Virus record (IMG/VR): IMGVR_UViG_3300020477_001008
Location: 62,001 to 126,000 of that record
DNA: 64,000 nucleotides
Direction: 5' to 3' (one strand)
Both the position numbers and the translations under genes were made by a program. Shown piece by piece: positions 1 through 64,000 of this stretch. Numbering within the stretch: the first letter of the stretch is position 1; the number at the start of each line of letters is the position of its first letter. A model generated the notes under the pieces. That model saw nothing but the letters and a program-made list of their open reading frames with translations, did not search any database and was not told the origin of the DNA.

Positions 1-3000
1 GATGTGTCAATACCATTATTTCTAGTAGCAAGTCTTACATCTTTATATGTATAAAGAGGATGTTTATTTGAACCATTAAAGAAAGTACTTGAATATGCTG
101 ATACAGTTGTTGCCGCAACAACATCATTTTCTGGTAAATCAAATACATTGTAAATTGCTTTTTTATAATTTACAGAAATTTTTGCAGTACCAGTTGTTGA
201 TCCTGTAGTTGCAAATCTAATTCTTAATGTAGCATTTGCTCTATCTGTAATTGGCGTACCAAAAGATGTTGCAACTGCATTAGTAGATAAACTTTGATTT
301 GAAAGTAAACTGTTTGGTGTTGCTGTTGTACCAATATCAAATTGTGGATTCGATCCATCAAATGCAGTATTGATTACAATTTGTACATTAGCAATTGAAT
401 CTGGTTTAATTAATTGATCTGTAAAGTCTACATATTTGTTGTCACTATCTGTGATAGTATCTTTAACAACAATACCAATTGTTGGATTATCTGAAAATTC
501 TTTTCTATAACCATAACTACCATTTTCAACATAAGCTTTATTAATTACACCCGATGATGCACTAACAACACCAGTTGCTGGTGATGTTCCTGAAATAGTC
601 ATAGTAGGTGAAACATAATTTGAACCACCTTTGTTAATTGTTAAATTTAATATTGCACCAAATGTTGAATCCCCGTATGCTGATCCAGACCTTGCTGTAA
701 CAGTATGTGATCCAGTTGTACTTGCACCTCCAGTACCACCTGTTATTTGATTTGTTGTATCAAATGTATTTGTGTGATCGTAAATGTGTAAAATTGTACT
801 TGTACCATCTGTATATACATTAATTACTTTACCAGTTGCACCTGTATTTGCCTGTGTTATAGTTTCCCCATATTGGAATGGCGTACTTGCATTTGATAAT
901 GTTGTATTAATTTGGTACGTTGGATTATTTCCTTTAAACCTAATAACAGCACTAGAACCAGCTGAATCTGATCCACCTGTTTTAATTGATACGTTACCTG
1001 GTTCACCGTAATATGCACCACCAGGATTTGTTAATGTTATTGATGTAATACCACCACTACCGTTGATTGTTGCAACTGTACCTGATGCAGATGTACCACC
1101 GTTTCCGTCAGCTTCAATTGTATCTCCAACTGAATAACCTGAACCAGCAGTTGTTACTACCATTGCTGATACCCCATCAGCAACATTGGCTACAGAAACA
1201 TTTGCATTAGCTCCACCAAAGTCTGTAAAGTTAATTGTTTTTTCAATTACTTGATCTGTTAGTGATAACTGAAATGTTTTTGTTCCATATGTAGTTGTTG
1301 TAATTGTACTTGCGTCTGCATTTTTATGATCTGGTAATACAGCTTCAAATGTAGCATTAGCAGTTGTTACTAATTTTCCAGCAGTCTCATTCATTGATAC
1401 TGTTAATGGATTAGTTGTAATAACACTTTCAATTCCGTGATTTGTATCTGTTAATCTGTATACGTTCCAGTCACCATTGTCATCTTTTGCTACCCAGGTA
1501 GTTGACCCTATAGCAACATCAGTGTTACTTGCTACGGTATTACCGTATTGTGTTTTTAAATTTGCTTTCTCTAATGCTTGGAAATTTGTATCATTAATAT
1601 GTACGTATCCAGCTGTTGGTAAATCAAATGATTCTGCTCTAGTTGGCCAAATAACATCTGATACTTTAGAGCCTGTTGGCTTTTTAGTCCAGTTTAAACT
1701 GTCATCAGCATCAATAGTAATAATATCATCAGTAATAATATCTGTAGTAACTACATTATCAATTCTTGGTAAAAATTTAACTACTTGAGGATTTGTTTTA
1801 ATTTTAGTTGGATCAAGTCTAAATTCCATAGATTGATTAATTTCTGTACCACCAAATTCACCAACTTTAAATGCATAATACTCATAAAGATTAATTTCTT
1901 GTCTTTCATTAATAATATCAGTTCTTAAAATTTTATCAACTGAGTTTCTAGAACCTTTTTGTCTTACAAATCCTTGATAGAATCTTGTTTGACTTTCATC
2001 AACAATTTCTAAGTTTTCTAAACTTTCTCTATTTTGGAATCCAATTGTATGTAACCCTGCTTTGTTTAACTGTTCATTATTAGTTGTTTTGTCAATATCT
2101 AAATATGTTGTTACATCACTTGCCGCAGTTTCAAAGTTTGATATAATACCTTTCTCAGTATTAATTAAGTATCCATTGGCTTCTAGTTTACCATTCCAAT
2201 CATTTGTTCTTAATAATGTTTGCTTTAATCTTGGCTGTCTAATAGATAGTGCTGGATCATAAATTACATCTTTAAATGTTGTTACGTTATCAAAAATTGT
2301 AATATGTTCAATCTCTCTTGCATATACATTTACAAAATATATTGGTCTTTTTTCATCGGATGTTATTTTAACTGTTGAACCATCACGTATAATTGTTGTT
2401 GTTGATGGATCAATTGGTTTACCGTCTTTATCTAATATAGAATATGAACTACCAATAACATCTTCAACACTTGCCACAACACCGTTTAGTGGTTTAAACT
2501 TAACTTTGTTTGCCGCCGGCGAAACTGCTAAAATACTTTCAGCAGGCCAATTTCCTAAACTCCAGAATAAAAATTCTTTAGCAGAATATAACCAATTATA
2601 TGTTTCTTGTATATCAGTATTAATTGAATCAAATATCCAACCTTGTGACTCTAAGTATCTACCATAGTTAACTATAAAGTCAAATACTTCTTGTTTAGTT
2701 GTAAATTCTTTTCCATATTCAACATCAACAGTTTCATTTTCTTTACTTGCTCTATAGTAAGTTACACTTGCACCACCTTCCATTGGTGGTTTAGCTACTG
2801 ATAAAAATTTAGTAGGATCAAATGAATTACCTGTAGTGTGTGCTTCTTTAACTTTGTAATATGTTCCTTCATATAAAATATAATCTCCTAAAACAAGAGA
2901 TTGGTTTGGTTGATAATAAGGAATGTCAAGATATTTTCCACCAACTTGTACAGGTACACTTGGTCCTGTTTCTAAACTTACATTAGTTCTAAAATAATTT

Positions 3001-6000
3001 TTTCCAATATCATATCCGTGTACAGACCAACCTCTAGCAGTTTTTTCAATTATAATAGCTGAGTAAGTTGCATTTTGTACTGACGGAGAAATATGTAATA
3101 AGTGATTAATATTTGTATCAGGTATGTATATGCTTGTTCTTTTTGAAGTTGGAGAATATGCTTCAGCCTGGCATTTATAAGAACCAAAGTCAATAAACGC
3201 ACCTTGTTTGTGTGCTAACTGTGGAGTAATATTTCTTATTACACCACCATACAAAATATCTGGTTTTTTATTTTGATTAATTAATCTTTCACTAATATAT
3301 TGTTGATAACCTGTACCAACAGCTATTGAAGTATTAGCTGTTTCTCTGTGAACATATACATTATTTGTATGACGCTTACCTGTATTTTTATCAAATTTTT
3401 GTAATTTGTTTATATTACTATTATCAATGTTTAATGTATCAAACATTAATTCAGTAAATTGTGTTGGCTTCATTACAAATAAAGCAGACATTAATGCAAA
3501 TGGCATAGTACTACTCATATAGAATGCTTTTTCCGCCGGTGCAATATCTCCTATTGACCAATGAAAATGTGCTTCTACTCTATTTGGCTCTCTGCTACAT
3601 AAACCAATATCTTTTGGACTTTGTAAATCACCCTGGAAGTCTACTGGTAGATATGTACTAAAACCATCTCTTCTGTATATGTTTGCTCTTTTTGTGTAAG
3701 ATAAATCTTTAAAGTTTTCTCTTCTACCATAACGTATAATTCCATTTTCAACGTCTGAAATTAATTTATTTCTTTTATCTGTTTCAGTCCAAGAATATGT
3801 ATCGTCCCACCAAGTTGGTTTAATACTAAAACCTAACATTTCCCAAGGTGTTAAATGTGGTCTATCAGTACCGTAGAATTTTTTATAAATTCCTCTCCAG
3901 TGACCAGGTGTAGCTGTATCTTTAATATTTGTAATTGATTTCCAGTTCCAAGTTCTCCAATCTGTTTCACTAACAAGTACCGGATGATTTTTCTGCCAAT
4001 TAACATCATTGAAAGTCATCCAACGATAAATGTGTGCTCTAAAGATTTGATTAAATTCTAAATATGAATAATCTTTTGTATTAAAATAATTACTAACTAA
4101 TGATTCATATGATAAAGGCGCCGTGTAATCTGGATCAATAAATTTATTTTCAATATCATTAAATATTCTTTTCTCAAGTTCTAATAATGCTCTATCTCTA
4201 TCATCATAAAATTTTAAATTTAATGAACCATCGTGTCCTTGAATAAATGTTTGTTCACCTTTATTAAAAGAATCTTTATCAACTATTTCACTAGGTATAA
4301 ACGTTTGGTATATACCAAGTTTTGATGGAGTAGGCGGAATAAACACAGGTTGCTTTTTATCAAAAAAGTCAACTCTAACTTTGTCACCTACTTCTGGTTT
4401 ATTATCTCCAATAAACACAATTCTATTATCTGTTGCATTAGTAATTACATAATCTTGATTCATTACTAAAAGCTTATCGTTATTATAAACATATAAAGAT
4501 TTTGAATCTTTATCATTTACAGGACTATATGCGTATGATGTTACTAATCCACCAGCTGACGAATCAGTTAAAACATTTTGATAATCTTGTATAGCCCAGT
4601 TTTTAGTATCTGATGACCAAGTTTTATTTGCTGTTGTTATTGTTGTAGTATTAGTTTGTTTTGCATCACCATATGAAAGCATTAAACTATAAGCCCAATT
4701 TTCATTTGGTTTTTTATTTTGATTAATTTCTGCTAAAGCTGTATCAACAAGTTTAGTATCTGTCCAAGATGTTACATCATTTCTTCTTGCTACATCTAAA
4801 ATTTTATTTAAAAATTTATACTTGAACCTTACGTAATCAGTTTCAGCTAATCTTAATGATTTAATAATATCTCTATCATCACTATTAACGTGTGATGCTA
4901 ATTTTAAGAAAGGTGCATCGTGTTGCAATATATTTTCACTTAATGTTAAATCTTGTTCTGTGTCTCTGTAGTTGTTATTTCCTAACGCCAATCCAGTTAG
5001 ACCTTTTTGATTTGCAACACCGCCTGAGAAGTGATTTAATAAATCTCCATAATCATATGTTACTACATCAGAGTTTAATGCATTATTAGTTAAATTTTTT
5101 GGTACTTCATAATAAGCTTTATATAAATCTCTTGTATCAAAGCTTTTAAATTTAACTAAAATATGATCAGTATCAATTGCTGGTGTTGTTAATTTAATAA
5201 ACTGATTTTTTTGAATTTCATAATCTGTACCTTGTAATTTTTCTTTATTATTAATAAAAACACGTACAGTATCGTCACCTGCAATAATAGATTCAAGTAA
5301 AAATAGTTCGTTGCTTACTTCATCGGCAACATCAAATTCTTGAACTAAACATTGTTTTGATTTTGTACTAACAGCCGCCCATTCGTTATTGTGTGTAGTA
5401 ACTGTACCATCAGTTAAATTGGTTACATTATTATTAACAATTCTTATACTACCACCCATACCACTATGATTTTTACAATAGTAATATAATTGATCTGGAG
5501 TACCTGCTGTAGGTGTAAACTCAATTTTCCTTTTTGTTACAGTTGCGTTATCAAATGTTGCACTATGATATACTGCTTCTGTTACTTCAATATCATTATG
5601 AAAATACTTAATGCCAGTATTATAAGAAACGCCACTTGCGTGTGATCCATTTTCAGTAATACTCATTAAGAACGGATGATAAGCATCTGAATATCCTCTA
5701 GAAGTAACTGAACTGTCATCTATATCAAAGATATATTTGTTACCTCTAATTAATATTAAATTTTGTTGTTCAATATTATCAATATAAAATTTGTTGCCTG
5801 TAGTTCCACTTGCTTTTTGTACAATTATTTTGTATTCAAATGTATCTTGCAATATATTTTTATAATCATATTTTTTATAATATTTGAAACCAGCTGGGCC
5901 ATTAGTTTCACTGTTTAAATAATTCTTAAATTGTATTGTACTTAAACTTGTATAATCTGTGTATGTTAATGGAAAGCCTAAATGTGTGTCGTTAGTTCCA

Positions 6001-7874
6001 GTACCAACTGTATAACCAAAAATTTCATTTCCTGTAAATGTTGATGAACTGTAAACACTAGTATTTCCTAAATCAATACCATTTGTATCATATAAATTAA
6101 ATTTAGGTGATTTGTTTATTCCTGTTTTTTGTTGTCCTAATTTCCATTCGTAACCAGTCCAGTAATATTCTTTACCTCCATTACTACCACCAAGTCTTAT
6201 AGTAACTTTATCATTGTCTTTTATTTTAAGTTCTGTTCCAGCATAATAAGTTGAGTCATCTAATGCTCTTAATTTAATTACACCACCTACAAATTTTACT
6301 TCATAAATTGATGACGACGCATCAAATGTACTAGACTTAACGTCCCAACCAGTGTCAGGAGTACCGTCACCGTCCTTATCGTAGTCCCAAGGATCAGTAT
6401 TTGCATCCCAGGTAACTAAATCTGTTTGCGAATTTGGATTTACAAATAAAACTTTATAACCTTCTACTAATAATATATCATCAACTCTATATGATGCTTG
6501 ATCTTCTATATCACTAATAGTTGCTGTTGATTCAAGAACATCAACAGTAGTAACGTGTTCAGAACCATAATTGTATAATTCAATATCTTTATTAAATTCA
6601 ATAATTGGTCTTTGACCTTTTCTAGCTTGTTCTAATTGAAATGATGTTTCTCTTAAGAGTGTAGTTGAATCAAAATATCCACCATCCCAGCCTCTAATAG
6701 CATCTGTTATAGAATCAAATGGATGAAACTCAGGAACTTCTTCTTGATAAGTTCTGTAATTTGTAATATTGTCTTTATGCACCCAGCCGTTTGTTCTTGA
6801 CCAAGGATTTTTATCTTTGCAACCTCTATTGATTGTAATATAATCTGCTGTAGCTACATCAGGTATAGTATCGTAACGTTCACTATCAAAACCTTTAGTA
6901 GTATCTGTTTGTGCTATTGTATCTGCTCTGTCCCAAGGTATAAATGTTTCTTTCAAAAACAATTCAGTTTCAACATCTGATGTTTCAACTAATGATATAC
7001 CTTCTTTTGAACCAACACTTTCTACAAAAACTTTTTTATCTTTATAAGTTGTACCAACTAGTGAAGAATCACTAAATTGTATTAACATACCAGAGCTGAG
7101 TGTTACACCATTGGGAGAAGTATAAGATTTTGAACCAATAATATTGTTAGGATCAACTCTATGATTGACAGTTATTTTATCTCCAGTAACAACGTTAATT
7201 GAACTGGTGGCAAATGATAAATTTAAACCTGTGGACTCATAATCGGCTGTTGCGACCCCATTAACTTCTACTATGTCATTGGGAGCGATTGAGTATGTTA
7301 ACACGAACGTTTTTGAGTTTGCAACTGACTCAAACGATTCAACCAAACCTCCTATAACAATAGCAGGTACGTTTAAATCTAAACTTGGATACCAATAGTA
7401 ATTTTCATAATTTATAAACTTATCATAATCTATTGGTGCGGAAAATGTATAATGCTTTTGTTCAAATAATCTATTTTGATCAATTGTTTTACCATTTTCA
7501 CTATCTATATAATTTAATATTTCACTATAAAAAACAGAATCTCTTAAATTTTTACTATCTGGATCTTTAATGATTCCAGCTGTTTCTAATTGATACGTTT
7601 TTCTATTTTTAATTGTTTCTGTTTTATAATTGTCTTTAGCTGGTCTATAAAATACATCAGATTTCCTACCAATGTATTCTGTAACTCTAGTATCATTTGC
7701 TTTACTAAAAGCTTGTTCAACTGTACCATCAAAGAAGTTTTTTAACTTTTCGTTTTGTAAAATTTCAGGTAAGAAACTTATAGCCTTAGCTTTATCGTCA
7801 GTTGTTGAAACTGAATTGCTAACACTTGAATTTGCATTAGATGAATTGAATTTTATTTCATCATCATAAGCCAT
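1..7874 (-). CDS. Giant baseplate wedge/structural protein (T4 gp7-like position), >2600 aa, runs off the left edge of the window
   Basis: ATG at 7874 just after the gp6-like stop reads MAYDDEIKFNSS...ISFLPEILQNEKLKNFFDGTVEQAFSK. The same frame reads ...HPLYTYKDVRLATRNNGIDT at positions 62-3. The ORF track lists no terminated minus-strand ORF here, consistent with one open frame to the edge. Gly/Thr-rich beta repeats near 600-1200. Confidence 0.8.
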   Translation of the reverse strand, partial: MAYDDEIKFNSSNANSSVSNSVSTTDDKAKAISFLPEILQNEKLKNFFDGTVEQAFSKANDTRVTEYIGRKSDVFYRPAKDNYKTETIKNRKTYQLETAGIIKDPDSKNLRDSVFYSEILNYIDSENGKTIDQNRLFEQKHYTFSAPIDYDKFINYENYYWYPSLDLNVPAIVIGGLVESFESVANSKTFVLTYSIAPNDIVEVNGVATADYESTGLNLSFATSSINVVTGDKITVNHRVDPNNIIGSKSYTSPNGVTLSSGMLIQFSDSSLVGTTYKDKKVFVESVGSKEGISLVETSDVETELFLKETFIPWDRADTIAQTDTTKGFDSERYDTIPDVATADYITINRGCKDKNPWSRTNGWVHKDNITNYRTYQEEVPEFHPFDSITDAIRGWDGGYFDSTTLLRETSFQLEQARKGQRPIIEFNKDIELYNYGSEHVTTVDVLESTATISDIEDQASYRVDDILLVEGYKVLFVNPNSQTDLVTWDANTDPWDYDKDGDGTPDTGWDVKSSTFDASSSIYEVKFVGGVIKLRALDDSTYYAGTELKIKDNDKVTIRLGGSNGGKEYYWTGYEWKLGQQKTGINKSPKFNLYDTNGIDLGNTSVYSSSTFTGNEIFGYTVGTGTNDTHLGFPLTYTDYTSLSTIQFKNYLNSETNGPAGFKYYKKYDYKNILQDTFEYKIIVQKASGTTGNKFYIDNIEQQNLILIRGNKYIFDIDDSSVTSRGYSDAYHPFLMSITENGSHASGVSYNTGIKYFHNDIEVTEAVYHSATFDNATVTKRKIEFTPTAGTPDQLYYYCKNHSGMGGSIRIVNNNVTNLTDGTVTTHNNEWAAVSTKSKQCLVQEFDVADEVSNELFLLESIIAGDDTVRVFINNKEKLQGTDYEIQKNQFIKLTTPAIDTDHILVKFKSFDTRDLYKAYYEVPKNLTNNALNSDVVTYDYGDLLNHFSGGVANQKGLTGLALGNNNYRDTEQDLTLSENILQHDAPFLKLASHVNSDDRDIIKSLRLAETDYVRFKYKFLNKILDVARRNDVTSWTDTKLVDTALAEINQNKKPNENWAYSLMLSYGDAKQTNTTTITTANKTWSSDTKNWAIQDYQNVLTDSSAGGLVTSYAYSPVNDKDSKSLYVYNNDKLLVMNQDYVITNATDNRIVFIGDNKPEVGDKVRVDFFDKKQPVFIPPTPSKLGIYQTFIPSEIVDKDSFNKGEQTFIQGHDGSLNLKFYDDRDRALLELEKRIFNDIENKFIDPDYTAPLSYESLVSNYFNTKDYSYLEFNQIFRAHIYRWMTFNDVNWQKNHPVLVSETDWRTWNWKSITNIKDTATPGHWRGIYKKFYGTDRPHLTPWEMLGFSIKPTWWDDTYSWTETDKRNKLISDVENGIIRYGRRENFKDLSYTKRANIYRRDGFSTYLPVDFQGDLQSPKDIGLCSREPNRVEAHFHWSIGDIAPAEKAFYMSSTMPFALMSALFVMKPTQFTELMFDTLNIDNSNINKLQKFDKNTGKRHTNNVYVHRETANTSIAVGTGYQQYISERLINQNKKPDILYGGVIRNITPQLAHKQGAFIDFGSYKCQAEAYSPTSKRTSIYIPDTNINHLLHISPSVQNATYSAIIIEKTARGWSVHGYDIGKNYFRTNVSLETGPSVPVQVGGKYLDIPYYQPNQSLVLGDYILYEGTYYKVKEAHTTGNSFDPTKFLSVAKPPMEGGASVTYYRASKENETVDVEYGKEFTTKQEVFDFIVNYGRYLESQGWIFDSINTDIQETYNWLYSAKEFLFWSLGNWPAESILAVSPAANKVKFKPLNGVVASVEDVIGSSYSILDKDGKPIDPSTTTIIRDGSTVKITSDEKRPIYFVNVYAREIEHITIFDNVTTFKDVIYDPALSIRQPRLKQTLLRTNDWNGKLEANGYLINTEKGIISNFETAASDVTTYLDIDKTTNNEQLNKAGLHTIGFQNRESLENLEIVDESQTRFYQGFVRQKGSRNSVDKILRTDIINERQEINLYEYYAFKVGEFGGTEINQSMEFRLDPTKIKTNPQVVKFLPRIDNVVTTDIITDDIITIDADDSLNWTKKPTGSKVSDVIWPTRAESFDLPTAGYVHINDTNFQALEKANLKTQYGNTVASNTDVAIGSTTWVAKDDNGDWNVYRLTDTNHGIESVITTNPLTVSMNETAGKLVTTANATFEAVLPDHKNADASTITTTTYGTKTFQLSLTDQVIEKTINFTDFGGANANVSVANVADGVSAMVVTTAGSGYSVGDTIEADGNGGTSASGTVATINGSGGITSITLTNPGGAYYGEPGNVSIKTGGSDSAGSSAVIRFKGNNPTYQINTTLSNASTPFQYGETITQANTGATGKVINVYTDGTSTILHIYDHTNTFDTTNQITGGTGGASTTGSHTVTARSGSAYGDSTFGAILNLTINKGGSNYVSPTMTISGTSPATGVVSASSGVINKAYVENGSYGYRKEFSDNPTIGIVVKDTITDSDNKYVDFTDQLIKPDSIANVQIVINTAFDGSNPQFDIGTTATPNSLLSNQSLSTNAVATSFGTPITDRANATLRIRFATTGSTTGTAKISVNYKKAIYNVFDLPENDVVAATTVSAYSSTFFNGSNKHPLYTYKDVRLATRNNGIDT

Positions 7875-7877
7875 TTA

Positions 7878-10800
7878 TTAATTTCCCCCAGTTGATCTTA
7901 AATTTGCACCTGTTAATCCTGAAACAATCTCAACATCATCTACTGATGCAGTTGAAAAGAACAATTCATTACTTGCGGCTTTAATTTGGAATAAGTCTCC
8001 AAATTTAGCTTCAGCATCTTTTGGTACAATAACAACTGAAGAAATTTGTGTTGATAATTGTCTGTGGATGTATGCGGCTAATTCACTGTAATAAAAAGTA
8101 TCTCCAAAATCCCAATTTGTAATTCTAAAGTAAGAACTAATTGCTTTTACCACTTCAGTTTTTACTTGGTTATCCGTATAACTTGAACCTGGCATTTTAA
8201 CTACTCTAAATATAGCTTGATTTACTTCATCGGCTGTAGTACCAAATAATAATTTAAATGAAGCAGATGTATAAACTAATTGATCACTAATTGATTTATA
8301 TTTTTCTAATTCTGTTAAATTATTTTTAATTTCTTGAGATGTTGGTGCTAGTGGAAAATTAGATAACGTTCCACCTGCAGAATGCCAATTTATTACATTT
8401 GTATAGTATTCTGTTTGTAATACTATTAATTCCATAATATTTGATACACTAGGATCAATTCTTTGATCTCTTGGTGCAGAATGTCTATATTGGAAATAGA
8501 ATTTGTTTGTAGTGTTAAATGCTCTACCAATAAATGATTTGTAAATTGTAGTTCCGCTTACTCCATATCTTGTTGTATATGAACTAGCAGTACCATTTGT
8601 TAATTTAGTACCATTCAAGTAAAAGAAGTTATCACTAGTTAAGTATTCTAATCCACTATTTGTTAATGATGAAACAGCTGAAACACCTGTTGTTGTTTTG
8701 TAATATGTGTAACCATCATAATCATCATAACTTATAAAGAATATATTATTTGTATTATTAATAACATTTTCGTGAGCAATAGGATTATCAGGCATACCAT
8801 CATTGTCTGTATCCATATTTGTAAGTTTTATTTTTTTAGTATCAACAAAACCATCTGCTTCAACGTAACTATCACTAACACTAAAAGTTATTTTTTCTGT
8901 TAGTTTAGTTGTACTTGATGGGTTGCTTAATACAGCAACGTCTTTGTTAATATCTAAAAGTTCAATAGTATCTTTAACAGCTTTTCCAGTTGCACTATCA
9001 ATATTTTTATATTCAGGAACATAATAGAATCTAACTTCTTGGTCACTTTCAAATACATAATCTAATCCTCTAATTTTAAATTCATATTTTGGATTACTTG
9101 CCGAGTCAGCCGCCGGTATATAATTTGCGTGAATCAACCAAGATGTGTCAGCCGCCAATGTAGTTGCACCACCGTGTGATTGATTTTTTGTTATACCAAA
9201 ATCGTTAGTAAGGTCAATATAGTCTTCACTAATTAGATACCATTTTTCTGCTTTTGTACTTGCATCTCTATAATGATAACCAATACCAAAATCAACACCT
9301 TTTTCCATTTCTGTTTGTATTAAAGATGTTTCTGAAGTGTTTAATTTTGTTCTTAAGTTTGGAAGAATTTTTCTTACTTTTAAACCTGCTGTAATTGATT
9401 GATCTAAAACAATTGATCCAGTTGTTTCATTAGATAATACTGTACCATCATTGCTTATGCTTACCACAGTAGCCCAAGTAGTTGTAGTTGGTGTAGTATA
9501 ATCATCAACAAATTCTAGTTTAGTACCTGGTCTAATAAAACCAAGTTTCTCATCTGAGCCATTTGGATTATTATAAACTGTAATTAATTGTGCTTCATTT
9601 GGTCTACCTGTATTTGTAATTGGAGTATTACCAATATAAAAGAAACCTGTACTTGATTTTCCTGCTACAGCAAACGGTTGCCATAAAATTTTCTGCGCCG
9701 CTAAATTCATTATAAACTGATTTGCATCGTGTCCAGATTCAATAGCTGTTTTATACGTGTCAAAATAAAAATTCTGTAATTGTATTTTTTTTATTAATGG
9801 TGCTAGTACATTATCAATAATATATGTATAACTTGTTGTATCAACAATAGTACCTGTAATTTCCTCTGTACTTAAAGTAAAGTTTGGATTTTTGTATAGT
9901 ACACCATCTTCACCAAATACGTTTACACTTTTAACTGTACCAGTAGGATCATTTATATCAATATATCTTGAATGACCTATATGAGTTTTATTCAATGCTT
10001 TCATTTTTTGAATCGTAGTTGATTGTGTTAATGGAAAAATATTATAGTCTTCTGCATTAACCATTCTATCTTGTGTGTAAAAAGATTTTGGTGCATTGTT
10101 TTTAATATCTGTATCGGTTTCAGCCGCTTGTGAATTTGATACTGTACTTGATAAAGTTAAAGATATAGTTGCAGTATATTCTTGTCCAATAGAGTTTTTA
10201 TATTTGACTGCTATTTCTTTATTTTTAATTCTATCTTTTTTAAGTACTTGACCTTGTCCATTACTTGTTCTGTAATAAATTCTAAAACTTCCTTTTGGTG
10301 CATTACCAAAATTACCATCACTAAACAATACTGATACTTGGTCACTGTTTCTAGATTGTACAGCATATATGTTTCTTGTGTTTAATGCTAAACTATTATA
10401 AATTGTATTTTGACCAAATAACCCTGGCACAGATTGCCATTTCTCTGTAGGTACACCATTTGTATTAATTTTTTGCACCCAAACATCTGTATCATTTACA
10501 TCTGCTACATCTATATCAACTACTCTGTTTGGTAATGGATTTGAAAATGTATAATCTTGGAAACCTAATTCACCTTCTTTAAAATACATAAAGAATCCTG
10601 TGTCAACACTATTAAATCCTTGATTATCATTTCTGTATATAAAGTTAAAAGCTTCAGTCATATCTGGTGCTGTTTCATACAAGTATCCACTTTTATGAAT
10701 ATCTGCTTTTACAACATCAATTGATGTATTAACACCGTCAATTGTTTCTGAAAAGTTTTTAACAGCTGACTGTGTGCTTGTAGAATTTAAACTATAAATT

Positions 10801-11354
10801 TCAGTTTTAATAGAATTTAATGTAGCTGATTTATTTGGCGTACCAAATTTGTTAGTTGAATTGAAAATTGAATTACAAATTGTTAACCATTGATCATACC
10901 AATCAGCATTGTTTATATCATTCCAATTAACATAAGCATTAGTAAGTTCATTTCCTGAAGAATCTTGTAATGGTTCATTTGTTTTAATTTTTGTAATTTT
11001 TAAAAGACCTCTTGCTGGTACATTTCTTTTTGGTCTATAGTTAATTAATTTTGTTAATCTAATAATTGAATCTCTTCTTTCAGCAGTATCTAAAAAGTTT
11101 TCTCTAGAATTTAAATCTGTTCTAAAAGCTAAACTCTGTCCTAAGAAAGCAAGTAAGTCTATGATAGCAATAAATTCACTTGATGCAATATAGTCATTAA
11201 AATCTTCTGGATAATTTATTTGAATATAATTTAACATTGAGTTACGAATTGAATCGTAATCATATGCTTTGAAATCTGCTTGTGAAAATGTTCTGTAGAT
11301 TGTTTGCCAATCTTCTGCTGAAAATAAATTGTTCTGTCTAACTATCTGACTCAT
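7878..11354 (-). CDS. Baseplate wedge protein, T4 gp6-like
   Basis: N-terminal YDYDSIRNSMLNYI...PEDFNDY..SSEFIAIIDLLAFLG, FSDGNFGNAP and RMVNAEDY motifs of the gp6/baseplate J family; adjacent to gp25. Confidence 0.85.
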   Translation of the reverse strand: MSQIVRQNNLFSAEDWQTIYRTFSQADFKAYDYDSIRNSMLNYIQINYPEDFNDYIASSEFIAIIDLLAFLGQSLAFRTDLNSRENFLDTAERRDSIIRLTKLINYRPKRNVPARGLLKITKIKTNEPLQDSSGNELTNAYVNWNDINNADWYDQWLTICNSIFNSTNKFGTPNKSATLNSIKTEIYSLNSTSTQSAVKNFSETIDGVNTSIDVVKADIHKSGYLYETAPDMTEAFNFIYRNDNQGFNSVDTGFFMYFKEGELGFQDYTFSNPLPNRVVDIDVADVNDTDVWVQKINTNGVPTEKWQSVPGLFGQNTIYNSLALNTRNIYAVQSRNSDQVSVLFSDGNFGNAPKGSFRIYYRTSNGQGQVLKKDRIKNKEIAVKYKNSIGQEYTATISLTLSSTVSNSQAAETDTDIKNNAPKSFYTQDRMVNAEDYNIFPLTQSTTIQKMKALNKTHIGHSRYIDINDPTGTVKSVNVFGEDGVLYKNPNFTLSTEEITGTIVDTTSYTYIIDNVLAPLIKKIQLQNFYFDTYKTAIESGHDANQFIMNLAAQKILWQPFAVAGKSSTGFFYIGNTPITNTGRPNEAQLITVYNNPNGSDEKLGFIRPGTKLEFVDDYTTPTTTTWATVVSISNDGTVLSNETTGSIVLDQSITAGLKVRKILPNLRTKLNTSETSLIQTEMEKGVDFGIGYHYRDASTKAEKWYLISEDYIDLTNDFGITKNQSHGGATTLAADTSWLIHANYIPAADSASNPKYEFKIRGLDYVFESDQEVRFYYVPEYKNIDSATGKAVKDTIELLDINKDVAVLSNPSSTTKLTEKITFSVSDSYVEADGFVDTKKIKLTNMDTDNDGMPDNPIAHENVINNTNNIFFISYDDYDGYTYYKTTTGVSAVSSLTNSGLEYLTSDNFFYLNGTKLTNGTASSYTTRYGVSGTTIYKSFIGRAFNTTNKFYFQYRHSAPRDQRIDPSVSNIMELIVLQTEYYTNVINWHSAGGTLSNFPLAPTSQEIKNNLTELEKYKSISDQLVYTSASFKLLFGTTADEVNQAIFRVVKMPGSSYTDNQVKTEVVKAISSYFRITNWDFGDTFYYSELAAYIHRQLSTQISSVVIVPKDAEAKFGDLFQIKAASNELFFSTASVDDVEIVSGLTGANLRSTGGN

Positions 11355-11779
11355 TATAATGTTTCTTTCTCAAAATCTAATTGTAAGTTAATTCTTTTAT
11401 TGAACGGTATAGTGTTCATTGTAACATTTACAACTAGACCATTTTCAAATTCCTCAATTCTTGTAGACTCTAATTTTACTCTAGGGTCAGCATTAATAAT
11501 TCTTTTTGTGTCCTCTTCAATTTCTTCTTTAGTTGATTCGTCCATTGGCTCGTATAACATATCCCAAATGATTGAACCAAAATTTGGATTCATAACCCTT
11601 TCGCCTTTTCTAGTATAAAAGTGGTTAAGTAAATCCTGCTTGATAATATCCAAGTCATATAACTGGTTTGATTTTACACCCGCTACTGTGCTAAAGCCCT
11701 TATAAGTCGCACCTTTGGCGTTTGTGCCACTAAATGAGCTTACTTGTACATTTCCGCTATTTGAACTACTGTATGCCAT
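11354..11779 (-). CDS. Baseplate wedge subunit, gp25-like
   Basis: IKQDLLNHFYTRKGERVMNPNFGS..W..LYEP...DPRV is the GPW/gp25 signature. Confidence 0.9.
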   Translation of the reverse strand: MAYSSSNSGNVQVSSFSGTNAKGATYKGFSTVAGVKSNQLYDLDIIKQDLLNHFYTRKGERVMNPNFGSIIWDMLYEPMDESTKEEIEEDTKRIINADPRVKLESTRIEEFENGLVVNVTMNTIPFNKRINLQLDFEKETL

Positions 11780-11797
11780 AATCTACTTCTCTGTTAA

Positions 11798-11805
11798 TAT
11801 TTATA
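11798..11805 (-). promoter_or_regulatory. T4-type late promoter TATAAATA upstream of the gp25-gp6-wedge operon
   Basis: Exact TATAAATA on the minus strand, 18 nt upstream of the gp25 ATG; gp55 is encoded in the window. Confidence 0.65.
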
Positions 11806-11851
11806 GTGGTTTTTATATGCGTATATAATTACTTATCTAATCTAAAATAGT

Positions 11852-11880
11852 TGACCATATAAATATAGTTGTATATAATA
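11852..11880 (+). promoter_or_regulatory. sigma70-like promoter for the ClpP-like gene
   Basis: TTGACC-N17-TATAAT. Confidence 0.65.
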
Positions 11881-11907
11881 TCGTGCAACTAATGGGCAAA
11901 TAATAAT

Positions 11908-12468
11908 ATGAAAAAATATGAGAATTGGGGTGCTGATGACAGGATTGACGTTACCTTATTAGATAACGATGTCCACTATTTGTCAGGCGAAATCACAGAA
12001 GAAAATATAGCAAAAGCTATTAAGTGGATTCTATCGGCTAACCTAGCCAAAAAGCCCAAAAGAACCTTACAACTTTATGTTAACTCTACCGGTGGAGATC
12101 TTTACGAAACATTTGCCCTAATAGACGTAATGAAAAAAAGCTATCACGATATCTCCACTATTGGAGTTGGTGCTATAATGAGTGCCGCCTTTTTAATATT
12201 TGCAAGTGGAAAACAGGGTAAAAGATATATTGGTTGGAATACTGGAATAATGAACCACCAACATTCTGATACTATGGAATCCAAGATGCACGATATGAAA
12301 TCACAGATGGAAGAAAACCAAAACTGTGAAGATAGATGCTTTAAAATATTAAAAGAAGCAACTGGAATGACTTTAGCTAAAGTTAAAGCTAAATTAGATT
12401 CCCCAAGTGATCAATACTTTACGGCTAAACAGCTGATTGACTTACATATAGCAGATCATATATTATAA
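11908..12468 (+). CDS. clpP: ClpP-like protease subunit
   Basis: LYVNSTGG, GAIMSAA (catalytic Ser), IMNHQ (His), DQYFTA (Asp), ADHIL end. Confidence 0.85.
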   Translation: MKKYENWGADDRIDVTLLDNDVHYLSGEITEENIAKAIKWILSANLAKKPKRTLQLYVNSTGGDLYETFALIDVMKKSYHDISTIGVGAIMSAAFLIFASGKQGKRYIGWNTGIMNHQHSDTMESKMHDMKSQMEENQNCEDRCFKILKEATGMTLAKVKAKLDSPSDQYFTAKQLIDLHIADHIL

Positions 12469-12472
12469 TAGT

Positions 12473-12712
12473 ATGAGTTCGGATTTAAAAAACTTTGCTA
12501 ATGGAAAAGATCCGTGGCATATGGATAGAGACGTAGCAATAAAACTTCTCCAAGAAATAACTGAAAAATATAATAAGGATCTTGAGTTTGATTATTGGAC
12601 TGATCCATTAAATTCAGTTGATATTACACTCAAGCTAGTAGAAATCCAACAAGACATTCTTAAAAACCCAGAATCCTTCTGCAAAAAAGCTGGTATAAAA
12701 TTGGGCAAATAA
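12473..12712 (+). CDS. Hypothetical protein
   Basis: Directly follows clpP on the same strand; 79 aa. Confidence 0.6.
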   Translation: MSSDLKNFANGKDPWHMDRDVAIKLLQEITEKYNKDLEFDYWTDPLNSVDITLKLVEIQQDILKNPESFCKKAGIKLGK

Positions 12713-12818
12713 GATCATTTTCCTGGTTGACATATAACAACTTCTAGTATATTATGTTTATATTATGTTTAAAAATATAGCATATAAATTAGCTAATTTA
12801 ATCGGAGGTAACATTAAG

Positions 12819-13133
12819 ATGGCTAGAACTAAACAATACGTAGTATACACAAGAGAATTTGTAAAAGGCAACGTGAAAAACAAAGTAGGCGTTTTTCTTG
12901 ACGAAGCTAAAAACTCTCTTGATGCAAAAGGTAACGTAAACGGTGGTGTAATCAAGTACAAAAACTTGAAAATGAAAAGAACTACACCAACTACTAACTT
13001 GATTAATAAAGGTTATGATTTCTCAGTAAGAGTTATCGGAACTGGTAATTACCAAGTTGCAAAAGGAATGAAAAATTCTGTTATTGCTCTTTTACAAGAC
13101 AATGGCAAAACTCTAATTAACAAAGTTGCGTAA
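12819..13133 (+). CDS. Small basic hypothetical protein (probable start MARTKQ)
   Basis: GGAGG SD before ATG 12819; upstream TTGACA-N17-TATTAT from 12728; followed by a terminator. Confidence 0.7.
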   Translation: MARTKQYVVYTREFVKGNVKNKVGVFLDEAKNSLDAKGNVNGGVIKYKNLKMKRTTPTTNLINKGYDFSVRVIGTGNYQVAKGMKNSVIALLQDNGKTLINKVA

Positions 13134-13157
13134 TTAGACCTTAAACGTTACAATACT

Positions 13158-13187
13158 AAAGGGCGGGTTTTTACTCGCCCTTTTTTT
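13158..13187 (+). terminator. Rho-independent terminator
   Basis: AAAGGGCGGGT-TTTT-ACTCGCCC followed by a T-run. Confidence 0.8.
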
Positions 13188-13344
13188 ATGACTTATCAAC
13201 AAATTTTACCAAAATAATCGCTGTTTTACTACGTCAATCCAAATATGGGTAGTTAATAGGTTGATTTAATTGTAAATATACATTAATATATTATTAAGAT
13301 TAACATAACAGACGAATTGAAAACATTACGTAAAGGAGGAAGTT

Positions 13345-13578
13345 ATGGATATTGTTAGTAAAATTAAAACGTGGGCGGCCGCATTAGCAGAAGCCGGCGT
13401 GAGTTTAATTGCTTTAGGCATAGTGCTTGAAGTTTTATTTTCAGGTCAAGGAATTCCATTCTGGCCTAACATATCAGTAATAGGTAATGTACAAGGCATA
13501 CTTTCAGGCTTTAGTGATCAAGGATTACTAGGTTTAGTAGGTATCTGGATCTTGTATCATATCTACAACAGAAAATAA
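13345..13578 (+). CDS. Small two-helix membrane protein
   Basis: AAGGAGG SD; two hydrophobic segments and a basic C-terminus. Confidence 0.75.
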   Translation: MDIVSKIKTWAAALAEAGVSLIALGIVLEVLFSGQGIPFWPNISVIGNVQGILSGFSDQGLLGLVGIWILYHIYNRK

Positions 13579-13603
13579 TCAATATATAGATTAATTTAAA
13601 AGT

Positions 13604-13641
13604 AAGGGCGATGTCGCTTAACGGTTATATCGCCCTTTCTT
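13604..13641 (+). terminator. Hairpin / probable terminator
   Basis: AAGGGCGAT...ATCGCCCTT stem followed by TCTT. Confidence 0.6.
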
Positions 13642-13662
13642 GTAATAAGGAGAAAAACAACA

Positions 13663-13776
13663 ATGGATTTTTTTAAAAACAAATGGGTATGGGTTGGTGT
13701 AGCAGTTATTATTGTAATCGGCTTATATGCATCAGGTGTTTTTACACCAGCTGACGTGCCAGTAGACGCACAGTAA
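13663..13776 (+). CDS. 37-aa single-pass membrane peptide (not in ORF track)
   Basis: AAGGAG SD; MDFFKNKWVWVGVAVIIVIGLYASGVFTPADVPVDAQ*; bounded by hairpins on both sides. Confidence 0.7.
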   Translation: MDFFKNKWVWVGVAVIIVIGLYASGVFTPADVPVDAQ

Positions 13777-13803
13777 ATAGTAATTTAAATTTAAATTATA
13801 GAT

Positions 13804-13831
13804 AAAGGCGGCTTTCGGGTCGCCTTTTTTT
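13804..13831 (+). terminator. Rho-independent terminator
   Basis: AAAGGCGGCT-TTCG-GGTCGCC followed by a T-run. Confidence 0.8.
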
Positions 13832-13850
13832 GTGGCCATTAAATAGTAGT

Positions 13851-15056
13851 ATGAGCAGTAAAAAACCGTTGGTGTGCCAACTTGGTATGGCTGGAGTTAA
13901 TTTCAAACATAACAGAGTTGATCTTTGTTATAGGTCAACAAGTGGTACAACTAAAAAACATACAAGTATTGTAGATGCAATCAATGACGAAGAACTTTGT
14001 TCTCAAAGATTGCAATTGTTAAATGGTGACTGGCCAACAGCTTGTTATGATTGTGAGTATATGGAAAAATCTGGTGCTAACAGTTATAGGCAAAGAATAA
14101 AGCTCGATGAACAAAAACCAGATAGTTATTTTACAGATAATATAGATCCCAAAACAGGTAAAATTAAAAATCTTAAAAGAATAGAATTTAGATTTGATAA
14201 TGTTTGCAACTATGCTTGTAGGCATTGTTCAGCAGAATATAGTTCAACTTTAGAAAAAATTATAAAACAAAATCCAGATTTATTAGAGTTTGACGAAACA
14301 GATTTACATAAATTAGGACCAAGTTATGCTACTAGATTAGAAAATTTAAATGAAATAGAACAATTTATAAAAGATGATACAATTGAAATAGAAATTACAG
14401 GTGGAGAACCTTTTTTCCAAAATAGCTTTTATAATTGTTTAGAAAAACTTCAACCATTTGCTGACCGTATAAATTTTATTGTAACAACAAATGGAAGTAT
14501 AGCAGGTAAGTTTAAAAAATATGATGTTAAAGGATTACTTAAAAATTTCAAAGAAGTATATCTAAAAGTCAGTTTAGATGGATCAAAATCTTTTTATAAT
14601 TATTTTAGAGAAGGTGGCAATTGGGATACAGTAATAGCAAATATAAAATCTTTTAGAGAACTACCAAATGTTAGGATAGGTCCAATAGTAACTATATCTA
14701 ATATGCAGGCGGCTAGATTACCTGAAGTATATAAAGATTATTTTGAACTTGATCCTAATCCAAGAAACTTTGAAGCTGGGGAAGTTATTCATCCTAATAT
14801 GTTAAATCCTGTGCATTTACCAAATGCACTTAAACAACGATACCTTAAAGAATGGTTAGAGTTTAGGAATAGTTTAACTGATACAGAACACGCAGATCGT
14901 ATAGCCAATTTTGCAGTTCATATGTTTAAAACAGAACAACGTGATGAACTTGCTTGGAAACAATTTTGTTCTTATACAGATAAACTAGATAGAGTTCATA
15001 ACAAAAAAGTTTTTGATTATTTTCCTGAATGGGAAGAATTTTGGTATAAGTCTTAA
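13851..15056 (+). CDS. Radical SAM protein with an extra N-terminal Cys cluster (twitch/SPASM-like)
   Basis: CNYACRHC (CxxxCxxC), TGGEPF, TTNGS, VSLDG; N-terminal C..C..CxxC; probable start ATG 13851, 5 nt after TAAATA. Confidence 0.85.
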   Translation: MSSKKPLVCQLGMAGVNFKHNRVDLCYRSTSGTTKKHTSIVDAINDEELCSQRLQLLNGDWPTACYDCEYMEKSGANSYRQRIKLDEQKPDSYFTDNIDPKTGKIKNLKRIEFRFDNVCNYACRHCSAEYSSTLEKIIKQNPDLLEFDETDLHKLGPSYATRLENLNEIEQFIKDDTIEIEITGGEPFFQNSFYNCLEKLQPFADRINFIVTTNGSIAGKFKKYDVKGLLKNFKEVYLKVSLDGSKSFYNYFREGGNWDTVIANIKSFRELPNVRIGPIVTISNMQAARLPEVYKDYFELDPNPRNFEAGEVIHPNMLNPVHLPNALKQRYLKEWLEFRNSLTDTEHADRIANFAVHMFKTEQRDELAWKQFCSYTDKLDRVHNKKVFDYFPEWEEFWYKS

Positions 15057-16951
15057 ACTGATGTACCGTCTTTAAAATTTTTAAAAGTGTTAATTTTTTT
15101 AATTGTTTTTTTAGCTGTAGTTACAATTGATTGAGGAGAATGTTTACTTAATAAGTCTTTAGCTTTTAAGTTTGGTAAGATAATATTTTTTTGTAAATCT
15201 TCATTAACAAACATCAAGTCGTCAAATGCTTTCTTTTTGTTTATATCAGTAAGATCTAAATTTGGAACAAGTTTATTATTTTTAGTTAATAATTCTTTAA
15301 TTTCATTAGTTACTTTTTTCATATTTTCACTTATACCAGCAACAGATTCATCAACTAATGATGTATATGTTTCTGTTAAATTACTTTGGTTGTTTACTTT
15401 TTCAGTTACAGATGCCATTTCATTTTCAGTTGCTACTTTTGTTTCTTTGTATGTACTTTCAGCTTCTGCTATTTGTGTTTCTGTAATACTCTCATCAACA
15501 ACAGTAGCATTTTCAATTGATTGTGATTCGTGTAATGGATATGGTTCTCTAGTTGGAAATCTTGTTAATATTGAACCAATTCTTGTTTCAGTTTTTCTTG
15601 GAGAATAAATTGGTGTTTCCGCAGTTCTTTCTTCAAGTATGTTAGTATAAAATAAAAATCCATCAACGTCTTTTTGTAGTTCCATAGCACTTACAGGTAG
15701 AGCTGTTCCTGCCGCCGGTCCGTTCATATGTATTTGTGATGCTGTTTCAAAGTGGCCAGCACCTGCTGTAATATTACTAGTGCCTACCGCAGTTAAATTA
15801 TGATTTACACCTGAATATATGTTTGTTGTTTGCGATGTACTTAAATCTGTTCCTTCTGTAGACACAACTTTAAATCTACCTGCTATATCAAAAAATACAT
15901 TACCAGATATATCTTCTAAGTCTACAGTTGATTTTGGTTGTGTTTCAGGAATAGCTGATTTAGTTGAGTGTGTTTTAATATTGATATGTCTTCCTGACTC
16001 AATGTTAATATCTCTATCAGCTCTAATATTAAAATCTTTTTCACTTCTCATAGCAATTGAATCTGCACCCCATATTTCAACTTTACCGTTTGCAGATAAT
16101 TCAACCCAAGCTGTACCATTTGTGTTTGTGACGTATACTGTACTAGTTTGGTCATCCATTAACACTTGGGCACCGCCGGCTGTTCTAAATCTCATATGAC
16201 TACCACCGGATTTGTCATCCATAATAAATTGGTGTCCACCTGGTGTTAAAATACCAAATACATTACTAGGTGATTCTCTTCTAGCACTAGCATCTGTTAA
16301 ACCTCTAATGTTATCATTTTCTAAACCTTGTACTAATAGTCTATCATAGAAAGGTGTGTGTGCCGGACGTCTAACGTTATCTGATGTACCTTTTGATAAA
16401 TGATCTGGCATTTTTGCTGTATCAAGCTTTTCAAAGATGTTCATATTTTGAGCTTCGGCTGAAGCTCTATTAATTTCTGCAACTGGAACTTTTGGTGTAT
16501 TTGGCGTAGCTGTTTTACCTTTAGCAATACCAGGTATCATATGATTAATACTTGGCTGGAAAACACAACCTAAACACACACCATTGTTTTCTTTACCATT
16601 AACAAAAGCTACTACAACAATATTTCCAACATCAGGTGGAATCATCCACATACCATAACTTCTCTGTGTTGCCGCATACATATTCTCATTATCAGCATCA
16701 TCACTTTTAATTAATGAAGTAGGGTTTGTAGCACCTGCAAAAGGAGAAGACCAAATTACTGTTCTCCAATTATTTGGATCTTGCTTATCAGATTGGCTAC
16801 CTTGTATAAAAACTCTTAATCTACCAAGTCTAGCATAGTCAACATTATCCATTACTTCTGCTAGTTGTATTGACGTTGTACCACCAGCTTTAGTATTAAG
16901 ACCAGCTGTGTTTCTAAAGTTTTTAACTGACGATTGGTTTTTACCTGCCAT
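15053..16951 (-). CDS. Baseplate central spike, gp5/VgrG-like (no lysozyme domain seen)
   Basis: OB-fold motif D..RLGRLRV..., SYGMWMIPPDVG..VVVAF; GHQFIMDD and beta-helix repeats; IHMNG. Confidence 0.8.
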   Translation of the reverse strand: MAGKNQSSVKNFRNTAGLNTKAGGTTSIQLAEVMDNVDYARLGRLRVFIQGSQSDKQDPNNWRTVIWSSPFAGATNPTSLIKSDDADNENMYAATQRSYGMWMIPPDVGNIVVVAFVNGKENNGVCLGCVFQPSINHMIPGIAKGKTATPNTPKVPVAEINRASAEAQNMNIFEKLDTAKMPDHLSKGTSDNVRRPAHTPFYDRLLVQGLENDNIRGLTDASARRESPSNVFGILTPGGHQFIMDDKSGGSHMRFRTAGGAQVLMDDQTSTVYVTNTNGTAWVELSANGKVEIWGADSIAMRSEKDFNIRADRDINIESGRHINIKTHSTKSAIPETQPKSTVDLEDISGNVFFDIAGRFKVVSTEGTDLSTSQTTNIYSGVNHNLTAVGTSNITAGAGHFETASQIHMNGPAAGTALPVSAMELQKDVDGFLFYTNILEERTAETPIYSPRKTETRIGSILTRFPTREPYPLHESQSIENATVVDESITETQIAEAESTYKETKVATENEMASVTEKVNNQSNLTETYTSLVDESVAGISENMKKVTNEIKELLTKNNKLVPNLDLTDINKKKAFDDLMFVNEDLQKNIILPNLKAKDLLSKHSPQSIVTTAKKTIKKINTFKNFKDGTSV

Positions 16952-16952
16952 A

Positions 16953-19865
16953 TTACTTTATTTCCTTTATAATTGAAAAATCATTTTGCATTTGATTGAA
17001 TAATTTTAGTTCTTCACCACTTTTAAGATCTGGTACATAAACAGCTTTTCCTTCTGTTTTTTCATCATCGTTTTTAACTTCTGAATTCTTATCTCTTTTT
17101 TCATTTATTATTTCAGCTTCACTTTTATTATCTTTAGATAACATAATTTCTTCAATATCTATATTGCCATCTCCATTTAAATCTTTATCTTTATGTATAT
17201 CTTTTAAACTGATTGCACCGTTATGGACTCCTCCTAAAACATTTGCGTCATACATTCTTTTAATATCTTCAAATGTATCAGGATTATCAAAATTGTGTAT
17301 ATCGTCTCTAATAAATTTTTGAGACCAGTCTACCATTTTTTCATCTTCTTTTAAAGATTCATAAGTTATAGTACCGTGAACGTCAGATGGATTCCACCAC
17401 ACTTGTTGTTTTTCTTTTACTGATTCTTTCATAGATTTTATTTTTTGATCCATTTTATCATCGTATGGTTTAGTTGGTGCAGTTTTTTCTTCATATTTGT
17501 ATTTGCCTGCGCCGGTAAATTCACTTGAATCATAACTTACTTGACCTTCATTAGTAGCTGTACTATCTTGCGGCTTTGCAATATCACCGTCAACTAGTAA
17601 AGATAAATCTGTAATTGCATCTCTAATCATATGTAGTGTTTGAGTAAACATTCCATTAGAAAATTTATGTTCAATTTTCCATACTCTATATACAGCAGTT
17701 AAAAATTCATTGTTTCTTTGTGCTAGTGTTTTTTGGTAACCAGTAGATGCATCTTTTTCACTTGGTATTAAAGAACAAAACAATACACAGTTTTCTTTTT
17801 TATAATCAGCCATATGAGGAAATTTTTCACCATCATCTTTATTTGAATAAGCTGGATGATCTAACCAATATGGGTCACCAATAATATCCATTGTTACTCT
17901 AACCATTTCTGCAGAACCAACTTTAGCATTTCGTAAAAGTGTATTAAACCCAGAACCGTCAGCTGACGATACTCCTATCATACCTTCATTAGTTGGATCA
18001 ACATATCTTTCATAAAATTGTGTTGGAAATTGTGTTCCACCTTGATCTTCTTTTAGTGCTTCTTCATATAATTCATCTTTAAGATTTTCTGCTAATATAT
18101 TTTGTGCACCAAGTTTAGATACATTTTTATTTTTTGATTGAGGTAATCCCCAGCCGTACCGTGGATGATATGTATATGTGTCTAAAGCATTTAGTTTTGG
18201 TGATTTTTTAGGATTTAGAATAGGATGATAATGGTCAGCTTCTTGACCTCCTAGTTCTTCGTATTGCTTATATGTTTGATTGTAGTCTTCGACTAAGGCG
18301 TTATATGCCTCTAGTGTATTATTGTCAGGTTCTATTGTACCACTATCAAACATCTCTCTTATATTTTGTAGATTTCTTTGTTGCATTACCTTGATCCAAT
18401 ATTTTTCACCAACTGATAATTTTTCAGCATCTTCACTATCACTACTAGTTGCTTTTAAAAATTCTTTAGTTCCATCGCTGGAATTTTCTTTTACTTTATT
18501 AATAAGTTCTTGGCTTGTATTAGCTGTATTAATAACAGTTTCAAAAGCTTCTGAATACTTGTTAAACAAACCAACCATTGTGTCTAAACCATAAACATAT
18601 TGATAGTTGTAATTAATATTAAAGTTAAGTACATCTAAATTCATACCAGTATTGAAATAATCATATCTCTTAACTAATATTTTTCTATCAATCATACTTT
18701 TAACACGTTTTTCGGTATATGCTTTTTTCTTATCAAATTCTTTTCTAACAGCCGCCGTTACTGATATCATTGGCATAACTGTTATTGTGTAAATAAATTT
18801 TCTTGCATAATCTCTTCGAAGAGAATCATAATTAAGTAATTCATTATGCGTAGATATTGTAAACAAATATTTTTCAATTTTTAATTTTTCAATTTCTTTT
18901 TTTGCCCACGTCATATCCATCATTTGGTCTCTAGTTGCTTGTATTAATTTCTGCATTACTTTATTACGAGACATAAATCTTTCTAGTACTTCTTTAATGG
19001 TTGTGTTTCTTTCAATCTCAGCAAACATCTTACCTTCAAAATCTAGTGTTCTACTATCTTTTTTATCATCAGCGGCAATTTCTGAGTCATTAATTTTGCT
19101 CACTGGTGCTTCTGTATGTTCTAATGAATCTATTCTAAATACATATTGATCTAATATTGCTTTAGTTGAACCAAGTTTGTGTCTTTCTTGTTTATTAACT
19201 TCTTTTTGAAAAGAATCTAGAAAGTCTCCCATTGTGTCAATATTTTCTAATGTAGTTTTTTGTACTAATTGGTGATCATCTGCATTGTTTAAATCACCAG
19301 CTCTAATTCCTTCAATTTGGTAATTTGCAGATCCAACATCAACTTGATAGACAATATTTTTAATATAAACACAATATAATCTTCTAGTATTTGGTATTTC
19401 AACTTCTAGTTCTCCGTCTGCTTTTCTTCCTTTTAAAATTACTTGTAAAAAGAAAGGATGTGAATAATGATTTTTAATTCCTAATACTGCCGCGGCTTTG
19501 TAAATGTTTTCAATTAAACTAACACCTAATGGTTGTACAACACTCATTCTCCATTTTGTTGAAAATCCTGTGTCAGTTACTTTGTTAGGAGATGTAATAC
19601 CTTCAATATATAAATCTGTCATTGTTGTAATAGTTGACGCTGATTCAATTAAAGTTACTACTCCACCTTTAAACATTTTAGAGTTAATTGAATTTATATC
19701 AGGTGCATTTGCAAGTTTACGTTCAGCTCTCTGCCAATTAGCTGTGTCTGTAGTGTTAGCTAAATGCAAAGAAACATCATATGATATTCTTTCATAATCG
19801 TGTACGGGATTTTCTTTAAAAACATCACGTTCGATAACGTTCCAAAGTTTTAAACTGTCAGCCAT
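16953..19865 (-). CDS. Baseplate hub protein (gp27-like position)
   Basis: Between gp53-like and gp5-like genes; IIGDPYWL and Y.V..IEHKFSNGMFTQTL motifs typical of hub proteins. Confidence 0.6.
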   Translation of the reverse strand: MADSLKLWNVIERDVFKENPVHDYERISYDVSLHLANTTDTANWQRAERKLANAPDINSINSKMFKGGVVTLIESASTITTMTDLYIEGITSPNKVTDTGFSTKWRMSVVQPLGVSLIENIYKAAAVLGIKNHYSHPFFLQVILKGRKADGELEVEIPNTRRLYCVYIKNIVYQVDVGSANYQIEGIRAGDLNNADDHQLVQKTTLENIDTMGDFLDSFQKEVNKQERHKLGSTKAILDQYVFRIDSLEHTEAPVSKINDSEIAADDKKDSRTLDFEGKMFAEIERNTTIKEVLERFMSRNKVMQKLIQATRDQMMDMTWAKKEIEKLKIEKYLFTISTHNELLNYDSLRRDYARKFIYTITVMPMISVTAAVRKEFDKKKAYTEKRVKSMIDRKILVKRYDYFNTGMNLDVLNFNINYNYQYVYGLDTMVGLFNKYSEAFETVINTANTSQELINKVKENSSDGTKEFLKATSSDSEDAEKLSVGEKYWIKVMQQRNLQNIREMFDSGTIEPDNNTLEAYNALVEDYNQTYKQYEELGGQEADHYHPILNPKKSPKLNALDTYTYHPRYGWGLPQSKNKNVSKLGAQNILAENLKDELYEEALKEDQGGTQFPTQFYERYVDPTNEGMIGVSSADGSGFNTLLRNAKVGSAEMVRVTMDIIGDPYWLDHPAYSNKDDGEKFPHMADYKKENCVLFCSLIPSEKDASTGYQKTLAQRNNEFLTAVYRVWKIEHKFSNGMFTQTLHMIRDAITDLSLLVDGDIAKPQDSTATNEGQVSYDSSEFTGAGKYKYEEKTAPTKPYDDKMDQKIKSMKESVKEKQQVWWNPSDVHGTITYESLKEDEKMVDWSQKFIRDDIHNFDNPDTFEDIKRMYDANVLGGVHNGAISLKDIHKDKDLNGDGNIDIEEIMLSKDNKSEAEIINEKRDKNSEVKNDDEKTEGKAVYVPDLKSGEELKLFNQMQNDFSIIKEIK

Positions 19866-19866
19866 C

Positions 19867-20157
19867 TTATTGTATTAAACTTGCTACAGATGATTTTTGT
19901 GGAATTCTTATAACTTTTCCAGCACGAAAATCATTTATAGGATCTTGTATCAAGTTCATATTCCTTTTTGTAAATATCCACCACAATCTTGTACTGCCGT
20001 ATATTGCATTTGCTAATAAATCTGGTCTTCGATCGTATTTGTTTTCAATTGTATAGTACTCATCATTTTCAGATGCAGGTATATTAGGTAAACTTAAAAG
20101 ATCCCTGTAGTCACCAACTAGTGGTGTTCTAAAATATGGTGAACTTTTTCCAGCCAT
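19867..20157 (-). CDS. Baseplate wedge protein gp53-like (LysM-like)
   Basis: YDRRPDLLANAIYGSTRLWWIF..RN..IQDPI.DF.AG. Confidence 0.8.
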   Translation of the reverse strand: MAGKSSPYFRTPLVGDYRDLLSLPNIPASENDEYYTIENKYDRRPDLLANAIYGSTRLWWIFTKRNMNLIQDPINDFRAGKVIRIPQKSSVASLIQ

Positions 20158-20924
20158 TAAATTATTCCTTCATCTGTATCGTTAATATATTGTCCGCTTT
20201 TAAATTTTTCCAAATTAAATTCGTCACGCATTTTACTAGGAGTAGGTGCATAAACTAATTCCATAAACATCGCCAATACTGCTGGAACATAACTTTGTCC
20301 AATTTGAGCTTCTAAATTAGCGGCAGGTGTTGAATCTACATTTGGAGACGTCCCTGCAAATCCATCATTAGCATCAGCTTCTTTACTAGTGTACATTCCG
20401 TACCCAGTTTCTGAATCTATTTGATTATCTGGTTCAGCTTCACAGCTGATATAATCTACATCTTGGTCTAAACCAAAACTTACGTTTCTAATAAGCATAG
20501 GAACTCTGTCATACATATAAGGACCATAAGCACTAAACAATAATGTTGGTGGATTAATACCTCTTAAATCCCCATTTTGTCTACCATAATAGTTCATTGT
20601 AACTGCTCTTAAAAAATGTAGAACAGCTAACATATATCTTGCCTCTGCTTGGTTTTGTGCTGTAAACGTTGCTGTTACTGATAACATTGGTGAATTTCTT
20701 TTACTAAATGCAAAGTAATCAAAGTTAGTTTGTGGTAATGAATATTGCGAATATTCAACTGATGTATGAGTTACTTGAATTGCCGGTGTATACGGCATTA
20801 TCATACCATTAGTAGTCCACAAAGGAGCAATAACATTAGTGAACGGATTCTTTGGACCATATATACGGTCTTTCGCTCCGGGCTTTGCTTGTATACGTGC
20901 TCTGAAATCTTTTCTTACTGTCAT
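20157..20924 (-). CDS. Baseplate/tail-tube initiator, gp48/gp54-like
   Basis: MPYTPAI, PPTLLFSAYG.YMYDRVP motifs; first gene of a baseplate operon with TATAAATA at 20930-20937. Confidence 0.55.
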   Translation of the reverse strand: MTVRKDFRARIQAKPGAKDRIYGPKNPFTNVIAPLWTTNGMIMPYTPAIQVTHTSVEYSQYSLPQTNFDYFAFSKRNSPMLSVTATFTAQNQAEARYMLAVLHFLRAVTMNYYGRQNGDLRGINPPTLLFSAYGPYMYDRVPMLIRNVSFGLDQDVDYISCEAEPDNQIDSETGYGMYTSKEADANDGFAGTSPNVDSTPAANLEAQIGQSYVPAVLAMFMELVYAPTPSKMRDEFNLEKFKSGQYINDTDEGII

Positions 20925-21008
20925 ATTAATATTTATAGTGATAATTATATATAGTTTTATTTAATAAAGAGGTTGACCATTTTGCCAAAAATCCGTATAT
21001 AATATTAT

Positions 21009-21878
21009 ATGAAGCGAGTAAATTATCTAAATAATAAAGACATATTAAAAGAAATCCATAAAAGCAAAGGAAGTTACTGCTATTATGTAGATCCAAAGTA
21101 CTCAGCTTACGACTTTATTTTAGTTGATCCTATAGAAAAAATGAATAAAACCAAGCTTTTACAAGCTAGAAGAAACAGGGCAGATAGGCTTACTAAATTA
21201 AAAGCAGAAGAGCTTGGTTTATCTCGAGGAAAAGTATCAGAAGTACAAGTTAAGTTAAAAGAAGTATTACCCGAAGACGTTGTTGTTAGAGCTTACACTT
21301 ACGATCATATTCCAGATGAACCTGATAGAAAAGCTAAACCAAAAACAGTAGCAGATACCAAAGTAAAATTAAATTTTATTCCTTTTAAACATTATATTTT
21401 AAAAGATGATGTATGGACTGAAGTAGGAAGAAGTCATTGGGTTAATGGATTAGAGAATGGTCATTTTAGTTTAGAACACGGAAAAATGACAAACAAGTTA
21501 GCATTGATGTTTATGAAACTTTGTGAAAGATATGGATCAAGAGGTAACTGGCGTGGTTATACCTATAATGATGAAATGAGATCACAAGCTCTTTTACAAT
21601 TAAGTCAAATTGGATTACAGTTTGATGAATCAAAATCAGAAAATCCATTTGCATATTATACAGCGGCAATTACCAATTCCTTTACAAGAATTTTAAATGT
21701 GGAAAAGAAACATCAATCATTAAGAGATGATATTTTACAAGCTCACGGACAAACACCTTCCTTTACTAGACAAATGGAAAATGAATCAAAAGCAATGGGC
21801 GAAGAACCTATGATTCCACCAGCCATAAAACGTGGTTGGGGCGCCAAGAAATTTGTTGACAAAAAAGCAAAAAAGTAA
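21009..21878 (+). CDS. Late-transcription sigma factor, T4 gp55-like
   Basis: NYLNNKD, NWRGYTYNDEM, FDESKSENPFAYYT...NSF.RIL..EKK; lies upstream of gp47/gp46 as in T4-like phages. Confidence 0.85.
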   Translation: MKRVNYLNNKDILKEIHKSKGSYCYYVDPKYSAYDFILVDPIEKMNKTKLLQARRNRADRLTKLKAEELGLSRGKVSEVQVKLKEVLPEDVVVRAYTYDHIPDEPDRKAKPKTVADTKVKLNFIPFKHYILKDDVWTEVGRSHWVNGLENGHFSLEHGKMTNKLALMFMKLCERYGSRGNWRGYTYNDEMRSQALLQLSQIGLQFDESKSENPFAYYTAAITNSFTRILNVEKKHQSLRDDILQAHGQTPSFTRQMENESKAMGEEPMIPPAIKRGWGAKKFVDKKAKK

Positions 21879-21909
21879 TACAATTACTAATTGTTTGAGA
21901 TAGTAATTT

Positions 21910-22914
21910 ATGTTTAAAAAAGCGGCCTGTTTTACGGATATTCACTTTGGCTTAAAGAATAATAGTCGTCAGCATAATAACGACTGTGAAAACTTTACCA
22001 AATGGTTTATAGAAGAAGCGAAAAAGTTTGGAGCAGAAACTTGCATCTTCTTAGGAGATTGGCATCACCACAGATCCTCAATCAACATTAGTACACTCAA
22101 TTATTCTATCTCAAATCTCAAACGTCTGAGTGATAATTTTGAGCAAGTATATTTTATCGTAGGAAATCACGATTTATTTTATCGTGATAAACGTGAAATA
22201 TCTTCTGTGGTGTTTGCCAATGAAATTCCAAAAATAAAAGTAGTAAACGAAATCCTAGTAAAGGATGATGTTGCTATTGTACCTTGGTTAATTGGAAACG
22301 AATGGAAAAAGATACAAAAAATAAAAGCCAAGTATATGTTTGGACACTTTGAATTGCCAAACTTTAAAATGAATGCAATGGTAGAGATGCCTGATCACGG
22401 AGAAATACAAGCCAGTCACTTTGGCAATATTGAAAAAGTGTTCACTGGACATTTTCATAAAAGACAGCATCAAGGAAACATAAGCTACATTGGAAATCCA
22501 TTTGCACACAATTATTCAGATGCGTGGGACAATGATAGAGGTTGTATGTTTTTGGAATGGGATAAAGAACCACAATATAAAATATGGGCAGATGGACCCA
22601 AGTATAGAATTTTACCATTAAGCAAATTGCTAGAAGCACCAGATGATTATTTAGAAGCTGAATGTAATGTAAGAGTTAAAATTGATATGGACATTAGCTA
22701 CGAAGAAGCTAACTTTATTAAAGAAAACTTTCAGAACACATATCAGTTAAGAGAAATAAGTTTATTGCCTTATAAAGAAATAGAAGAAGAAATGGAGTTC
22801 CAAGGAGAAATATCATTTAAATCAGTTGATGAAATTGTGTTGGATCAATTAGCTAAAGTTGAAAGTGATACTTTTGACAATAGTGTTTTAATAGAGATTT
22901 ATAATAGATTATGA
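21910..22914 (+). CDS. Recombination endonuclease, gp47 (Mre11/SbcD-like)
   Basis: DIHFG, GDWHH, GNHD, GHFH metallophosphoesterase motifs. Confidence 0.9.
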   Translation: MFKKAACFTDIHFGLKNNSRQHNNDCENFTKWFIEEAKKFGAETCIFLGDWHHHRSSINISTLNYSISNLKRLSDNFEQVYFIVGNHDLFYRDKREISSVVFANEIPKIKVVNEILVKDDVAIVPWLIGNEWKKIQKIKAKYMFGHFELPNFKMNAMVEMPDHGEIQASHFGNIEKVFTGHFHKRQHQGNISYIGNPFAHNYSDAWDNDRGCMFLEWDKEPQYKIWADGPKYRILPLSKLLEAPDDYLEAECNVRVKIDMDISYEEANFIKENFQNTYQLREISLLPYKEIEEEMEFQGEISFKSVDEIVLDQLAKVESDTFDNSVLIEIYNRL

Positions 22915-24692
22915 TAAAGTTAAAAAGCTTAACAATTAAAAACTTTATGAGTGTGGGTGCCGCTACGCAGGTAGTAAAACTAGATCAACCTGGACTAACT
23001 CTAGTGTTAGGGAATAACTTAGATTTAGGTGGCGAAGGCTCACGAAATGGTACTGGTAAAACTACTATAATAAATGCATTAAGTTTTGTACTGTTTGGAG
23101 ATGCAATAACAAACATCAAACGTGATAATTTAATTAATAAAACCAATCAAAAAAATATGTTTGTGTCGTGTGAGTTTGAAGTAAACGGACACAGCTATAG
23201 AGTAGAACGTGGTCGTAAGCCAAATCACTTTAAGTTCATATGCGATGACCAAGTGGTTAACGAAAAGGATACCGACGAAGCACAAGGCGAAAACAGATTA
23301 ACACAAGACGAAATCAATCGTATATTTGGTATGAGCCACGGCTTGTTTAAACATCTAGTTGCACTTAACACTTATAATATGCCGTTCTTGGGTATGAAGC
23401 CCACAGAACAACGAGAGCTTATTGAAGAGCTATTGGGTATAACACAATTAAGTGATAAAGCAGATAGGCTAAAAGAACAAGTACGTTTAACTAAAGCGGA
23501 TATTACTAACGAAGAAGCTAGAATAGATGCTGTTAAGAAAAGCAACGAACGTATAGAAGAAACTATTAGAAAGTTTAAGATTAAAAGTACAGCTTGGCAA
23601 GAAGACAAAGAAAAACAAATAAAGCAGTTGGATCAAGCAATTACTGAATTAAAACAAACAGACATAGATAAAGAACTAGAACAGCACAAAGCACTAGCAC
23701 AATGGAAAGAGAAGTCACAAGAGCTTACTACACTTAACAAACAGCTAGATTATGATGTACGTGAAGAACAATCATTGGAAACGACCCTTGAGAATTTGAG
23801 GGAAGAGTTGAAGAGCCTTGAGGAGGAAGTATGCCCTACGTGTAAACAGAACTTGCACGACGTCAAGGACCACGAAAAAATCGCCGCAAATACAAAAAAT
23901 AATATAACGCATACAGAAGAAAAACACATACACATACAAAAAAATATGACACATACAAAAAATCGCATACACACACTCGGCGATATTGGACCTAAACCTG
24001 AAACATTTTATCAAGATATAGACAAAGCATATGGGCATAAACAGAATTTAAGTTCTTTACAACAAGATTATGATAGACTTAAAGCAGAAGAAAATCCGCA
24101 CACGGAACAAATTGAAACTTTACAGAGTAAAAATATTGAAGAATTAGATTATACTATGATGAATAATTTAACTAAACTTAAAGAACACCAAGAGTTTTTA
24201 TATAGACTATTAACAAGTAAAGATTCATTTATTAGAAAGAAAATTATAGATCAAAATTTAAACTACTTAAATTCAAGACTTAATGGATACCTTACAGATT
24301 TAGGTTTACCACACGAAGTTATTTTCCAGAGTGATTTAGGTGTAGAAATTACAGAGCTAGGAAGAGAGTTAGATTTTGATAATTTAAGTAGAGGTGAAAG
24401 AAACAGATTAATATTAGGATTAAGTTGGGCGTTTAGAGATATATACGAGTCTACTAACGCACCTATTAACTTATTGTTTATAGATGAATTAATAGATAGT
24501 GGTATGGATACTCAAGGTGTTGAGTCTTCAATGGCTATATTGAAAAAACTAACACGAGAAAGACAGAAAAATGTATTCTTAATTTCTCACAAAGATGAAT
24601 TAACTGGCAGAGTTAATTCTATAATGAATGTAGTAAAAGAGAATGGATTTACTTCGTTTGGCGAGGACTTTGAGGTTGTTTCTATACACTAA
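22911..24692 (+). CDS. Recombination ATPase, gp46 (Rad50/SbcC-like)
   Basis: Walker A NGTGKTT, coiled coil with CPTC zinc hook, LSRGE signature, LLFIDE, ISH. Confidence 0.92.
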   Translation: MIKLKSLTIKNFMSVGAATQVVKLDQPGLTLVLGNNLDLGGEGSRNGTGKTTIINALSFVLFGDAITNIKRDNLINKTNQKNMFVSCEFEVNGHSYRVERGRKPNHFKFICDDQVVNEKDTDEAQGENRLTQDEINRIFGMSHGLFKHLVALNTYNMPFLGMKPTEQRELIEELLGITQLSDKADRLKEQVRLTKADITNEEARIDAVKKSNERIEETIRKFKIKSTAWQEDKEKQIKQLDQAITELKQTDIDKELEQHKALAQWKEKSQELTTLNKQLDYDVREEQSLETTLENLREELKSLEEEVCPTCKQNLHDVKDHEKIAANTKNNITHTEEKHIHIQKNMTHTKNRIHTLGDIGPKPETFYQDIDKAYGHKQNLSSLQQDYDRLKAEENPHTEQIETLQSKNIEELDYTMMNNLTKLKEHQEFLYRLLTSKDSFIRKKIIDQNLNYLNSRLNGYLTDLGLPHEVIFQSDLGVEITELGRELDFDNLSRGERNRLILGLSWAFRDIYESTNAPINLLFIDELIDSGMDTQGVESSMAILKKLTRERQKNVFLISHKDELTGRVNSIMNVVKENGFTSFGEDFEVVSIH

Positions 24693-24696
24693 TCAC

Positions 24697-24773
24697 AGGC
24701 GATTAGCTCAGTTGGTTAGAGCATTCCGTTGATAACGGAAAGGTCGTAAGTTCGAGTCTTACATCGCCTACCA
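24697..24773 (+). tRNA. tRNA-Ile (anticodon GAT), CCA encoded
   Basis: Acceptor AGGCGAT/ATCGCCT, D-arm GCTC..GAGC, anticodon arm TTCCG-TTGATAA-CGGAA, T-arm GTAAG-TTCGAGT-CTTAC, 3' ACCA. Confidence 0.95.
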
Positions 24774-24811
24774 TCTCATAAATACTATAAAAATTGAGGA
24801 TAATATATAGT

Positions 24812-25624
24812 ATGTTAATTAGAAAAAAATATCAATTACCTACAATGTGGAAATTCAACAAGAAGTTTGACATTAAAAAACTTCAAGAAGAAGCTTTAAA
24901 ACTAGGTAACAGCTACGGTGACGTAATGGAAACTAACAAAGCATTATGTTCAAATAATCACGAATTAGTTATGAGTGTTTACAAACACTTTAAACAAATT
25001 AATTTAACTGAATTTGATCCTACTGCTCCTGCACCAACTGTTGAAAGTTGTGAAGCACTTGGTAAAACTGCTGGTACAGGTGATGAGTCAATTGGTAGAA
25101 TTGCAAAGTATAAATTGAAATCAAGACGTGGTGAATCTTTAGATCCAGCACTTAATGAACACAATTATAATACTCCAACAGAGCAATATAAAGGAACTTA
25201 CTTTCAAGAAGTTGTAAATTCATTTAATGCTGATGCTATTAGAGTTAGACTTGTTAGATTAGATCCAGGTAAAACACTTACACCACATATTGATTATGAT
25301 CCAACTTATGCAGTAAGAGTTATTGTTCCTATCTTTGCAGAGAAAGAAGCAACAAATTATTTTTGGCGTAAAGGTAAAGAAGAAGCATATCATTTAGAAC
25401 CAGATGGGTCAGCATACTTTTTAAATATTGGTTTCACTCATACTGTAGTTAATTCAGGTAGCACACCTAGAATTAGTTTAATGTTTAGTTTAAAAAATCA
25501 ATCAGACTTGCAAGAAATCCCAGATGCTGATTGGAATGAAAATAATAATATGGGTGAGCTACGTATTAATAATAATTATAAAACACAAAAGGCACTAGCA
25601 GATGCCCAACAATTGGCAGTTTAA
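24812..25624 (+). CDS. Aspartyl/asparaginyl beta-hydroxylase-like Fe(II)/2OG oxygenase
   Basis: RVRLVRLDPG...PHIDYD (HxD)...HTVVNSG.TPR. Confidence 0.75.
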   Translation: MLIRKKYQLPTMWKFNKKFDIKKLQEEALKLGNSYGDVMETNKALCSNNHELVMSVYKHFKQINLTEFDPTAPAPTVESCEALGKTAGTGDESIGRIAKYKLKSRRGESLDPALNEHNYNTPTEQYKGTYFQEVVNSFNADAIRVRLVRLDPGKTLTPHIDYDPTYAVRVIVPIFAEKEATNYFWRKGKEEAYHLEPDGSAYFLNIGFTHTVVNSGSTPRISLMFSLKNQSDLQEIPDADWNENNNMGELRINNNYKTQKALADAQQLAV

Positions 25625-25949
25625 AACTGAAATAAAAGAATCTGAAATACACGGCCACGGCAGGTTTGCTATGGAAGATATTCCTAAAGGGAAAACAGTT
25701 GTAACATTAGAAGGTCCTGCTTTACCAAAAGAACAAGCACCAAGAAAAATGCCAGTAAGTGATACACACAATATGAATTGCGAGGATACATTTGTTAATC
25801 ACAATGATGATGCCAACCTTACATTAGTAGATACTAAAATTACTATAACTGTTGAAAAAACATTTGTGTCTACAAAGAAGATTAAAAAAGGTGCTGAACT
25901 TACAATGAACTACGAAGAATTTGCAAGAGGCAAAAAGTTTTTATTCTAA
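25602..25949 (+). CDS. SET-domain protein (putative lysine methyltransferase)
   Basis: SEIHGHGRFA.EDIPKG, FVNH, IKKGAELTMNY SET motifs. Confidence 0.8.
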   Translation: MPNNWQFKTEIKESEIHGHGRFAMEDIPKGKTVVTLEGPALPKEQAPRKMPVSDTHNMNCEDTFVNHNDDANLTLVDTKITITVEKTFVSTKKIKKGAELTMNYEEFARGKKFLF

Positions 25950-26059
25950 TGAAAGATCCATTAAGCTATAAAATAAAAAAGTGGATAGAGTGGCTACTAA
26001 TTCAACAAGTTCCAGCAATACTAGTAATATTATTTCTAATTTACTGGCTTATATTTTAG
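25949..26059 (+). CDS. 36-aa membrane peptide (not in ORF track)
   Basis: ATG overlaps the SET stop (TAATG); MKDPLSYKIKKWIEWLLIQQVPAILVILFLIYWLIF*. Confidence 0.45.
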   Translation: MKDPLSYKIKKWIEWLLIQQVPAILVILFLIYWLIF

Positions 26060-26189
26060 TTTTACTTTCAATAAATTTTGCGTAATATTTCGTCAAAGGA
26101 TTATTTGGCTGATAACCAAATGGCTCTGACTGTGATTTTTTACGTTTTTTTGAAAGTTTTTTACGGGTTCTCTTTTTCTGACTCTGCAT
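26049..26189 (-). CDS. 46-aa very basic peptide (not in ORF track)
   Basis: MQSQKKRTRKKLSKKRKKSQSEPFGYQPNNPLTKYYAKFIESKTKI*; overlaps the end of the upstream oxygenase gene. Confidence 0.4.
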   Translation of the reverse strand: MQSQKKRTRKKLSKKRKKSQSEPFGYQPNNPLTKYYAKFIESKTKI

Positions 26190-26865
26190 CAAAATTATAT
26201 TTATCTTTCCAGCCCATATTTGCAAAAGGCCAGCCAGTAATTACAGCACGACATCCTGGTTTAGCATTTCTAACAGGGTTAACAAAGTGAGCAGATCCTA
26301 CTCTAAATAATACACAAGAGTTTCTTTTTGGTTTTATTGCTAAAGGTCCTGCAAGGTAAGGTTGTGTTTCTAGTTTTTCTTTAAACTGTTCCCAGTTTCC
26401 TCTTTCTTCTGGGTATGTATCAAAATGATCCATTAACATAATTTCATTAGGAAATACTAGTTCACCACCTTCTTCTGTAGTTAGATAATGTACAAAAACA
26501 AAGTCACCATAAATGTCTCTTCTTTCAGTATGTACGTTGTATATGCTTTGTGGGTTAAAAGTTTTTGTAGTAAATTGTAATACATTTTTAGGATTTATAT
26601 CTTGTATTAGTATTGGCTTATATACTTCTTCGAGAACTTCATTTAGTTTTGTAATGATTTGTACAACAAGTTTACTATTTTCGTGTATATTATATTTGAT
26701 ATGATTATAGTTGTAATAAGATTTACTTATTATATGTGGTTGTTCGTTACCATCTAATTCTTTTGTGTCTGAATTTTCTATATTTTTTAAAACGTCATCA
26801 ATTAATTCTTCTTCAACAAAATTTTCAGTATACCAGACTTCGTTTATGATTCTTTCTTCCCACAT
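26161..26865 (-). CDS. Fe(II)/2OG dioxygenase (prolyl-hydroxylase-like)
   Basis: HTE (HxE), YL..EEGGELVFP, KPKRNSCVLF...SAH.V..., R.VITGW. Confidence 0.75.
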   Translation of the reverse strand: MWEERIINEVWYTENFVEEELIDDVLKNIENSDTKELDGNEQPHIISKSYYNYNHIKYNIHENSKLVVQIITKLNEVLEEVYKPILIQDINPKNVLQFTTKTFNPQSIYNVHTERRDIYGDFVFVHYLTTEEGGELVFPNEIMLMDHFDTYPEERGNWEQFKEKLETQPYLAGPLAIKPKRNSCVLFRVGSAHFVNPVRNAKPGCRAVITGWPFANMGWKDKYNFDAESEKENP

Positions 26866-27462
26866 CTAAATATGTTCCTGTGTTCTTATATGAGCGAATG
26901 CTTCTACTAATACTTCAATGGCTTCATCTTCTGTATATCCTCTGCTTTGCAAATAAAACAAATGATCTTCATCTAATGCTCCTATTGTGCAACCGTGTGT
27001 ACAAATAACATCATCATTGTTAATATCTAATTCTGGTTTTGCAAAAGCATCTGATTCATTATCTAATAAAATGTTTTTGTTTAACATATGACTTTCGCAT
27101 TTTACTACATCTTTTGGTACAGTAATTTTTCCTTCAAAAGAACTTATACCTTTTTTATTAACAAATCTAAAATCTTGATTACATTTTGATTTACTGCCTT
27201 TATGTACAACATTAGTAATTAAATTAGTTTTCTTTTTTGTATTTTTAAAAAAACCATAAAGTTCACAAGAAGAATTTTCGCCTAGCTCAACATTAATTTT
27301 TGTATCGCTATCTGCTTTGCCTTTAGCTTCAAAAAATAAACAAGCTTTTGCGTTTGGTTTTATTTTAAAATTTAAATTATTGATATCAGTTATATTGATT
27401 TTTGTTTCTAATTCTTTATCAATAATATAATTATTTTCTATCATTATTAAACCCTTGCTCAT
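26866..27462 (-). CDS. sufD: Short SufD/SufB-family Fe-S assembly protein
   Basis: KPELDINNDDVICTHGCTIG.LDEDHLFYLQSRG..E.EA...LVEAF is the SufBD C-terminal signature. Confidence 0.8.
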   Translation of the reverse strand: MSKGLIMIENNYIIDKELETKINITDINNLNFKIKPNAKACLFFEAKGKADSDTKINVELGENSSCELYGFFKNTKKKTNLITNVVHKGSKSKCNQDFRFVNKKGISSFEGKITVPKDVVKCESHMLNKNILLDNESDAFAKPELDINNDDVICTHGCTIGALDEDHLFYLQSRGYTEDEAIEVLVEAFAHIRTQEHI

Positions 27463-28120
27463 CTATGGTATCAAGTAATGTTACATCACCAGTTCTGTTT
27501 ATTTTGCCATCTTGCAAAATATGTACATAAGTTGGGTTCAAGCTTCTTAATACAGATGAATTATGACTAATAACAATCCATCCAAACTTATCTTTGTTTT
27601 CAGTAATTAATTCTTTAACAATTTTTAATGCATCTACATCAAGTCCTGTATCGAGTTCATCAAGTATTACAAGTTTAGGATTAATATGTAACAGTTGTAA
27701 TATTTCGTTTTTCTTTTTCTCTCCACCTGATGCACCATCATTAAAATGTCTTTGAGCCCATCCGGATTGTAATTTTAATCTTTCAATGTCACTTAAATAT
27801 TTTTCATATTGTTTAGAAAATTGACTTACTAATTTATAATTTGTTATACCTGGTATACTAGGAGGAGATTGAAAGCTCATAAACAAACCAGAATTTGCTC
27901 TTTCAGTTACATCTAAATCAATTAATTCATTGTTGTTTAGTTTAATTGAACCAGTTGTTGCATATTGTTCTTTACCAACTATTGCATTTGCTAAACTTGA
28001 TTTGCCTGATCCATTAGGTCCTATTAAGGCGTGAAGTTCCCCTTGCTTAACATTTAAGTTAACGCCTTTAATGATTTCGTTATCATCTACTTTTACTTTT
28101 ATATCTTTTAATTCTAACAT
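27431..28120 (-). CDS. sufC: Fe-S assembly ABC ATPase SufC
   Basis: GELHALIGPNGSGKSSL, LFMSFQSP, SGGEKKKNEILQ, LDELDTGLDVDAL. Confidence 0.9.
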   Translation of the reverse strand: MLELKDIKVKVDDNEIIKGVNLNVKQGELHALIGPNGSGKSSLANAIVGKEQYATTGSIKLNNNELIDLDVTERANSGLFMSFQSPPSIPGITNYKLVSQFSKQYEKYLSDIERLKLQSGWAQRHFNDGASGGEKKKNEILQLLHINPKLVILDELDTGLDVDALKIVKELITENKDKFGWIVISHNSSVLRSLNPTYVHILQDGKINRTGDVTLLDTIDEQGFNNDRK

Positions 28121-28887
28121 TAATGACAATCTTCCGGCTTTGGTTCTTGATGTTTTTCAGCATCAAAGTAATAGTTAAAATTACAATGCTGATCTAACCC
28201 ATCTATAAGTTCTTTGGTAGCATAAGGCCAACCTGTTACTACTGGTCTTGCATTTTCTTTTACTTCTCCTTCAAGAGATGTAACGTAATGTGCTGATCCA
28301 ATAGCAAATATTACACATTTATTATATTTTGGTTTTATAGTAATATCGTTTAGATAACGCATTGGAAAACCTTTTGACTCAACTAGTTTTATATTTTCTT
28401 CCCAACGATTTTTTTGTTTTGGATATTTTTCTAAATGTTTTTCACAACCTTCTTTACTCGGAAATATTAAATGTCCACCTTTTTCATCTGAAAGGAAATG
28501 CATAAAAGCATAAGGTCCATATTTGTTAATTGGTTCTGTATGTAAATCATACCAACCTCTTTTGCTAAAGCTTTTTGTAAACAACTGTAACCCTTCTAAG
28601 TTTGTTTTAGGTACAGGTGTTTCTGTTAATGGCTGTAGCACTTCATTTATTCTATCCATATATAAATCAATTAATATTTTATTTTTATGTATATCTGTTC
28701 TATGTACAGTATAATTGTAAGTTGTAGCATTAACCCCAGAGTTTCTAAAGTTTGGTAGTATTGCTTCTCCTGGCTCTAGTTCAGTTGTTCCTGCTTGAAA
28801 CATTTCTCTTTTAATATGTTCAACAGTTTCTTCATTAAGAAAATCATCTATTTCCCAAATTTCGTTTTTAACTATTTCGTTCCACAT
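28120..28887 (-). CDS. Fe(II)/2OG dioxygenase, paralog of 26161-26865
   Basis: HTE, FLSDEKGGHLIFP, KPKYNKCVIF.IGSAH, RPVVTGWP. Confidence 0.75.
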   Translation of the reverse strand: MWNEIVKNEIWEIDDFLNEETVEHIKREMFQAGTTELEPGEAILPNFRNSGVNATTYNYTVHRTDIHKNKILIDLYMDRINEVLQPLTETPVPKTNLEGLQLFTKSFSKRGWYDLHTEPINKYGPYAFMHFLSDEKGGHLIFPSKEGCEKHLEKYPKQKNRWEENIKLVESKGFPMRYLNDITIKPKYNKCVIFAIGSAHYVTSLEGEVKENARPVVTGWPYATKELIDGLDQHCNFNYYFDAEKHQEPKPEDCH

Positions 28888-30683
28888 TATCTTTCGTGTC
28901 CTATTGCTATTACATTTGCATTTTTCATTCTTGCATCAGTACCATACATACTCATATCAAACTCTTTTTTCCATTCGTTAACGTCAGATTTAACAACATC
29001 TAAAGGATATATTGTGGACATCTCGTCAACTATACTTTCTTTATGATGCCAAATTTGATATATTTCATCAGAACGTAAACATCTACTAAAATAAAGATAT
29101 GTAGCCAAATCTTGTACTTCAGTTCTTTCTTCATCACAAAATATTTTTGTAATGATATCTCTATTTTTTCCAACCAACCATTTCATAAGTGGCATATTAT
29201 CTAAGTTATTATAAAACATTTTTATTTGATCTGCAACCGATGTACCACGTTCCACTAGGTATTTAATAGAATTTGATAGGGTTCTTGCATTATAAAAGTT
29301 ATGGTAAAACCACCAATAATCAAACATTTTCAATAATTCTGGTAAATCATATGATGAACATTGGTGCATAATTTCTATTTCTTCAAACTCATATGTACTT
29401 CTTTCATCTCTAAATTCTGGTTCGTTGTGTAATTTTTTATATCCAAGTCCACTAAAACTATAAGGAAATGCAAGTATTTTAGATTTAACTTTATATTCTT
29501 TTCTAAATTGTTTTGTGTATATTTCTGTATTTGGTACAAGATTTAAAAAATAAGAACGCATAAAATCAATACCAAGTTCATAATCTTTGTTTAAACTGTA
29601 TAACCAACTGTCTGCTGTTTCACCTGGTAATGCAATAATCATTTCACTTGTAACAGGCAATCCTTTTGATTTAAAACTGTCAATTAACGGCAATAACTTA
29701 TCATTATTAATGTTTGCTCTGTTAATAACTTTTAATGTTTGTTTGGCGTGTGTTTGAAAACTTACTTTTAGGTTACGTTGGTCTGCATCTAAATTGTTAT
29801 GTATAATATCTATAATTTCTGGCAACCACTTACTGCCATTCTTTGCAAGTCCTGAGTATGATATCTTAGGATTATTACCTGTTGCTTCTTTGTTTGCTTT
29901 CATCTTCTTTACAACATCTAAATCTCTAGGTAGCATACCAAAGTTAGCATCAAGTATTTCAAGCTCTGCTATGTTTGTGTGCTTGTATAAGAAGTCTAAT
30001 TGTGCATTAACAGGATCCATATCAAACTTTGTAACTTTAGATCTTGCTTGTCCACCCCAATCACAAAATGCACACTTAAAAGGACAACCACGATTAGTTT
30101 CAAAAGATGCTTTAACTCTTTTTTCTTTTGCAAGTATAGAATCAAATGTACCGTCTAAGTATGGTGTAGGCATTTCATAAGTTTCAATTTGATATAATTT
30201 ACGTCCTACTTCAACATTATTCCAACCAATACCAAATCCTCCATCGTGAGTTTGCATTGGTGCATCAATATTTTTTAAAAAATTGCTAACTAATTTTTCT
30301 CCTGGACCTACCCAAAATATATCTATGTAAGGATGTTCTTTTGCAAACTGTTCTGCAAGTTCTGGGTCTTCAGGTATATTAGGTCCACCATACATAGCAA
30401 TACCGTTTGGATTTACATCTTTGTAATGACTCATTAATTGATCGTTGTATGCTTGATTCCAAACATAACAAGTCAAACCAAATATATCAATGTTTTTAAA
30501 TTGTTCTGTGTATTCTTCTACAGGCTTAAATTTATATAATGGTTCGTTAAATGTGTAGTTTTCTTTTATTTGTGGAATTTTATTACAATAGCTTATGAGA
30601 CAAGCCGCGGCATATGGTAGCCACGTTTCGTGAATTACAGATATGGTTCCTAATTGTACTGTTTTCATAATGCTATTGTCCAA
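28887..30683 (-). CDS. B12-binding-domain radical SAM protein
   Basis: N-terminal GLTCYVWN...YGGP...GPGE cobalamin-binding-like fold; ETNRGCPFKCAFCDW; DANFG; LPGET. Confidence 0.85.
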   Translation of the reverse strand: MDNSIMKTVQLGTISVIHETWLPYAAACLISYCNKIPQIKENYTFNEPLYKFKPVEEYTEQFKNIDIFGLTCYVWNQAYNDQLMSHYKDVNPNGIAMYGGPNIPEDPELAEQFAKEHPYIDIFWVGPGEKLVSNFLKNIDAPMQTHDGGFGIGWNNVEVGRKLYQIETYEMPTPYLDGTFDSILAKEKRVKASFETNRGCPFKCAFCDWGGQARSKVTKFDMDPVNAQLDFLYKHTNIAELEILDANFGMLPRDLDVVKKMKANKEATGNNPKISYSGLAKNGSKWLPEIIDIIHNNLDADQRNLKVSFQTHAKQTLKVINRANINNDKLLPLIDSFKSKGLPVTSEMIIALPGETADSWLYSLNKDYELGIDFMRSYFLNLVPNTEIYTKQFRKEYKVKSKILAFPYSFSGLGYKKLHNEPEFRDERSTYEFEEIEIMHQCSSYDLPELLKMFDYWWFYHNFYNARTLSNSIKYLVERGTSVADQIKMFYNNLDNMPLMKWLVGKNRDIITKIFCDEERTEVQDLATYLYFSRCLRSDEIYQIWHHKESIVDEMSTIYPLDVVKSDVNEWKKEFDMSMYGTDARMKNANVIAIGHER

Positions 30684-30727
30684 ACCTAGATTGTTTTACA
30701 CGACAATTATAGTGTTATTTAGTTTGT

Positions 30728-31459
30728 CTATTGATATTTTTTTGCTTGTTTTAGTTTGCTTAAAACGTCACGCCAACTCACTCCGTGAGCAATATAAGGA
30801 TAACTTTGTTCTCTGTTGAAAGGTAGTATGCCGTATTTGACACGTTGAGTTCCTGGTGCCTGATGAATAATTTCGTTGTCGTTTATTTCAACTAGTTTTT
30901 TCATAACAGTATCACTAACTCCAAAATAAACTGTGTTTCTTGTACAAGCTGACAATGGTATATGTTTATCTATTGTTGGTACATCATTTAAAAGAACAAA
31001 AGGATGACCTTGATGTGTTAAAATTACAGGAATATTTTTTTTGAATTTATGAATATGTTCAGCCAGGTTGCCTGTATTGTGATCCCATATTAAATCCCAA
31101 TCTTCATCTATATGATCATCATAGTTTATTGGACCATTAACAAACGTATATTCTCCATTAAATTCAAAAAATTCTTTCAGCCAGTCTTGCTTTTCATTAA
31201 CTTGTTCTTCGGTAGTTCCAAATTCTAAAATATCATAATTTACTGCTTCAACGTCTGATGAATTACAACTTTGTATAGCATAAAAGAAATCACAATTAGT
31301 AAAACCTCCAGCTATTAAAATTTTTCTTGGCTTTAATAATTTAAAATAATGAAATAACAGTTCGTAATCAGATAATGAAGTTATTTTTGTGGCTGTGTCG
31401 TTCACAAATATCTTATGATAACGTATATTGGTTTCGTAGTTTTTAAATGGGTATTTCAT
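30728..31459 (-). CDS. Hypothetical protein, possible divergent class I SAM methyltransferase
   Basis: LKPRKILIAGG resembles motif I; VNYD; WDLIWD; probable start MKYPF 8 nt after TAAATA. Confidence 0.45.
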   Translation of the reverse strand: MKYPFKNYETNIRYHKIFVNDTATKITSLSDYELLFHYFKLLKPRKILIAGGFTNCDFFYAIQSCNSSDVEAVNYDILEFGTTEEQVNEKQDWLKEFFEFNGEYTFVNGPINYDDHIDEDWDLIWDHNTGNLAEHIHKFKKNIPVILTHQGHPFVLLNDVPTIDKHIPLSACTRNTVYFGVSDTVMKKLVEINDNEIIHQAPGTQRVKYGILPFNREQSYPYIAHGVSWRDVLSKLKQAKKYQ

Positions 31460-31475
31460 TATATACGTATTTATT

Positions 31476-32609
31476 TTATGTTTGAATATGTAAGTTGGGA
31501 TCACCACTTTGTTTTTGTATTACAGTATTAGACGACTTCCATTTACCATTTTCACAACTTCTCCAACATCTACGTAACTCACGTTTTTTTGTAGTCCACG
31601 CATCAGTAATTTCTTTCCAAGCTGGCTGGTGCCAAATTTCCATTAATGAACGTGTATTAAAGTTGTTAAAATCGTTTTTGTAATGTTCTACTAGCCATTC
31701 TTCTTTTCTTGCTAATTGATGTATTGATAAATCATATTCCTCTGACAAATAACAACAAGGCCATATTCTACCTTTAGGATTCAAATACATTCTATGGTCG
31801 TCAATACCTCTGCAAGAAATACAAGTTTCTTCTTTTACTTTTAGTTGTTTAAAAACTTCTTTTTTAATCTCTTCAGTTTTCTTTGTTTTTATTTCTTCAA
31901 CTTCTTTAACTCTTTCAATTCTTTTTTCAGGTTTTTTCTTTGCAACTTTTACAGCTTCTTGATAATCTTCTTCTGGTGGTGGCTCTCTAGTTGTAACTTC
32001 AGCTGAAAAATGTGCAAATCCTAATTTTCTTGATAAGGCTTCTGCTTCTTCTACTTGGTGTTCGTTGTGATCAAATATTAACATTTTCCACTCAGCTAAT
32101 CCGCCAGCATTAATATAAGCTTCAACGTTTTGAATTAATTTGTCCCAATCAACTTTTCTTCTATATAAATGATTAGTATCTTTTAATCCATCAATAGAGA
32201 AAGTTATACGTGTTGATCCTATATCCCAATTTGATGATCCTTTGCGTTTAGATGTTTCTCCTAGATTACGCCAAAAGTCAGTTGTACGTCCTCCACCATT
32301 AGTATGAACTCCAACGTTCTTGAAATTTTCTGATGCATATTGATATAAAAATTCAAATTCAGGGTGCATTAAAGAATCGCCATAATTTCCACAGTACCAA
32401 ACATTGACTTTATCAGCTCCTTGAAATAAATCAAACTGTTCTTTCATTTTTTCTAATAAATGAGTAGGTAAATGTTCTAAAGCTAGATCTTCTATAACGT
32501 CACTTGTACCTGGCTTATGTCTAGAGCAATACGGACACCCTGCGTTACAAAAGGTCGTAGGCTCTACCTCAATCGTATGTATATGCTGTGGTTTAATTAA
32601 TGAAAACAT
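31476..32609 (-). CDS. Radical SAM protein with C-terminal SPASM/twitch domain
   Basis: CNAGCPYC, GNYGD, HTNGG, FSIDG; C-terminal C...G.IWPCC...CWRSC. Confidence 0.88.
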   Translation of the reverse strand: MFSLIKPQHIHTIEVEPTTFCNAGCPYCSRHKPGTSDVIEDLALEHLPTHLLEKMKEQFDLFQGADKVNVWYCGNYGDSLMHPEFEFLYQYASENFKNVGVHTNGGGRTTDFWRNLGETSKRKGSSNWDIGSTRITFSIDGLKDTNHLYRRKVDWDKLIQNVEAYINAGGLAEWKMLIFDHNEHQVEEAEALSRKLGFAHFSAEVTTREPPPEEDYQEAVKVAKKKPEKRIERVKEVEEIKTKKTEEIKKEVFKQLKVKEETCISCRGIDDHRMYLNPKGRIWPCCYLSEEYDLSIHQLARKEEWLVEHYKNDFNNFNTRSLMEIWHQPAWKEITDAWTTKKRELRRCWRSCENGKWKSSNTVIQKQSGDPNLHIQT

Positions 32610-32619
32610 TTGTTAGTAT

Positions 32620-33312
32620 TTAAGCAAATTGGATATTAAATGAAATCGGCCAATGCCCGTAGCTAGACTCTTCTTTTTCACATTTAATCACGTCAATGTT
32701 GCTAATTTTAATATTACTGTTCTGTGTTGTTAATATTTTATCTAAACTGGCATTGTAATTATTTTTATTAGTAAATGTTCCAAAGTCTTTTAAATGATTT
32801 TTTATATTTCTTTCTTTTAAACTTAAAACTTTTTGTTGTTCAATTTCGCTATCTTCAAAATGTAAATCTGTTAAAATTAATGTATTATCATCAATCATTG
32901 AAAGTAATTCTTTACCTTGTTCATAATAAATTTTATAAGGCACTCTGCCAGAATCAAAGCTATTAATCATTTCACTTTTTTGTAGTATTGGTTCTTCAGG
33001 ATCAGGATAGCAAATTGAACTATTAATAATTTTGTATTTTCCTAATTTTAATGTTTGCCAATATTGTCCTTGGGTTTCATCTGTTAGATTTTTAATATGG
33101 TAATTGAATTGCCCAACTTCTACATCTAATTTATTATTTTTATCAATAATACACAGTCCACGTTTTCCATAATTGTTAGTGTAATGATAATTGTAATCTT
33201 TATCTCTTACGTCTTTAGTAAAACGTTCTTTCCATCGTTGTAAAAAATAAATGTCACTATTGAATTGTAGTGCATCGACCTCCCCATTCCAACTAAACAT
33301 TAAAGCTTTCAT
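32620..33312 (-). CDS. Degenerate EEP (exonuclease/endonuclease/phosphatase)-fold protein
   Basis: Motif order SWN...DIYFLQR...LTDLH...LDKI...GHWP mirrors EEP SWNV/LQE/GDFN/DY/SDHxP with several catalytic residues changed. Confidence 0.45.
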   Translation of the reverse strand: MKALMFSWNGEVDALQFNSDIYFLQRWKERFTKDVRDKDYNYHYTNNYGKRGLCIIDKNNKLDVEVGQFNYHIKNLTDETQGQYWQTLKLGKYKIINSSICYPDPEEPILQKSEMINSFDSGRVPYKIYYEQGKELLSMIDDNTLILTDLHFEDSEIEQQKVLSLKERNIKNHLKDFGTFTNKNNYNASLDKILTTQNSNIKISNIDVIKCEKEESSYGHWPISFNIQFA

Positions 33313-33950
33313 TACCAATATTTACTTTGCCTGTAATAAAGTACTCTTGTAGGATCAACATTTTCTCCATTATGGCTATGTTCTATAATTGCGTTAGTAG
33401 GTTTCCATACGTATGATTCGTCAATGTAATAACTGTAAATGTATTGTAGCATATCTGATTTAGGAGAATCGTGAAACAATAGTTCTTTTTCTAAAGTTAA
33501 TTTTTTATAGTCTTCGTCATTGAACCAACTATTATCTCCTACAATATAAGTTCTTTTGTGTTGAAATAATTTATTAATTGCTTTGTCGTTTACATCGTGG
33601 GTCCAATAGTAATGTTTGAATCCATTTTCTTTTGCCCAAGCAATTTGATGTTTCATCATTTTAAATCCATAGCGACCGTGTCTATGTTTTTTAAGTATAT
33701 GATATCTACATTTTCTAATTGATTCTGGTGTACCTGTAATAAAACTTCTTTCAGCATAACTTATACTAGCAACTTCATCATTAACTAATGCTATCCAAAG
33801 ACTACTTTTTTCATCTAAACTATCTAAATCAAATTTCTTTTGAGTATATGTTCCGGCACTACCTTCTGCTTTAGCTTTTTCAAGAAATTGTTCTACTAAT
33901 TCTTTATGTGATGAATTATATTGTATTATACTTTCCATTCTCCTACCCAA
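33312..33950 (-). CDS. GNAT-like acetyltransferase
   Basis: YHILKKHRHGRYG...WAKENG resembles acetyl-CoA-binding motif A. Confidence 0.55.
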   Translation of the reverse strand: MGRRMESIIQYNSSHKELVEQFLEKAKAEGSAGTYTQKKFDLDSLDEKSSLWIALVNDEVASISYAERSFITGTPESIRKCRYHILKKHRHGRYGFKMMKHQIAWAKENGFKHYYWTHDVNDKAINKLFQHKRTYIVGDNSWFNDEDYKKLTLEKELLFHDSPKSDMLQYIYSYYIDESYVWKPTNAIIEHSHNGENVDPTRVLYYRQSKYW

Positions 33951-34579
33951 TCTTTAAACCATTTTAAAAATTCATCTTTATTTTCTATTATATTAAGTTT
34001 TTCATCGTTGCTTTTTGGATTTTGTCGTATCATTATTTCACCATTGTTAGGAAAGTCTGGTAACTCTTCAAACCAAACAGTACGTTCAATGTTTAATTTA
34101 CTTTCACGTTTTTTTAAATCTTCTATACGCCATACTAAATTATCAAACCATTCTTTTTTATAATTAAATGTTTGCCCTTTTTCTAATCCATTAATGCCAT
34201 TATTCTTTTTCCAATCAGGATACCAATACCATTTAAAAGTTGTCCATCCTATTCCGTAACTTATAAATTGCCCAAGTAAATCTTTTCTTTTAACTAAAAC
34301 AATAGGTTTTTGATAAACAAAGTCCCAAATATATTTGCTCATATCAGGACCTGAGTGCATTTTAAATATATAATCAGGTGGTAGTTCTCTTATTCTTTTT
34401 TGTGTTTCGTTATCTATACCTTCAATATCGCCAAGGTCAGGCCAATCAGGATAGTCTGGCTCAAAGTACTCAAATAATCTGTGTTCAGAAAGTGCAATAC
34501 ATTGAGGATATTCATTTGCATACCATTTAGTAACAAAGCTTGTTCCACTTCTTGGAGTACCTATAATAATTTTATGCAT
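33926..34579 (-). CDS. Sulfotransferase (Stf0-like)
   Basis: IIGTPRSGTSFV (5'-PSB loop), EYF, KRKDLLGQFISY (3'-PB). Confidence 0.75.
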   Translation of the reverse strand: MHKIIIGTPRSGTSFVTKWYANEYPQCIALSEHRLFEYFEPDYPDWPDLGDIEGIDNETQKRIRELPPDYIFKMHSGPDMSKYIWDFVYQKPIVLVKRKDLLGQFISYGIGWTTFKWYWYPDWKKNNGINGLEKGQTFNYKKEWFDNLVWRIEDLKKRESKLNIERTVWFEELPDFPNNGEIMIRQNPKSNDEKLNIIENKDEFLKWFKDWVGEWKV

Positions 34580-35009
34580 TGTTTCCTATCGTGTTTAATG
34601 TACCAACAATGGTATCAATCCACCCTTCAGCATTTTTTTCTTTAATAATAATATCTGCATCGTCACCATTAGCAACTATTGGTTTCTCAAACATTTCATT
34701 TGTATCTTCAAAGTCACTTGATTCAATAGTGTCTAACCATATTGTAAAATCAGCATTAAAAATTTTTCTTGTTTCAACTGTAGGACAAATAAAATCTGCA
34801 ACAACAATATGTCCTTCGTTTACTTTTCTATCAGCAAGTTGTTTCATACGTTCTGCTTGTTTTATTCTTCCTTCTTTACTATAATCAAAATTTTGATCAG
34901 TCTTTCTAACAACATCAGCATTAAGCCATTTTGCTTTTAATACTGGTACTAATTTTGAAGCTAAAGTAGTTTTGCCAGCACCTGACAAACCCATTATTAA
35001 TATTTTCAT
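34572..35009 (-). CDS. cysC: Adenylylsulfate (APS) kinase
   Basis: ILIMGLSGAGKTTLA, LNADVVR, DFICPT, FEKP. Confidence 0.82.
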   Translation of the reverse strand: MKILIMGLSGAGKTTLASKLVPVLKAKWLNADVVRKTDQNFDYSKEGRIKQAERMKQLADRKVNEGHIVVADFICPTVETRKIFNADFTIWLDTIESSDFEDTNEMFEKPIVANGDDADIIIKEKNAEGWIDTIVGTLNTIGNNA

Positions 35010-35770
35010 TTTTCTTTCTTTGATAATAACTTTATAAATTGATATCCTATATCAAGCTCCCACCATTTATATTTGAACGTTGCTTCTTGTGGTTTCCAAT
35101 GGTGATTATTATGCCAGCCTTCTCCCCACATTAATATTCCTAGTATAGGAATGTTTGTTGAGTTATCATCTGTATCGTGATTTCTATAACCAAACGTATG
35201 AGTTAATGTGTTAATAAATGATCCAGCATTCCATAATATCATTGCTGGAAATAGATAAGCGGCAACTAATAACATTGGGTCAATAAGATACCATATTATT
35301 GCTATTACTAAATGAATAGCAAAATACCAATTATGCAATATTAAATGAAACTTTGATCTAATTAATCTTATAACATATCTTGGGTTAGGTGTTTCAAACA
35401 TACTCAGCCATTGCACTCTAAAAAATCCTAAATGTTCAGGAGAGTGCGGATCACCTTCTTTATCAGTATGGTGATGATGTTCTTTATGTATTGCTACCCA
35501 ACCTATACTTGATCCTGTTAAACCATAAAAGCCACATAATGTTCCAAAGTATTCAAACCATTTAGGTGCCTTCCAGCTGTTATGACTTAACAATCTATGA
35601 TATGTCATAGTCATACCAAAACATCCAGTAACAAAATAAACTGCAAATCCAATTAACCAATGATGTAATGATCCATACATAATCATTGGAATAATTGATA
35701 AGTGAGTTATAATTTGTACTAAAAGAAGCAAGTATTGATCTCTAGTATATTTTTTCATTATTATTCCCAA
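35006..35770 (-). CDS. Membrane acyl-CoA/lipid desaturase (delta-9 type)
   Basis: Three His boxes HRLLSH, HKEHH, HNNHH; DPHSP; GEGWHNNHH; TM helices. Confidence 0.9.
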   Translation of the reverse strand: MGIIMKKYTRDQYLLLLVQIITHLSIIPMIMYGSLHHWLIGFAVYFVTGCFGMTMTYHRLLSHNSWKAPKWFEYFGTLCGFYGLTGSSIGWVAIHKEHHHHTDKEGDPHSPEHLGFFRVQWLSMFETPNPRYVIRLIRSKFHLILHNWYFAIHLVIAIIWYLIDPMLLVAAYLFPAMILWNAGSFINTLTHTFGYRNHDTDDNSTNIPILGILMWGEGWHNNHHWKPQEATFKYKWWELDIGYQFIKLLSKKEK

Positions 35771-35850
35771 TATTTTAGTCTATTATAATGATATTTATTG
35801 TATTTTACAACCGCAGATGTTACAATAAATATAAGAAAAGGAACAAAAAT

Positions 35851-36252
35851 ATGTATTGTATAGTATGGAGACATTATAATTTAAACGGTATAACGCCTTA
35901 TGTGGTTAGTAAGTATCCTAATGAGTGGGATTACTATCACCAACCAGAATTAAAGGATAAAAAACGTGGATATAAATTAAGACCAGATAATGCACATAAA
36001 ACAATGGGCGGAAAAGACGTAGAAGAGCTTGGAAAATTTTATAGAGAACAAGTTGCTAATGGAAACGTTGTTGCTAATAAAGTTATTGATATTGATTACA
36101 ATACTATTGAAGATACTTTAGTTTTTAAAAGTAAAGAAGCCTGTGATATATATTTGAAAAAATTGTCAGAAGTAGATTGGACAAAATCTGATCATACAAT
36201 TGTAATAGAAAAAGAGATTAAAAATTTAAAAGAGTTACCAGCATTTCAATAA
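35851..36252 (+). CDS. Hypothetical protein (probable start MYCIVW)
   Basis: AAAGGA SD before ATG 35851; TAAATA upstream; coupled to the next gene. Confidence 0.65.
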   Translation: MYCIVWRHYNLNGITPYVVSKYPNEWDYYHQPELKDKKRGYKLRPDNAHKTMGGKDVEELGKFYREQVANGNVVANKVIDIDYNTIEDTLVFKSKEACDIYLKKLSEVDWTKSDHTIVIEKEIKNLKELPAFQ

Positions 36253-37307
36253 TGAAATATAAGTTTTATGTAAAAGATTGTCCAGATGAGACTGTACCTC
36301 ATTGGTGGATAAAAGAAGAAACTAATTTGCAGTATTATATGGATAATATGAAACCAGTTAATACTGATAAAAAGTTTTTGTCTTTTACACACCCAAATAT
36401 TGACCTTTCTAAAGTACAACAATCTTGTAAATCTGCTTTTGAAAAATTTGGCTTCTTTGGTTTTTTAAACATATATGGTAAAGAAATGTTTAGAGATCCA
36501 ACGTACGGTGGATTAAGTTTAGTATATAATCCAAATTACAAATATAAAGATCAAGTAGAAAAAAATGCACAGACTTTAGGCTATCCTCGTAATAATATGG
36601 ATTTGAATTTCATATTAGAAAATTTAGATATTTGGAAAAAAACAATGGTAGCTGGTTTAGATAAAGACATTTGGAGAAAAACTACAGAAACAGGAACTCA
36701 TAGTGCTTTTAAATTTCTTTTTAGAAATAATGTAATTGATGAAGAAACATACAATAACCTTTGTAAAAAATATCCTGACCAAAAACAATTAAAGAAAAAA
36801 ATTCTTAAGAATACATATCAAGATAGTTGGGGATTTAACACACCCACTGATGTAATGAATCACGAATACCTTGCAGAGCTTACAAAACTTTTTAAAAGAA
36901 GTTTTATAAGAAGTAGATTAGCAAAACTACAACAACTAGATAATGACGAAGTAAGAAAAAATGTAAATGAATATATGTGGCACAGAGACGATTCTATTTT
37001 TATGGAAGCTAGAATTAATTTAAGTGTTACCTCACCAGAAGATGCATTTGGAATGGAAATTGAAGGAGATGGTCGTTATTATCTTCAACCTGGTAAATGG
37101 TATTCTTGGGATACTGGAATTACACATAGGCCTTTTGCTGACAAAACAAATTTAACTAGAACAAATTTAGTTTATGCAGTTAGTCCTTGGTTTGATTATA
37201 TTAAAGAAGAACAAGCTTGGGTATCAAATGAATTTTTTGGAGAGAAACATCCTGTTGATATGTTTATTGATGGAGATGTAGTTGAAGGTTTAAAATTTAT
37301 AGATTAA
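36252..37307 (+). CDS. AspH-like/cupin Fe(II)/2OG oxygenase
   Basis: RSRLA...WHRDD (HxD)...RIN...WDTGITHR...RTNLV. Confidence 0.6.
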   Translation: MKYKFYVKDCPDETVPHWWIKEETNLQYYMDNMKPVNTDKKFLSFTHPNIDLSKVQQSCKSAFEKFGFFGFLNIYGKEMFRDPTYGGLSLVYNPNYKYKDQVEKNAQTLGYPRNNMDLNFILENLDIWKKTMVAGLDKDIWRKTTETGTHSAFKFLFRNNVIDEETYNNLCKKYPDQKQLKKKILKNTYQDSWGFNTPTDVMNHEYLAELTKLFKRSFIRSRLAKLQQLDNDEVRKNVNEYMWHRDDSIFMEARINLSVTSPEDAFGMEIEGDGRYYLQPGKWYSWDTGITHRPFADKTNLTRTNLVYAVSPWFDYIKEEQAWVSNEFFGEKHPVDMFIDGDVVEGLKFID

Positions 37308-37953
37308 TTATTTTAATTGGTTCTTTTAAAACTGTTCCGTATTCAAATGTCTCATCGTGATGTTCAGTTGATTGCAACGTTTCATTAGCTTCGCCAATAC
37401 CTAACATTAATTCAACTCTTTTATCAATGCCTAACGTGTGCATCATTTTTTCGTGGTTAGAAAAACATTTGCAAAATCCAGTTTTGTATCCAATGCTACC
37501 TGCCATTATATTTGCGTATGCACTACTGATACCAACGTGCATAGAAACTAATTGTTCTGATAAAAAATGATAATCGTTTTGAACTTTTCGCATTAATGAA
37601 TGTTCTTCCTGATAAAACTCATCAGTTTTTCCTCTTGCTTCGTTGTTTGATCCTAAAGCTTTTTGAAATCTATTAACCCAAACTAAAACTAAAGGTGCAA
37701 GTATTTGAGAATTTTTGTGTTCTTTGCCACCAGCAATGGTATAACCTAATGTACAATCATATAATTCTCTTTTAATTGTATTGTCTGTAACACATATTAG
37801 ATCAAAATAGTTAATTCCGTTCTTTGTTGGTATGCTAATTGCAAAGTCAACTATTCTTTTAGTGTGGGGCTGAGGAAACGGTACACTGACATCCCAGTTT
37901 CTTTGAGTGTGTGAGGTAAGTTTGACTACTTTTTTTAATTGTTGCTCTAACAT
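37297..37953 (-). CDS. Nitroreductase-family flavoprotein
   Basis: SHTQRNWD, PTKNG, NSQILAP, GYKTGFCKCF, LMLGIG. Confidence 0.65.
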   Translation of the reverse strand: MLEQQLKKVVKLTSHTQRNWDVSVPFPQPHTKRIVDFAISIPTKNGINYFDLICVTDNTIKRELYDCTLGYTIAGGKEHKNSQILAPLVLVWVNRFQKALGSNNEARGKTDEFYQEEHSLMRKVQNDYHFLSEQLVSMHVGISSAYANIMAGSIGYKTGFCKCFSNHEKMMHTLGIDKRVELMLGIGEANETLQSTEHHDETFEYGTVLKEPIKIINL

Positions 37954-37974
37954 TAAAAGCTATTTATTATGATG

Positions 37975-38706
37975 TTAAGATTTGGCCCACTCTCTTTCCA
38001 AACACCACCAACATTTACCGCAACTTTGTTCAAGAATTGATTGATCACCTTCACAACTACGAGTAGTATTCCACAGGCCTACTATCTTGTAGTGCTTGTA
38101 TGAGCCCCATATCCATTTTTTATCCACAGATATCATTGGTGTATAATAATAAGTGTCATTAGCAAACCATTTGTTTGCATCATTGTCAGTATCTTGTAGT
38201 TTTTCCATAACAGGAGCGTCTTTATTTCTTTGATAAGTTATTATTTCACTCATAGAAAAAGGTAAACCTTCAGAATTAGTTGTTTGTCCTTCTTTCCAGT
38301 ATGGTGTAAGTTGATCTTCAGGTGGCCAACTAGTTCTACCTGATATAAACAAAGTAGGTTTATGAAGTAATGCTATTGCTTTCATATGTTTATACATCGA
38401 TGAAGTAATTGTTGCTTTTTGTCGAAATGTACACCAACTATAATCGTGATCAAATTTTGTATAATCAAAAATCCAATTTATTACTTTTAATGCGTGATAG
38501 AAGTTAAAATAATTTTTTGTTCTTCCAGAACTAGTATAGATTATAACTTTAAATTTATTATTTGTTTGTTTTTGATGTTGTAATATTTTCCATAACAATA
38601 ATGCACTATCGGCCCCGCCACTGCAACTAACACATATAGTTTTATGTTCTTCAGATATCTGAAGTTCAATACTTTTATCATTATGCGTACTTTTTATAGC
38701 AACCAT
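37975..38706 (-). CDS. QueC-like PP-loop ATPase
   Basis: SCSGGADSALL PP-loop; TRSCEG...CGKCWWCLER zinc site; probable start MVAIK 5 nt after TAAATA. Confidence 0.75.
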   Translation of the reverse strand: MVAIKSTHNDKSIELQISEEHKTICVSCSGGADSALLLWKILQHQKQTNNKFKVIIYTSSGRTKNYFNFYHALKVINWIFDYTKFDHDYSWCTFRQKATITSSMYKHMKAIALLHKPTLFISGRTSWPPEDQLTPYWKEGQTTNSEGLPFSMSEIITYQRNKDAPVMEKLQDTDNDANKWFANDTYYYTPMISVDKKWIWGSYKHYKIVGLWNTTRSCEGDQSILEQSCGKCWWCLEREWAKS

Positions 38707-38795
38707 ACAGCTATTTAACAAATTTGTAACAAATTTTAATAGTAATTCTTATACTAATAGGTTGAAATTTATTGGAAAGTATTATAATATAAATT

Positions 38796-38954
38796 ATGAA
38801 AAGAATAGTAAATGAAGTAGAAACGCCAGATGGAAAGTGGAGAGTTGTAGTCCGTGAAGATGGAACAATGGATTGTGTTAACCTACATCATATCCAAGGT
38901 AAGTATACTATGGAAGAGATATTAGAAGCTTTTAATAAATTAGAACAGGAATAA
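38796..38954 (+). CDS. 52-aa hypothetical protein (not in ORF track)
   Basis: MKRIVNEVETPDGKWRVVVREDG...; TTGAAA-N17-TAATAT promoter ends 5 nt upstream. Confidence 0.6.
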   Translation: MKRIVNEVETPDGKWRVVVREDGTMDCVNLHHIQGKYTMEEILEAFNKLEQE

Positions 38955-38957
38955 TAT

Positions 38958-39143
38958 ATGGGAAAGTTCCAAGGCATTAATAGAAATTATTCATCAACAG
39001 ATGAATACGGTGGAAAGTCACCTGAGCAAAGAGCAAAAGAATTAAAAAAGAAAATGGACGAGTTTTTAGCTAAAGGTGGCAAAGTAGAAAAATGTAAACC
39101 AATGAAGCCTACTAAAGAACAATTAAAAAGTTGGAAAATTTAA
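38958..39143 (+). CDS. Small protein with SutA-like RNAP-binding motif
   Basis: ELKKKMDEFLAKGGKVEK resembles the SutA core (MEEFLxxGGKV). Confidence 0.5.
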   Translation: MGKFQGINRNYSSTDEYGGKSPEQRAKELKKKMDEFLAKGGKVEKCKPMKPTKEQLKSWKI

Positions 39144-39398
39144 ATGGAAGACTTTACTAAAAGATTAGAAGAAATAAAATCTGAAAAAGCAAAATTAGAT
39201 CCTTTGCGTCCTCAGTTTTGCAAAACAAAAACTGATTGGGCAAAATTAGAAAAATGGTGGGAACTATCAAAAGAACAAAATCGAATTGAGAGTCAAATGT
39301 GGGAAATAGAAAAACATATAGAAGAAAATACTCTATCAACACCACTATCAGAATATGAAGCGATTGAAAAACAAACAAAAGACAACGATAAAGTTTAG
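39144..39398 (+). CDS. Hypothetical coiled-coil protein
   Basis: Abuts neighbouring genes in a tightly packed operon. Confidence 0.6.
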   Translation: MEDFTKRLEEIKSEKAKLDPLRPQFCKTKTDWAKLEKWWELSKEQNRIESQMWEIEKHIEENTLSTPLSEYEAIEKQTKDNDKV

Positions 39399-39573
39399 AG
39401 AAAAACTAATAATGACATTGGTTATTGTTATGTCATTTGCAGTAGTAGTTTTATCTTATTCAATTATCGATATGCAACAATCTATTTCTGAACTTTATGA
39501 AATACAATTAGAAAATAATGCAATGATGAATTTTTTTAAAATGTTATTAGGAGGTATAGGACCTAGTGTCTAA
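39355..39573 (+). CDS. Small membrane-anchored coiled-coil protein
   Basis: One TM segment followed by a coiled coil. Confidence 0.55.
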   Translation: MKRLKNKQKTTIKFREKLIMTLVIVMSFAVVVLSYSIIDMQQSISELYEIQLENNAMMNFFKMLLGGIGPSV

Positions 39574-39976
39574 GAAAATAGGCATCACGTTTTCAACTTT
39601 TGATTTGCTACACGCAGGTCATATTGCTATGCTTGAAGAAGCAAAATCAAAATGTGATTATTTGATAGTTGGTTTACAAAGTGATCCTACAATTGATAGG
39701 CCTGATACAAAGAATAAACCTATACAAACTATTTTTGAAAGGTACTTACAATTAAAAGCATTAAAATATGTTGATGAAATTATTCCTTATCAAACTGAAC
39801 AAGACTGTGAAGACATATTATCAACATTACCAATTAATATACGTATTATAGGTGAAGAATATAAAACCAAACCATTTACTGGTGCAGATATTTGTAAAAG
39901 AAGAAACATTGAAGTTTATTTTAATAAACGTGAACACAGATTTAGTTCAACAGATTTAAGAGAGAGAATAAAATAA
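39566..39976 (+). CDS. Glycerol-3-phosphate cytidylyltransferase-like (TagD family)
   Basis: FDLLHAGH (HxGH), YVDEII, RFSSTDLR. Confidence 0.85.
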   Translation: MSKKIGITFSTFDLLHAGHIAMLEEAKSKCDYLIVGLQSDPTIDRPDTKNKPIQTIFERYLQLKALKYVDEIIPYQTEQDCEDILSTLPINIRIIGEEYKTKPFTGADICKRRNIEVYFNKREHRFSSTDLRERIK

Positions 39977-40705
39977 ATGGGATATTACGACGATAAACAT
40001 AGCAGTCAAGAAGAAGTTGAAAAAGAACTACTTAAACATTGGCAACCAGAATGGCTTAAAGAAAAAAACATTTATGATTGGCTAAATGATGAAACAACAA
40101 TTCCTTATTTAGAATTAGATGTTTATGACAATATGCCTTGGCCTGAAATTTTTAAAGAAGCCCAAGCTGTTAAAGATCAATGCGTAATACATAGAGAATA
40201 TTCAGGAGGAGGAACTTGGTTAAGTGGTTGCTTACACGGGTTAGGTACAGAATATACTAATACTTGGGATAGTTATGAAGAGTTTAAGCATTTAACAGAA
40301 GAGCAAGTTGAGTATAAATGGACAACGTTATCTGAACAATGTCCGGTTACAACAAACTATTTTAAAAATATATTTCCTTTTAGAGAATATAAACGATTAA
40401 GGTTTATGTGGGTAGAACCGGGCGGTTATATTTTGCCACATAGAGATAATGACCATAGAACATTTTCTCCGGTTAATGTTTCAATTTATAATCCTCAAGG
40501 TTGTGAATTTAGATACAAAAATTGGGGTACTGTTCCATTTACAAATGGTAGTGCTTTTTTAATTGATGTAGGACAAGAACACGCAGTATGGAACAAATCA
40601 AATGAGGCAAGACTACATATCATTTGCCACGGTAGAAGAAAAAATCCAGAATGGAAGCAGTTGTTATTAAAAAGTTGGCAGAAATATGGCTATGGTAAAT
40701 ATTAG
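39977..40705 (+). CDS. Aspartyl/asparaginyl beta-hydroxylase-like oxygenase
   Basis: RLRFMWVEPGGYILPHRD (HxD)...EHAVWN.SNEARLHII. Confidence 0.78.
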   Translation: MGYYDDKHSSQEEVEKELLKHWQPEWLKEKNIYDWLNDETTIPYLELDVYDNMPWPEIFKEAQAVKDQCVIHREYSGGGTWLSGCLHGLGTEYTNTWDSYEEFKHLTEEQVEYKWTTLSEQCPVTTNYFKNIFPFREYKRLRFMWVEPGGYILPHRDNDHRTFSPVNVSIYNPQGCEFRYKNWGTVPFTNGSAFLIDVGQEHAVWNKSNEARLHIICHGRRKNPEWKQLLLKSWQKYGYGKY

Positions 40706-40725
40706 CACTTTAAAGGAGCAACAAA

Positions 40726-40920
40726 ATGATTAAAGAAGCATTAATTAAAAAACTAGAGGGTGATGTAGCGTCAGCAAGAGCAGACTTATTGGTGTTTTTA
40801 GAAAAACCTATGGGTGTTGCAGAGCATATTGATTATGTTGCTACAGCCGAAAAGAAACTTGAAGCATTAGCCACAGCTCAAGATAAATTAAATTCATTAA
40901 GAGATTTAGACAAAGAGTAG
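40726..40920 (+). CDS. Small hypothetical protein
   Basis: AAAGGAG SD; GVAEH.D motif in a helical hairpin. Confidence 0.7.
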   Translation: MIKEALIKKLEGDVASARADLLVFLEKPMGVAEHIDYVATAEKKLEALATAQDKLNSLRDLDKE

Positions 40921-41039
40921 AAACAGTATCTACGTAGGAATAGAACTAAAGTTCTATTGTACAACGTTCGTTAGTTTCTTTACGATTTTTTATTCTATCA
41001 ATATTGATAACTGTGATATTTGTATGTGTTTTTTTATAC

Positions 41040-41370
41040 TACTATTAGCTGATTTGGCCATACTTCACCCAGTTACGGGTGAAGATATCTCACTATTAGA
41101 GATCAGTCATCCAACTTGCGGACTCTAAAGAGGTGGTTGGCCGATACCCCTATCAATCCTACTTCATCCAACGGGACCTATACATATCCAAAGTTGGCTG
41201 TTTATGTATAAGTTAATGGTTGCATTTCTTTCTCTAGCAGAGCCATTATCATTTGTGCCTTAGTTAACACTTGCCTTGCATCGTGCGATTCGCCTGTGTT
41301 GTTACACCGTAATTCGCTTTTTCCAAAGATGCTATGTTTGCCTATGTTTGCCTGAATTATTCTGCCTATG
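41040..41370 (-). ncRNA. Candidate structured non-coding RNA
   Basis: ORF-free, locally GC-richer, several stems (41063-41084, 41087-41103, 41127-41152, 41176-41213, 41215-41247) that pair better on the minus strand via G-U; upstream TTGACC-N18-TAATTT. Confidence 0.55.
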
Positions 41371-41467
41371 CTTTAAATTACGACAAATATAGCATAATGG
41401 TCAACCTTTATTTTCCAACTTTATTAAATCTCTTGCTTTTGTGCGAAAAATTTAGTAATATTAAAGT

Positions 41468-41716
41468 ATGAAAACAAAAGATCCAAGAAAAGATCACTAC
41501 GTTAAAGCACTTCTAAGGAGTATTGATCGAAGTAAAAAAAGAAAATCAAAACATAAAACAATTACTATAAACAATTATGAACGATATTGGGATAGTTCAA
41601 CACCAACAGGTCACGTTATTGATATTGTTTCTCAAAATGGAGATATGTTAACAATTAAAATGAATTGGCCAAAAGGTTATAGCCCAAGATTGAGTCCCTA
41701 TACAAGGAAACAGTAA
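41468..41716 (+). CDS. Hypothetical protein
   Basis: TTGCTT-N17-TAATAT promoter ends 6 nt upstream of the ATG. Confidence 0.65.
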   Translation: MKTKDPRKDHYVKALLRSIDRSKKRKSKHKTITINNYERYWDSSTPTGHVIDIVSQNGDMLTIKMNWPKGYSPRLSPYTRKQ

Positions 41717-42033
41717 TGAGTAAAACATTAGATCCTTTAGATAACGAATGGGATTATAGAGATTGTAGATTAGAAAATAACGGCATCATACCAAAGACGT
41801 GTGGATATAATAAAACATTTAAGTATCAAATAAAATTACCAGCACACGGAGTTCAAGGAGAGTATCTAGATTGGTGTACAGACCATTGTAAAGGAAAGTT
41901 TGGTTGGCATTTTGAAGCAACTGATCAACAGTTTGATGATTATGAACCAGGCACACATTGGGGACAAGACAGAGCTGTTTTAAGTTTTTCTAATAAAAAA
42001 GAAGCTTTTCTTTTTAGTCTTTACATAAAATAG
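41716..42033 (+). CDS. Hypothetical phage protein
   Basis: Coupled start (TAATG); WC..HCKGKFGW...F....AFLF pattern. Confidence 0.65.
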   Translation: MSKTLDPLDNEWDYRDCRLENNGIIPKTCGYNKTFKYQIKLPAHGVQGEYLDWCTDHCKGKFGWHFEATDQQFDDYEPGTHWGQDRAVLSFSNKKEAFLFSLYIK

Positions 42034-42068
42034 TTGCATATAAATATTTTTGGTAGTATAATAATATT

Positions 42069-42578
42069 ATGAGTGGTACTAAATCAAAAAACAAAGGTAA
42101 ATCATACGAACGTGATATTGCGAATTTTTTAAGTGAACTTTATCAAGAGTCATTTACAAGAGTTCCACATTCAGGTGCGTTTATTGGCGGACAAAATTTT
42201 TCTAGGATTGATACTTTATCTGAAAATCAAACTAGAGGATTTAAAGGCGATATTATTCCACCTGATACTTTTCAGTTATTAGTTATTGAAGCAAAAAATT
42301 ATGGAGAGTTTAGATGGAATCAATTAGCCCTCGGCCAAGAAGTAAAACAATTAGACGAATGGATTAAACAAGCACAAGACAGTTGTGAGCCTCAAGATAA
42401 ATGGTTACTATGTGTTAAGATATCAAGACAAGGTGAATTTGTTTTATGGGATCCAAAGCTTTGGAAAGATTTACAATATAGATTACCATACAGAGATTAT
42501 CATTATGTAGATTATAAAACTTTTTGGGAAGTTAACAAAAACGAAATACAAAAGCAAAGTAAAAAAGAAATTGTATAA
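42069..42578 (+). CDS. Holliday junction resolvase-like PD-(D/E)xK nuclease
   Basis: SKNKGKSYER.IA..L, RVPHSGA, GDI, IEAK. Confidence 0.75.
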   Translation: MSGTKSKNKGKSYERDIANFLSELYQESFTRVPHSGAFIGGQNFSRIDTLSENQTRGFKGDIIPPDTFQLLVIEAKNYGEFRWNQLALGQEVKQLDEWIKQAQDSCEPQDKWLLCVKISRQGEFVLWDPKLWKDLQYRLPYRDYHYVDYKTFWEVNKNEIQKQSKKEIV

Positions 42579-43849
42579 TGATATCATTTACATTAATAGT
42601 TTTAAAAGATCCTAATTTATTACAATCTATAAATGATTATACTTCACAAAAAATTTCTTGGCCGGCTGAATTAAAAGTTAAAGAATATGATTCAGCTTGG
42701 TTTTCTTCTAAAGTTCATACAGATAAAAATATTGAAGGAATAATAAAAGCTTATCCTGTAAAAGAATGTAATTGGGAAGAATTAAAAGAAACATTAAACA
42801 AAGTACAATCTTCTCACGCACTAGTTGTTAAAGAAGGAAATATTGTAGATGTTGATTTGTTTCCTGATTTTATTTTCAACACAATTGGTACAGATGATAT
42901 AGTAGATTATTCTTTAATAGGACACATATTAGATAAAAAAGAAAGATATTATAATTTACACAATCAAATGTTTTTAATAAATGTAGATCATTGGAAACAA
43001 GTTGGCTCACCTACATTTGATAGAGCTAAAAATATAGAATTACAAAACGTTAATAGGTCTACTGATAATTTTCACGATGATTATACACCAACATCAATTA
43101 CAAAAGGCGAAGGAAAGCATACATATACAAATAATACAGCACAAGGATCACAAGTTATTAGTGCATTATTAGAAAACAATTATAAAGTTAGACCTTTTCA
43201 AGAACAAGAAAGACATAAAAAAACTTGTTGCTATGATAATATTGATAATCAAGTATCAACAATTTTTAACTTTTTAGATAAGCCTACAACTCAATCTCAT
43301 AATATTGTTTATATAAATTCAACTTCTGCAAGACCAAAAGAATTTACAAATAATAATGATACAATAATTAGTGTAGCATCTCCAGTAACTTTATTATCTC
43401 GTATAAAAAACAAGTATAAAAATATTAGTAAAATAATTTTTTATGATATATCGTTACCAGCATTGATTTGGACTGAATTGTTTTTTAAAAATATAAAAAA
43501 TTATGATTATGAAGTAGAAAAATTATTTGAACTTTATAGAAGTTATGGTGGAGAAAAATTTGTACTTGATGCACATTTAGAATTTGAACATTACAAATAT
43601 AATGTTAAAGAATATTCAACATTATTAGAACATTTATCTACTTGCGATATTCAGTATCGTTATGGAGATATAACTAGGCCATCAATTTATAATAAAGAAA
43701 ACGTTGGAAATTCAAATAGTATAGGTGTTAATTTTACAAACGTTTGGGATTATCAAAGAAATATTTTGCGTAAAGATGATTTTGTTTGGTTTAGAGATGA
43801 ATATATTCCTGTAATTGAAAAAAAATATAAGTTTGAATATTTAGATTAA
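42578..43849 (+). CDS. Hypothetical protein, possibly glycosyltransferase-like N-terminus plus Rossmann-like C-terminus
   Basis: 423-aa ORF; GHILD...LHNQ.FLIN...FHDDYTP; C-terminal IFYDIS and GDI..NFTNVW. Confidence 0.45.
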   Translation: MISFTLIVLKDPNLLQSINDYTSQKISWPAELKVKEYDSAWFSSKVHTDKNIEGIIKAYPVKECNWEELKETLNKVQSSHALVVKEGNIVDVDLFPDFIFNTIGTDDIVDYSLIGHILDKKERYYNLHNQMFLINVDHWKQVGSPTFDRAKNIELQNVNRSTDNFHDDYTPTSITKGEGKHTYTNNTAQGSQVISALLENNYKVRPFQEQERHKKTCCYDNIDNQVSTIFNFLDKPTTQSHNIVYINSTSARPKEFTNNNDTIISVASPVTLLSRIKNKYKNISKIIFYDISLPALIWTELFFKNIKNYDYEVEKLFELYRSYGGEKFVLDAHLEFEHYKYNVKEYSTLLEHLSTCDIQYRYGDITRPSIYNKENVGNSNSIGVNFTNVWDYQRNILRKDDFVWFRDEYIPVIEKKYKFEYLD

Positions 43850-44076
43850 ACTACAGGCGTCATTGAGCCTTTAAATCTTTCCATATTTTCTTTTAAGAAA
43901 TCTTGTATATCTTTATTGTCTTCCCAAGTAAGATCATATGCTTCTGCCATAGTAATACTTCCACGCATATACCAGCAAATTTCAATAATGCCTTTTCTGA
44001 TTTGTTTTTGTTCTGAAGCTAAAGTACCAAAGTATTCACCTATCTCAGACGGCGAGTGTGTTATTAAGTACTGACG
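43846..44076 (-). CDS. -1 frame extension of the gp26-like chaperone (gp51/GT-like domain)
   Basis: 76-codon open frame RQYLITHSPSEIGEYF...ICWYMRGSITMAEAYDLTWED...VV* starting at the T TTT TTC heptamer; no ATG until about halfway. Confidence 0.65.
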   Translation of the reverse strand, partial: RQYLITHSPSEIGEYFGTLASEQKQIRKGIIEICWYMRGSITMAEAYDLTWEDNKDIQDFLKENMERFKGSMTPVV

Positions 44077-44918
44077 AAAAAATCCGACGGATCCAACCTT
44101 ACTTCAGACTCAAATTCACTACCTGTTTCTTTACATTTAAATTTTCTCTTAACAGTAGTAGAAGCTTTATTCAAACTTTCAATTAATAAATCTACTTTTC
44201 TATGATCAGTACTTTCAATACTATCCATAAAATCTTTGATCTGTTTCTTGTTAACAACTGATGTTCCGTCTGGCGTTGTAATTTTATCTACTGATTGAAC
44301 TAATACGTCCATATTAGTATCAGCTAGTTGAGTGAAAAGAGCTGTAAACTGTTTAGCTGATTCACTTGTTAAGTCATTTACATTTCTTAATGCTTTTGCT
44401 TGATCATAAGCCATTAAATTTAATCTTGTTTGTATTGTATAGCTAAAAGGTTTGACATATATACTACAACCATTTTTAAGTACTACTGAGTTTTCTGCTG
44501 GTAGCGGTTTAACATCTTCAATAATTCCTTCTAAATTAATATCATAATCTTCTTCTTTTTTCTCACCATATGGTGATTTTAATTTAGTTTGAAGTATAGA
44601 ACCGTGTGTAGCCATTCTTACAGCTATTAATAAAATATCAACGTCACAAACTGGTAAGTTTCTTACATCCATTACATCAGGTACACAGCTTTTTAATACT
44701 TTCATAACAGCATCACCATTTAATAGTGCATCTGGGTTTCGCATTATGATTTCATCTTTGGCCGTCATAGCATATACTGGTATTTCTCCATTAGCGGCTT
44801 TCTCGCCAATATCGTTAAATCTACCACCAGATGGCAAAGTTACATATAGCTTTGGAGCTCTATAAAACTTTTTTAATGGATTTTCTTCTTTATTTTGTAC
44901 AGTTTCTTCTGTTGTCAT
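44064..44918 (-). CDS. Baseplate hub assembly/tail chaperone, gp26-like
   Basis: NPLKKFYR.PKLYVTLPSGG, MTAKDEI...PDALLNG, AVRMATHG, C-terminal DPSDFF; adjacent to tape measure. Confidence 0.75.
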   Translation of the reverse strand: MTTEETVQNKEENPLKKFYRAPKLYVTLPSGGRFNDIGEKAANGEIPVYAMTAKDEIIMRNPDALLNGDAVMKVLKSCVPDVMDVRNLPVCDVDILLIAVRMATHGSILQTKLKSPYGEKKEEDYDINLEGIIEDVKPLPAENSVVLKNGCSIYVKPFSYTIQTRLNLMAYDQAKALRNVNDLTSESAKQFTALFTQLADTNMDVLVQSVDKITTPDGTSVVNKKQIKDFMDSIESTDHRKVDLLIESLNKASTTVKRKFKCKETGSEFESEVRLDPSDFFVST

Positions 44919-45027
44919 TATTATTGTTCCTATCTTTATATACGTACTTTTTACTGCTAATAAATATCTTTATATGAATACTTATAGGAGTAATTAACGT
45001 AGTACTTAATTATTTATCAGAGATAAA

Positions 45028-47274
45028 ATGGCAGAGAAGATAACAATAGAATTTGGCGGTGAAAGAATAGAAATACCTGAGTTCGCTATGGACTCAACGG
45101 TAAAATCTCTTCAGAATGTCTTAAAGCAACAAGGCCTCAACCAAGTTAAATCCGCTAAAGAGCAAAAGAAATCCATTGAAACTCTTATGAAAGAGTTAGT
45201 TGGTGTTAATGCTAAACAACATCGAAAGAAAGAATTAGGTGCTCAAGCTGATACTACTGAAGCAGTTAAAAAAGTAGGAAAGAAAATTGAAGAAGCTTCT
45301 AAATCACAAAAAGGTTTATTAAGTAAACTCGGCGGAGGTACGGGAAGTATACTTGGCGGAGTTGTTTCTAAATTTGGTAAGTTTGGTAAAATGCTTAATC
45401 CAATTACAGCTGGGTTATTTGGTTTATTCAATGCTGTAAAATCAGTTACAAGTTTTTTAATGAAAATGGGAAGACTTGAAAATACTTTATTTAGAAGAGG
45501 ATTTAATTTTAGATCTACAGATGGTAGATTAGCAGATGGTATAGCAAACCTAGGTGCTCAGGCCGCCGACGCCGCCTTGAGTATAGACGAAGCTGTAGAA
45601 TTAATAAGTCAGTTTGCAACAGCGGCCGGTGAGTATGGTTCAAAAACAATTCTTGATGCAGTTAAGAATACACAGAATCTTTTAGACTCTCAGGGTTTAT
45701 TAGGTATGAGTAATAATGAAATTGCTCAAGCTACTGCTGAAATGGCAGAACAATTTAGAGGATTAGGTTTTGAGTTAGAAGGTAGTTCAATGTACCTTGC
45801 TCAACAAACTACAAAAGTTTTACAAGTAACACAGGCATTTACAAAATTAACAAATACATCTGCTGAAGTTATTAGACAAATGGTAATGCAGGCAACTACA
45901 ATGGAAGCATTTAGAAATGCTATGCAGATGTTACCACAAGGCGCAAGAGCAGGAGCCACAGAAGCTTCTCAAATAGCATTTGCAGGATTAGGAGCATTTG
46001 GTGAAGAACTTGGTAGTCAACTTACTACTGCATTAAGTGAAGCAATTGGAAGAGGTGGAGTACAGTTTACAGACTTTGGTCAACAACTAGCTGGTGTGTC
46101 ACCTTTACTATTAAATTCTTTACAAGATTTAAGAGATGCGGCAGGCAGAGGAGATAATCAAGGTGTAGTTGGTGCGTTAGAAGATTTTAGATCAAGTGTT
46201 TTAAATGTTAGTGATAATCAAAGACAATTTTTAAGAGCTTTAGAAATTAGTGGCGATCCAATGGCCAAGTTTGTAATTAAACTTGCTAATATGAATGAAA
46301 CAATTGATGATGCAGATTTTCAAAGGTTAGCGGCTACAATGACTTCAGTTTCTGCAGATGACTTAGGTGTAGCTCAAACACAATTAGCATTAGCAATGGC
46401 AAAAGTTAGAGAAGCATTTCAAAAATTACAAATTGCATTTTTAACACCAGAAGTAGTAAAAGCTTTTGAAAGAGGTGTTGATTTAGTTGTTAGTGGTTTA
46501 ACAAAATTTGCAGAATTTTTAAGAGACGATATTTACAGTTATATGAATTCATTTATTAGAGCAATTTCAAGAGGAGTTAAATGGATGGAAAATATGATTT
46601 CTGGTTCTGGAATAGGACAAGCAATTACACATATTACTAGTGCGGCTGTACAAACAATTGGAGCCGCGGCACATAGAATTGTTGCAGAAATGGTTTGGGG
46701 TGGAGATAGTGCTAAAGAACTTGATAAAATGGATGCTCTTAATGCCAAAGTACAAAGTGCTAAAACTAAAGCTGAATATGATAAAGCTTTAGATGACTTG
46801 TACAAATATGTTTTTAAAACATCAACTTTCTTAGGATGGGAAAGTGATGCTGTAGACTTTGGTGATTTAAGAGCTAACAAATATTCAACAATAGAAGACA
46901 AGTCAGCAAGACTAGATTCGAGACTTGGAAAATATGGAGTGAATACTGGTTGGAACCAAGGTGGAACTGGAGATGGACCTTGGACTATGAGAGATGGCGG
47001 AATGGATTCTGGTGCAGAATCTACTAATATGCTAGGAGCTCAACCAAGACGTAGAATATCAATTATGCCAATGTATGGCGATTTAGACGACTATGTTGGC
47101 GCAGATCAATCACCAGAAGTGAAACAATTAATTAGAATCAATAAGAATCTAGAAGCACAATTGGCTGAATTACAGGCACAAACCTCAGCTAATAACCAAG
47201 GATTAAGTTATACTAAAGAGCAAAGAGATGCCTTAAGGGCTCTAAGATCGGATGCCGCTTATTCGGTTGATTAA
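45028..47274 (+). CDS. Tape measure-like protein
   Basis: 748 aa, Ala/Gln/Gly-rich and helical, next to the gp26-like chaperone and portal. Confidence 0.6.
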   Translation: MAEKITIEFGGERIEIPEFAMDSTVKSLQNVLKQQGLNQVKSAKEQKKSIETLMKELVGVNAKQHRKKELGAQADTTEAVKKVGKKIEEASKSQKGLLSKLGGGTGSILGGVVSKFGKFGKMLNPITAGLFGLFNAVKSVTSFLMKMGRLENTLFRRGFNFRSTDGRLADGIANLGAQAADAALSIDEAVELISQFATAAGEYGSKTILDAVKNTQNLLDSQGLLGMSNNEIAQATAEMAEQFRGLGFELEGSSMYLAQQTTKVLQVTQAFTKLTNTSAEVIRQMVMQATTMEAFRNAMQMLPQGARAGATEASQIAFAGLGAFGEELGSQLTTALSEAIGRGGVQFTDFGQQLAGVSPLLLNSLQDLRDAAGRGDNQGVVGALEDFRSSVLNVSDNQRQFLRALEISGDPMAKFVIKLANMNETIDDADFQRLAATMTSVSADDLGVAQTQLALAMAKVREAFQKLQIAFLTPEVVKAFERGVDLVVSGLTKFAEFLRDDIYSYMNSFIRAISRGVKWMENMISGSGIGQAITHITSAAVQTIGAAAHRIVAEMVWGGDSAKELDKMDALNAKVQSAKTKAEYDKALDDLYKYVFKTSTFLGWESDAVDFGDLRANKYSTIEDKSARLDSRLGKYGVNTGWNQGGTGDGPWTMRDGGMDSGAESTNMLGAQPRRRISIMPMYGDLDDYVGADQSPEVKQLIRINKNLEAQLAELQAQTSANNQGLSYTKEQRDALRALRSDAAYSVD

Positions 47275-47329
47275 CCAGAATATTAACTCTTGACAAACAC
47301 CATTATAATGTATTAAAATAAATACTAAT

Positions 47330-49087
47330 ATGAGCTGGCGAAAATATTTCAAAGATTATAGTACTGAACTAGGTACAAAGTCTCCTATGGGGTCCACAAC
47401 ACCTGGTACTAATACTGCATCACATAACCGTTATAATACGTGGTTGCCTGAAGTTTATGCAGGTCAACCTAATAGACAAGAACGTTATTATCAGTATGAT
47501 ATGATGGATTTAGATACTGAGATTAATTCAGCATTAGATACTATTGCTGAATTTTGTACTCAAAATGATGAAAAAACTAAATCACCTTTTAATGTTCATT
47601 ACAAGACTGAACCAACAGATACAGAAACACAATTATTAACTACTGCATTACAACAATGGAACAAAATTAATGAGTGGAATAAAAGATGTTTCAAAATGGT
47701 TAGAAATGTAATCAAATATGGTGATCAAATATTTGTAAGAGATCCACAAACTTATAAATGGTTTTGGGTTGACCCAGGATTTGTTGATAGAATTATTGTT
47801 AATGAAGGTAAAGGTAAAAAGCCAGAAGCATACTTTCTTAAAAATTTAGATTTAAATATTAAAAATTTAAACTTAACATCAGATTCATATTCAAAATTTC
47901 ATACGTCAGGTACAGGTTTTGCAACTACAATGCCAATGCAATTTGGTAATGTAGGAGGTTCAAGAGGTATGCATCAGCCACGTGGATCACAATCAGGTGG
48001 TTTAATGGGTGGCTATGGATCAAGATTTCAAAGAGATGCAACTATACATCCTATTGATGCATCACACGTAATACATTTAAGTATGACAGAAGGTATGGAT
48101 AGATTTTGGCCTTTTGGTTTATCAATATTAGAGCCAATCTTTAAAACATACAAACAAAAAGAATTATTAGAAGACGCAATTATCATTTATAGAGTTCAAA
48201 GAGCACCTGAAAGAAGAGTATTTTATATTGACGTAGGAAATATGCCAACATCAAAAGCTATGGGCTTTATTGAAAGAGTTAAAAACGAAATACACCAAAG
48301 AAGAATTCCAAACCAAACAGGTGGTGGTGCAAATATAATGGATGCAACATATAATCCATTATCAATGATAGAAGATTATTTCTTTGCTCAAACGGCAGAG
48401 GGTAGAGGTTCTAAAGTTGAAACATTACCAGGTGGAACACAATTAGGTGAGATAGATGACTTAAGATATTTTAATGATAAGTTAATGAAAGGTTTAAGAG
48501 TACCTAGTGCATACTTGCCAAGTTCTCCAAATGATCCACAAACAGCATTTACAGATGGTAGAGTAGGTACAGCTTATATTCAAGAATACAGATTTACAAA
48601 ATTCTGTAAAAGAATACAGAGTTTTATGCAACCAGGTTTAGATAGAGAATTTAAAATGTTCTTGAAACATAGAGGTATTGAAATTGATTCAGGATCATTT
48701 GAATTGCAATTTAATGAACCACAAAACTTTGGAAAATATAGACAGATTGAATTAGATACACAATTAGTTAATATATTCTCACAGATTAATCAAGTTCCAC
48801 ATATTAGTAAACGTTTTGCAATGAAACGTTTCTTAAAATTAAGTGAAGAAGAGGTACACGATAACCAGAGACTATGGGCAGAAGAAAATAAAAGTATGAT
48901 GCCTTCGGACGTTAGTCCAACGCAAGATGGTCTAGGTTCAGTAGGTGCATCTCCAATTCCATCTAATTTTGGTGCAGGGGCTGATGTTCCTGAGCCTGAA
49001 ATTAATACAGGCGACCAGTCTCCAATATCAGGAGCTCAAGGCCAAGCACCAGAAGGCGGAGAAGGCGACAAAGGTGGAACTGCCTAA
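47330..49087 (+). CDS. Portal protein, gp20
   Basis: LLEDAIIIYRVQRAPERRVFYIDVGNMP, EDYFF...GRGSKVETLPGG. Confidence 0.95.
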   Translation: MSWRKYFKDYSTELGTKSPMGSTTPGTNTASHNRYNTWLPEVYAGQPNRQERYYQYDMMDLDTEINSALDTIAEFCTQNDEKTKSPFNVHYKTEPTDTETQLLTTALQQWNKINEWNKRCFKMVRNVIKYGDQIFVRDPQTYKWFWVDPGFVDRIIVNEGKGKKPEAYFLKNLDLNIKNLNLTSDSYSKFHTSGTGFATTMPMQFGNVGGSRGMHQPRGSQSGGLMGGYGSRFQRDATIHPIDASHVIHLSMTEGMDRFWPFGLSILEPIFKTYKQKELLEDAIIIYRVQRAPERRVFYIDVGNMPTSKAMGFIERVKNEIHQRRIPNQTGGGANIMDATYNPLSMIEDYFFAQTAEGRGSKVETLPGGTQLGEIDDLRYFNDKLMKGLRVPSAYLPSSPNDPQTAFTDGRVGTAYIQEYRFTKFCKRIQSFMQPGLDREFKMFLKHRGIEIDSGSFELQFNEPQNFGKYRQIELDTQLVNIFSQINQVPHISKRFAMKRFLKLSEEEVHDNQRLWAEENKSMMPSDVSPTQDGLGSVGASPIPSNFGAGADVPEPEINTGDQSPISGAQGQAPEGGEGDKGGTA

Positions 49088-49090
49088 TTT

Positions 49091-49294
49091 ATGGCAAGTT
49101 CAAAGAAACCATATTTAAAAGTACGACTTGTTCCTGAAGATTCAAAAATGAAAGACCACGCATTTTATTATTATGCGATGAAACCTACCAAAGGTGAAAA
49201 AAGAACACAAAAGTTGAGAGTAAGAAAATACGATCCAGTTACTCGTAAACATATTTGGTGGGTGGAAAAAAAGCTTCCACCACACTCAAAATAA
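49091..49294 (+). CDS. rpmG: 50S ribosomal protein bL33 (Cys-free type)
   Basis: KVRLV...YYY..K....KLRVRKYDPVTRKH..W.EKK. Confidence 0.85.
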   Translation: MASSKKPYLKVRLVPEDSKMKDHAFYYYAMKPTKGEKRTQKLRVRKYDPVTRKHIWWVEKKLPPHSK

Positions 49295-49298
49295 TCTT

Positions 49299-49442
49299 TT
49301 ATAGTTTAATAAGATAATAAATCGCGAATCCAAAAAACAATCCTTTAATAAATGCCATCCAGCTGATACTATACCAAGAGATACCGCACTCCTTCATCAT
49401 CTTCTCTGTTAAGTCTTTATGCCATTTAAAGAATCGTTTCAT
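49299..49442 (-). CDS. 47-aa membrane peptide (not in ORF track)
   Basis: MKRFFKWHKDLTEKMMKECGISWYSISWMAFIKGLFFGFAIYYLIKL*; TAAATA 5 nt upstream. Confidence 0.6.
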   Translation of the reverse strand: MKRFFKWHKDLTEKMMKECGISWYSISWMAFIKGLFFGFAIYYLIKL

Positions 49443-49472
49443 ACAAATATTTAAATTAATTGGAAAAGGAGT

Positions 49473-49679
49473 TTAGTGTATAGTTAAATTTTCTGTGCTA
49501 ACATATACGTCGCCATTAAGTCTTTCAACTAGATATTTGGCAACTACTTTTAGTTTTTTTAATTCTTTTTTATCAAATGTGGATAATTTCTTTTTATTTT
49601 CAATTAACACTATATAATTGTTTATTGCATCTAACTCGTGCTGGAATAATTCTGCTACTGAAACAATTTGATCTTTCAT
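49473..49679 (-). CDS. Hypothetical protein
   Basis: 68 aa; TAAATA upstream at 49690-49695. Confidence 0.55.
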   Translation of the reverse strand: MKDQIVSVAELFQHELDAINNYIVLIENKKKLSTFDKKELKKLKVVAKYLVERLNGDVYVSTENLTIH

Positions 49680-49710
49680 AATATAAAGTTATTTACTAAA
49701 TAAGTTTATT

Positions 49711-49911
49711 ATGAGATATAAAGAACTTAAAGAAGCATATTTTCCAGCAGAGGATGATTACCATAAAGCAGGTATTGGTCAAGCAAGAAAAACACGATTA
49801 ACTCTAAGACACTTAAACAAATTGAGAAAAGTAAGAGAAATTAGACGTCAAGACCAAGAAGAAAATGCTGAATTTGTAGCTACAATGTACGGCCAACCGC
49901 CGGCTATGTAA
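49711..49911 (+). CDS. Small head-region protein
   Basis: RKTRLTLRHLNKLRK...MYG; first gene of the head cluster, 8 nt after TAAATA. Confidence 0.65.
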   Translation: MRYKELKEAYFPAEDDYHKAGIGQARKTRLTLRHLNKLRKVREIRRQDQEENAEFVATMYGQPPAM

Positions 49912-50063
49912 TACAAAGATCTTTATTAAAACACGTTTTTTGACGGCGATCTTAAAAAATCGTCTTTTTTCGCCTCAAAACCCCACGATCTGCACAAAAA
50001 TTCGTAAATAAAAGATATAACTATTATTATAGTCGCGAATATACTATACAAGGAGATATCGAT

Positions 50064-50999
50064 ATGTCAGAAATGAGTTCAAAATTAGAACAAGTCCTTG
50101 AATACTTGGTTAACGGCGAGCAAGACAAAGCAGAAACTTTACTGCACGATGTCATCGTTGAAAAAGCAAGAGGAATTCACGAGGAGCTTGTTAATGCACA
50201 AGAAGATACAGTAGCTGAAGAGACTAAAGAAGAAGCAACTGAATCAACTGAAGCAACTACAGACGAATCAACAGAAGTAACAGAAGAATCAACAGACGAA
50301 GTTAAAGAAGAAGCTAAAGAAGAAGCTACTACTGAAGCAAAAGAAGAAGATGCTAAAGAAGAAGCTACTACTGAAGCAACTGAAGAAACTAAAGCTGAAG
50401 AATCTAAAGAAGAAACTAAAGAAGCAGTAGGTTCTGAAACAGGTGATGCTGAAGCTGATCTTAAAGATGAGTTAAAAGCAAAAGCTGAATCAGATGCTGA
50501 AGAAATTGACTACGAAGAAACTAACGAAGACGATGGTGATGAAGATGGTGAAGACGATGACCACGATCACGAAGAAGTTGAAGATAGAGTAGATGATTTA
50601 GAATCAGCATTAGAAGAACTGAAATCAAAATTTGATGATATTATGAACGGTGAAGGCGAAGGCGAAGAAGAAGCTGACGCAGAAGTAGAAGTTCCAGCAG
50701 AAATCGACGCTGAAGAATCAACAGAAGAAGTTGAGACTCCAGTTGTTGAAGCAGAACTTAAAGCAGTTAAAGTTGCTTCTCCAGACGGTTCAGATAACAC
50801 AAAATCACCAGTAGCATCAGCTAATATGAAAGATATGGGAGCGGCACCAAGTGTATCTCCAGCATCTGACGAAAAAGGCGGATCAACACCAGCATCAAAA
50901 GATATGGGTGCTAGTAACACAGGTGATATGAAAGAAGTTAAGGCTGACAGCAAAGATGGATCAGATTCATCTGCGAAGTCACCAGTAGCCAGCAAATAA
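50064..50999 (+). CDS. Acidic prohead core/scaffold protein (gp67-like position)
   Basis: AAGGAG SD; extremely Glu/Asp-rich; lies before the prohead protease. Confidence 0.65.
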   Translation: MSEMSSKLEQVLEYLVNGEQDKAETLLHDVIVEKARGIHEELVNAQEDTVAEETKEEATESTEATTDESTEVTEESTDEVKEEAKEEATTEAKEEDAKEEATTEATEETKAEESKEETKEAVGSETGDAEADLKDELKAKAESDAEEIDYEETNEDDGDEDGEDDDHDHEEVEDRVDDLESALEELKSKFDDIMNGEGEGEEEADAEVEVPAEIDAEESTEEVETPVVEAELKAVKVASPDGSDNTKSPVASANMKDMGAAPSVSPASDEKGGSTPASKDMGASNTGDMKEVKADSKDGSDSSAKSPVASK

Positions 51000-51027
51000 T
51001 TTGCTGACTAGGTAAGGAGATAGATTT

Positions 51028-51663
51028 ATGGTTCAATTGATTACAGAAGCTTTGACATTCGACCAAGCAGGGATCGAAGTTTTGCACGAAGGTAAAGACG
51101 GCAAAGCAAAAGACCTTTTTATGAAAGGTGTTTTTATTCAAGGCGGAGTGAAGAATCAAAATCAAAGAGTTTATCCTATAAACGAAATTTCTTCTGCGGT
51201 AGCTAATATCAAAGAAAGATTAAATTCGGGTTATAGTGTTTTAGGTGAGGCGGATCACCCAGAAAACTTAACAGTAAATCTTGACAGAGTAAGTCATATG
51301 ATTACTGATATGTGGATGGATGGTCCAAATGGCCTAGGTAAACTTAAAATAATGCCAACACCAATGGGTAAGATAGTAACTACATTATCTGAAAGTGGTG
51401 TTAAATTAGGAGTAAGTTCTAGAGGATCTGGGAACGTTAATGAAGCAGGAGAAGTTCAAGGTTTTGAAATTATCACTGTTGATATCGTAGCCCAACCGTC
51501 GGCTCCGGATGCATATCCAAAAGCGATTTATGAAGGCTTATGGAATATGCGTGGTGGTCAAAAACTTTATGGTTTAGGTCAATCAGCGATGTTTGATCCT
51601 AGAGCACAAAAGCATTTGGCTGATTCTATAACTAAACTAATAGAAGAGCTAAACAAGAAGTAA
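51028..51663 (+). CDS. Prohead protease, gp21
   Basis: NQNQRVYP, LGEADHP, GVSSRGSG, DIVAQPSAPDA. Confidence 0.93.
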   Translation: MVQLITEALTFDQAGIEVLHEGKDGKAKDLFMKGVFIQGGVKNQNQRVYPINEISSAVANIKERLNSGYSVLGEADHPENLTVNLDRVSHMITDMWMDGPNGLGKLKIMPTPMGKIVTTLSESGVKLGVSSRGSGNVNEAGEVQGFEIITVDIVAQPSAPDAYPKAIYEGLWNMRGGQKLYGLGQSAMFDPRAQKHLADSITKLIEELNKK

Positions 51664-51673
51664 GGAGAATCAG

Positions 51674-52765
51674 ATGGCAGATATTACAGAAATCTTTGGA
51701 ACAGATGGTTTATCTGAAGACGTTAAATCAAAAGTTCAAGAAGCTTGGGAGAAAAAGCTGTCTGAGGCTCGTGAGGACATCTCTGCAGAATTAAGAGAAG
51801 AGTTTGCTCAACGTTATGCGAATGACAAAGCTAACATAGTGGAAGCTATGGACAAAATGATCGGTGAAGTAATGAAAAAAGAAGTTTCAGAATTTGCTGA
51901 AGATAAAGCTAAAGTAGTTGCTGAAAGAGTAGCACTAAAAAATAGCGTAGCTAAACATACGAAAATGTTGGAAAAATTCATATCTGAAGTTCTTGTAAAA
52001 GAAGTAAAAGAGTTACAAGGCGATAGAGATGCACTTAAAGGTCAATTTGCGAACTTAGAAGAGTTCGTAGTCAGACAACTCTCCAATGAGTTAACTGAAT
52101 TTAGCCAAGACAAGAAAGATGTTATTGAAACAAAAGTTAAATTAGTAGCAGAAGGTCGTAAGATGATTGAAGATACTAAAGCAACATTTGTTAAAAGAGC
52201 ATCGGACATTGTTGAGAAAACAGTTAGTTCAACACTTAAAAATGAAATGAAAACACTTAAAGACGATATCAAAGTTGCTAAAGAAAACGACTTTGGAAGA
52301 AAAGTGTTTGAAGCATTTGCAGGTGAATATATGAGTTCTTACCTTTCAGAAGGTGGAGAAATTCGTAAGTTGCAGTCACAACTTACAAATGAGAAAGAAG
52401 CAACTGCGAAAGCAGAAGCGGCCCTTTCAACAAAAGATGACGAAGTTAAAGCAATGGAGACTAAGGTTAAAATAGCTGAAGACAAAGTTTCAAGAGAGAA
52501 AACTCTCAATGAACTTGTTGGTCCATTAGCTAAAGACAAGCGTCAAGTAATGACTGAGCTATTAGAATCAGTTCAAACTGCTAACTTAAGAAAGCAATTT
52601 GAAAAGTATCTACCAGCTGTATTAAACGAAACAGCGGCGCCTAAAGCTGATGATGATAAAATTATCATCACTGAGCATACAGGTGATAGAGAAACTGAGC
52701 ACGGCTCAGACAATACAAACAACGATATCGTTAATATTAAACGACTAGCAGGGTTAAGGAGTTAA
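51674..52765 (+). CDS. Prohead core scaffold, gp22
   Basis: Long coiled coil between gp21 and gp23; ends IKRLAGL. Confidence 0.8.
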   Translation: MADITEIFGTDGLSEDVKSKVQEAWEKKLSEAREDISAELREEFAQRYANDKANIVEAMDKMIGEVMKKEVSEFAEDKAKVVAERVALKNSVAKHTKMLEKFISEVLVKEVKELQGDRDALKGQFANLEEFVVRQLSNELTEFSQDKKDVIETKVKLVAEGRKMIEDTKATFVKRASDIVEKTVSSTLKNEMKTLKDDIKVAKENDFGRKVFEAFAGEYMSSYLSEGGEIRKLQSQLTNEKEATAKAEAALSTKDDEVKAMETKVKIAEDKVSREKTLNELVGPLAKDKRQVMTELLESVQTANLRKQFEKYLPAVLNETAAPKADDDKIIITEHTGDRETEHGSDNTNNDIVNIKRLAGLRS

Positions 52766-52768
52766 ACA

Positions 52769-53947
52769 ATGTCAGAAAACAAAATGATAACTGAAAATTG
52801 GGATAACACTAAAAAAGCTCTGATGGAAGGTCTAGAAGGCCAAAAGAAAGACACTATGTCTGCTGTGTTAGAAAATACACAGAAATATTTGGCAGAGGCC
52901 GCTTCAGCAGGTGCTACAGGTGCCGGCAACGTTGCCGCACTTAACAAAGTGGTATTACCAGTAATTCGTAGGGTTATGCCTACTGTGATCGCGAACGAAA
53001 TCATCGGTGTACAACCAATGACGGGTCCAGTTGGACAAATCCACACATTAAGAGTAAGATATGCAGAGTCAGATCAAGGTGTAACAGCAGGTTCTGAAGC
53101 ACTTTCACCATTCCAAATCGCAAGAGGTTATTCTGGTGAAGAAGGTACGACTACTGATACAGCGGCGGCTACAAGTGCGTTAGAAGGTAAAGCGGGTAAC
53201 AAATTATCTATCCAAATCTTAAAACAAACTGTAGAAGCTAAAACAAGAAAACTTTCAGCAAGATGGACATTCGAATCGGCGCAAGATGCTAACGCGATGC
53301 ACGGTTTAGATGTAGAAGCGGAAATTATGGCCGCTCTTGCTCAAGAGATAACTGCAGAGATAGATCAAGAGATCTTATTCTCATTAGATTCATTAGCGGC
53401 AGTTGGTGGAACATATAACCAAGGTGGTGTTTCAGGTACAGCTACTTTCGTAGGTGACGAACACGCGGCTTTGGCTACTATGATCAACAGAGAAGCTAAC
53501 AGAATCGCACAAAGAACAAGAAGAGGCGCAGGTAACTGGTGTGTATTATCTCCAGTAGCTTTAACTGTTCTTCAATCAGCAACAACTTCAGCTTTCGCAA
53601 GAACAACTGAAGGTACTTTTGAAGCTCCAACTAATACTAAAATGGTTGGTACTTTGAACGGTGCAATGAGAGTATATGTTAATTCATATGCGGCTGACGG
53701 TGCAAACGTATTAATCGGTTACAAAGGTCCAGGTGAAGTGGATGCGGCGGCTTTCTATTGCCCATACATCCCATTAATGTCATCAGGTGTTGTAATTGAT
53801 CCTACAACTTTCGAACCAGTAGTAAGCTTTATGTCTAGATACGGTTACGTACAATTAGACAATACTGCTTCATCACTTGGTAATGCAGGTGACTACCTAT
53901 CGAAAATTGATATGAATACAAACATCGCTAACTTGAAATTTATGTAA
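52769..53947 (+). CDS. Major capsid protein, gp23
   Basis: GVQPMTGPVGQI, AKTRKLSARWTFE.AQD..AMHGLDVEAE, FYCPYIPL, SRYG. Confidence 0.96.
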   Translation: MSENKMITENWDNTKKALMEGLEGQKKDTMSAVLENTQKYLAEAASAGATGAGNVAALNKVVLPVIRRVMPTVIANEIIGVQPMTGPVGQIHTLRVRYAESDQGVTAGSEALSPFQIARGYSGEEGTTTDTAAATSALEGKAGNKLSIQILKQTVEAKTRKLSARWTFESAQDANAMHGLDVEAEIMAALAQEITAEIDQEILFSLDSLAAVGGTYNQGGVSGTATFVGDEHAALATMINREANRIAQRTRRGAGNWCVLSPVALTVLQSATTSAFARTTEGTFEAPTNTKMVGTLNGAMRVYVNSYAADGANVLIGYKGPGEVDAAAFYCPYIPLMSSGVVIDPTTFEPVVSFMSRYGYVQLDNTASSLGNAGDYLSKIDMNTNIANLKFM

Positions 53948-53987
53948 TATTTTAAGTTGCGGAATAGTATTCCGTAGTAAACAATTT

Positions 53988-54016
53988 AAAACGCCCGGTT
54001 TTATGCCGGGCGTTTT
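53988..54016 (+). terminator. Rho-independent terminator after the major capsid gene
   Basis: AAAACGCCCGGT-TTTAT-GCCGGGCGTTTT. Confidence 0.85.
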
Positions 54017-54091
54017 GCGTTATAGCAGATCTTTAATTAAACAATCCTTTTAATAAAAATGGCTAAATATTTGTAGGAGAACAGAACAAAT

Positions 54092-56536
54092 ATGGCGGCT
54101 AAGACAACAAGACGATCATCAGGTACTATTCACTTCGCACCAGAAGTTACATTTGCTGGTAATACAGCTACAATAAGCTCTACGGACTTATCAGTAGGAG
54201 ATAGCTTATTAACACTTAATAAAGGCAATGCTTCATTAAGTGGTTCAGGTGGTATTGAAATAGAAGAAGCAGGATCAATTATATCAAGCTTAAAATATAC
54301 TGAAGCAAGTGGAAATGGTACTTGGACTTTCCTAGGAAAAGGTACATCAAAAGTAGATTTTAATAATGCTACATTTGAAAACTATGGATTAGGTACAATA
54401 TCGTCAGCGGATATTAACGCAGGTACAATTGATGGTACTACAATTGGTGCTACGTCGCATACAACAGGTAAGTTTACAGATTTAACAGCTACAGGAACAG
54501 TTAATTTAGGTTCTGGTTCAGTATCAGCTACAACATTCACAGGTGCCTTAACAGGAGATGTTAATGGTAACGTAACAGGTAACCTAGTAGGAAATACAAC
54601 AGGTAATACAACAGGAAATTTAATTGGTGATGTTTATGCAAGTAATACTACAACAAAAATTTTAGAAGCAGGTACTAATGGTACAGATGCAACAATACAA
54701 GCAACATTAACAGGTGACTCAACAGGAGTACATACTGGTAATGTTAAAAAAGGTGATGGTACAGTAATAGTAGATGTTGCTTCAACACCAGCATCATTTA
54801 CAGGACAAGTTTCAAGTATTGCTAATTTTACTACAACAAATTTAGCTGAAGGTACAAATTTATATTATACAAACGCAAGAGCAGATGCCAGAATAGCGGC
54901 GGCAGGTATAAATGATTTATCAGATGTTAATACAAGTGGTATAAGCACAAATAATATTTTACAATGGAACGGAACAGCTTTTGTTCCAGCTACAATAGGT
55001 TATTCAGTTGCTAATTGGCAGACGGCTACTTTTACAACTAATAATACAATTAATGGTACATCATTAGCGGCAGGATCAGCCAGTGGTTTATCAGATAACA
55101 TTACAGTAATTGGATCAACTAAAGTTAGGGTTGAAGCACATTCAAGATATAAAATTACTGGTTCAGGTAATTGTGATTTTTATGCTCAATTAAAAAGAAC
55201 ATCTGGAACACCAGCTATATTGGCAGAAGAAAAATATTCAGTAACGGCAACTACAGCACAAACAATTAATTCAAACTTTGATGTGTTTGAAACTGTTGGT
55301 GCAGGAACTCACACTTATGCAATTGAATTTTTTGCTAGTGCTAATACTATTTCATTAGAAAACAATCCGGCACAAACAAGTGGAACAGCAACAAGTTATA
55401 TACAATTAACTGAACAAATTATAAACAATAGCATTATGCAAAATGTTATTGAAGATTCTACTCCACAATTAGGCGGGGCCTTAGATGCCCAATCAAACAA
55501 AATTGAAAATTTAGCGGCGCCAACAGCACTTACAGATGCGGCTAATAAGCAATATGTTGATACTCAAATAGCAACAGAAAACAGTATTGCTGAAATGGAT
55601 GATGTTGATACAACAGGTATTGGCAATAACAAAATTTTAAAATACAACAGTACATCAAGCAAATGGGAAATGGCTGATGATATAGATACAGATACAGGTA
55701 TATTAAATGTTGTAGAAGATACTACTCCACAACTTGGTGGCGGTTTAGATTTAAACTCAAAAGATATTACAGGCACAGGATCAATCAACATAACAGGCGG
55801 TGTTACAGCTTCAACAACAGGTGCATTTAAAGATGGAACATATTCAGGTAACGTAACTATTACAGGAAACTTAACTGTAAATGGAGATACAACTACAATT
55901 GATGTACAAACATTAGAAGTTGAAGATCCAATTATCATTTTAAACAAGCATTCAACACAACCAGCAAACAATACTACTGACGCAGGTATTATAGCACAAA
56001 GAGGATCATCTGAAAACAATGCGGCTTGGTTCTGGGATGAAACAAGTGATAGATGGATTGCGGCAACCACAACAAGTGATGGTTCGGCTACAGATATTAC
56101 AGTTACAGCAAACGCAAATATGCAGGCCGGCACAGCATACTTAACAGCAACAACGGCTCAATATGCTGACTTGGCTGAGCTTTATACTTCAGATAAAGAA
56201 TATACTGTAGGTACTATTCTTGTACACGGAGGTTCAGGTGAAGTAACAGAATCAACTACTAAAATGGATCATAGAGTGGCAGGAGTTGTATCATCAAATC
56301 CAGCATACTTAATGAATAGTGAAGAAAAAGGTATGACAGTACCAGTTGCATTAAGAGGTAAAGTTCCTGTAAGTGTAATAGGTCCAGTTGCAAAAGGTGA
56401 TTTAATTGTAACTAGTGATACGCCAGGTGTAGGTGAAGCACATCCAGGTGTAACTAATTGTGTGTTTGTAGTTGGTAAAGCACTTGAAGATGATGATACT
56501 GAAAATCTAGTAAGATTAATTAACGTTTTAGTTTAG
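54092..56536 (+). CDS. Tail fibre/virion fibre protein with C-terminal chaperone-like domain
   Basis: Thr/Gly-rich repeats (GNVTGN, EDTTPQLGG, LSDV); C-terminal YADLAE...GVVS.NPAYLMN...VALRGKVP. Confidence 0.75.
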   Translation: MAAKTTRRSSGTIHFAPEVTFAGNTATISSTDLSVGDSLLTLNKGNASLSGSGGIEIEEAGSIISSLKYTEASGNGTWTFLGKGTSKVDFNNATFENYGLGTISSADINAGTIDGTTIGATSHTTGKFTDLTATGTVNLGSGSVSATTFTGALTGDVNGNVTGNLVGNTTGNTTGNLIGDVYASNTTTKILEAGTNGTDATIQATLTGDSTGVHTGNVKKGDGTVIVDVASTPASFTGQVSSIANFTTTNLAEGTNLYYTNARADARIAAAGINDLSDVNTSGISTNNILQWNGTAFVPATIGYSVANWQTATFTTNNTINGTSLAAGSASGLSDNITVIGSTKVRVEAHSRYKITGSGNCDFYAQLKRTSGTPAILAEEKYSVTATTAQTINSNFDVFETVGAGTHTYAIEFFASANTISLENNPAQTSGTATSYIQLTEQIINNSIMQNVIEDSTPQLGGALDAQSNKIENLAAPTALTDAANKQYVDTQIATENSIAEMDDVDTTGIGNNKILKYNSTSSKWEMADDIDTDTGILNVVEDTTPQLGGGLDLNSKDITGTGSINITGGVTASTTGAFKDGTYSGNVTITGNLTVNGDTTTIDVQTLEVEDPIIILNKHSTQPANNTTDAGIIAQRGSSENNAAWFWDETSDRWIAATTTSDGSATDITVTANANMQAGTAYLTATTAQYADLAELYTSDKEYTVGTILVHGGSGEVTESTTKMDHRVAGVVSSNPAYLMNSEEKGMTVPVALRGKVPVSVIGPVAKGDLIVTSDTPGVGEAHPGVTNCVFVVGKALEDDDTENLVRLINVLV

Positions 56537-56693
56537 ATAAACGTTCTTTTTTAGCTAAACGTTCTTTTTTAGCTCTAACACTTTCATTATAACTTAATCG
56601 TAAAGATTTAATTTCTTCAGCCATATAATCAGCAAAGTCTTTTCTTGCTTTTCTTATGTTTTTTTCTTTACCCATCCAAACAACCTTAATCAT
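56520..56693 (-). CDS. 57-aa basic hypothetical protein (not in ORF track)
   Basis: ATG overlaps the upstream gene end; MIKVVWMGKEKNIRKARKDF...AKKERLAKKERLSKLKR*. Confidence 0.5.
   Translation of the reverse strand: MIKVVWMGKEKNIRKARKDFADYMAEEIKSLRLSYNESVRAKKERLAKKERLSKLKR
56538..56573. repeat. Perfect 18-bp tandem duplication
   Basis: TAAACGTTCTTTTTTAGC x2, in frame (AKKERL x2). Confidence 0.9.
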
Positions 56694-57354
56694 ATTTTCT
56701 TTTTAATTCTTCTATTATATTTTCATTGAAGTCTTTATATACATCTGCCCATTTTTTAAAGTCTTTTAACATTTCTTGTACGTGATAATAACTTATAGGA
56801 TATGTAAAAAATGGATAATTTGCTTTAATATCTTGATATCTTTGTTCAAGTCTTTGTAAGCTAATAATATCGTATTCAATATCAAGCCTTAACTGTGGAA
56901 AAAAATGTTCTTGCAAAAATATATCATATACAAATCTGTGATTTATATTTCCTAAATCAAAGTTGATACGACATTCTGCTATTTCAAAATACAAAGCTCT
57001 TACTGGATTAATTCCTATTCTATATTTAGATAATATACTTGGAAATTTATATCTTTGGTCTAGTGTTCTTAAGTTACTAGTTATAGTATAATATACATCT
57101 TCAATATCATATCTTAATTGTAAATCAGTATCAGCAGTATGTTGATTATAAAAATTATATGCATCAACTAATACTTTATATAAACTTCTTAATTCACCTT
57201 TTTCAATACCTTCCATATATTCATAGAAATCTTTTTTTGTAATTCCGTAATCAGTAAGGTAATTTGCTAAATTTTTATTAATAGCTCTTTTTTTAAGAAA
57301 GTGATTTAAATCACTTATCATTCGTGCTTGATGTATTTGATAAATTTGCCCCAT
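56686..57354 (-). CDS. Hypothetical protein
   Basis: 222 aa; TAAATA 7 nt upstream. Confidence 0.65.
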   Translation of the reverse strand: MGQIYQIHQARMISDLNHFLKKRAINKNLANYLTDYGITKKDFYEYMEGIEKGELRSLYKVLVDAYNFYNQHTADTDLQLRYDIEDVYYTITSNLRTLDQRYKFPSILSKYRIGINPVRALYFEIAECRINFDLGNINHRFVYDIFLQEHFFPQLRLDIEYDIISLQRLEQRYQDIKANYPFFTYPISYYHVQEMLKDFKKWADVYKDFNENIIEELKRKYD

Positions 57355-57371
57355 AATGTACTATTTAGGCA

Positions 57372-57794
57372 TTATGTAGAAAGGTTACAAAGCTTTTTAA
57401 TTTTGGCTATATTTTTTTTATTAGTTAATGTAATTTTGGCACCACTATGCAATGGCTTAGGCCATTTACCAATATCTATCCAAGCATAACCAGAGCTTTC
57501 ATCATTTAATGTAGGAATAAATTCTTTAGGAGTAATAATAACATAGGTATAATATATAAATCCTTTGTCAGGTGATCTGTACGTATCAAGAGGATTTAGT
57601 TTTTCCATATGTGGTACAAAACCTATCTCTTCATTCATTTCTCTACGTAAAGCATCAATAGGCTCTTCACCTTTTTCAATTTTTCCACCCCAGAAGCTCC
57701 AAGTATTAGGATAAGAAACACTTTTGCTTCTTAAGTTTAAAAGCATTCTCTTTGTGTTTTTTGCTACGAATGTTGTTCCTACTGCTTTATACAT
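57372..57794 (-). CDS. NUDIX hydrolase
   Basis: GGKIEKGEEPIDALRREMNEEIG Nudix box. Confidence 0.9.
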   Translation of the reverse strand: MYKAVGTTFVAKNTKRMLLNLRSKSVSYPNTWSFWGGKIEKGEEPIDALRREMNEEIGFVPHMEKLNPLDTYRSPDKGFIYYTYVIITPKEFIPTLNDESSGYAWIDIGKWPKPLHSGAKITLTNKKNIAKIKKLCNLST

Positions 57795-57838
57795 AATAAT
57801 TTCTCTTTTATTTTTCTTATATTATAAGAGAATTATGG

Positions 57839-59218
57839 CTACGGTGCAAGTTCTAATTTCCAGAAGCCATTTTTATATTGACCTTGATAACTGTCAATCC
57901 ATTGGGTTCCTGTCCATCTATATTGTGATCCTGTATTAGTATTTGTTACATATTTTGTACTAGAATTTGCTGAAGCATCAAAACTTATTGTCCATTTTGC
58001 AGAGCTACCATCATATTGGATAATATCATTTGCACTTGCTTCAAATGTTGATCCCCAAGCTAGTGTATTTTTTGGAATAGGATTTACTAATAGATATCTT
58101 TGTCCATTAGTAACTGCTGGTAAAGTACCATTTGTTGTTGGTAATGGAAATGCTGTTTCTGGATCAATAATTTTATCAACTGCCGCTTCGGTATTATTTG
58201 GTAATGTTGAAGTATCAAGTGTAAAAATTAATTTATTTTTATCAGTTGGATGAAATGCTAAAGTACCATAAATGTCAGCTGTAGAATCAGTAGGTTCACC
58301 TGACTGTCTTAAAACTAATCTTGAAATACCATCTTGCAATTGTCCATAAATTTCTAAAAACTCTTTCCAACTTTCATCATCATTTTTACCATAAGCACCT
58401 AATAATGAAACGTTATTTCCTACAATTGATATTTGTGAATTTTCAGGTGTAACAACATTTGTTCTAATTTGACCAGGAAAGTTTTCAAAGAAATTAATAA
58501 ATCTTGGATCGTAATCTAAGTCATCAATTGAATCTGTATTGTTTACTCTAGCAATAATTTGTTTAATAATAGATTGTTTTTTAACTTTAGCAGGTGGGTT
58601 TAACCAAATAGGTAAACTAAATGTTAATGTAGCAACATCTAATTGTGTATCTGCACCTTGCGGTACTGCTCTTGAACTCCATACAATATCAATTAACTCT
58701 ACGTTAGTAATATTAGTCCAATCTAATGGATTATCATTTGCTTGTAATTCTATTGCTGGATTAAACAATACTAATATTTGTTCCATAATTTGTAATTTTT
58801 GATCTGTGTTTGAACACCAAAGATCAACAGCCATATTTAGATTATATGGAACAGGCATAAATCTTTCTACTGTATAAGTATTGCCTATTTCTGCTGTATA
58901 ACTATCTGATGAAGTATCATATTTTCTTTCCGCAACTTGTACTTTATCAATTAATCTTGGTTCTTGTAATCTGTCTCTTGCTATTTGCAAATTAGTAATA
59001 TAAGCACTCATAAAAGGACAAGAGTTCATTACGTTTTCTGAATTATGTCTTAATATATGAGCTACCATTCTTTGCATATCAGCATATCTTACTGGTACTC
59101 TCACATAAGCATTACTATCACTATTACTTTTTTTACCAACTTTAATAGAAACGTCATCAAACAATTTCATAAATTGTAAAATGTATCTTCTTACCTGTTG
59201 ATCATACCAATATTGCAT
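57839..59218 (-). CDS. Tail sheath stabiliser/terminator, gp15-like
   Basis: YDQQVRRYILQF, RVPVRY, MPVPYNL, QIMEQILVLFNP. Confidence 0.8.
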   Translation of the reverse strand: MQYWYDQQVRRYILQFMKLFDDVSIKVGKKSNSDSNAYVRVPVRYADMQRMVAHILRHNSENVMNSCPFMSAYITNLQIARDRLQEPRLIDKVQVAERKYDTSSDSYTAEIGNTYTVERFMPVPYNLNMAVDLWCSNTDQKLQIMEQILVLFNPAIELQANDNPLDWTNITNVELIDIVWSSRAVPQGADTQLDVATLTFSLPIWLNPPAKVKKQSIIKQIIARVNNTDSIDDLDYDPRFINFFENFPGQIRTNVVTPENSQISIVGNNVSLLGAYGKNDDESWKEFLEIYGQLQDGISRLVLRQSGEPTDSTADIYGTLAFHPTDKNKLIFTLDTSTLPNNTEAAVDKIIDPETAFPLPTTNGTLPAVTNGQRYLLVNPIPKNTLAWGSTFEASANDIIQYDGSSAKWTISFDASANSSTKYVTNTNTGSQYRWTGTQWIDSYQGQYKNGFWKLELAP

Positions 59219-59227
59219 TTTTTATCC

Positions 59228-60472
59228 TTAATCTGTTTTAGGTTTAATAACCTTACTTAAATATTCTCTTTCTTTGTTACCAGAACCTTGTCCTGATTTA
59301 TCATTATTAATAAATGAATCAAGTTGTTGATTACTTGTAACGTATGTACCTCTAAAGTCATCACTAACTTTAATATATCTATTTCCTTCTTTTCTAAATA
59401 ATCTACTTGGCGAATAATCAACACGTAATACATATTGACCTTCTGTAATTGAAGCAGGAAACGATGTTCCAGTATGAGTTATTGTTAATCCTAATCCAGG
59501 TTTTCCACTTTGTGATTTTGGATTAATTTTATGTGTGTCTTTTTCATTTACATATAAGTGACCTACGTCAGCCCCTTTAGTTGGAACGTTTCTAGTAGCT
59601 TCATTAACAACAGCATCTGAAATATTAATATCTTCTTGATAAGTTGATATAATATTTTTAAGATCACCTGCGTCTTTACCGCTACCAAGGATATCTCTAA
59701 ATTCTTGTGCGTCTTGCATAGCAACTGCCTTACATCTCCAGATGTGTGGCCACCAACCTGGATCGTAACCTTCTTGACCTCTTGCGGCGTCTTCAACCAC
59801 ATAAAATTTGTTTATCGCCATATCTTCTTTTGGTGTATAAGAAGATGTTGTTGCACTAGCAGAACTTTTATCGCCAGTAACTGTTTCTCCTGTTTGGAAA
59901 TCTGCGCCAACTGTTACTCTAACAGTTTTTGCATCGTGGTTGTAAGCAATAACGGTGGCAGTTGCTCCTGATGTTCCACCAGTTATTGTCTCGCCTTTGC
60001 GAAACTTTTTAGTTGGCTGTGCTGTTAATGTCATTGTTGCACAGTCAAGTCTTAAATCATCACGTTGGTGTGGTAATTCAAATACATCACCTGGCATAAT
60101 TTTTCTACCAAATCTATCAACCATATCATTAAGATGGAAAGTTAGATAGATAGTATCGTTGGTTTGAAACAAGCCAAATTGTGTTAAATCAAAATCTTGA
60201 TCTTGAACTGAATATACACCACGTAAATCATATACATCAGGGTCATAATTTCTGTCCCTGTTTTCTAAGAATAATAAATCTTGTACGTTAGTAGGACTTA
60301 TATTAGTGTTCGTAGGTTGGTCTGAAGATACACTATCAGTTTGTGCGTGAGTACCTAATAGTTTGTGTACAAATACACCTGTACCACCCATTAAAAAGTG
60401 TTCTCTTACAACACGATCAGCAAAACTGTAATCGTTACCTTTATTTGGTTTCCATAAGCTTAATCTTGGCAT
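59228..60472 (-). CDS. Neck protein, gp14-like
   Basis: QDLLFLENRDRNYD, DLTQFGLF, GDVFELPH; divergent from gp13. Confidence 0.75.
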   Translation of the reverse strand: MPRLSLWKPNKGNDYSFADRVVREHFLMGGTGVFVHKLLGTHAQTDSVSSDQPTNTNISPTNVQDLLFLENRDRNYDPDVYDLRGVYSVQDQDFDLTQFGLFQTNDTIYLTFHLNDMVDRFGRKIMPGDVFELPHQRDDLRLDCATMTLTAQPTKKFRKGETITGGTSGATATVIAYNHDAKTVRVTVGADFQTGETVTGDKSSASATTSSYTPKEDMAINKFYVVEDAARGQEGYDPGWWPHIWRCKAVAMQDAQEFRDILGSGKDAGDLKNIISTYQEDINISDAVVNEATRNVPTKGADVGHLYVNEKDTHKINPKSQSGKPGLGLTITHTGTSFPASITEGQYVLRVDYSPSRLFRKEGNRYIKVSDDFRGTYVTSNQQLDSFINNDKSGQGSGNKEREYLSKVIKPKTD

Positions 60473-60538
60473 AATAAGTCCTTATAAGTCCTTTATCTAG
60501 TATTTATTGAATTTAAAAATCTACTAAATAGTTATACA

Positions 60539-61285
60539 ATGGCAAAAGAGCAATCAAAACGACAGGAGCTAATAAACGATATCAAAACCATCTTAGGTGA
60601 CGGTATGGTTGATGTAGAGCTTGATCCAAAGCACTACGAACAGGGTATTGATTTAGCTGTAGACAAATTTAGGGCAAAAAGCGACAATTCTACTGAAGAA
60701 GCATTTATATTTGTAGAATTACAAGCCGATAAAAACCAGTATACATTATCTGAAGAAGTAATTGAAGTTAAACAGCTATATCGTAGATCAATCTCAGGCT
60801 CAAATAATGCTGTAGATATGGATCCATTTGAATTAGCATATACTAATTTGTATTTTTTACAAGGTGGTAGAATTGGTGGTTTATTAACGTGGGATGCATT
60901 TGCACAATATCAAGAAGTTGTTAGAAGATTATTTGGTGGTCACTTAAACTTTAAATTCAATACAAATACTAAAATATTGGAATTAATGCGTAGACCAAGA
61001 GCAAATGAAAATATATTAGTACAATGTTATATGGAAAAACCTGTTGATACTTTAATAACAGATAGATATGCAAGACCTTGGATAAGAGATTATTCATTAG
61101 CACAATGTAAAATGATGCTAGGTGAAGCAAGATCTAAATATTCATCTTTACCAGGTGCTCAAGGTAACGTAACTTTAAATGGTGATGCTCTTAAAAATGA
61201 AGCCCAAGCGGCAATAGAAAAACTTGAAAGAGATATAGAATTATACGGTTCAGGTGAAGATCCACTAACATTTGTCATTGGATAA
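60539..61285 (+). CDS. Neck protein, gp13-like
   Basis: LGDGMVDVELD, WIRDY.LA.CK..LG.ARSKY..LPG..G.V.LNG. Confidence 0.85.
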   Translation: MAKEQSKRQELINDIKTILGDGMVDVELDPKHYEQGIDLAVDKFRAKSDNSTEEAFIFVELQADKNQYTLSEEVIEVKQLYRRSISGSNNAVDMDPFELAYTNLYFLQGGRIGGLLTWDAFAQYQEVVRRLFGGHLNFKFNTNTKILELMRRPRANENILVQCYMEKPVDTLITDRYARPWIRDYSLAQCKMMLGEARSKYSSLPGAQGNVTLNGDALKNEAQAAIEKLERDIELYGSGEDPLTFVIG

Positions 61286-61311
61286 TTTTAAAAAATTTGT
61301 TATAATATAGA

Positions 61312-62166
61312 ATGAGTATTAATTTTAGAGTACATCTTACGGGTTCAAAAAACGTATCTTTAGACTTTGAAACATATGGTAATTCATATGTTAAATTATT
61401 TGAAGATAGTTTAGTAGATGCAATACAAAATAGTTCTTTAAGACATCCATATAAAGTATATAATTTTTCTGATCAACAGACAGAAATAAAAGAACAAATT
61501 AGTAAAATTAATACTACTATTGATATAATTAATAATTCAAAATCAGATACATTTATTGATAGAAAAATTAATTATGAAACGTATGCTGATGATGTAAATT
61601 ATGTACATACACACTTTGTTGATTCACACGTTTCTGATATTGATGGCGAAGCATTTGGTGATTTAAATAACCACTTACACGGTTTAGAAATATTACAAAG
61701 TCCAAGGCAAAATAACAATGCTATTGGACAAATTTATTTAGATTTTCATAATAAAAAGTTTTTTGATATGCCAGAAGAAGCATTAAAACATTTTACTATA
61801 TCAAGAAAATATGGAGAATGTTATGTAAATTATTGCCAAATAGGTAGACATATTTTTGAAATGTTTAATAATCAAGACGAACACGCACACGATGATCATA
61901 TTATTCCATTAAACAGAATTAGCGGTAGTACATATATTTGGCTAGGACCAAATACTGGCTTTGAAACTTTTAAACAAAAAACAAAACAATTAGAAGAATG
62001 GTTTACAACTAATAATATAGGTGATAAAATTGGTATGAAATGGGGCGATCCTAAATTAGCAATAGGTTGGTTACCTGTTGGAAGAATGATAACAAATATT
62101 GATTACCAAGAATTAATAGGTATTAATGAAATTAAAAAAGTTGACTATTTAGAAAAAACAAGTTAG
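61312..62166 (+). CDS. Hypothetical protein
   Basis: 284 aa; NYVHTHF and LNNHLH.LE His motifs. Confidence 0.65.
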   Translation: MSINFRVHLTGSKNVSLDFETYGNSYVKLFEDSLVDAIQNSSLRHPYKVYNFSDQQTEIKEQISKINTTIDIINNSKSDTFIDRKINYETYADDVNYVHTHFVDSHVSDIDGEAFGDLNNHLHGLEILQSPRQNNNAIGQIYLDFHNKKFFDMPEEALKHFTISRKYGECYVNYCQIGRHIFEMFNNQDEHAHDDHIIPLNRISGSTYIWLGPNTGFETFKQKTKQLEEWFTTNNIGDKIGMKWGDPKLAIGWLPVGRMITNIDYQELIGINEIKKVDYLEKTS

Positions 62167-62174
62167 TATATATT

Positions 62175-62804
62175 ATGATAGTTGGATTAGTAGGTTTTAT
62201 AGGTTCAGGAAAAGATTCAGTAGCAAAACATTTTGAAGAAAGTGGTTTTACAAGAGATTCTTTTGCGGCGCCATTAAAAGATGCTGTATCAAGTATATTC
62301 AATTGGCCACGTGATATGTTAGAAGGCGATACAGATAAGAGTAGAGCATTTCGAGAAATGAGAGATACGTGGTGGTCTAGCAAATTAGAAGATAAAGGCT
62401 TTACACCAAGATGGGCTTTACAATACATTGGTACAGAAATATTAAGAGATCAATTTAATCATAATATTTGGCTTCATAGTTTAGAAAATAGATATATGGC
62501 TAAAGGTAGAAAACAAACTATTGTTAGTGATTGTAGATTTAAAAATGAAGTTGGATTAATTAAAACTTTAGGTGGATATGTAGTTAGAGTTAAAAGAGGG
62601 CCAGATCCACATTGGTACGAAATGGCTAAAGAAGCCGCTTCAGGCGATAAATTTGCACAACATAGTTTATATGAAATGGGCGTACATCAAAGTGAATGGG
62701 ACTGGGTTAATACTAGAGTAGATTTTGTAGTTGAAAATTCAGGATCATTAGATGATCTATCAAAAGGTGTTCAGAACATTGTCGCTCAAATTAATAAAAA
62801 TTAA
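62175..62804 (+). CDS. Deoxynucleoside monophosphate kinase, gp1-like
   Basis: IVGLVGFIGSGKDS, SFAAPLKD, TPRWALQYIGTE, SDCRF.NE, HQSE. Confidence 0.9.
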   Translation: MIVGLVGFIGSGKDSVAKHFEESGFTRDSFAAPLKDAVSSIFNWPRDMLEGDTDKSRAFREMRDTWWSSKLEDKGFTPRWALQYIGTEILRDQFNHNIWLHSLENRYMAKGRKQTIVSDCRFKNEVGLIKTLGGYVVRVKRGPDPHWYEMAKEAASGDKFAQHSLYEMGVHQSEWDWVNTRVDFVVENSGSLDDLSKGVQNIVAQINKN

Positions 62805-63095
62805 TTAAAACGACAAATGCTCATCAGTTTCTAATAGTGGTAAACTTGTTGAAGCAACAGGTTCTATATCTAAAGCATCATATTCTGCTCTAGTAATATT
62901 CCATTCTTCTGTTATAACTAAATCACTACCAACAATTTCAGATTTAAAATTTATTCTTCCATTTTCAGTAGCCCAAGTTTGATAGTCTTTACCATACTTG
63001 TTCTCGTAGTACTGTGAACCAGTACCATTTTCTTGTCTGCCTGCTACTAAATCTATTGCACCGGCAGAACCGTCAGTTTTCCAAGAAATTTTCAT
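62805..63095 (-). CDS. Small acidic protein, paralog A
   Basis: AAGGA SD; shares ISWKTDGS, VGSD.VITEEW.I.RAEYDAL and ET..HLSF with its neighbour. Confidence 0.75.
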   Translation of the reverse strand: MKISWKTDGSAGAIDLVAGRQENGTGSQYYENKYGKDYQTWATENGRINFKSEIVGSDLVITEEWNITRAEYDALDIEPVASTSLPLLETDEHLSF

Positions 63096-63124
63096 TGTTA
63101 CTTCCTTACTTTAAAAATTTAAAA

Positions 63125-63397
63125 TTACGCAAAAGATAAATGATCGCTAGTTTCAACAACTGGTAATGCACTACCATCAGCTGAATGATCAATACCTAAT
63201 GCATCATATTCTGCTCTTGAGATGGACCATTCTTCAGTAATAACGATGTCACTACCAACTTCTTCCCATCTGTAATCTGTTCTTCCGTTAGCATCGGCCC
63301 AAGATCTGTAACTAGTATGCTTATCACCGTTTTCTAACCAATTTTTTACTGTGTCAACTGCGCCTGTTGAACCATCAGTTTTCCAAGATATCATCAT
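63125..63397 (-). CDS. Small acidic protein, paralog B
   Basis: AAGGAG SD; TATAAATA at 63437-63444 upstream. Confidence 0.75.
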   Translation of the reverse strand: MMISWKTDGSTGAVDTVKNWLENGDKHTSYRSWADANGRTDYRWEEVGSDIVITEEWSISRAEYDALGIDHSADGSALPVVETSDHLSFA

Positions 63398-63471
63398 AGT
63401 ATAATGCTCCTTTTTAATAATATATATTATGTTTGTATTTATACAGTAATATATAAAATTTAAGTGATTTA

Positions 63472-63897
63472 CTATAATTTAACGTCTATGCCCATAGAAC
63501 GTGCCTGTCCACTTACAATTTTAACAGCGGCTTCAAGATCGTGTGCATTTAAGTCTTCCATCTTTTCTTTAGCTATATCTTCTACTTGAGCTTTAGTTAA
63601 TGTTGCAATTCTTGATCTACCAGGAGTTCTAGAACCTTTTTTCAGCTTTAATTTTTCTCTAATTAAAAAAGATGTAGGTGGTTGTTTTGTAATAAATTTA
63701 AAACTTTTATCTTTAAAAACAGTGATAATGACAGGTATAACTTTACCCATTTTATCTTTAGTTTTATCATTAAATTGTTTACAAAAGTCCATTATGTTAA
63801 CACCTTTTTGACCTAGTGCTGGACCTACTGGTGGAGCTGGATTGGCCTTGCCTGCTTCTATCTGTAATTTTAGCATTCCTGCTATTTCTTTTGCCAT
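63472..63897 (-). CDS. rplK: 50S ribosomal protein uL11
   Basis: [34 protein letters not shown]...KQPPTSFL...G.ARSMGI; 141 aa from ATG 63897 with AAAGGA SD. Confidence 0.95.
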
Positions 63898-63919
63898 ATA
63901 ATCCTTTGTTGCGACAAAG

Positions 63920-63948
63920 ATAATACGAAGTTTTTTAAGTAAAGTCAA
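63920..63948 (-). promoter_or_regulatory. sigma70-like promoter for rplK
   Basis: TTGACT-N17-TATTAT. Confidence 0.65.
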
Positions 63949-64000
63949 ATGGTTTTTTAGCCAGTATTCTAAGGTTTATCAGGCATTAATCCGCCTTGCT

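Follow-up and report, generated by a model that had tools for sequence, protein, structure and literature searches.

A conserved predicted -1 frameshift site in a gp26-type baseplate hub assembly gene of jumbo phages

Background

Programmed -1 frameshifts in tail assembly chaperone genes are a hallmark of long-tailed phages, among them G/GT of phage lambda (Xu, Hendrix and Duda 2004; reviewed in PMC5009743). A slippery heptamer of the form X XXY YYZ lies a few codons before the stop codon of a small assembly gene next to the tape-measure gene, and a major short form and a C-terminally extended minor form are produced. No obvious RNA stimulator is present, and lambda G/GT is reported to need none. 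In contrast, the E. coli dnaX and IS3-family frameshifts, which also use tandem slippage on an X XXY YYZ heptamer, have strong stimulators, either an upstream Shine-Dalgarno-like element or a downstream hairpin or pseudoknot. The heptamer U_UU.U_UU.C is used by some IS elements and is among the efficient -1 heptamers in E. coli (PMC4066793).

To our knowledge, the T4 superfamily has been the conspicuous exception to chaperone frameshifting. T4 encodes two members of the Pfam family PF12322 ("T4_baseplate"), gp26 (E 9e-64) and gp51 (E 4e-52), which are baseplate hub assembly proteins. gp26 is the bare domain and ends with EFFELL, the same Phe-Phe end as in the gene examined here, whereas gp51 is the domain plus a tail of about 48 aa, for which a precomputed family, PF28602, exists. 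In T4, the family is genetically an assembly factor rather than a clear virion component (PMC3004832). Here, we examine a PF12322 gene of a giant marine phage, which appears to provide a comparable short and long pair from a single gene.

A slippery heptamer and an open -1 frame at the end of the gp26-type gene

The window analyzed, a 64,000-nucleotide stretch of the phage record, contains a minus-strand gene at 44064-44918 encoding 284 aa. Its product matches PF12322 with 63.3 bits (cut-off 24.5; E 3.4e-17) over profile positions 9-218 of 219 and PHROG 150 ("baseplate hub"), and it is the only PF12322 match in the phage record. The gene ends GAT TTT TTC GTC AGT ACT TAA. The heptamer T TTT TTC occupies 44082-44076, read on the minus strand, three codons before the zero-frame stop at 44066-44064, and is in register X XXY YYZ with the zero frame. 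From 44076, the -1 frame reads RQYLITHS...WYMRGSITMAEAYDL...PVV for 76 codons up to a TAA stop at 43848-43846. The first ATG, GTG or TTG in this frame is the M of the WYMRG motif at codon 37. The -1 stop overlaps the stop of the convergent gene 42578-43849 by 4 nt, and the extension therefore fills the gap between both genes exactly. The whole span, 43846-44918 on the minus strand, would encode a predicted trans-frame long form of 357 aa, consisting of residues 1-281 of the short form plus 76 residues, with the junction peptide DPSDFFRQYL.

A sequence-only reading had proposed this heptamer, the 76-codon -1 frame without an early ATG that fills the gap, products of 284 and about 357 aa and the same junction peptide; every element of that observation is present in the sequence and is hereby confirmed.

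Conservation of the heptamer and of the -1 frame

The proposal had named two conditions that would count against it, namely a heptamer that is not conserved and a downstream frame with an independent start. Both were tested, and neither refutes the frameshift. Of 80 related IMG/VR loci with 31-78% identity, 79 could be analyzed. The heptamer T TTT TTC is present in 75 of these, one locus has T TTT TTT, and three have T TTT TCC, a change which is silent in the -1 frame. Every complete locus of this set has a -1 ORF of 76-81 codons, and the +1 frame closes within 0-30 codons. The heptamer was also found in eight of eight cultured jumbo phages, i.e., Phosso, Atu_ph07, PA5oct, RaK2, Serratia BF, Vibrio 2.275.O, XaC1 and Munch. 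Across both sets the -1 ORF is always 70-81 codons long and the +1 frame is closed, although the proteins are in part only about 30% identical, and the zero-frame stop is always 1-4 codons after the heptamer. Together, these sequences form 8-10 lineages at 40-50% identity. Given the invariant Phe-Phe, local codon usage predicts T TTT TTC in 6.5% of lineages, yet it is present in all 8-10 deep lineages, which is far beyond chance. The DNA-level search of phage records had detected only a 110-nt patch in PA5oct-like phages, and protein-level searches were needed to find these relatives.

The extension peptides align from their first residue ([RH]xFL..P.EI...), and in most loci the first start codon lies at codon 12-48. 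However, a few loci have TTG or ATG at codons 3-4, and in Phosso and Atu_ph07 an ATG overlapping the zero-frame stop (ATGA) could start the -1 ORF independently. Substitutions fall on codon positions 1, 2 and 3 of the -1 frame at 26, 21 and 53%, respectively, and variant positions in an independent metagenome contig show the same bias, indicating that the -1 frame is coding and under purifying selection. Assembled Logan contigs from other samples, including an independent 2024 study, span the T6 run without an indel, although such contigs cannot measure minor RNA variants or expression.

Single-ORF relatives carry the same tail in frame

A profile of the extension found 589 protein clusters, and in 14 of the top 150 the domain is fused in frame to PF12322. 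Trans-frame protein sequences were constructed from the retrieved loci, without use of an alternative genetic code, and compared with these 14 clusters of 320-351 aa. The alignments run without a gap across the junction (...DPSDFF|RQYL... against ...DWSSSF|RNKIL...). The long forms of these uncultured phages consist of the same domain plus the same helical tail with the WYMRG motif, collinear with the predicted trans-frame product of the window. All four loci of this kind that were inspected (L098-L101) carry a short family member immediately upstream. Here, the two forms come from duplicated genes and not from recoding; some of the short genes still end with T TTT TTC or T TTT TTA, but the -1 frame is closed.

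In T4, two genes and no frameshift are used: the codons are TTC TTT, the -1 frame is closed and gene 25 follows. The complete genomes of PA5oct, RaK2, Atu_ph07 and Phosso have one family member each, whereas T4 has two. A profile alignment of long forms to gp51 runs through the tails up to gp51 residue 247 (E 1.9e-4, probability 47%). However, no comparison of the tails alone reached a convincing score: profile-profile comparison gave E 0.013 against 0.072 for the reversed control, and the extension profile against gp51 as a single sequence gave a probability of 0.2%. The gp51 tail is also shorter than the extension.

Absence of a conserved stimulator

No consensus RNA structure was found in the window clade or in the largest clade, and the median z-score of downstream folds is -0.9. 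Only one sub-clade has a conserved 5-bp hairpin. No Shine-Dalgarno-like 4-mer lies closer than 18 nt upstream of the heptamer, and no minus-strand terminator was detected inside the extension. In contrast to dnaX and the IS3 family, none of the known stimulators is conserved here, and the frameshifting efficiency may therefore be low. Nevertheless, such an element is not obligatory.

Genomic neighborhood and comparison with G/GT

The gene is divergent from a plus-strand neighbor at 45028-47274 encoding 748 aa, which is probably the tail tape-measure protein. It holds the same position as RaK2 ORF088 ("similar to tape measure"), a structural protein of PA5oct detected by mass spectrometry, and virion proteins of BF and XaC1. 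BLASTP to RaK2 ORF088 gave E 2e-4, and an Atlas feature search gave tape-measure clusters at 0.94. On the other hand, there is no Pfam hit, and no significant BLASTP similarity to T4 gp29 or to the Phosso neighbor was found; this assignment is therefore a lead and not proof. The same divergent arrangement holds in RaK2, PA5oct, BF, XaC1 and Phosso. It differs from G/GT, where the gene lies between the tube and tape-measure genes, directly upstream of the latter and co-oriented with it.

As with G/GT, two products sharing an N-terminus are predicted from a slip site near the 3' end of a gene adjacent to the probable tape-measure gene, without an obvious stimulator. However, the protein family differs, PF12322 rather than the known tail assembly chaperone families, to which no Pfam hit was obtained, and with 284 aa the protein is about twice the size of typical G proteins. 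The best fold match, for residues 7-111, is the HK97 chaperone 2ob9, but this single match is weak (Foldseek probability 0.63, E 0.31; VIA Z 6.1, rmsd 8.0 Å over 90 aligned residues). A weak hint regarding virion content is that the PA5oct record marks the neighboring protein, but not the gp26 homolog, as detected by mass spectrometry in virions.

Interpretation

We consider it most likely, with a probability of roughly 0.8, that the gp26-family gene is decoded in two ways. In this view, most ribosomes terminate at the zero-frame TAA and make the 284-aa short form, while a fraction slips back one base on T TTT TTC, the P- and A-site tRNA-Phe re-pairing from TTT TTC to TTT TTT, and continues in the -1 frame to make the 357-aa long form. 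Both forms would be needed, and other lineages of the family would supply them from two genes, as a tandem short and long pair in some uncultured phages and as gp26 and gp51 in T4. By analogy with T4 gp26/gp51 and lambda G/GT, the pair probably acts as assembly chaperones for the hub and tape-measure complex encoded next door; the shared domain would hold the client, and the extra tail of the minor long form would recruit a second partner. The slip signal, its conservation, the coding status of the -1 frame and the continuity of the predicted fused product follow directly from the sequence data. That the fusion protein is made, that slippage is ribosomal rather than transcriptional, the ratio of the two forms, the binding of partners and the chaperone role are inferred, the last by analogy only.

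The interpretation given in the sequence-only reading, a programmed -1 frameshift in a gp26-like tail chaperone, is supported as far as the frameshift is concerned. Its remark on a gp26/gp51-like pair was apt, as gp51 is itself a PF12322 protein with an extra C-terminal tail and T4 has two such genes where the frameshifting phages have one, but equivalence to G/GT remains an inference which rests on analogy, on T4 genetics from the literature and on one weak fold match.

Transcriptional slippage is an unlikely alternative, but cannot be excluded from contigs. RNA polymerase would add one extra U on the T6 run in a minority of mRNAs, giving exactly the same junction and protein. Homopolymeric heptamers are known to cause transcriptional slippage (PMC4066793), and one relative (locus L080) has seven T. 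However, the conserved feature is a heptamer in register with the zero frame and ending in C, not a long run. Known bacterial slippage sites usually comprise 8-9 or more identical bases. Selection for slippage should lengthen the run, but 75 of 79 analyzable loci keep exactly T6C, and the T TTT TCC variants shorten the run to five yet keep the -1 ORF. The one RNA-library contig across the site has no extra T, which is weak evidence as contigs drop minor variants.

Less likely still, the -1 ORF could be a separate gene for a peptide of about 8 kDa, translated by re-initiation or coupling without any fused protein. The ATGA overlaps in Phosso and Atu_ph07 and the early TTG or ATG codons of a few loci would fit, and gene callers and GenBank annotators call short separate ORFs here. 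In the window and most loci, however, initiation at the first available start codon would delete the conserved N-terminal third of the domain. Further, peptide conservation begins at the first codon after the slip site, the almost invariant heptamer would be unexplained, and single-ORF homologs carry the domain fused in frame. Homopolymer runs are error-prone, but a sequencing or assembly error in the run, or decay of a longer gene such as the in-frame forms of other lineages, is very unlikely, since the same arrangement occurs without an indel in 80 independent metagenome contigs, eight cultured phage genomes and contigs from other samples, and the -1 frame is under purifying selection.

A more far-reaching hypothesis, which we regard as tentative and somewhat less likely than not, is that the short and long pair of PF12322 proteins is an ancient, obligatory two-form assembly chaperone of the T4 superfamily and the functional counterpart of G/GT, produced by frameshifting in the jumbo branch (RaK2, PA5oct, Atu_ph07 and marine relatives) and by gene duplication in T4. 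This offers a concrete, testable hypothesis for the old question of what gp26 and gp51 do in hub assembly, i.e., that they are the short and long forms of one chaperone. The same need for two protein forms would then be met by recoding in one lineage and by gene duplication in others.

While -1 frameshifting near tape-measure genes is known, no public record that we inspected annotates this frameshift in the gp26 family, and full-text literature searches, which did not cover subscription journals and thus cannot exclude a prior description, found no report of it. Recognition of the site corrects hundreds of phage genomes, in which the extension is either missed or called as a small "hypothetical protein", including those of the cultured model jumbo phages RaK2 and PA5oct. 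The site also offers a natural U UUU UUC frameshift without an obvious stimulator for mechanistic study.

Predicted structure and further sequence features

The extension had no Pfam hit, only a PHROG hit at E 0.03, no PDB sequence hit and no Foldseek hit at E <= 0.001. A search of the whole gp26-like model against 48,161 PDB representatives gave only generic helical-hairpin matches to residues 157-213 at Z about 7, which we do not take as meaningful. The AF2 model of the extension (pLDDT 83) shows four helices, and it is thus predicted to be a small four-helix C-terminal domain of unknown fold relationship. Finally, two CxxC pairs, a zinc-ribbon-like motif, are seen in most PF12322 members, but the window clade has SPY/SPH in place of the first CPxC and only one Cys in the second pair. 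This is a lineage-specific loss and not a bar to membership in the family.

Genomic Context and the Probable Frameshift Site

The window derives from a 242.6-kb viral record, which is about 55% complete according to CheckV's estimate and represents a marine, AT-rich jumbo myophage of the T4 superfamily. Nearby genes encode the portal gp20 (PF07230), a prohead protease, the major head protein, a gp15-like sheath stabilizer, a gp5-like hub/lysozyme and gp46/47-like nucleases. Two very large ORFs on the minus strand, 3-7874 (more than 2624 aa, running off the window) and 7878-11354 (1158 aa), may encode giant structural or fiber proteins. In addition, two radical-SAM-like proteins and a QueC-like protein (13830-15056 on the plus strand, 31476-32609 and 37975-38721 on the minus strand) lie among a block of minus-strand ORFs and hint at a nucleoside or DNA modification (7-deazaguanine-type) or another auxiliary metabolic module.

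On the minus strand, 44064-44918 encodes a 284-aa protein, which matches Pfam PF12322 “T4_baseplate” over essentially the whole profile (E 3.4e-17) and PHROG 150 “baseplate hub.” The gene ends with GAT TTT TTC GTC AGT ACT TAA, and the heptamer T TTT TTC (44082-44076) is in X XXY YYZ register. From 44076 onward, the -1 frame is open for 76 codons up to the TAA at 43848-43846, and no ATG, GTG or TTG is found before codon 37. This stop overlaps by 4 nt (43846-43849) with the stop of the convergent plus-strand gene 42578-43849 (423 aa, no family hit), as the stop codons share TTAA, leaving no room for a terminator in between. The sequence-only reading had proposed a probable programmed -1 frameshift here, with products of 284 and about 357 aa and the junction peptide DPSDFFRQYL; its observation proved accurate in coordinates, product sizes and junction peptide. 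Its interpretation as a -1 frameshift is supported by the comparisons below, but the equivalence to the lambda G/GT pair remains an inference.

Conservation of the Slippery Heptamer and the -1 Frame

Related sequences were searched in order to examine whether the heptamer is conserved and whether the downstream frame has its own start, the two points on which the proposal could have failed. A tblastn search with the 76-aa extension found it only directly after the gp26 homologs of Sinorhizobium phage Phosso and Agrobacterium phage Atu_ph07, again in the -1 frame, where the DNA reads CAT TTT TTC GAA TGA and CAT TTT TTC GCA TGA, respectively. A profile scan of IMG/VR returned 530 relatives, of which the best 80 (31–78% identity) were analyzed. 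Of these, 79 could be analyzed at the site: 75 have T TTT TTC, one has T TTT TTT, and three (L046, L052, and L053 in our numbering of IMG/VR loci) have T TTT TCC. The latter variant changes Phe to Ser in the zero frame, but is silent in the -1 frame, leaves the -1 ORF intact and still retains a U_UU.U tetramer. This suggests stronger selection on the trans-frame product than on the last residues of the short form, and possible slippage on the tetramer. In a further IMG/VR locus, L075, the zero-frame stop after the heptamer is mutated (TAG to TCG), so that the short form is 8 residues longer, while heptamer and -1 ORF are unchanged. Every complete locus has a -1 ORF of 76–81 codons, whereas the +1 frame closes after 0–30 codons.

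Six further cultured jumbo phages, namely PA5oct, RaK2, Serratia BF, Vibrio 2.275.O, Xanthomonas XaC1 and Salmonella Munch, show the same heptamer and a -1 ORF of 70–76 codons. None of the eight cultured phage records annotates a frameshift; the extension is either left blank or called as a shorter separate “hypothetical protein.” In the GenBank records of Serratia BF, Vibrio 2.275.O, XaC1, Munch, Phosso and Atu_ph07, this is a protein of 40–76 aa representing an internally started piece of the -1 extension. The frameshifting genes fall into 10 single-linkage groups at 50% identity and 8 at 40%. Given the invariant Phe-Phe, the codon usage of the genes predicts T TTT TTC in 6.5% of lineages; the observed conservation is therefore selective.

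The extension peptides align end to end and are conserved from the very first residues ([RH]xFL..P.EI...E...Y..G..S..EAW.LS..ER), although most loci have no start codon until codon 12–48. Among 17 unique sequences of the window's clade, differences fall 26/21/53% on positions 1/2/3 of the -1 frame. Of 15 differences listed within the extension for a divergent contig from an independent 2024 seawater study, 13 lie at third positions of that frame. These results indicate that the -1 frame is coding, starting at the slip site. Two contigs from other samples (X5 record 6 and X7 record 14) span the heptamer with no indel, as does a metatranscriptome contig, though the latter extends only 26 nt past the site. 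The T6 run is therefore real.

Continuity of the Predicted Fused Product

Since a word search and family scans left the extension domain unexplained, an hmmsearch with the extension profile was conducted against 1.84 billion representative proteins and gave 589 hits. Most of these are peptides of 40–100 aa, i.e., miscalled pieces of the -1 ORF. However, 14 of the top 150 are single ORFs of 320–351 aa, in which a PF12322-type domain is followed in frame by the same tail. The trans-frame products, constructed computationally from the retrieved loci, align to these without any gap at the junction (...LDPSDFF|RQYLITH.SPSEI... against ...LDWSSSF|RNKILTQ.TPEEI...). The junction DNA of three of the four in-frame genes inspected is not a T run; the fourth (P0274, locus L101) has TTT TTT there, but in frame. 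These are natural fusions. All four loci carry a second, short family member immediately upstream, with the endings ...SFFND, ...NFLPDNQ and ...DFLSKGD before the stop codon. These lineages therefore supply a short and a long form from two genes. At two such tandem loci (L098:1686-1704 and L101:205-232), the short gene still ends with T TTT TTC or T TTT TTA, but the -1 frame closes at once, which may be a relic of an ancestral frameshift site.

Relationship to T4 gp26 and gp51

T4 gp26 (208 aa) is the bare PF12322 domain and ends with ...EFFELL. Its Phe-Phe is encoded by TTC TTT, the -1 frame closes at once and gene 25 follows; thus, T4 has no frameshift. T4 gp51 (249 aa) is also a PF12322 protein, residues 1–201 covering the whole profile (E 3.9e-52), followed by a tail of about 48 aa, which precomputed annotations place in Pfam PF28602. 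T4 has two PF12322 genes, while the complete genomes of PA5oct, RaK2, Atu_ph07 and Phosso, as well as the window's own record, have one each. A profile of long forms aligns to a gp51 profile from the domain through the tail to gp51 residue 247 (E 1.9e-4, probability 47%), matching F-[KR]-x-L...P-[DES]-E-I after the junction and ...[ML]-x-P/S-x-E-R....K.L near the end. However, when the tails are compared alone, they score only E 0.013 against 0.072 for a reversed control. Homology of the tails is suggested by these data, but not shown.

Predicted Mechanism

The heptamer U_UU.U_UU.C is among the efficient -1 heptamers in E. coli and is used by IS elements (PMC4066793). No conserved downstream structure and no SD-like element closer than 18 nt upstream of the heptamer were found; only one sub-clade has a conserved 5-bp hairpin 6 nt downstream. 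The zero-frame stop always lies 1–4 codons after the heptamer, and exactly 3 codons in 64 of 80 loci. This resembles lambda G/GT, which reportedly needs no stimulator. A minor long form is the likely outcome, although the efficiency cannot be predicted. Transcriptional slippage on the T6 run would give the same protein; it is disfavored by the strict register and the short run, but it is not excluded. We consider it very likely that a 357-aa trans-frame product is made by a -1 shift at this site, and assign a probability of about 0.8 to ribosomal frameshifting specifically. While the heptamer, its conservation, the coding signature of the -1 frame and the gap-free match to in-frame homologs were observed directly, synthesis of the long form, its ribosomal origin, any binding to a tape-measure protein and a chaperone role are inferred.

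Frameshifting of the -1 type is already known from phage tail-assembly genes, but is not known to have been recognized in this family and superfamily. Full-text literature searches found no description of the frameshift reported here, and the PA5oct omics paper does not mention one. The finding bears directly on the roles of T4 gp26 and gp51.

Possible Function

In the T4 literature, gp26 and gp51 are listed as hub assembly chaperones, gp51 being essential, of unknown function and absent from virions (PMC3004832). The divergent neighbor of the window's gene (748 aa) occupies the position of RaK2 ORF088 (“similar to tape measure”) and of virion structural proteins in PA5oct, BF and XaC1. It is weakly similar to RaK2 ORF088 (E 2e-4) and has tape-measure-like language-model features (0.94). 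The G/GT analogy therefore fits the logic, the neighborhood and the T4 genetics, but it remains an inference, and a G/GT-like chaperone role is proposed only tentatively.

The AF2 model of the short form (pLDDT 83) gave one suggestive match, of residues 7–111 to the HK97 tail assembly chaperone 2ob9 (Foldseek probability 0.63, E 0.31; VIA Z 6.1, rmsd 8.0 Å, 90 residues), which is too weak to claim membership. The extension is predicted to fold as four helices (pLDDT 83), and no structural relatives were found for it. Within the short form, the window's clade has lost both CxxC pairs (a zinc-ribbon-like motif; residues about 112–122 and 259–268) that most family members, including T4 gp26 and gp51, keep: in the alignment, SPY/SPH replaces the first CPxC, and a single Cys remains in the second pair.
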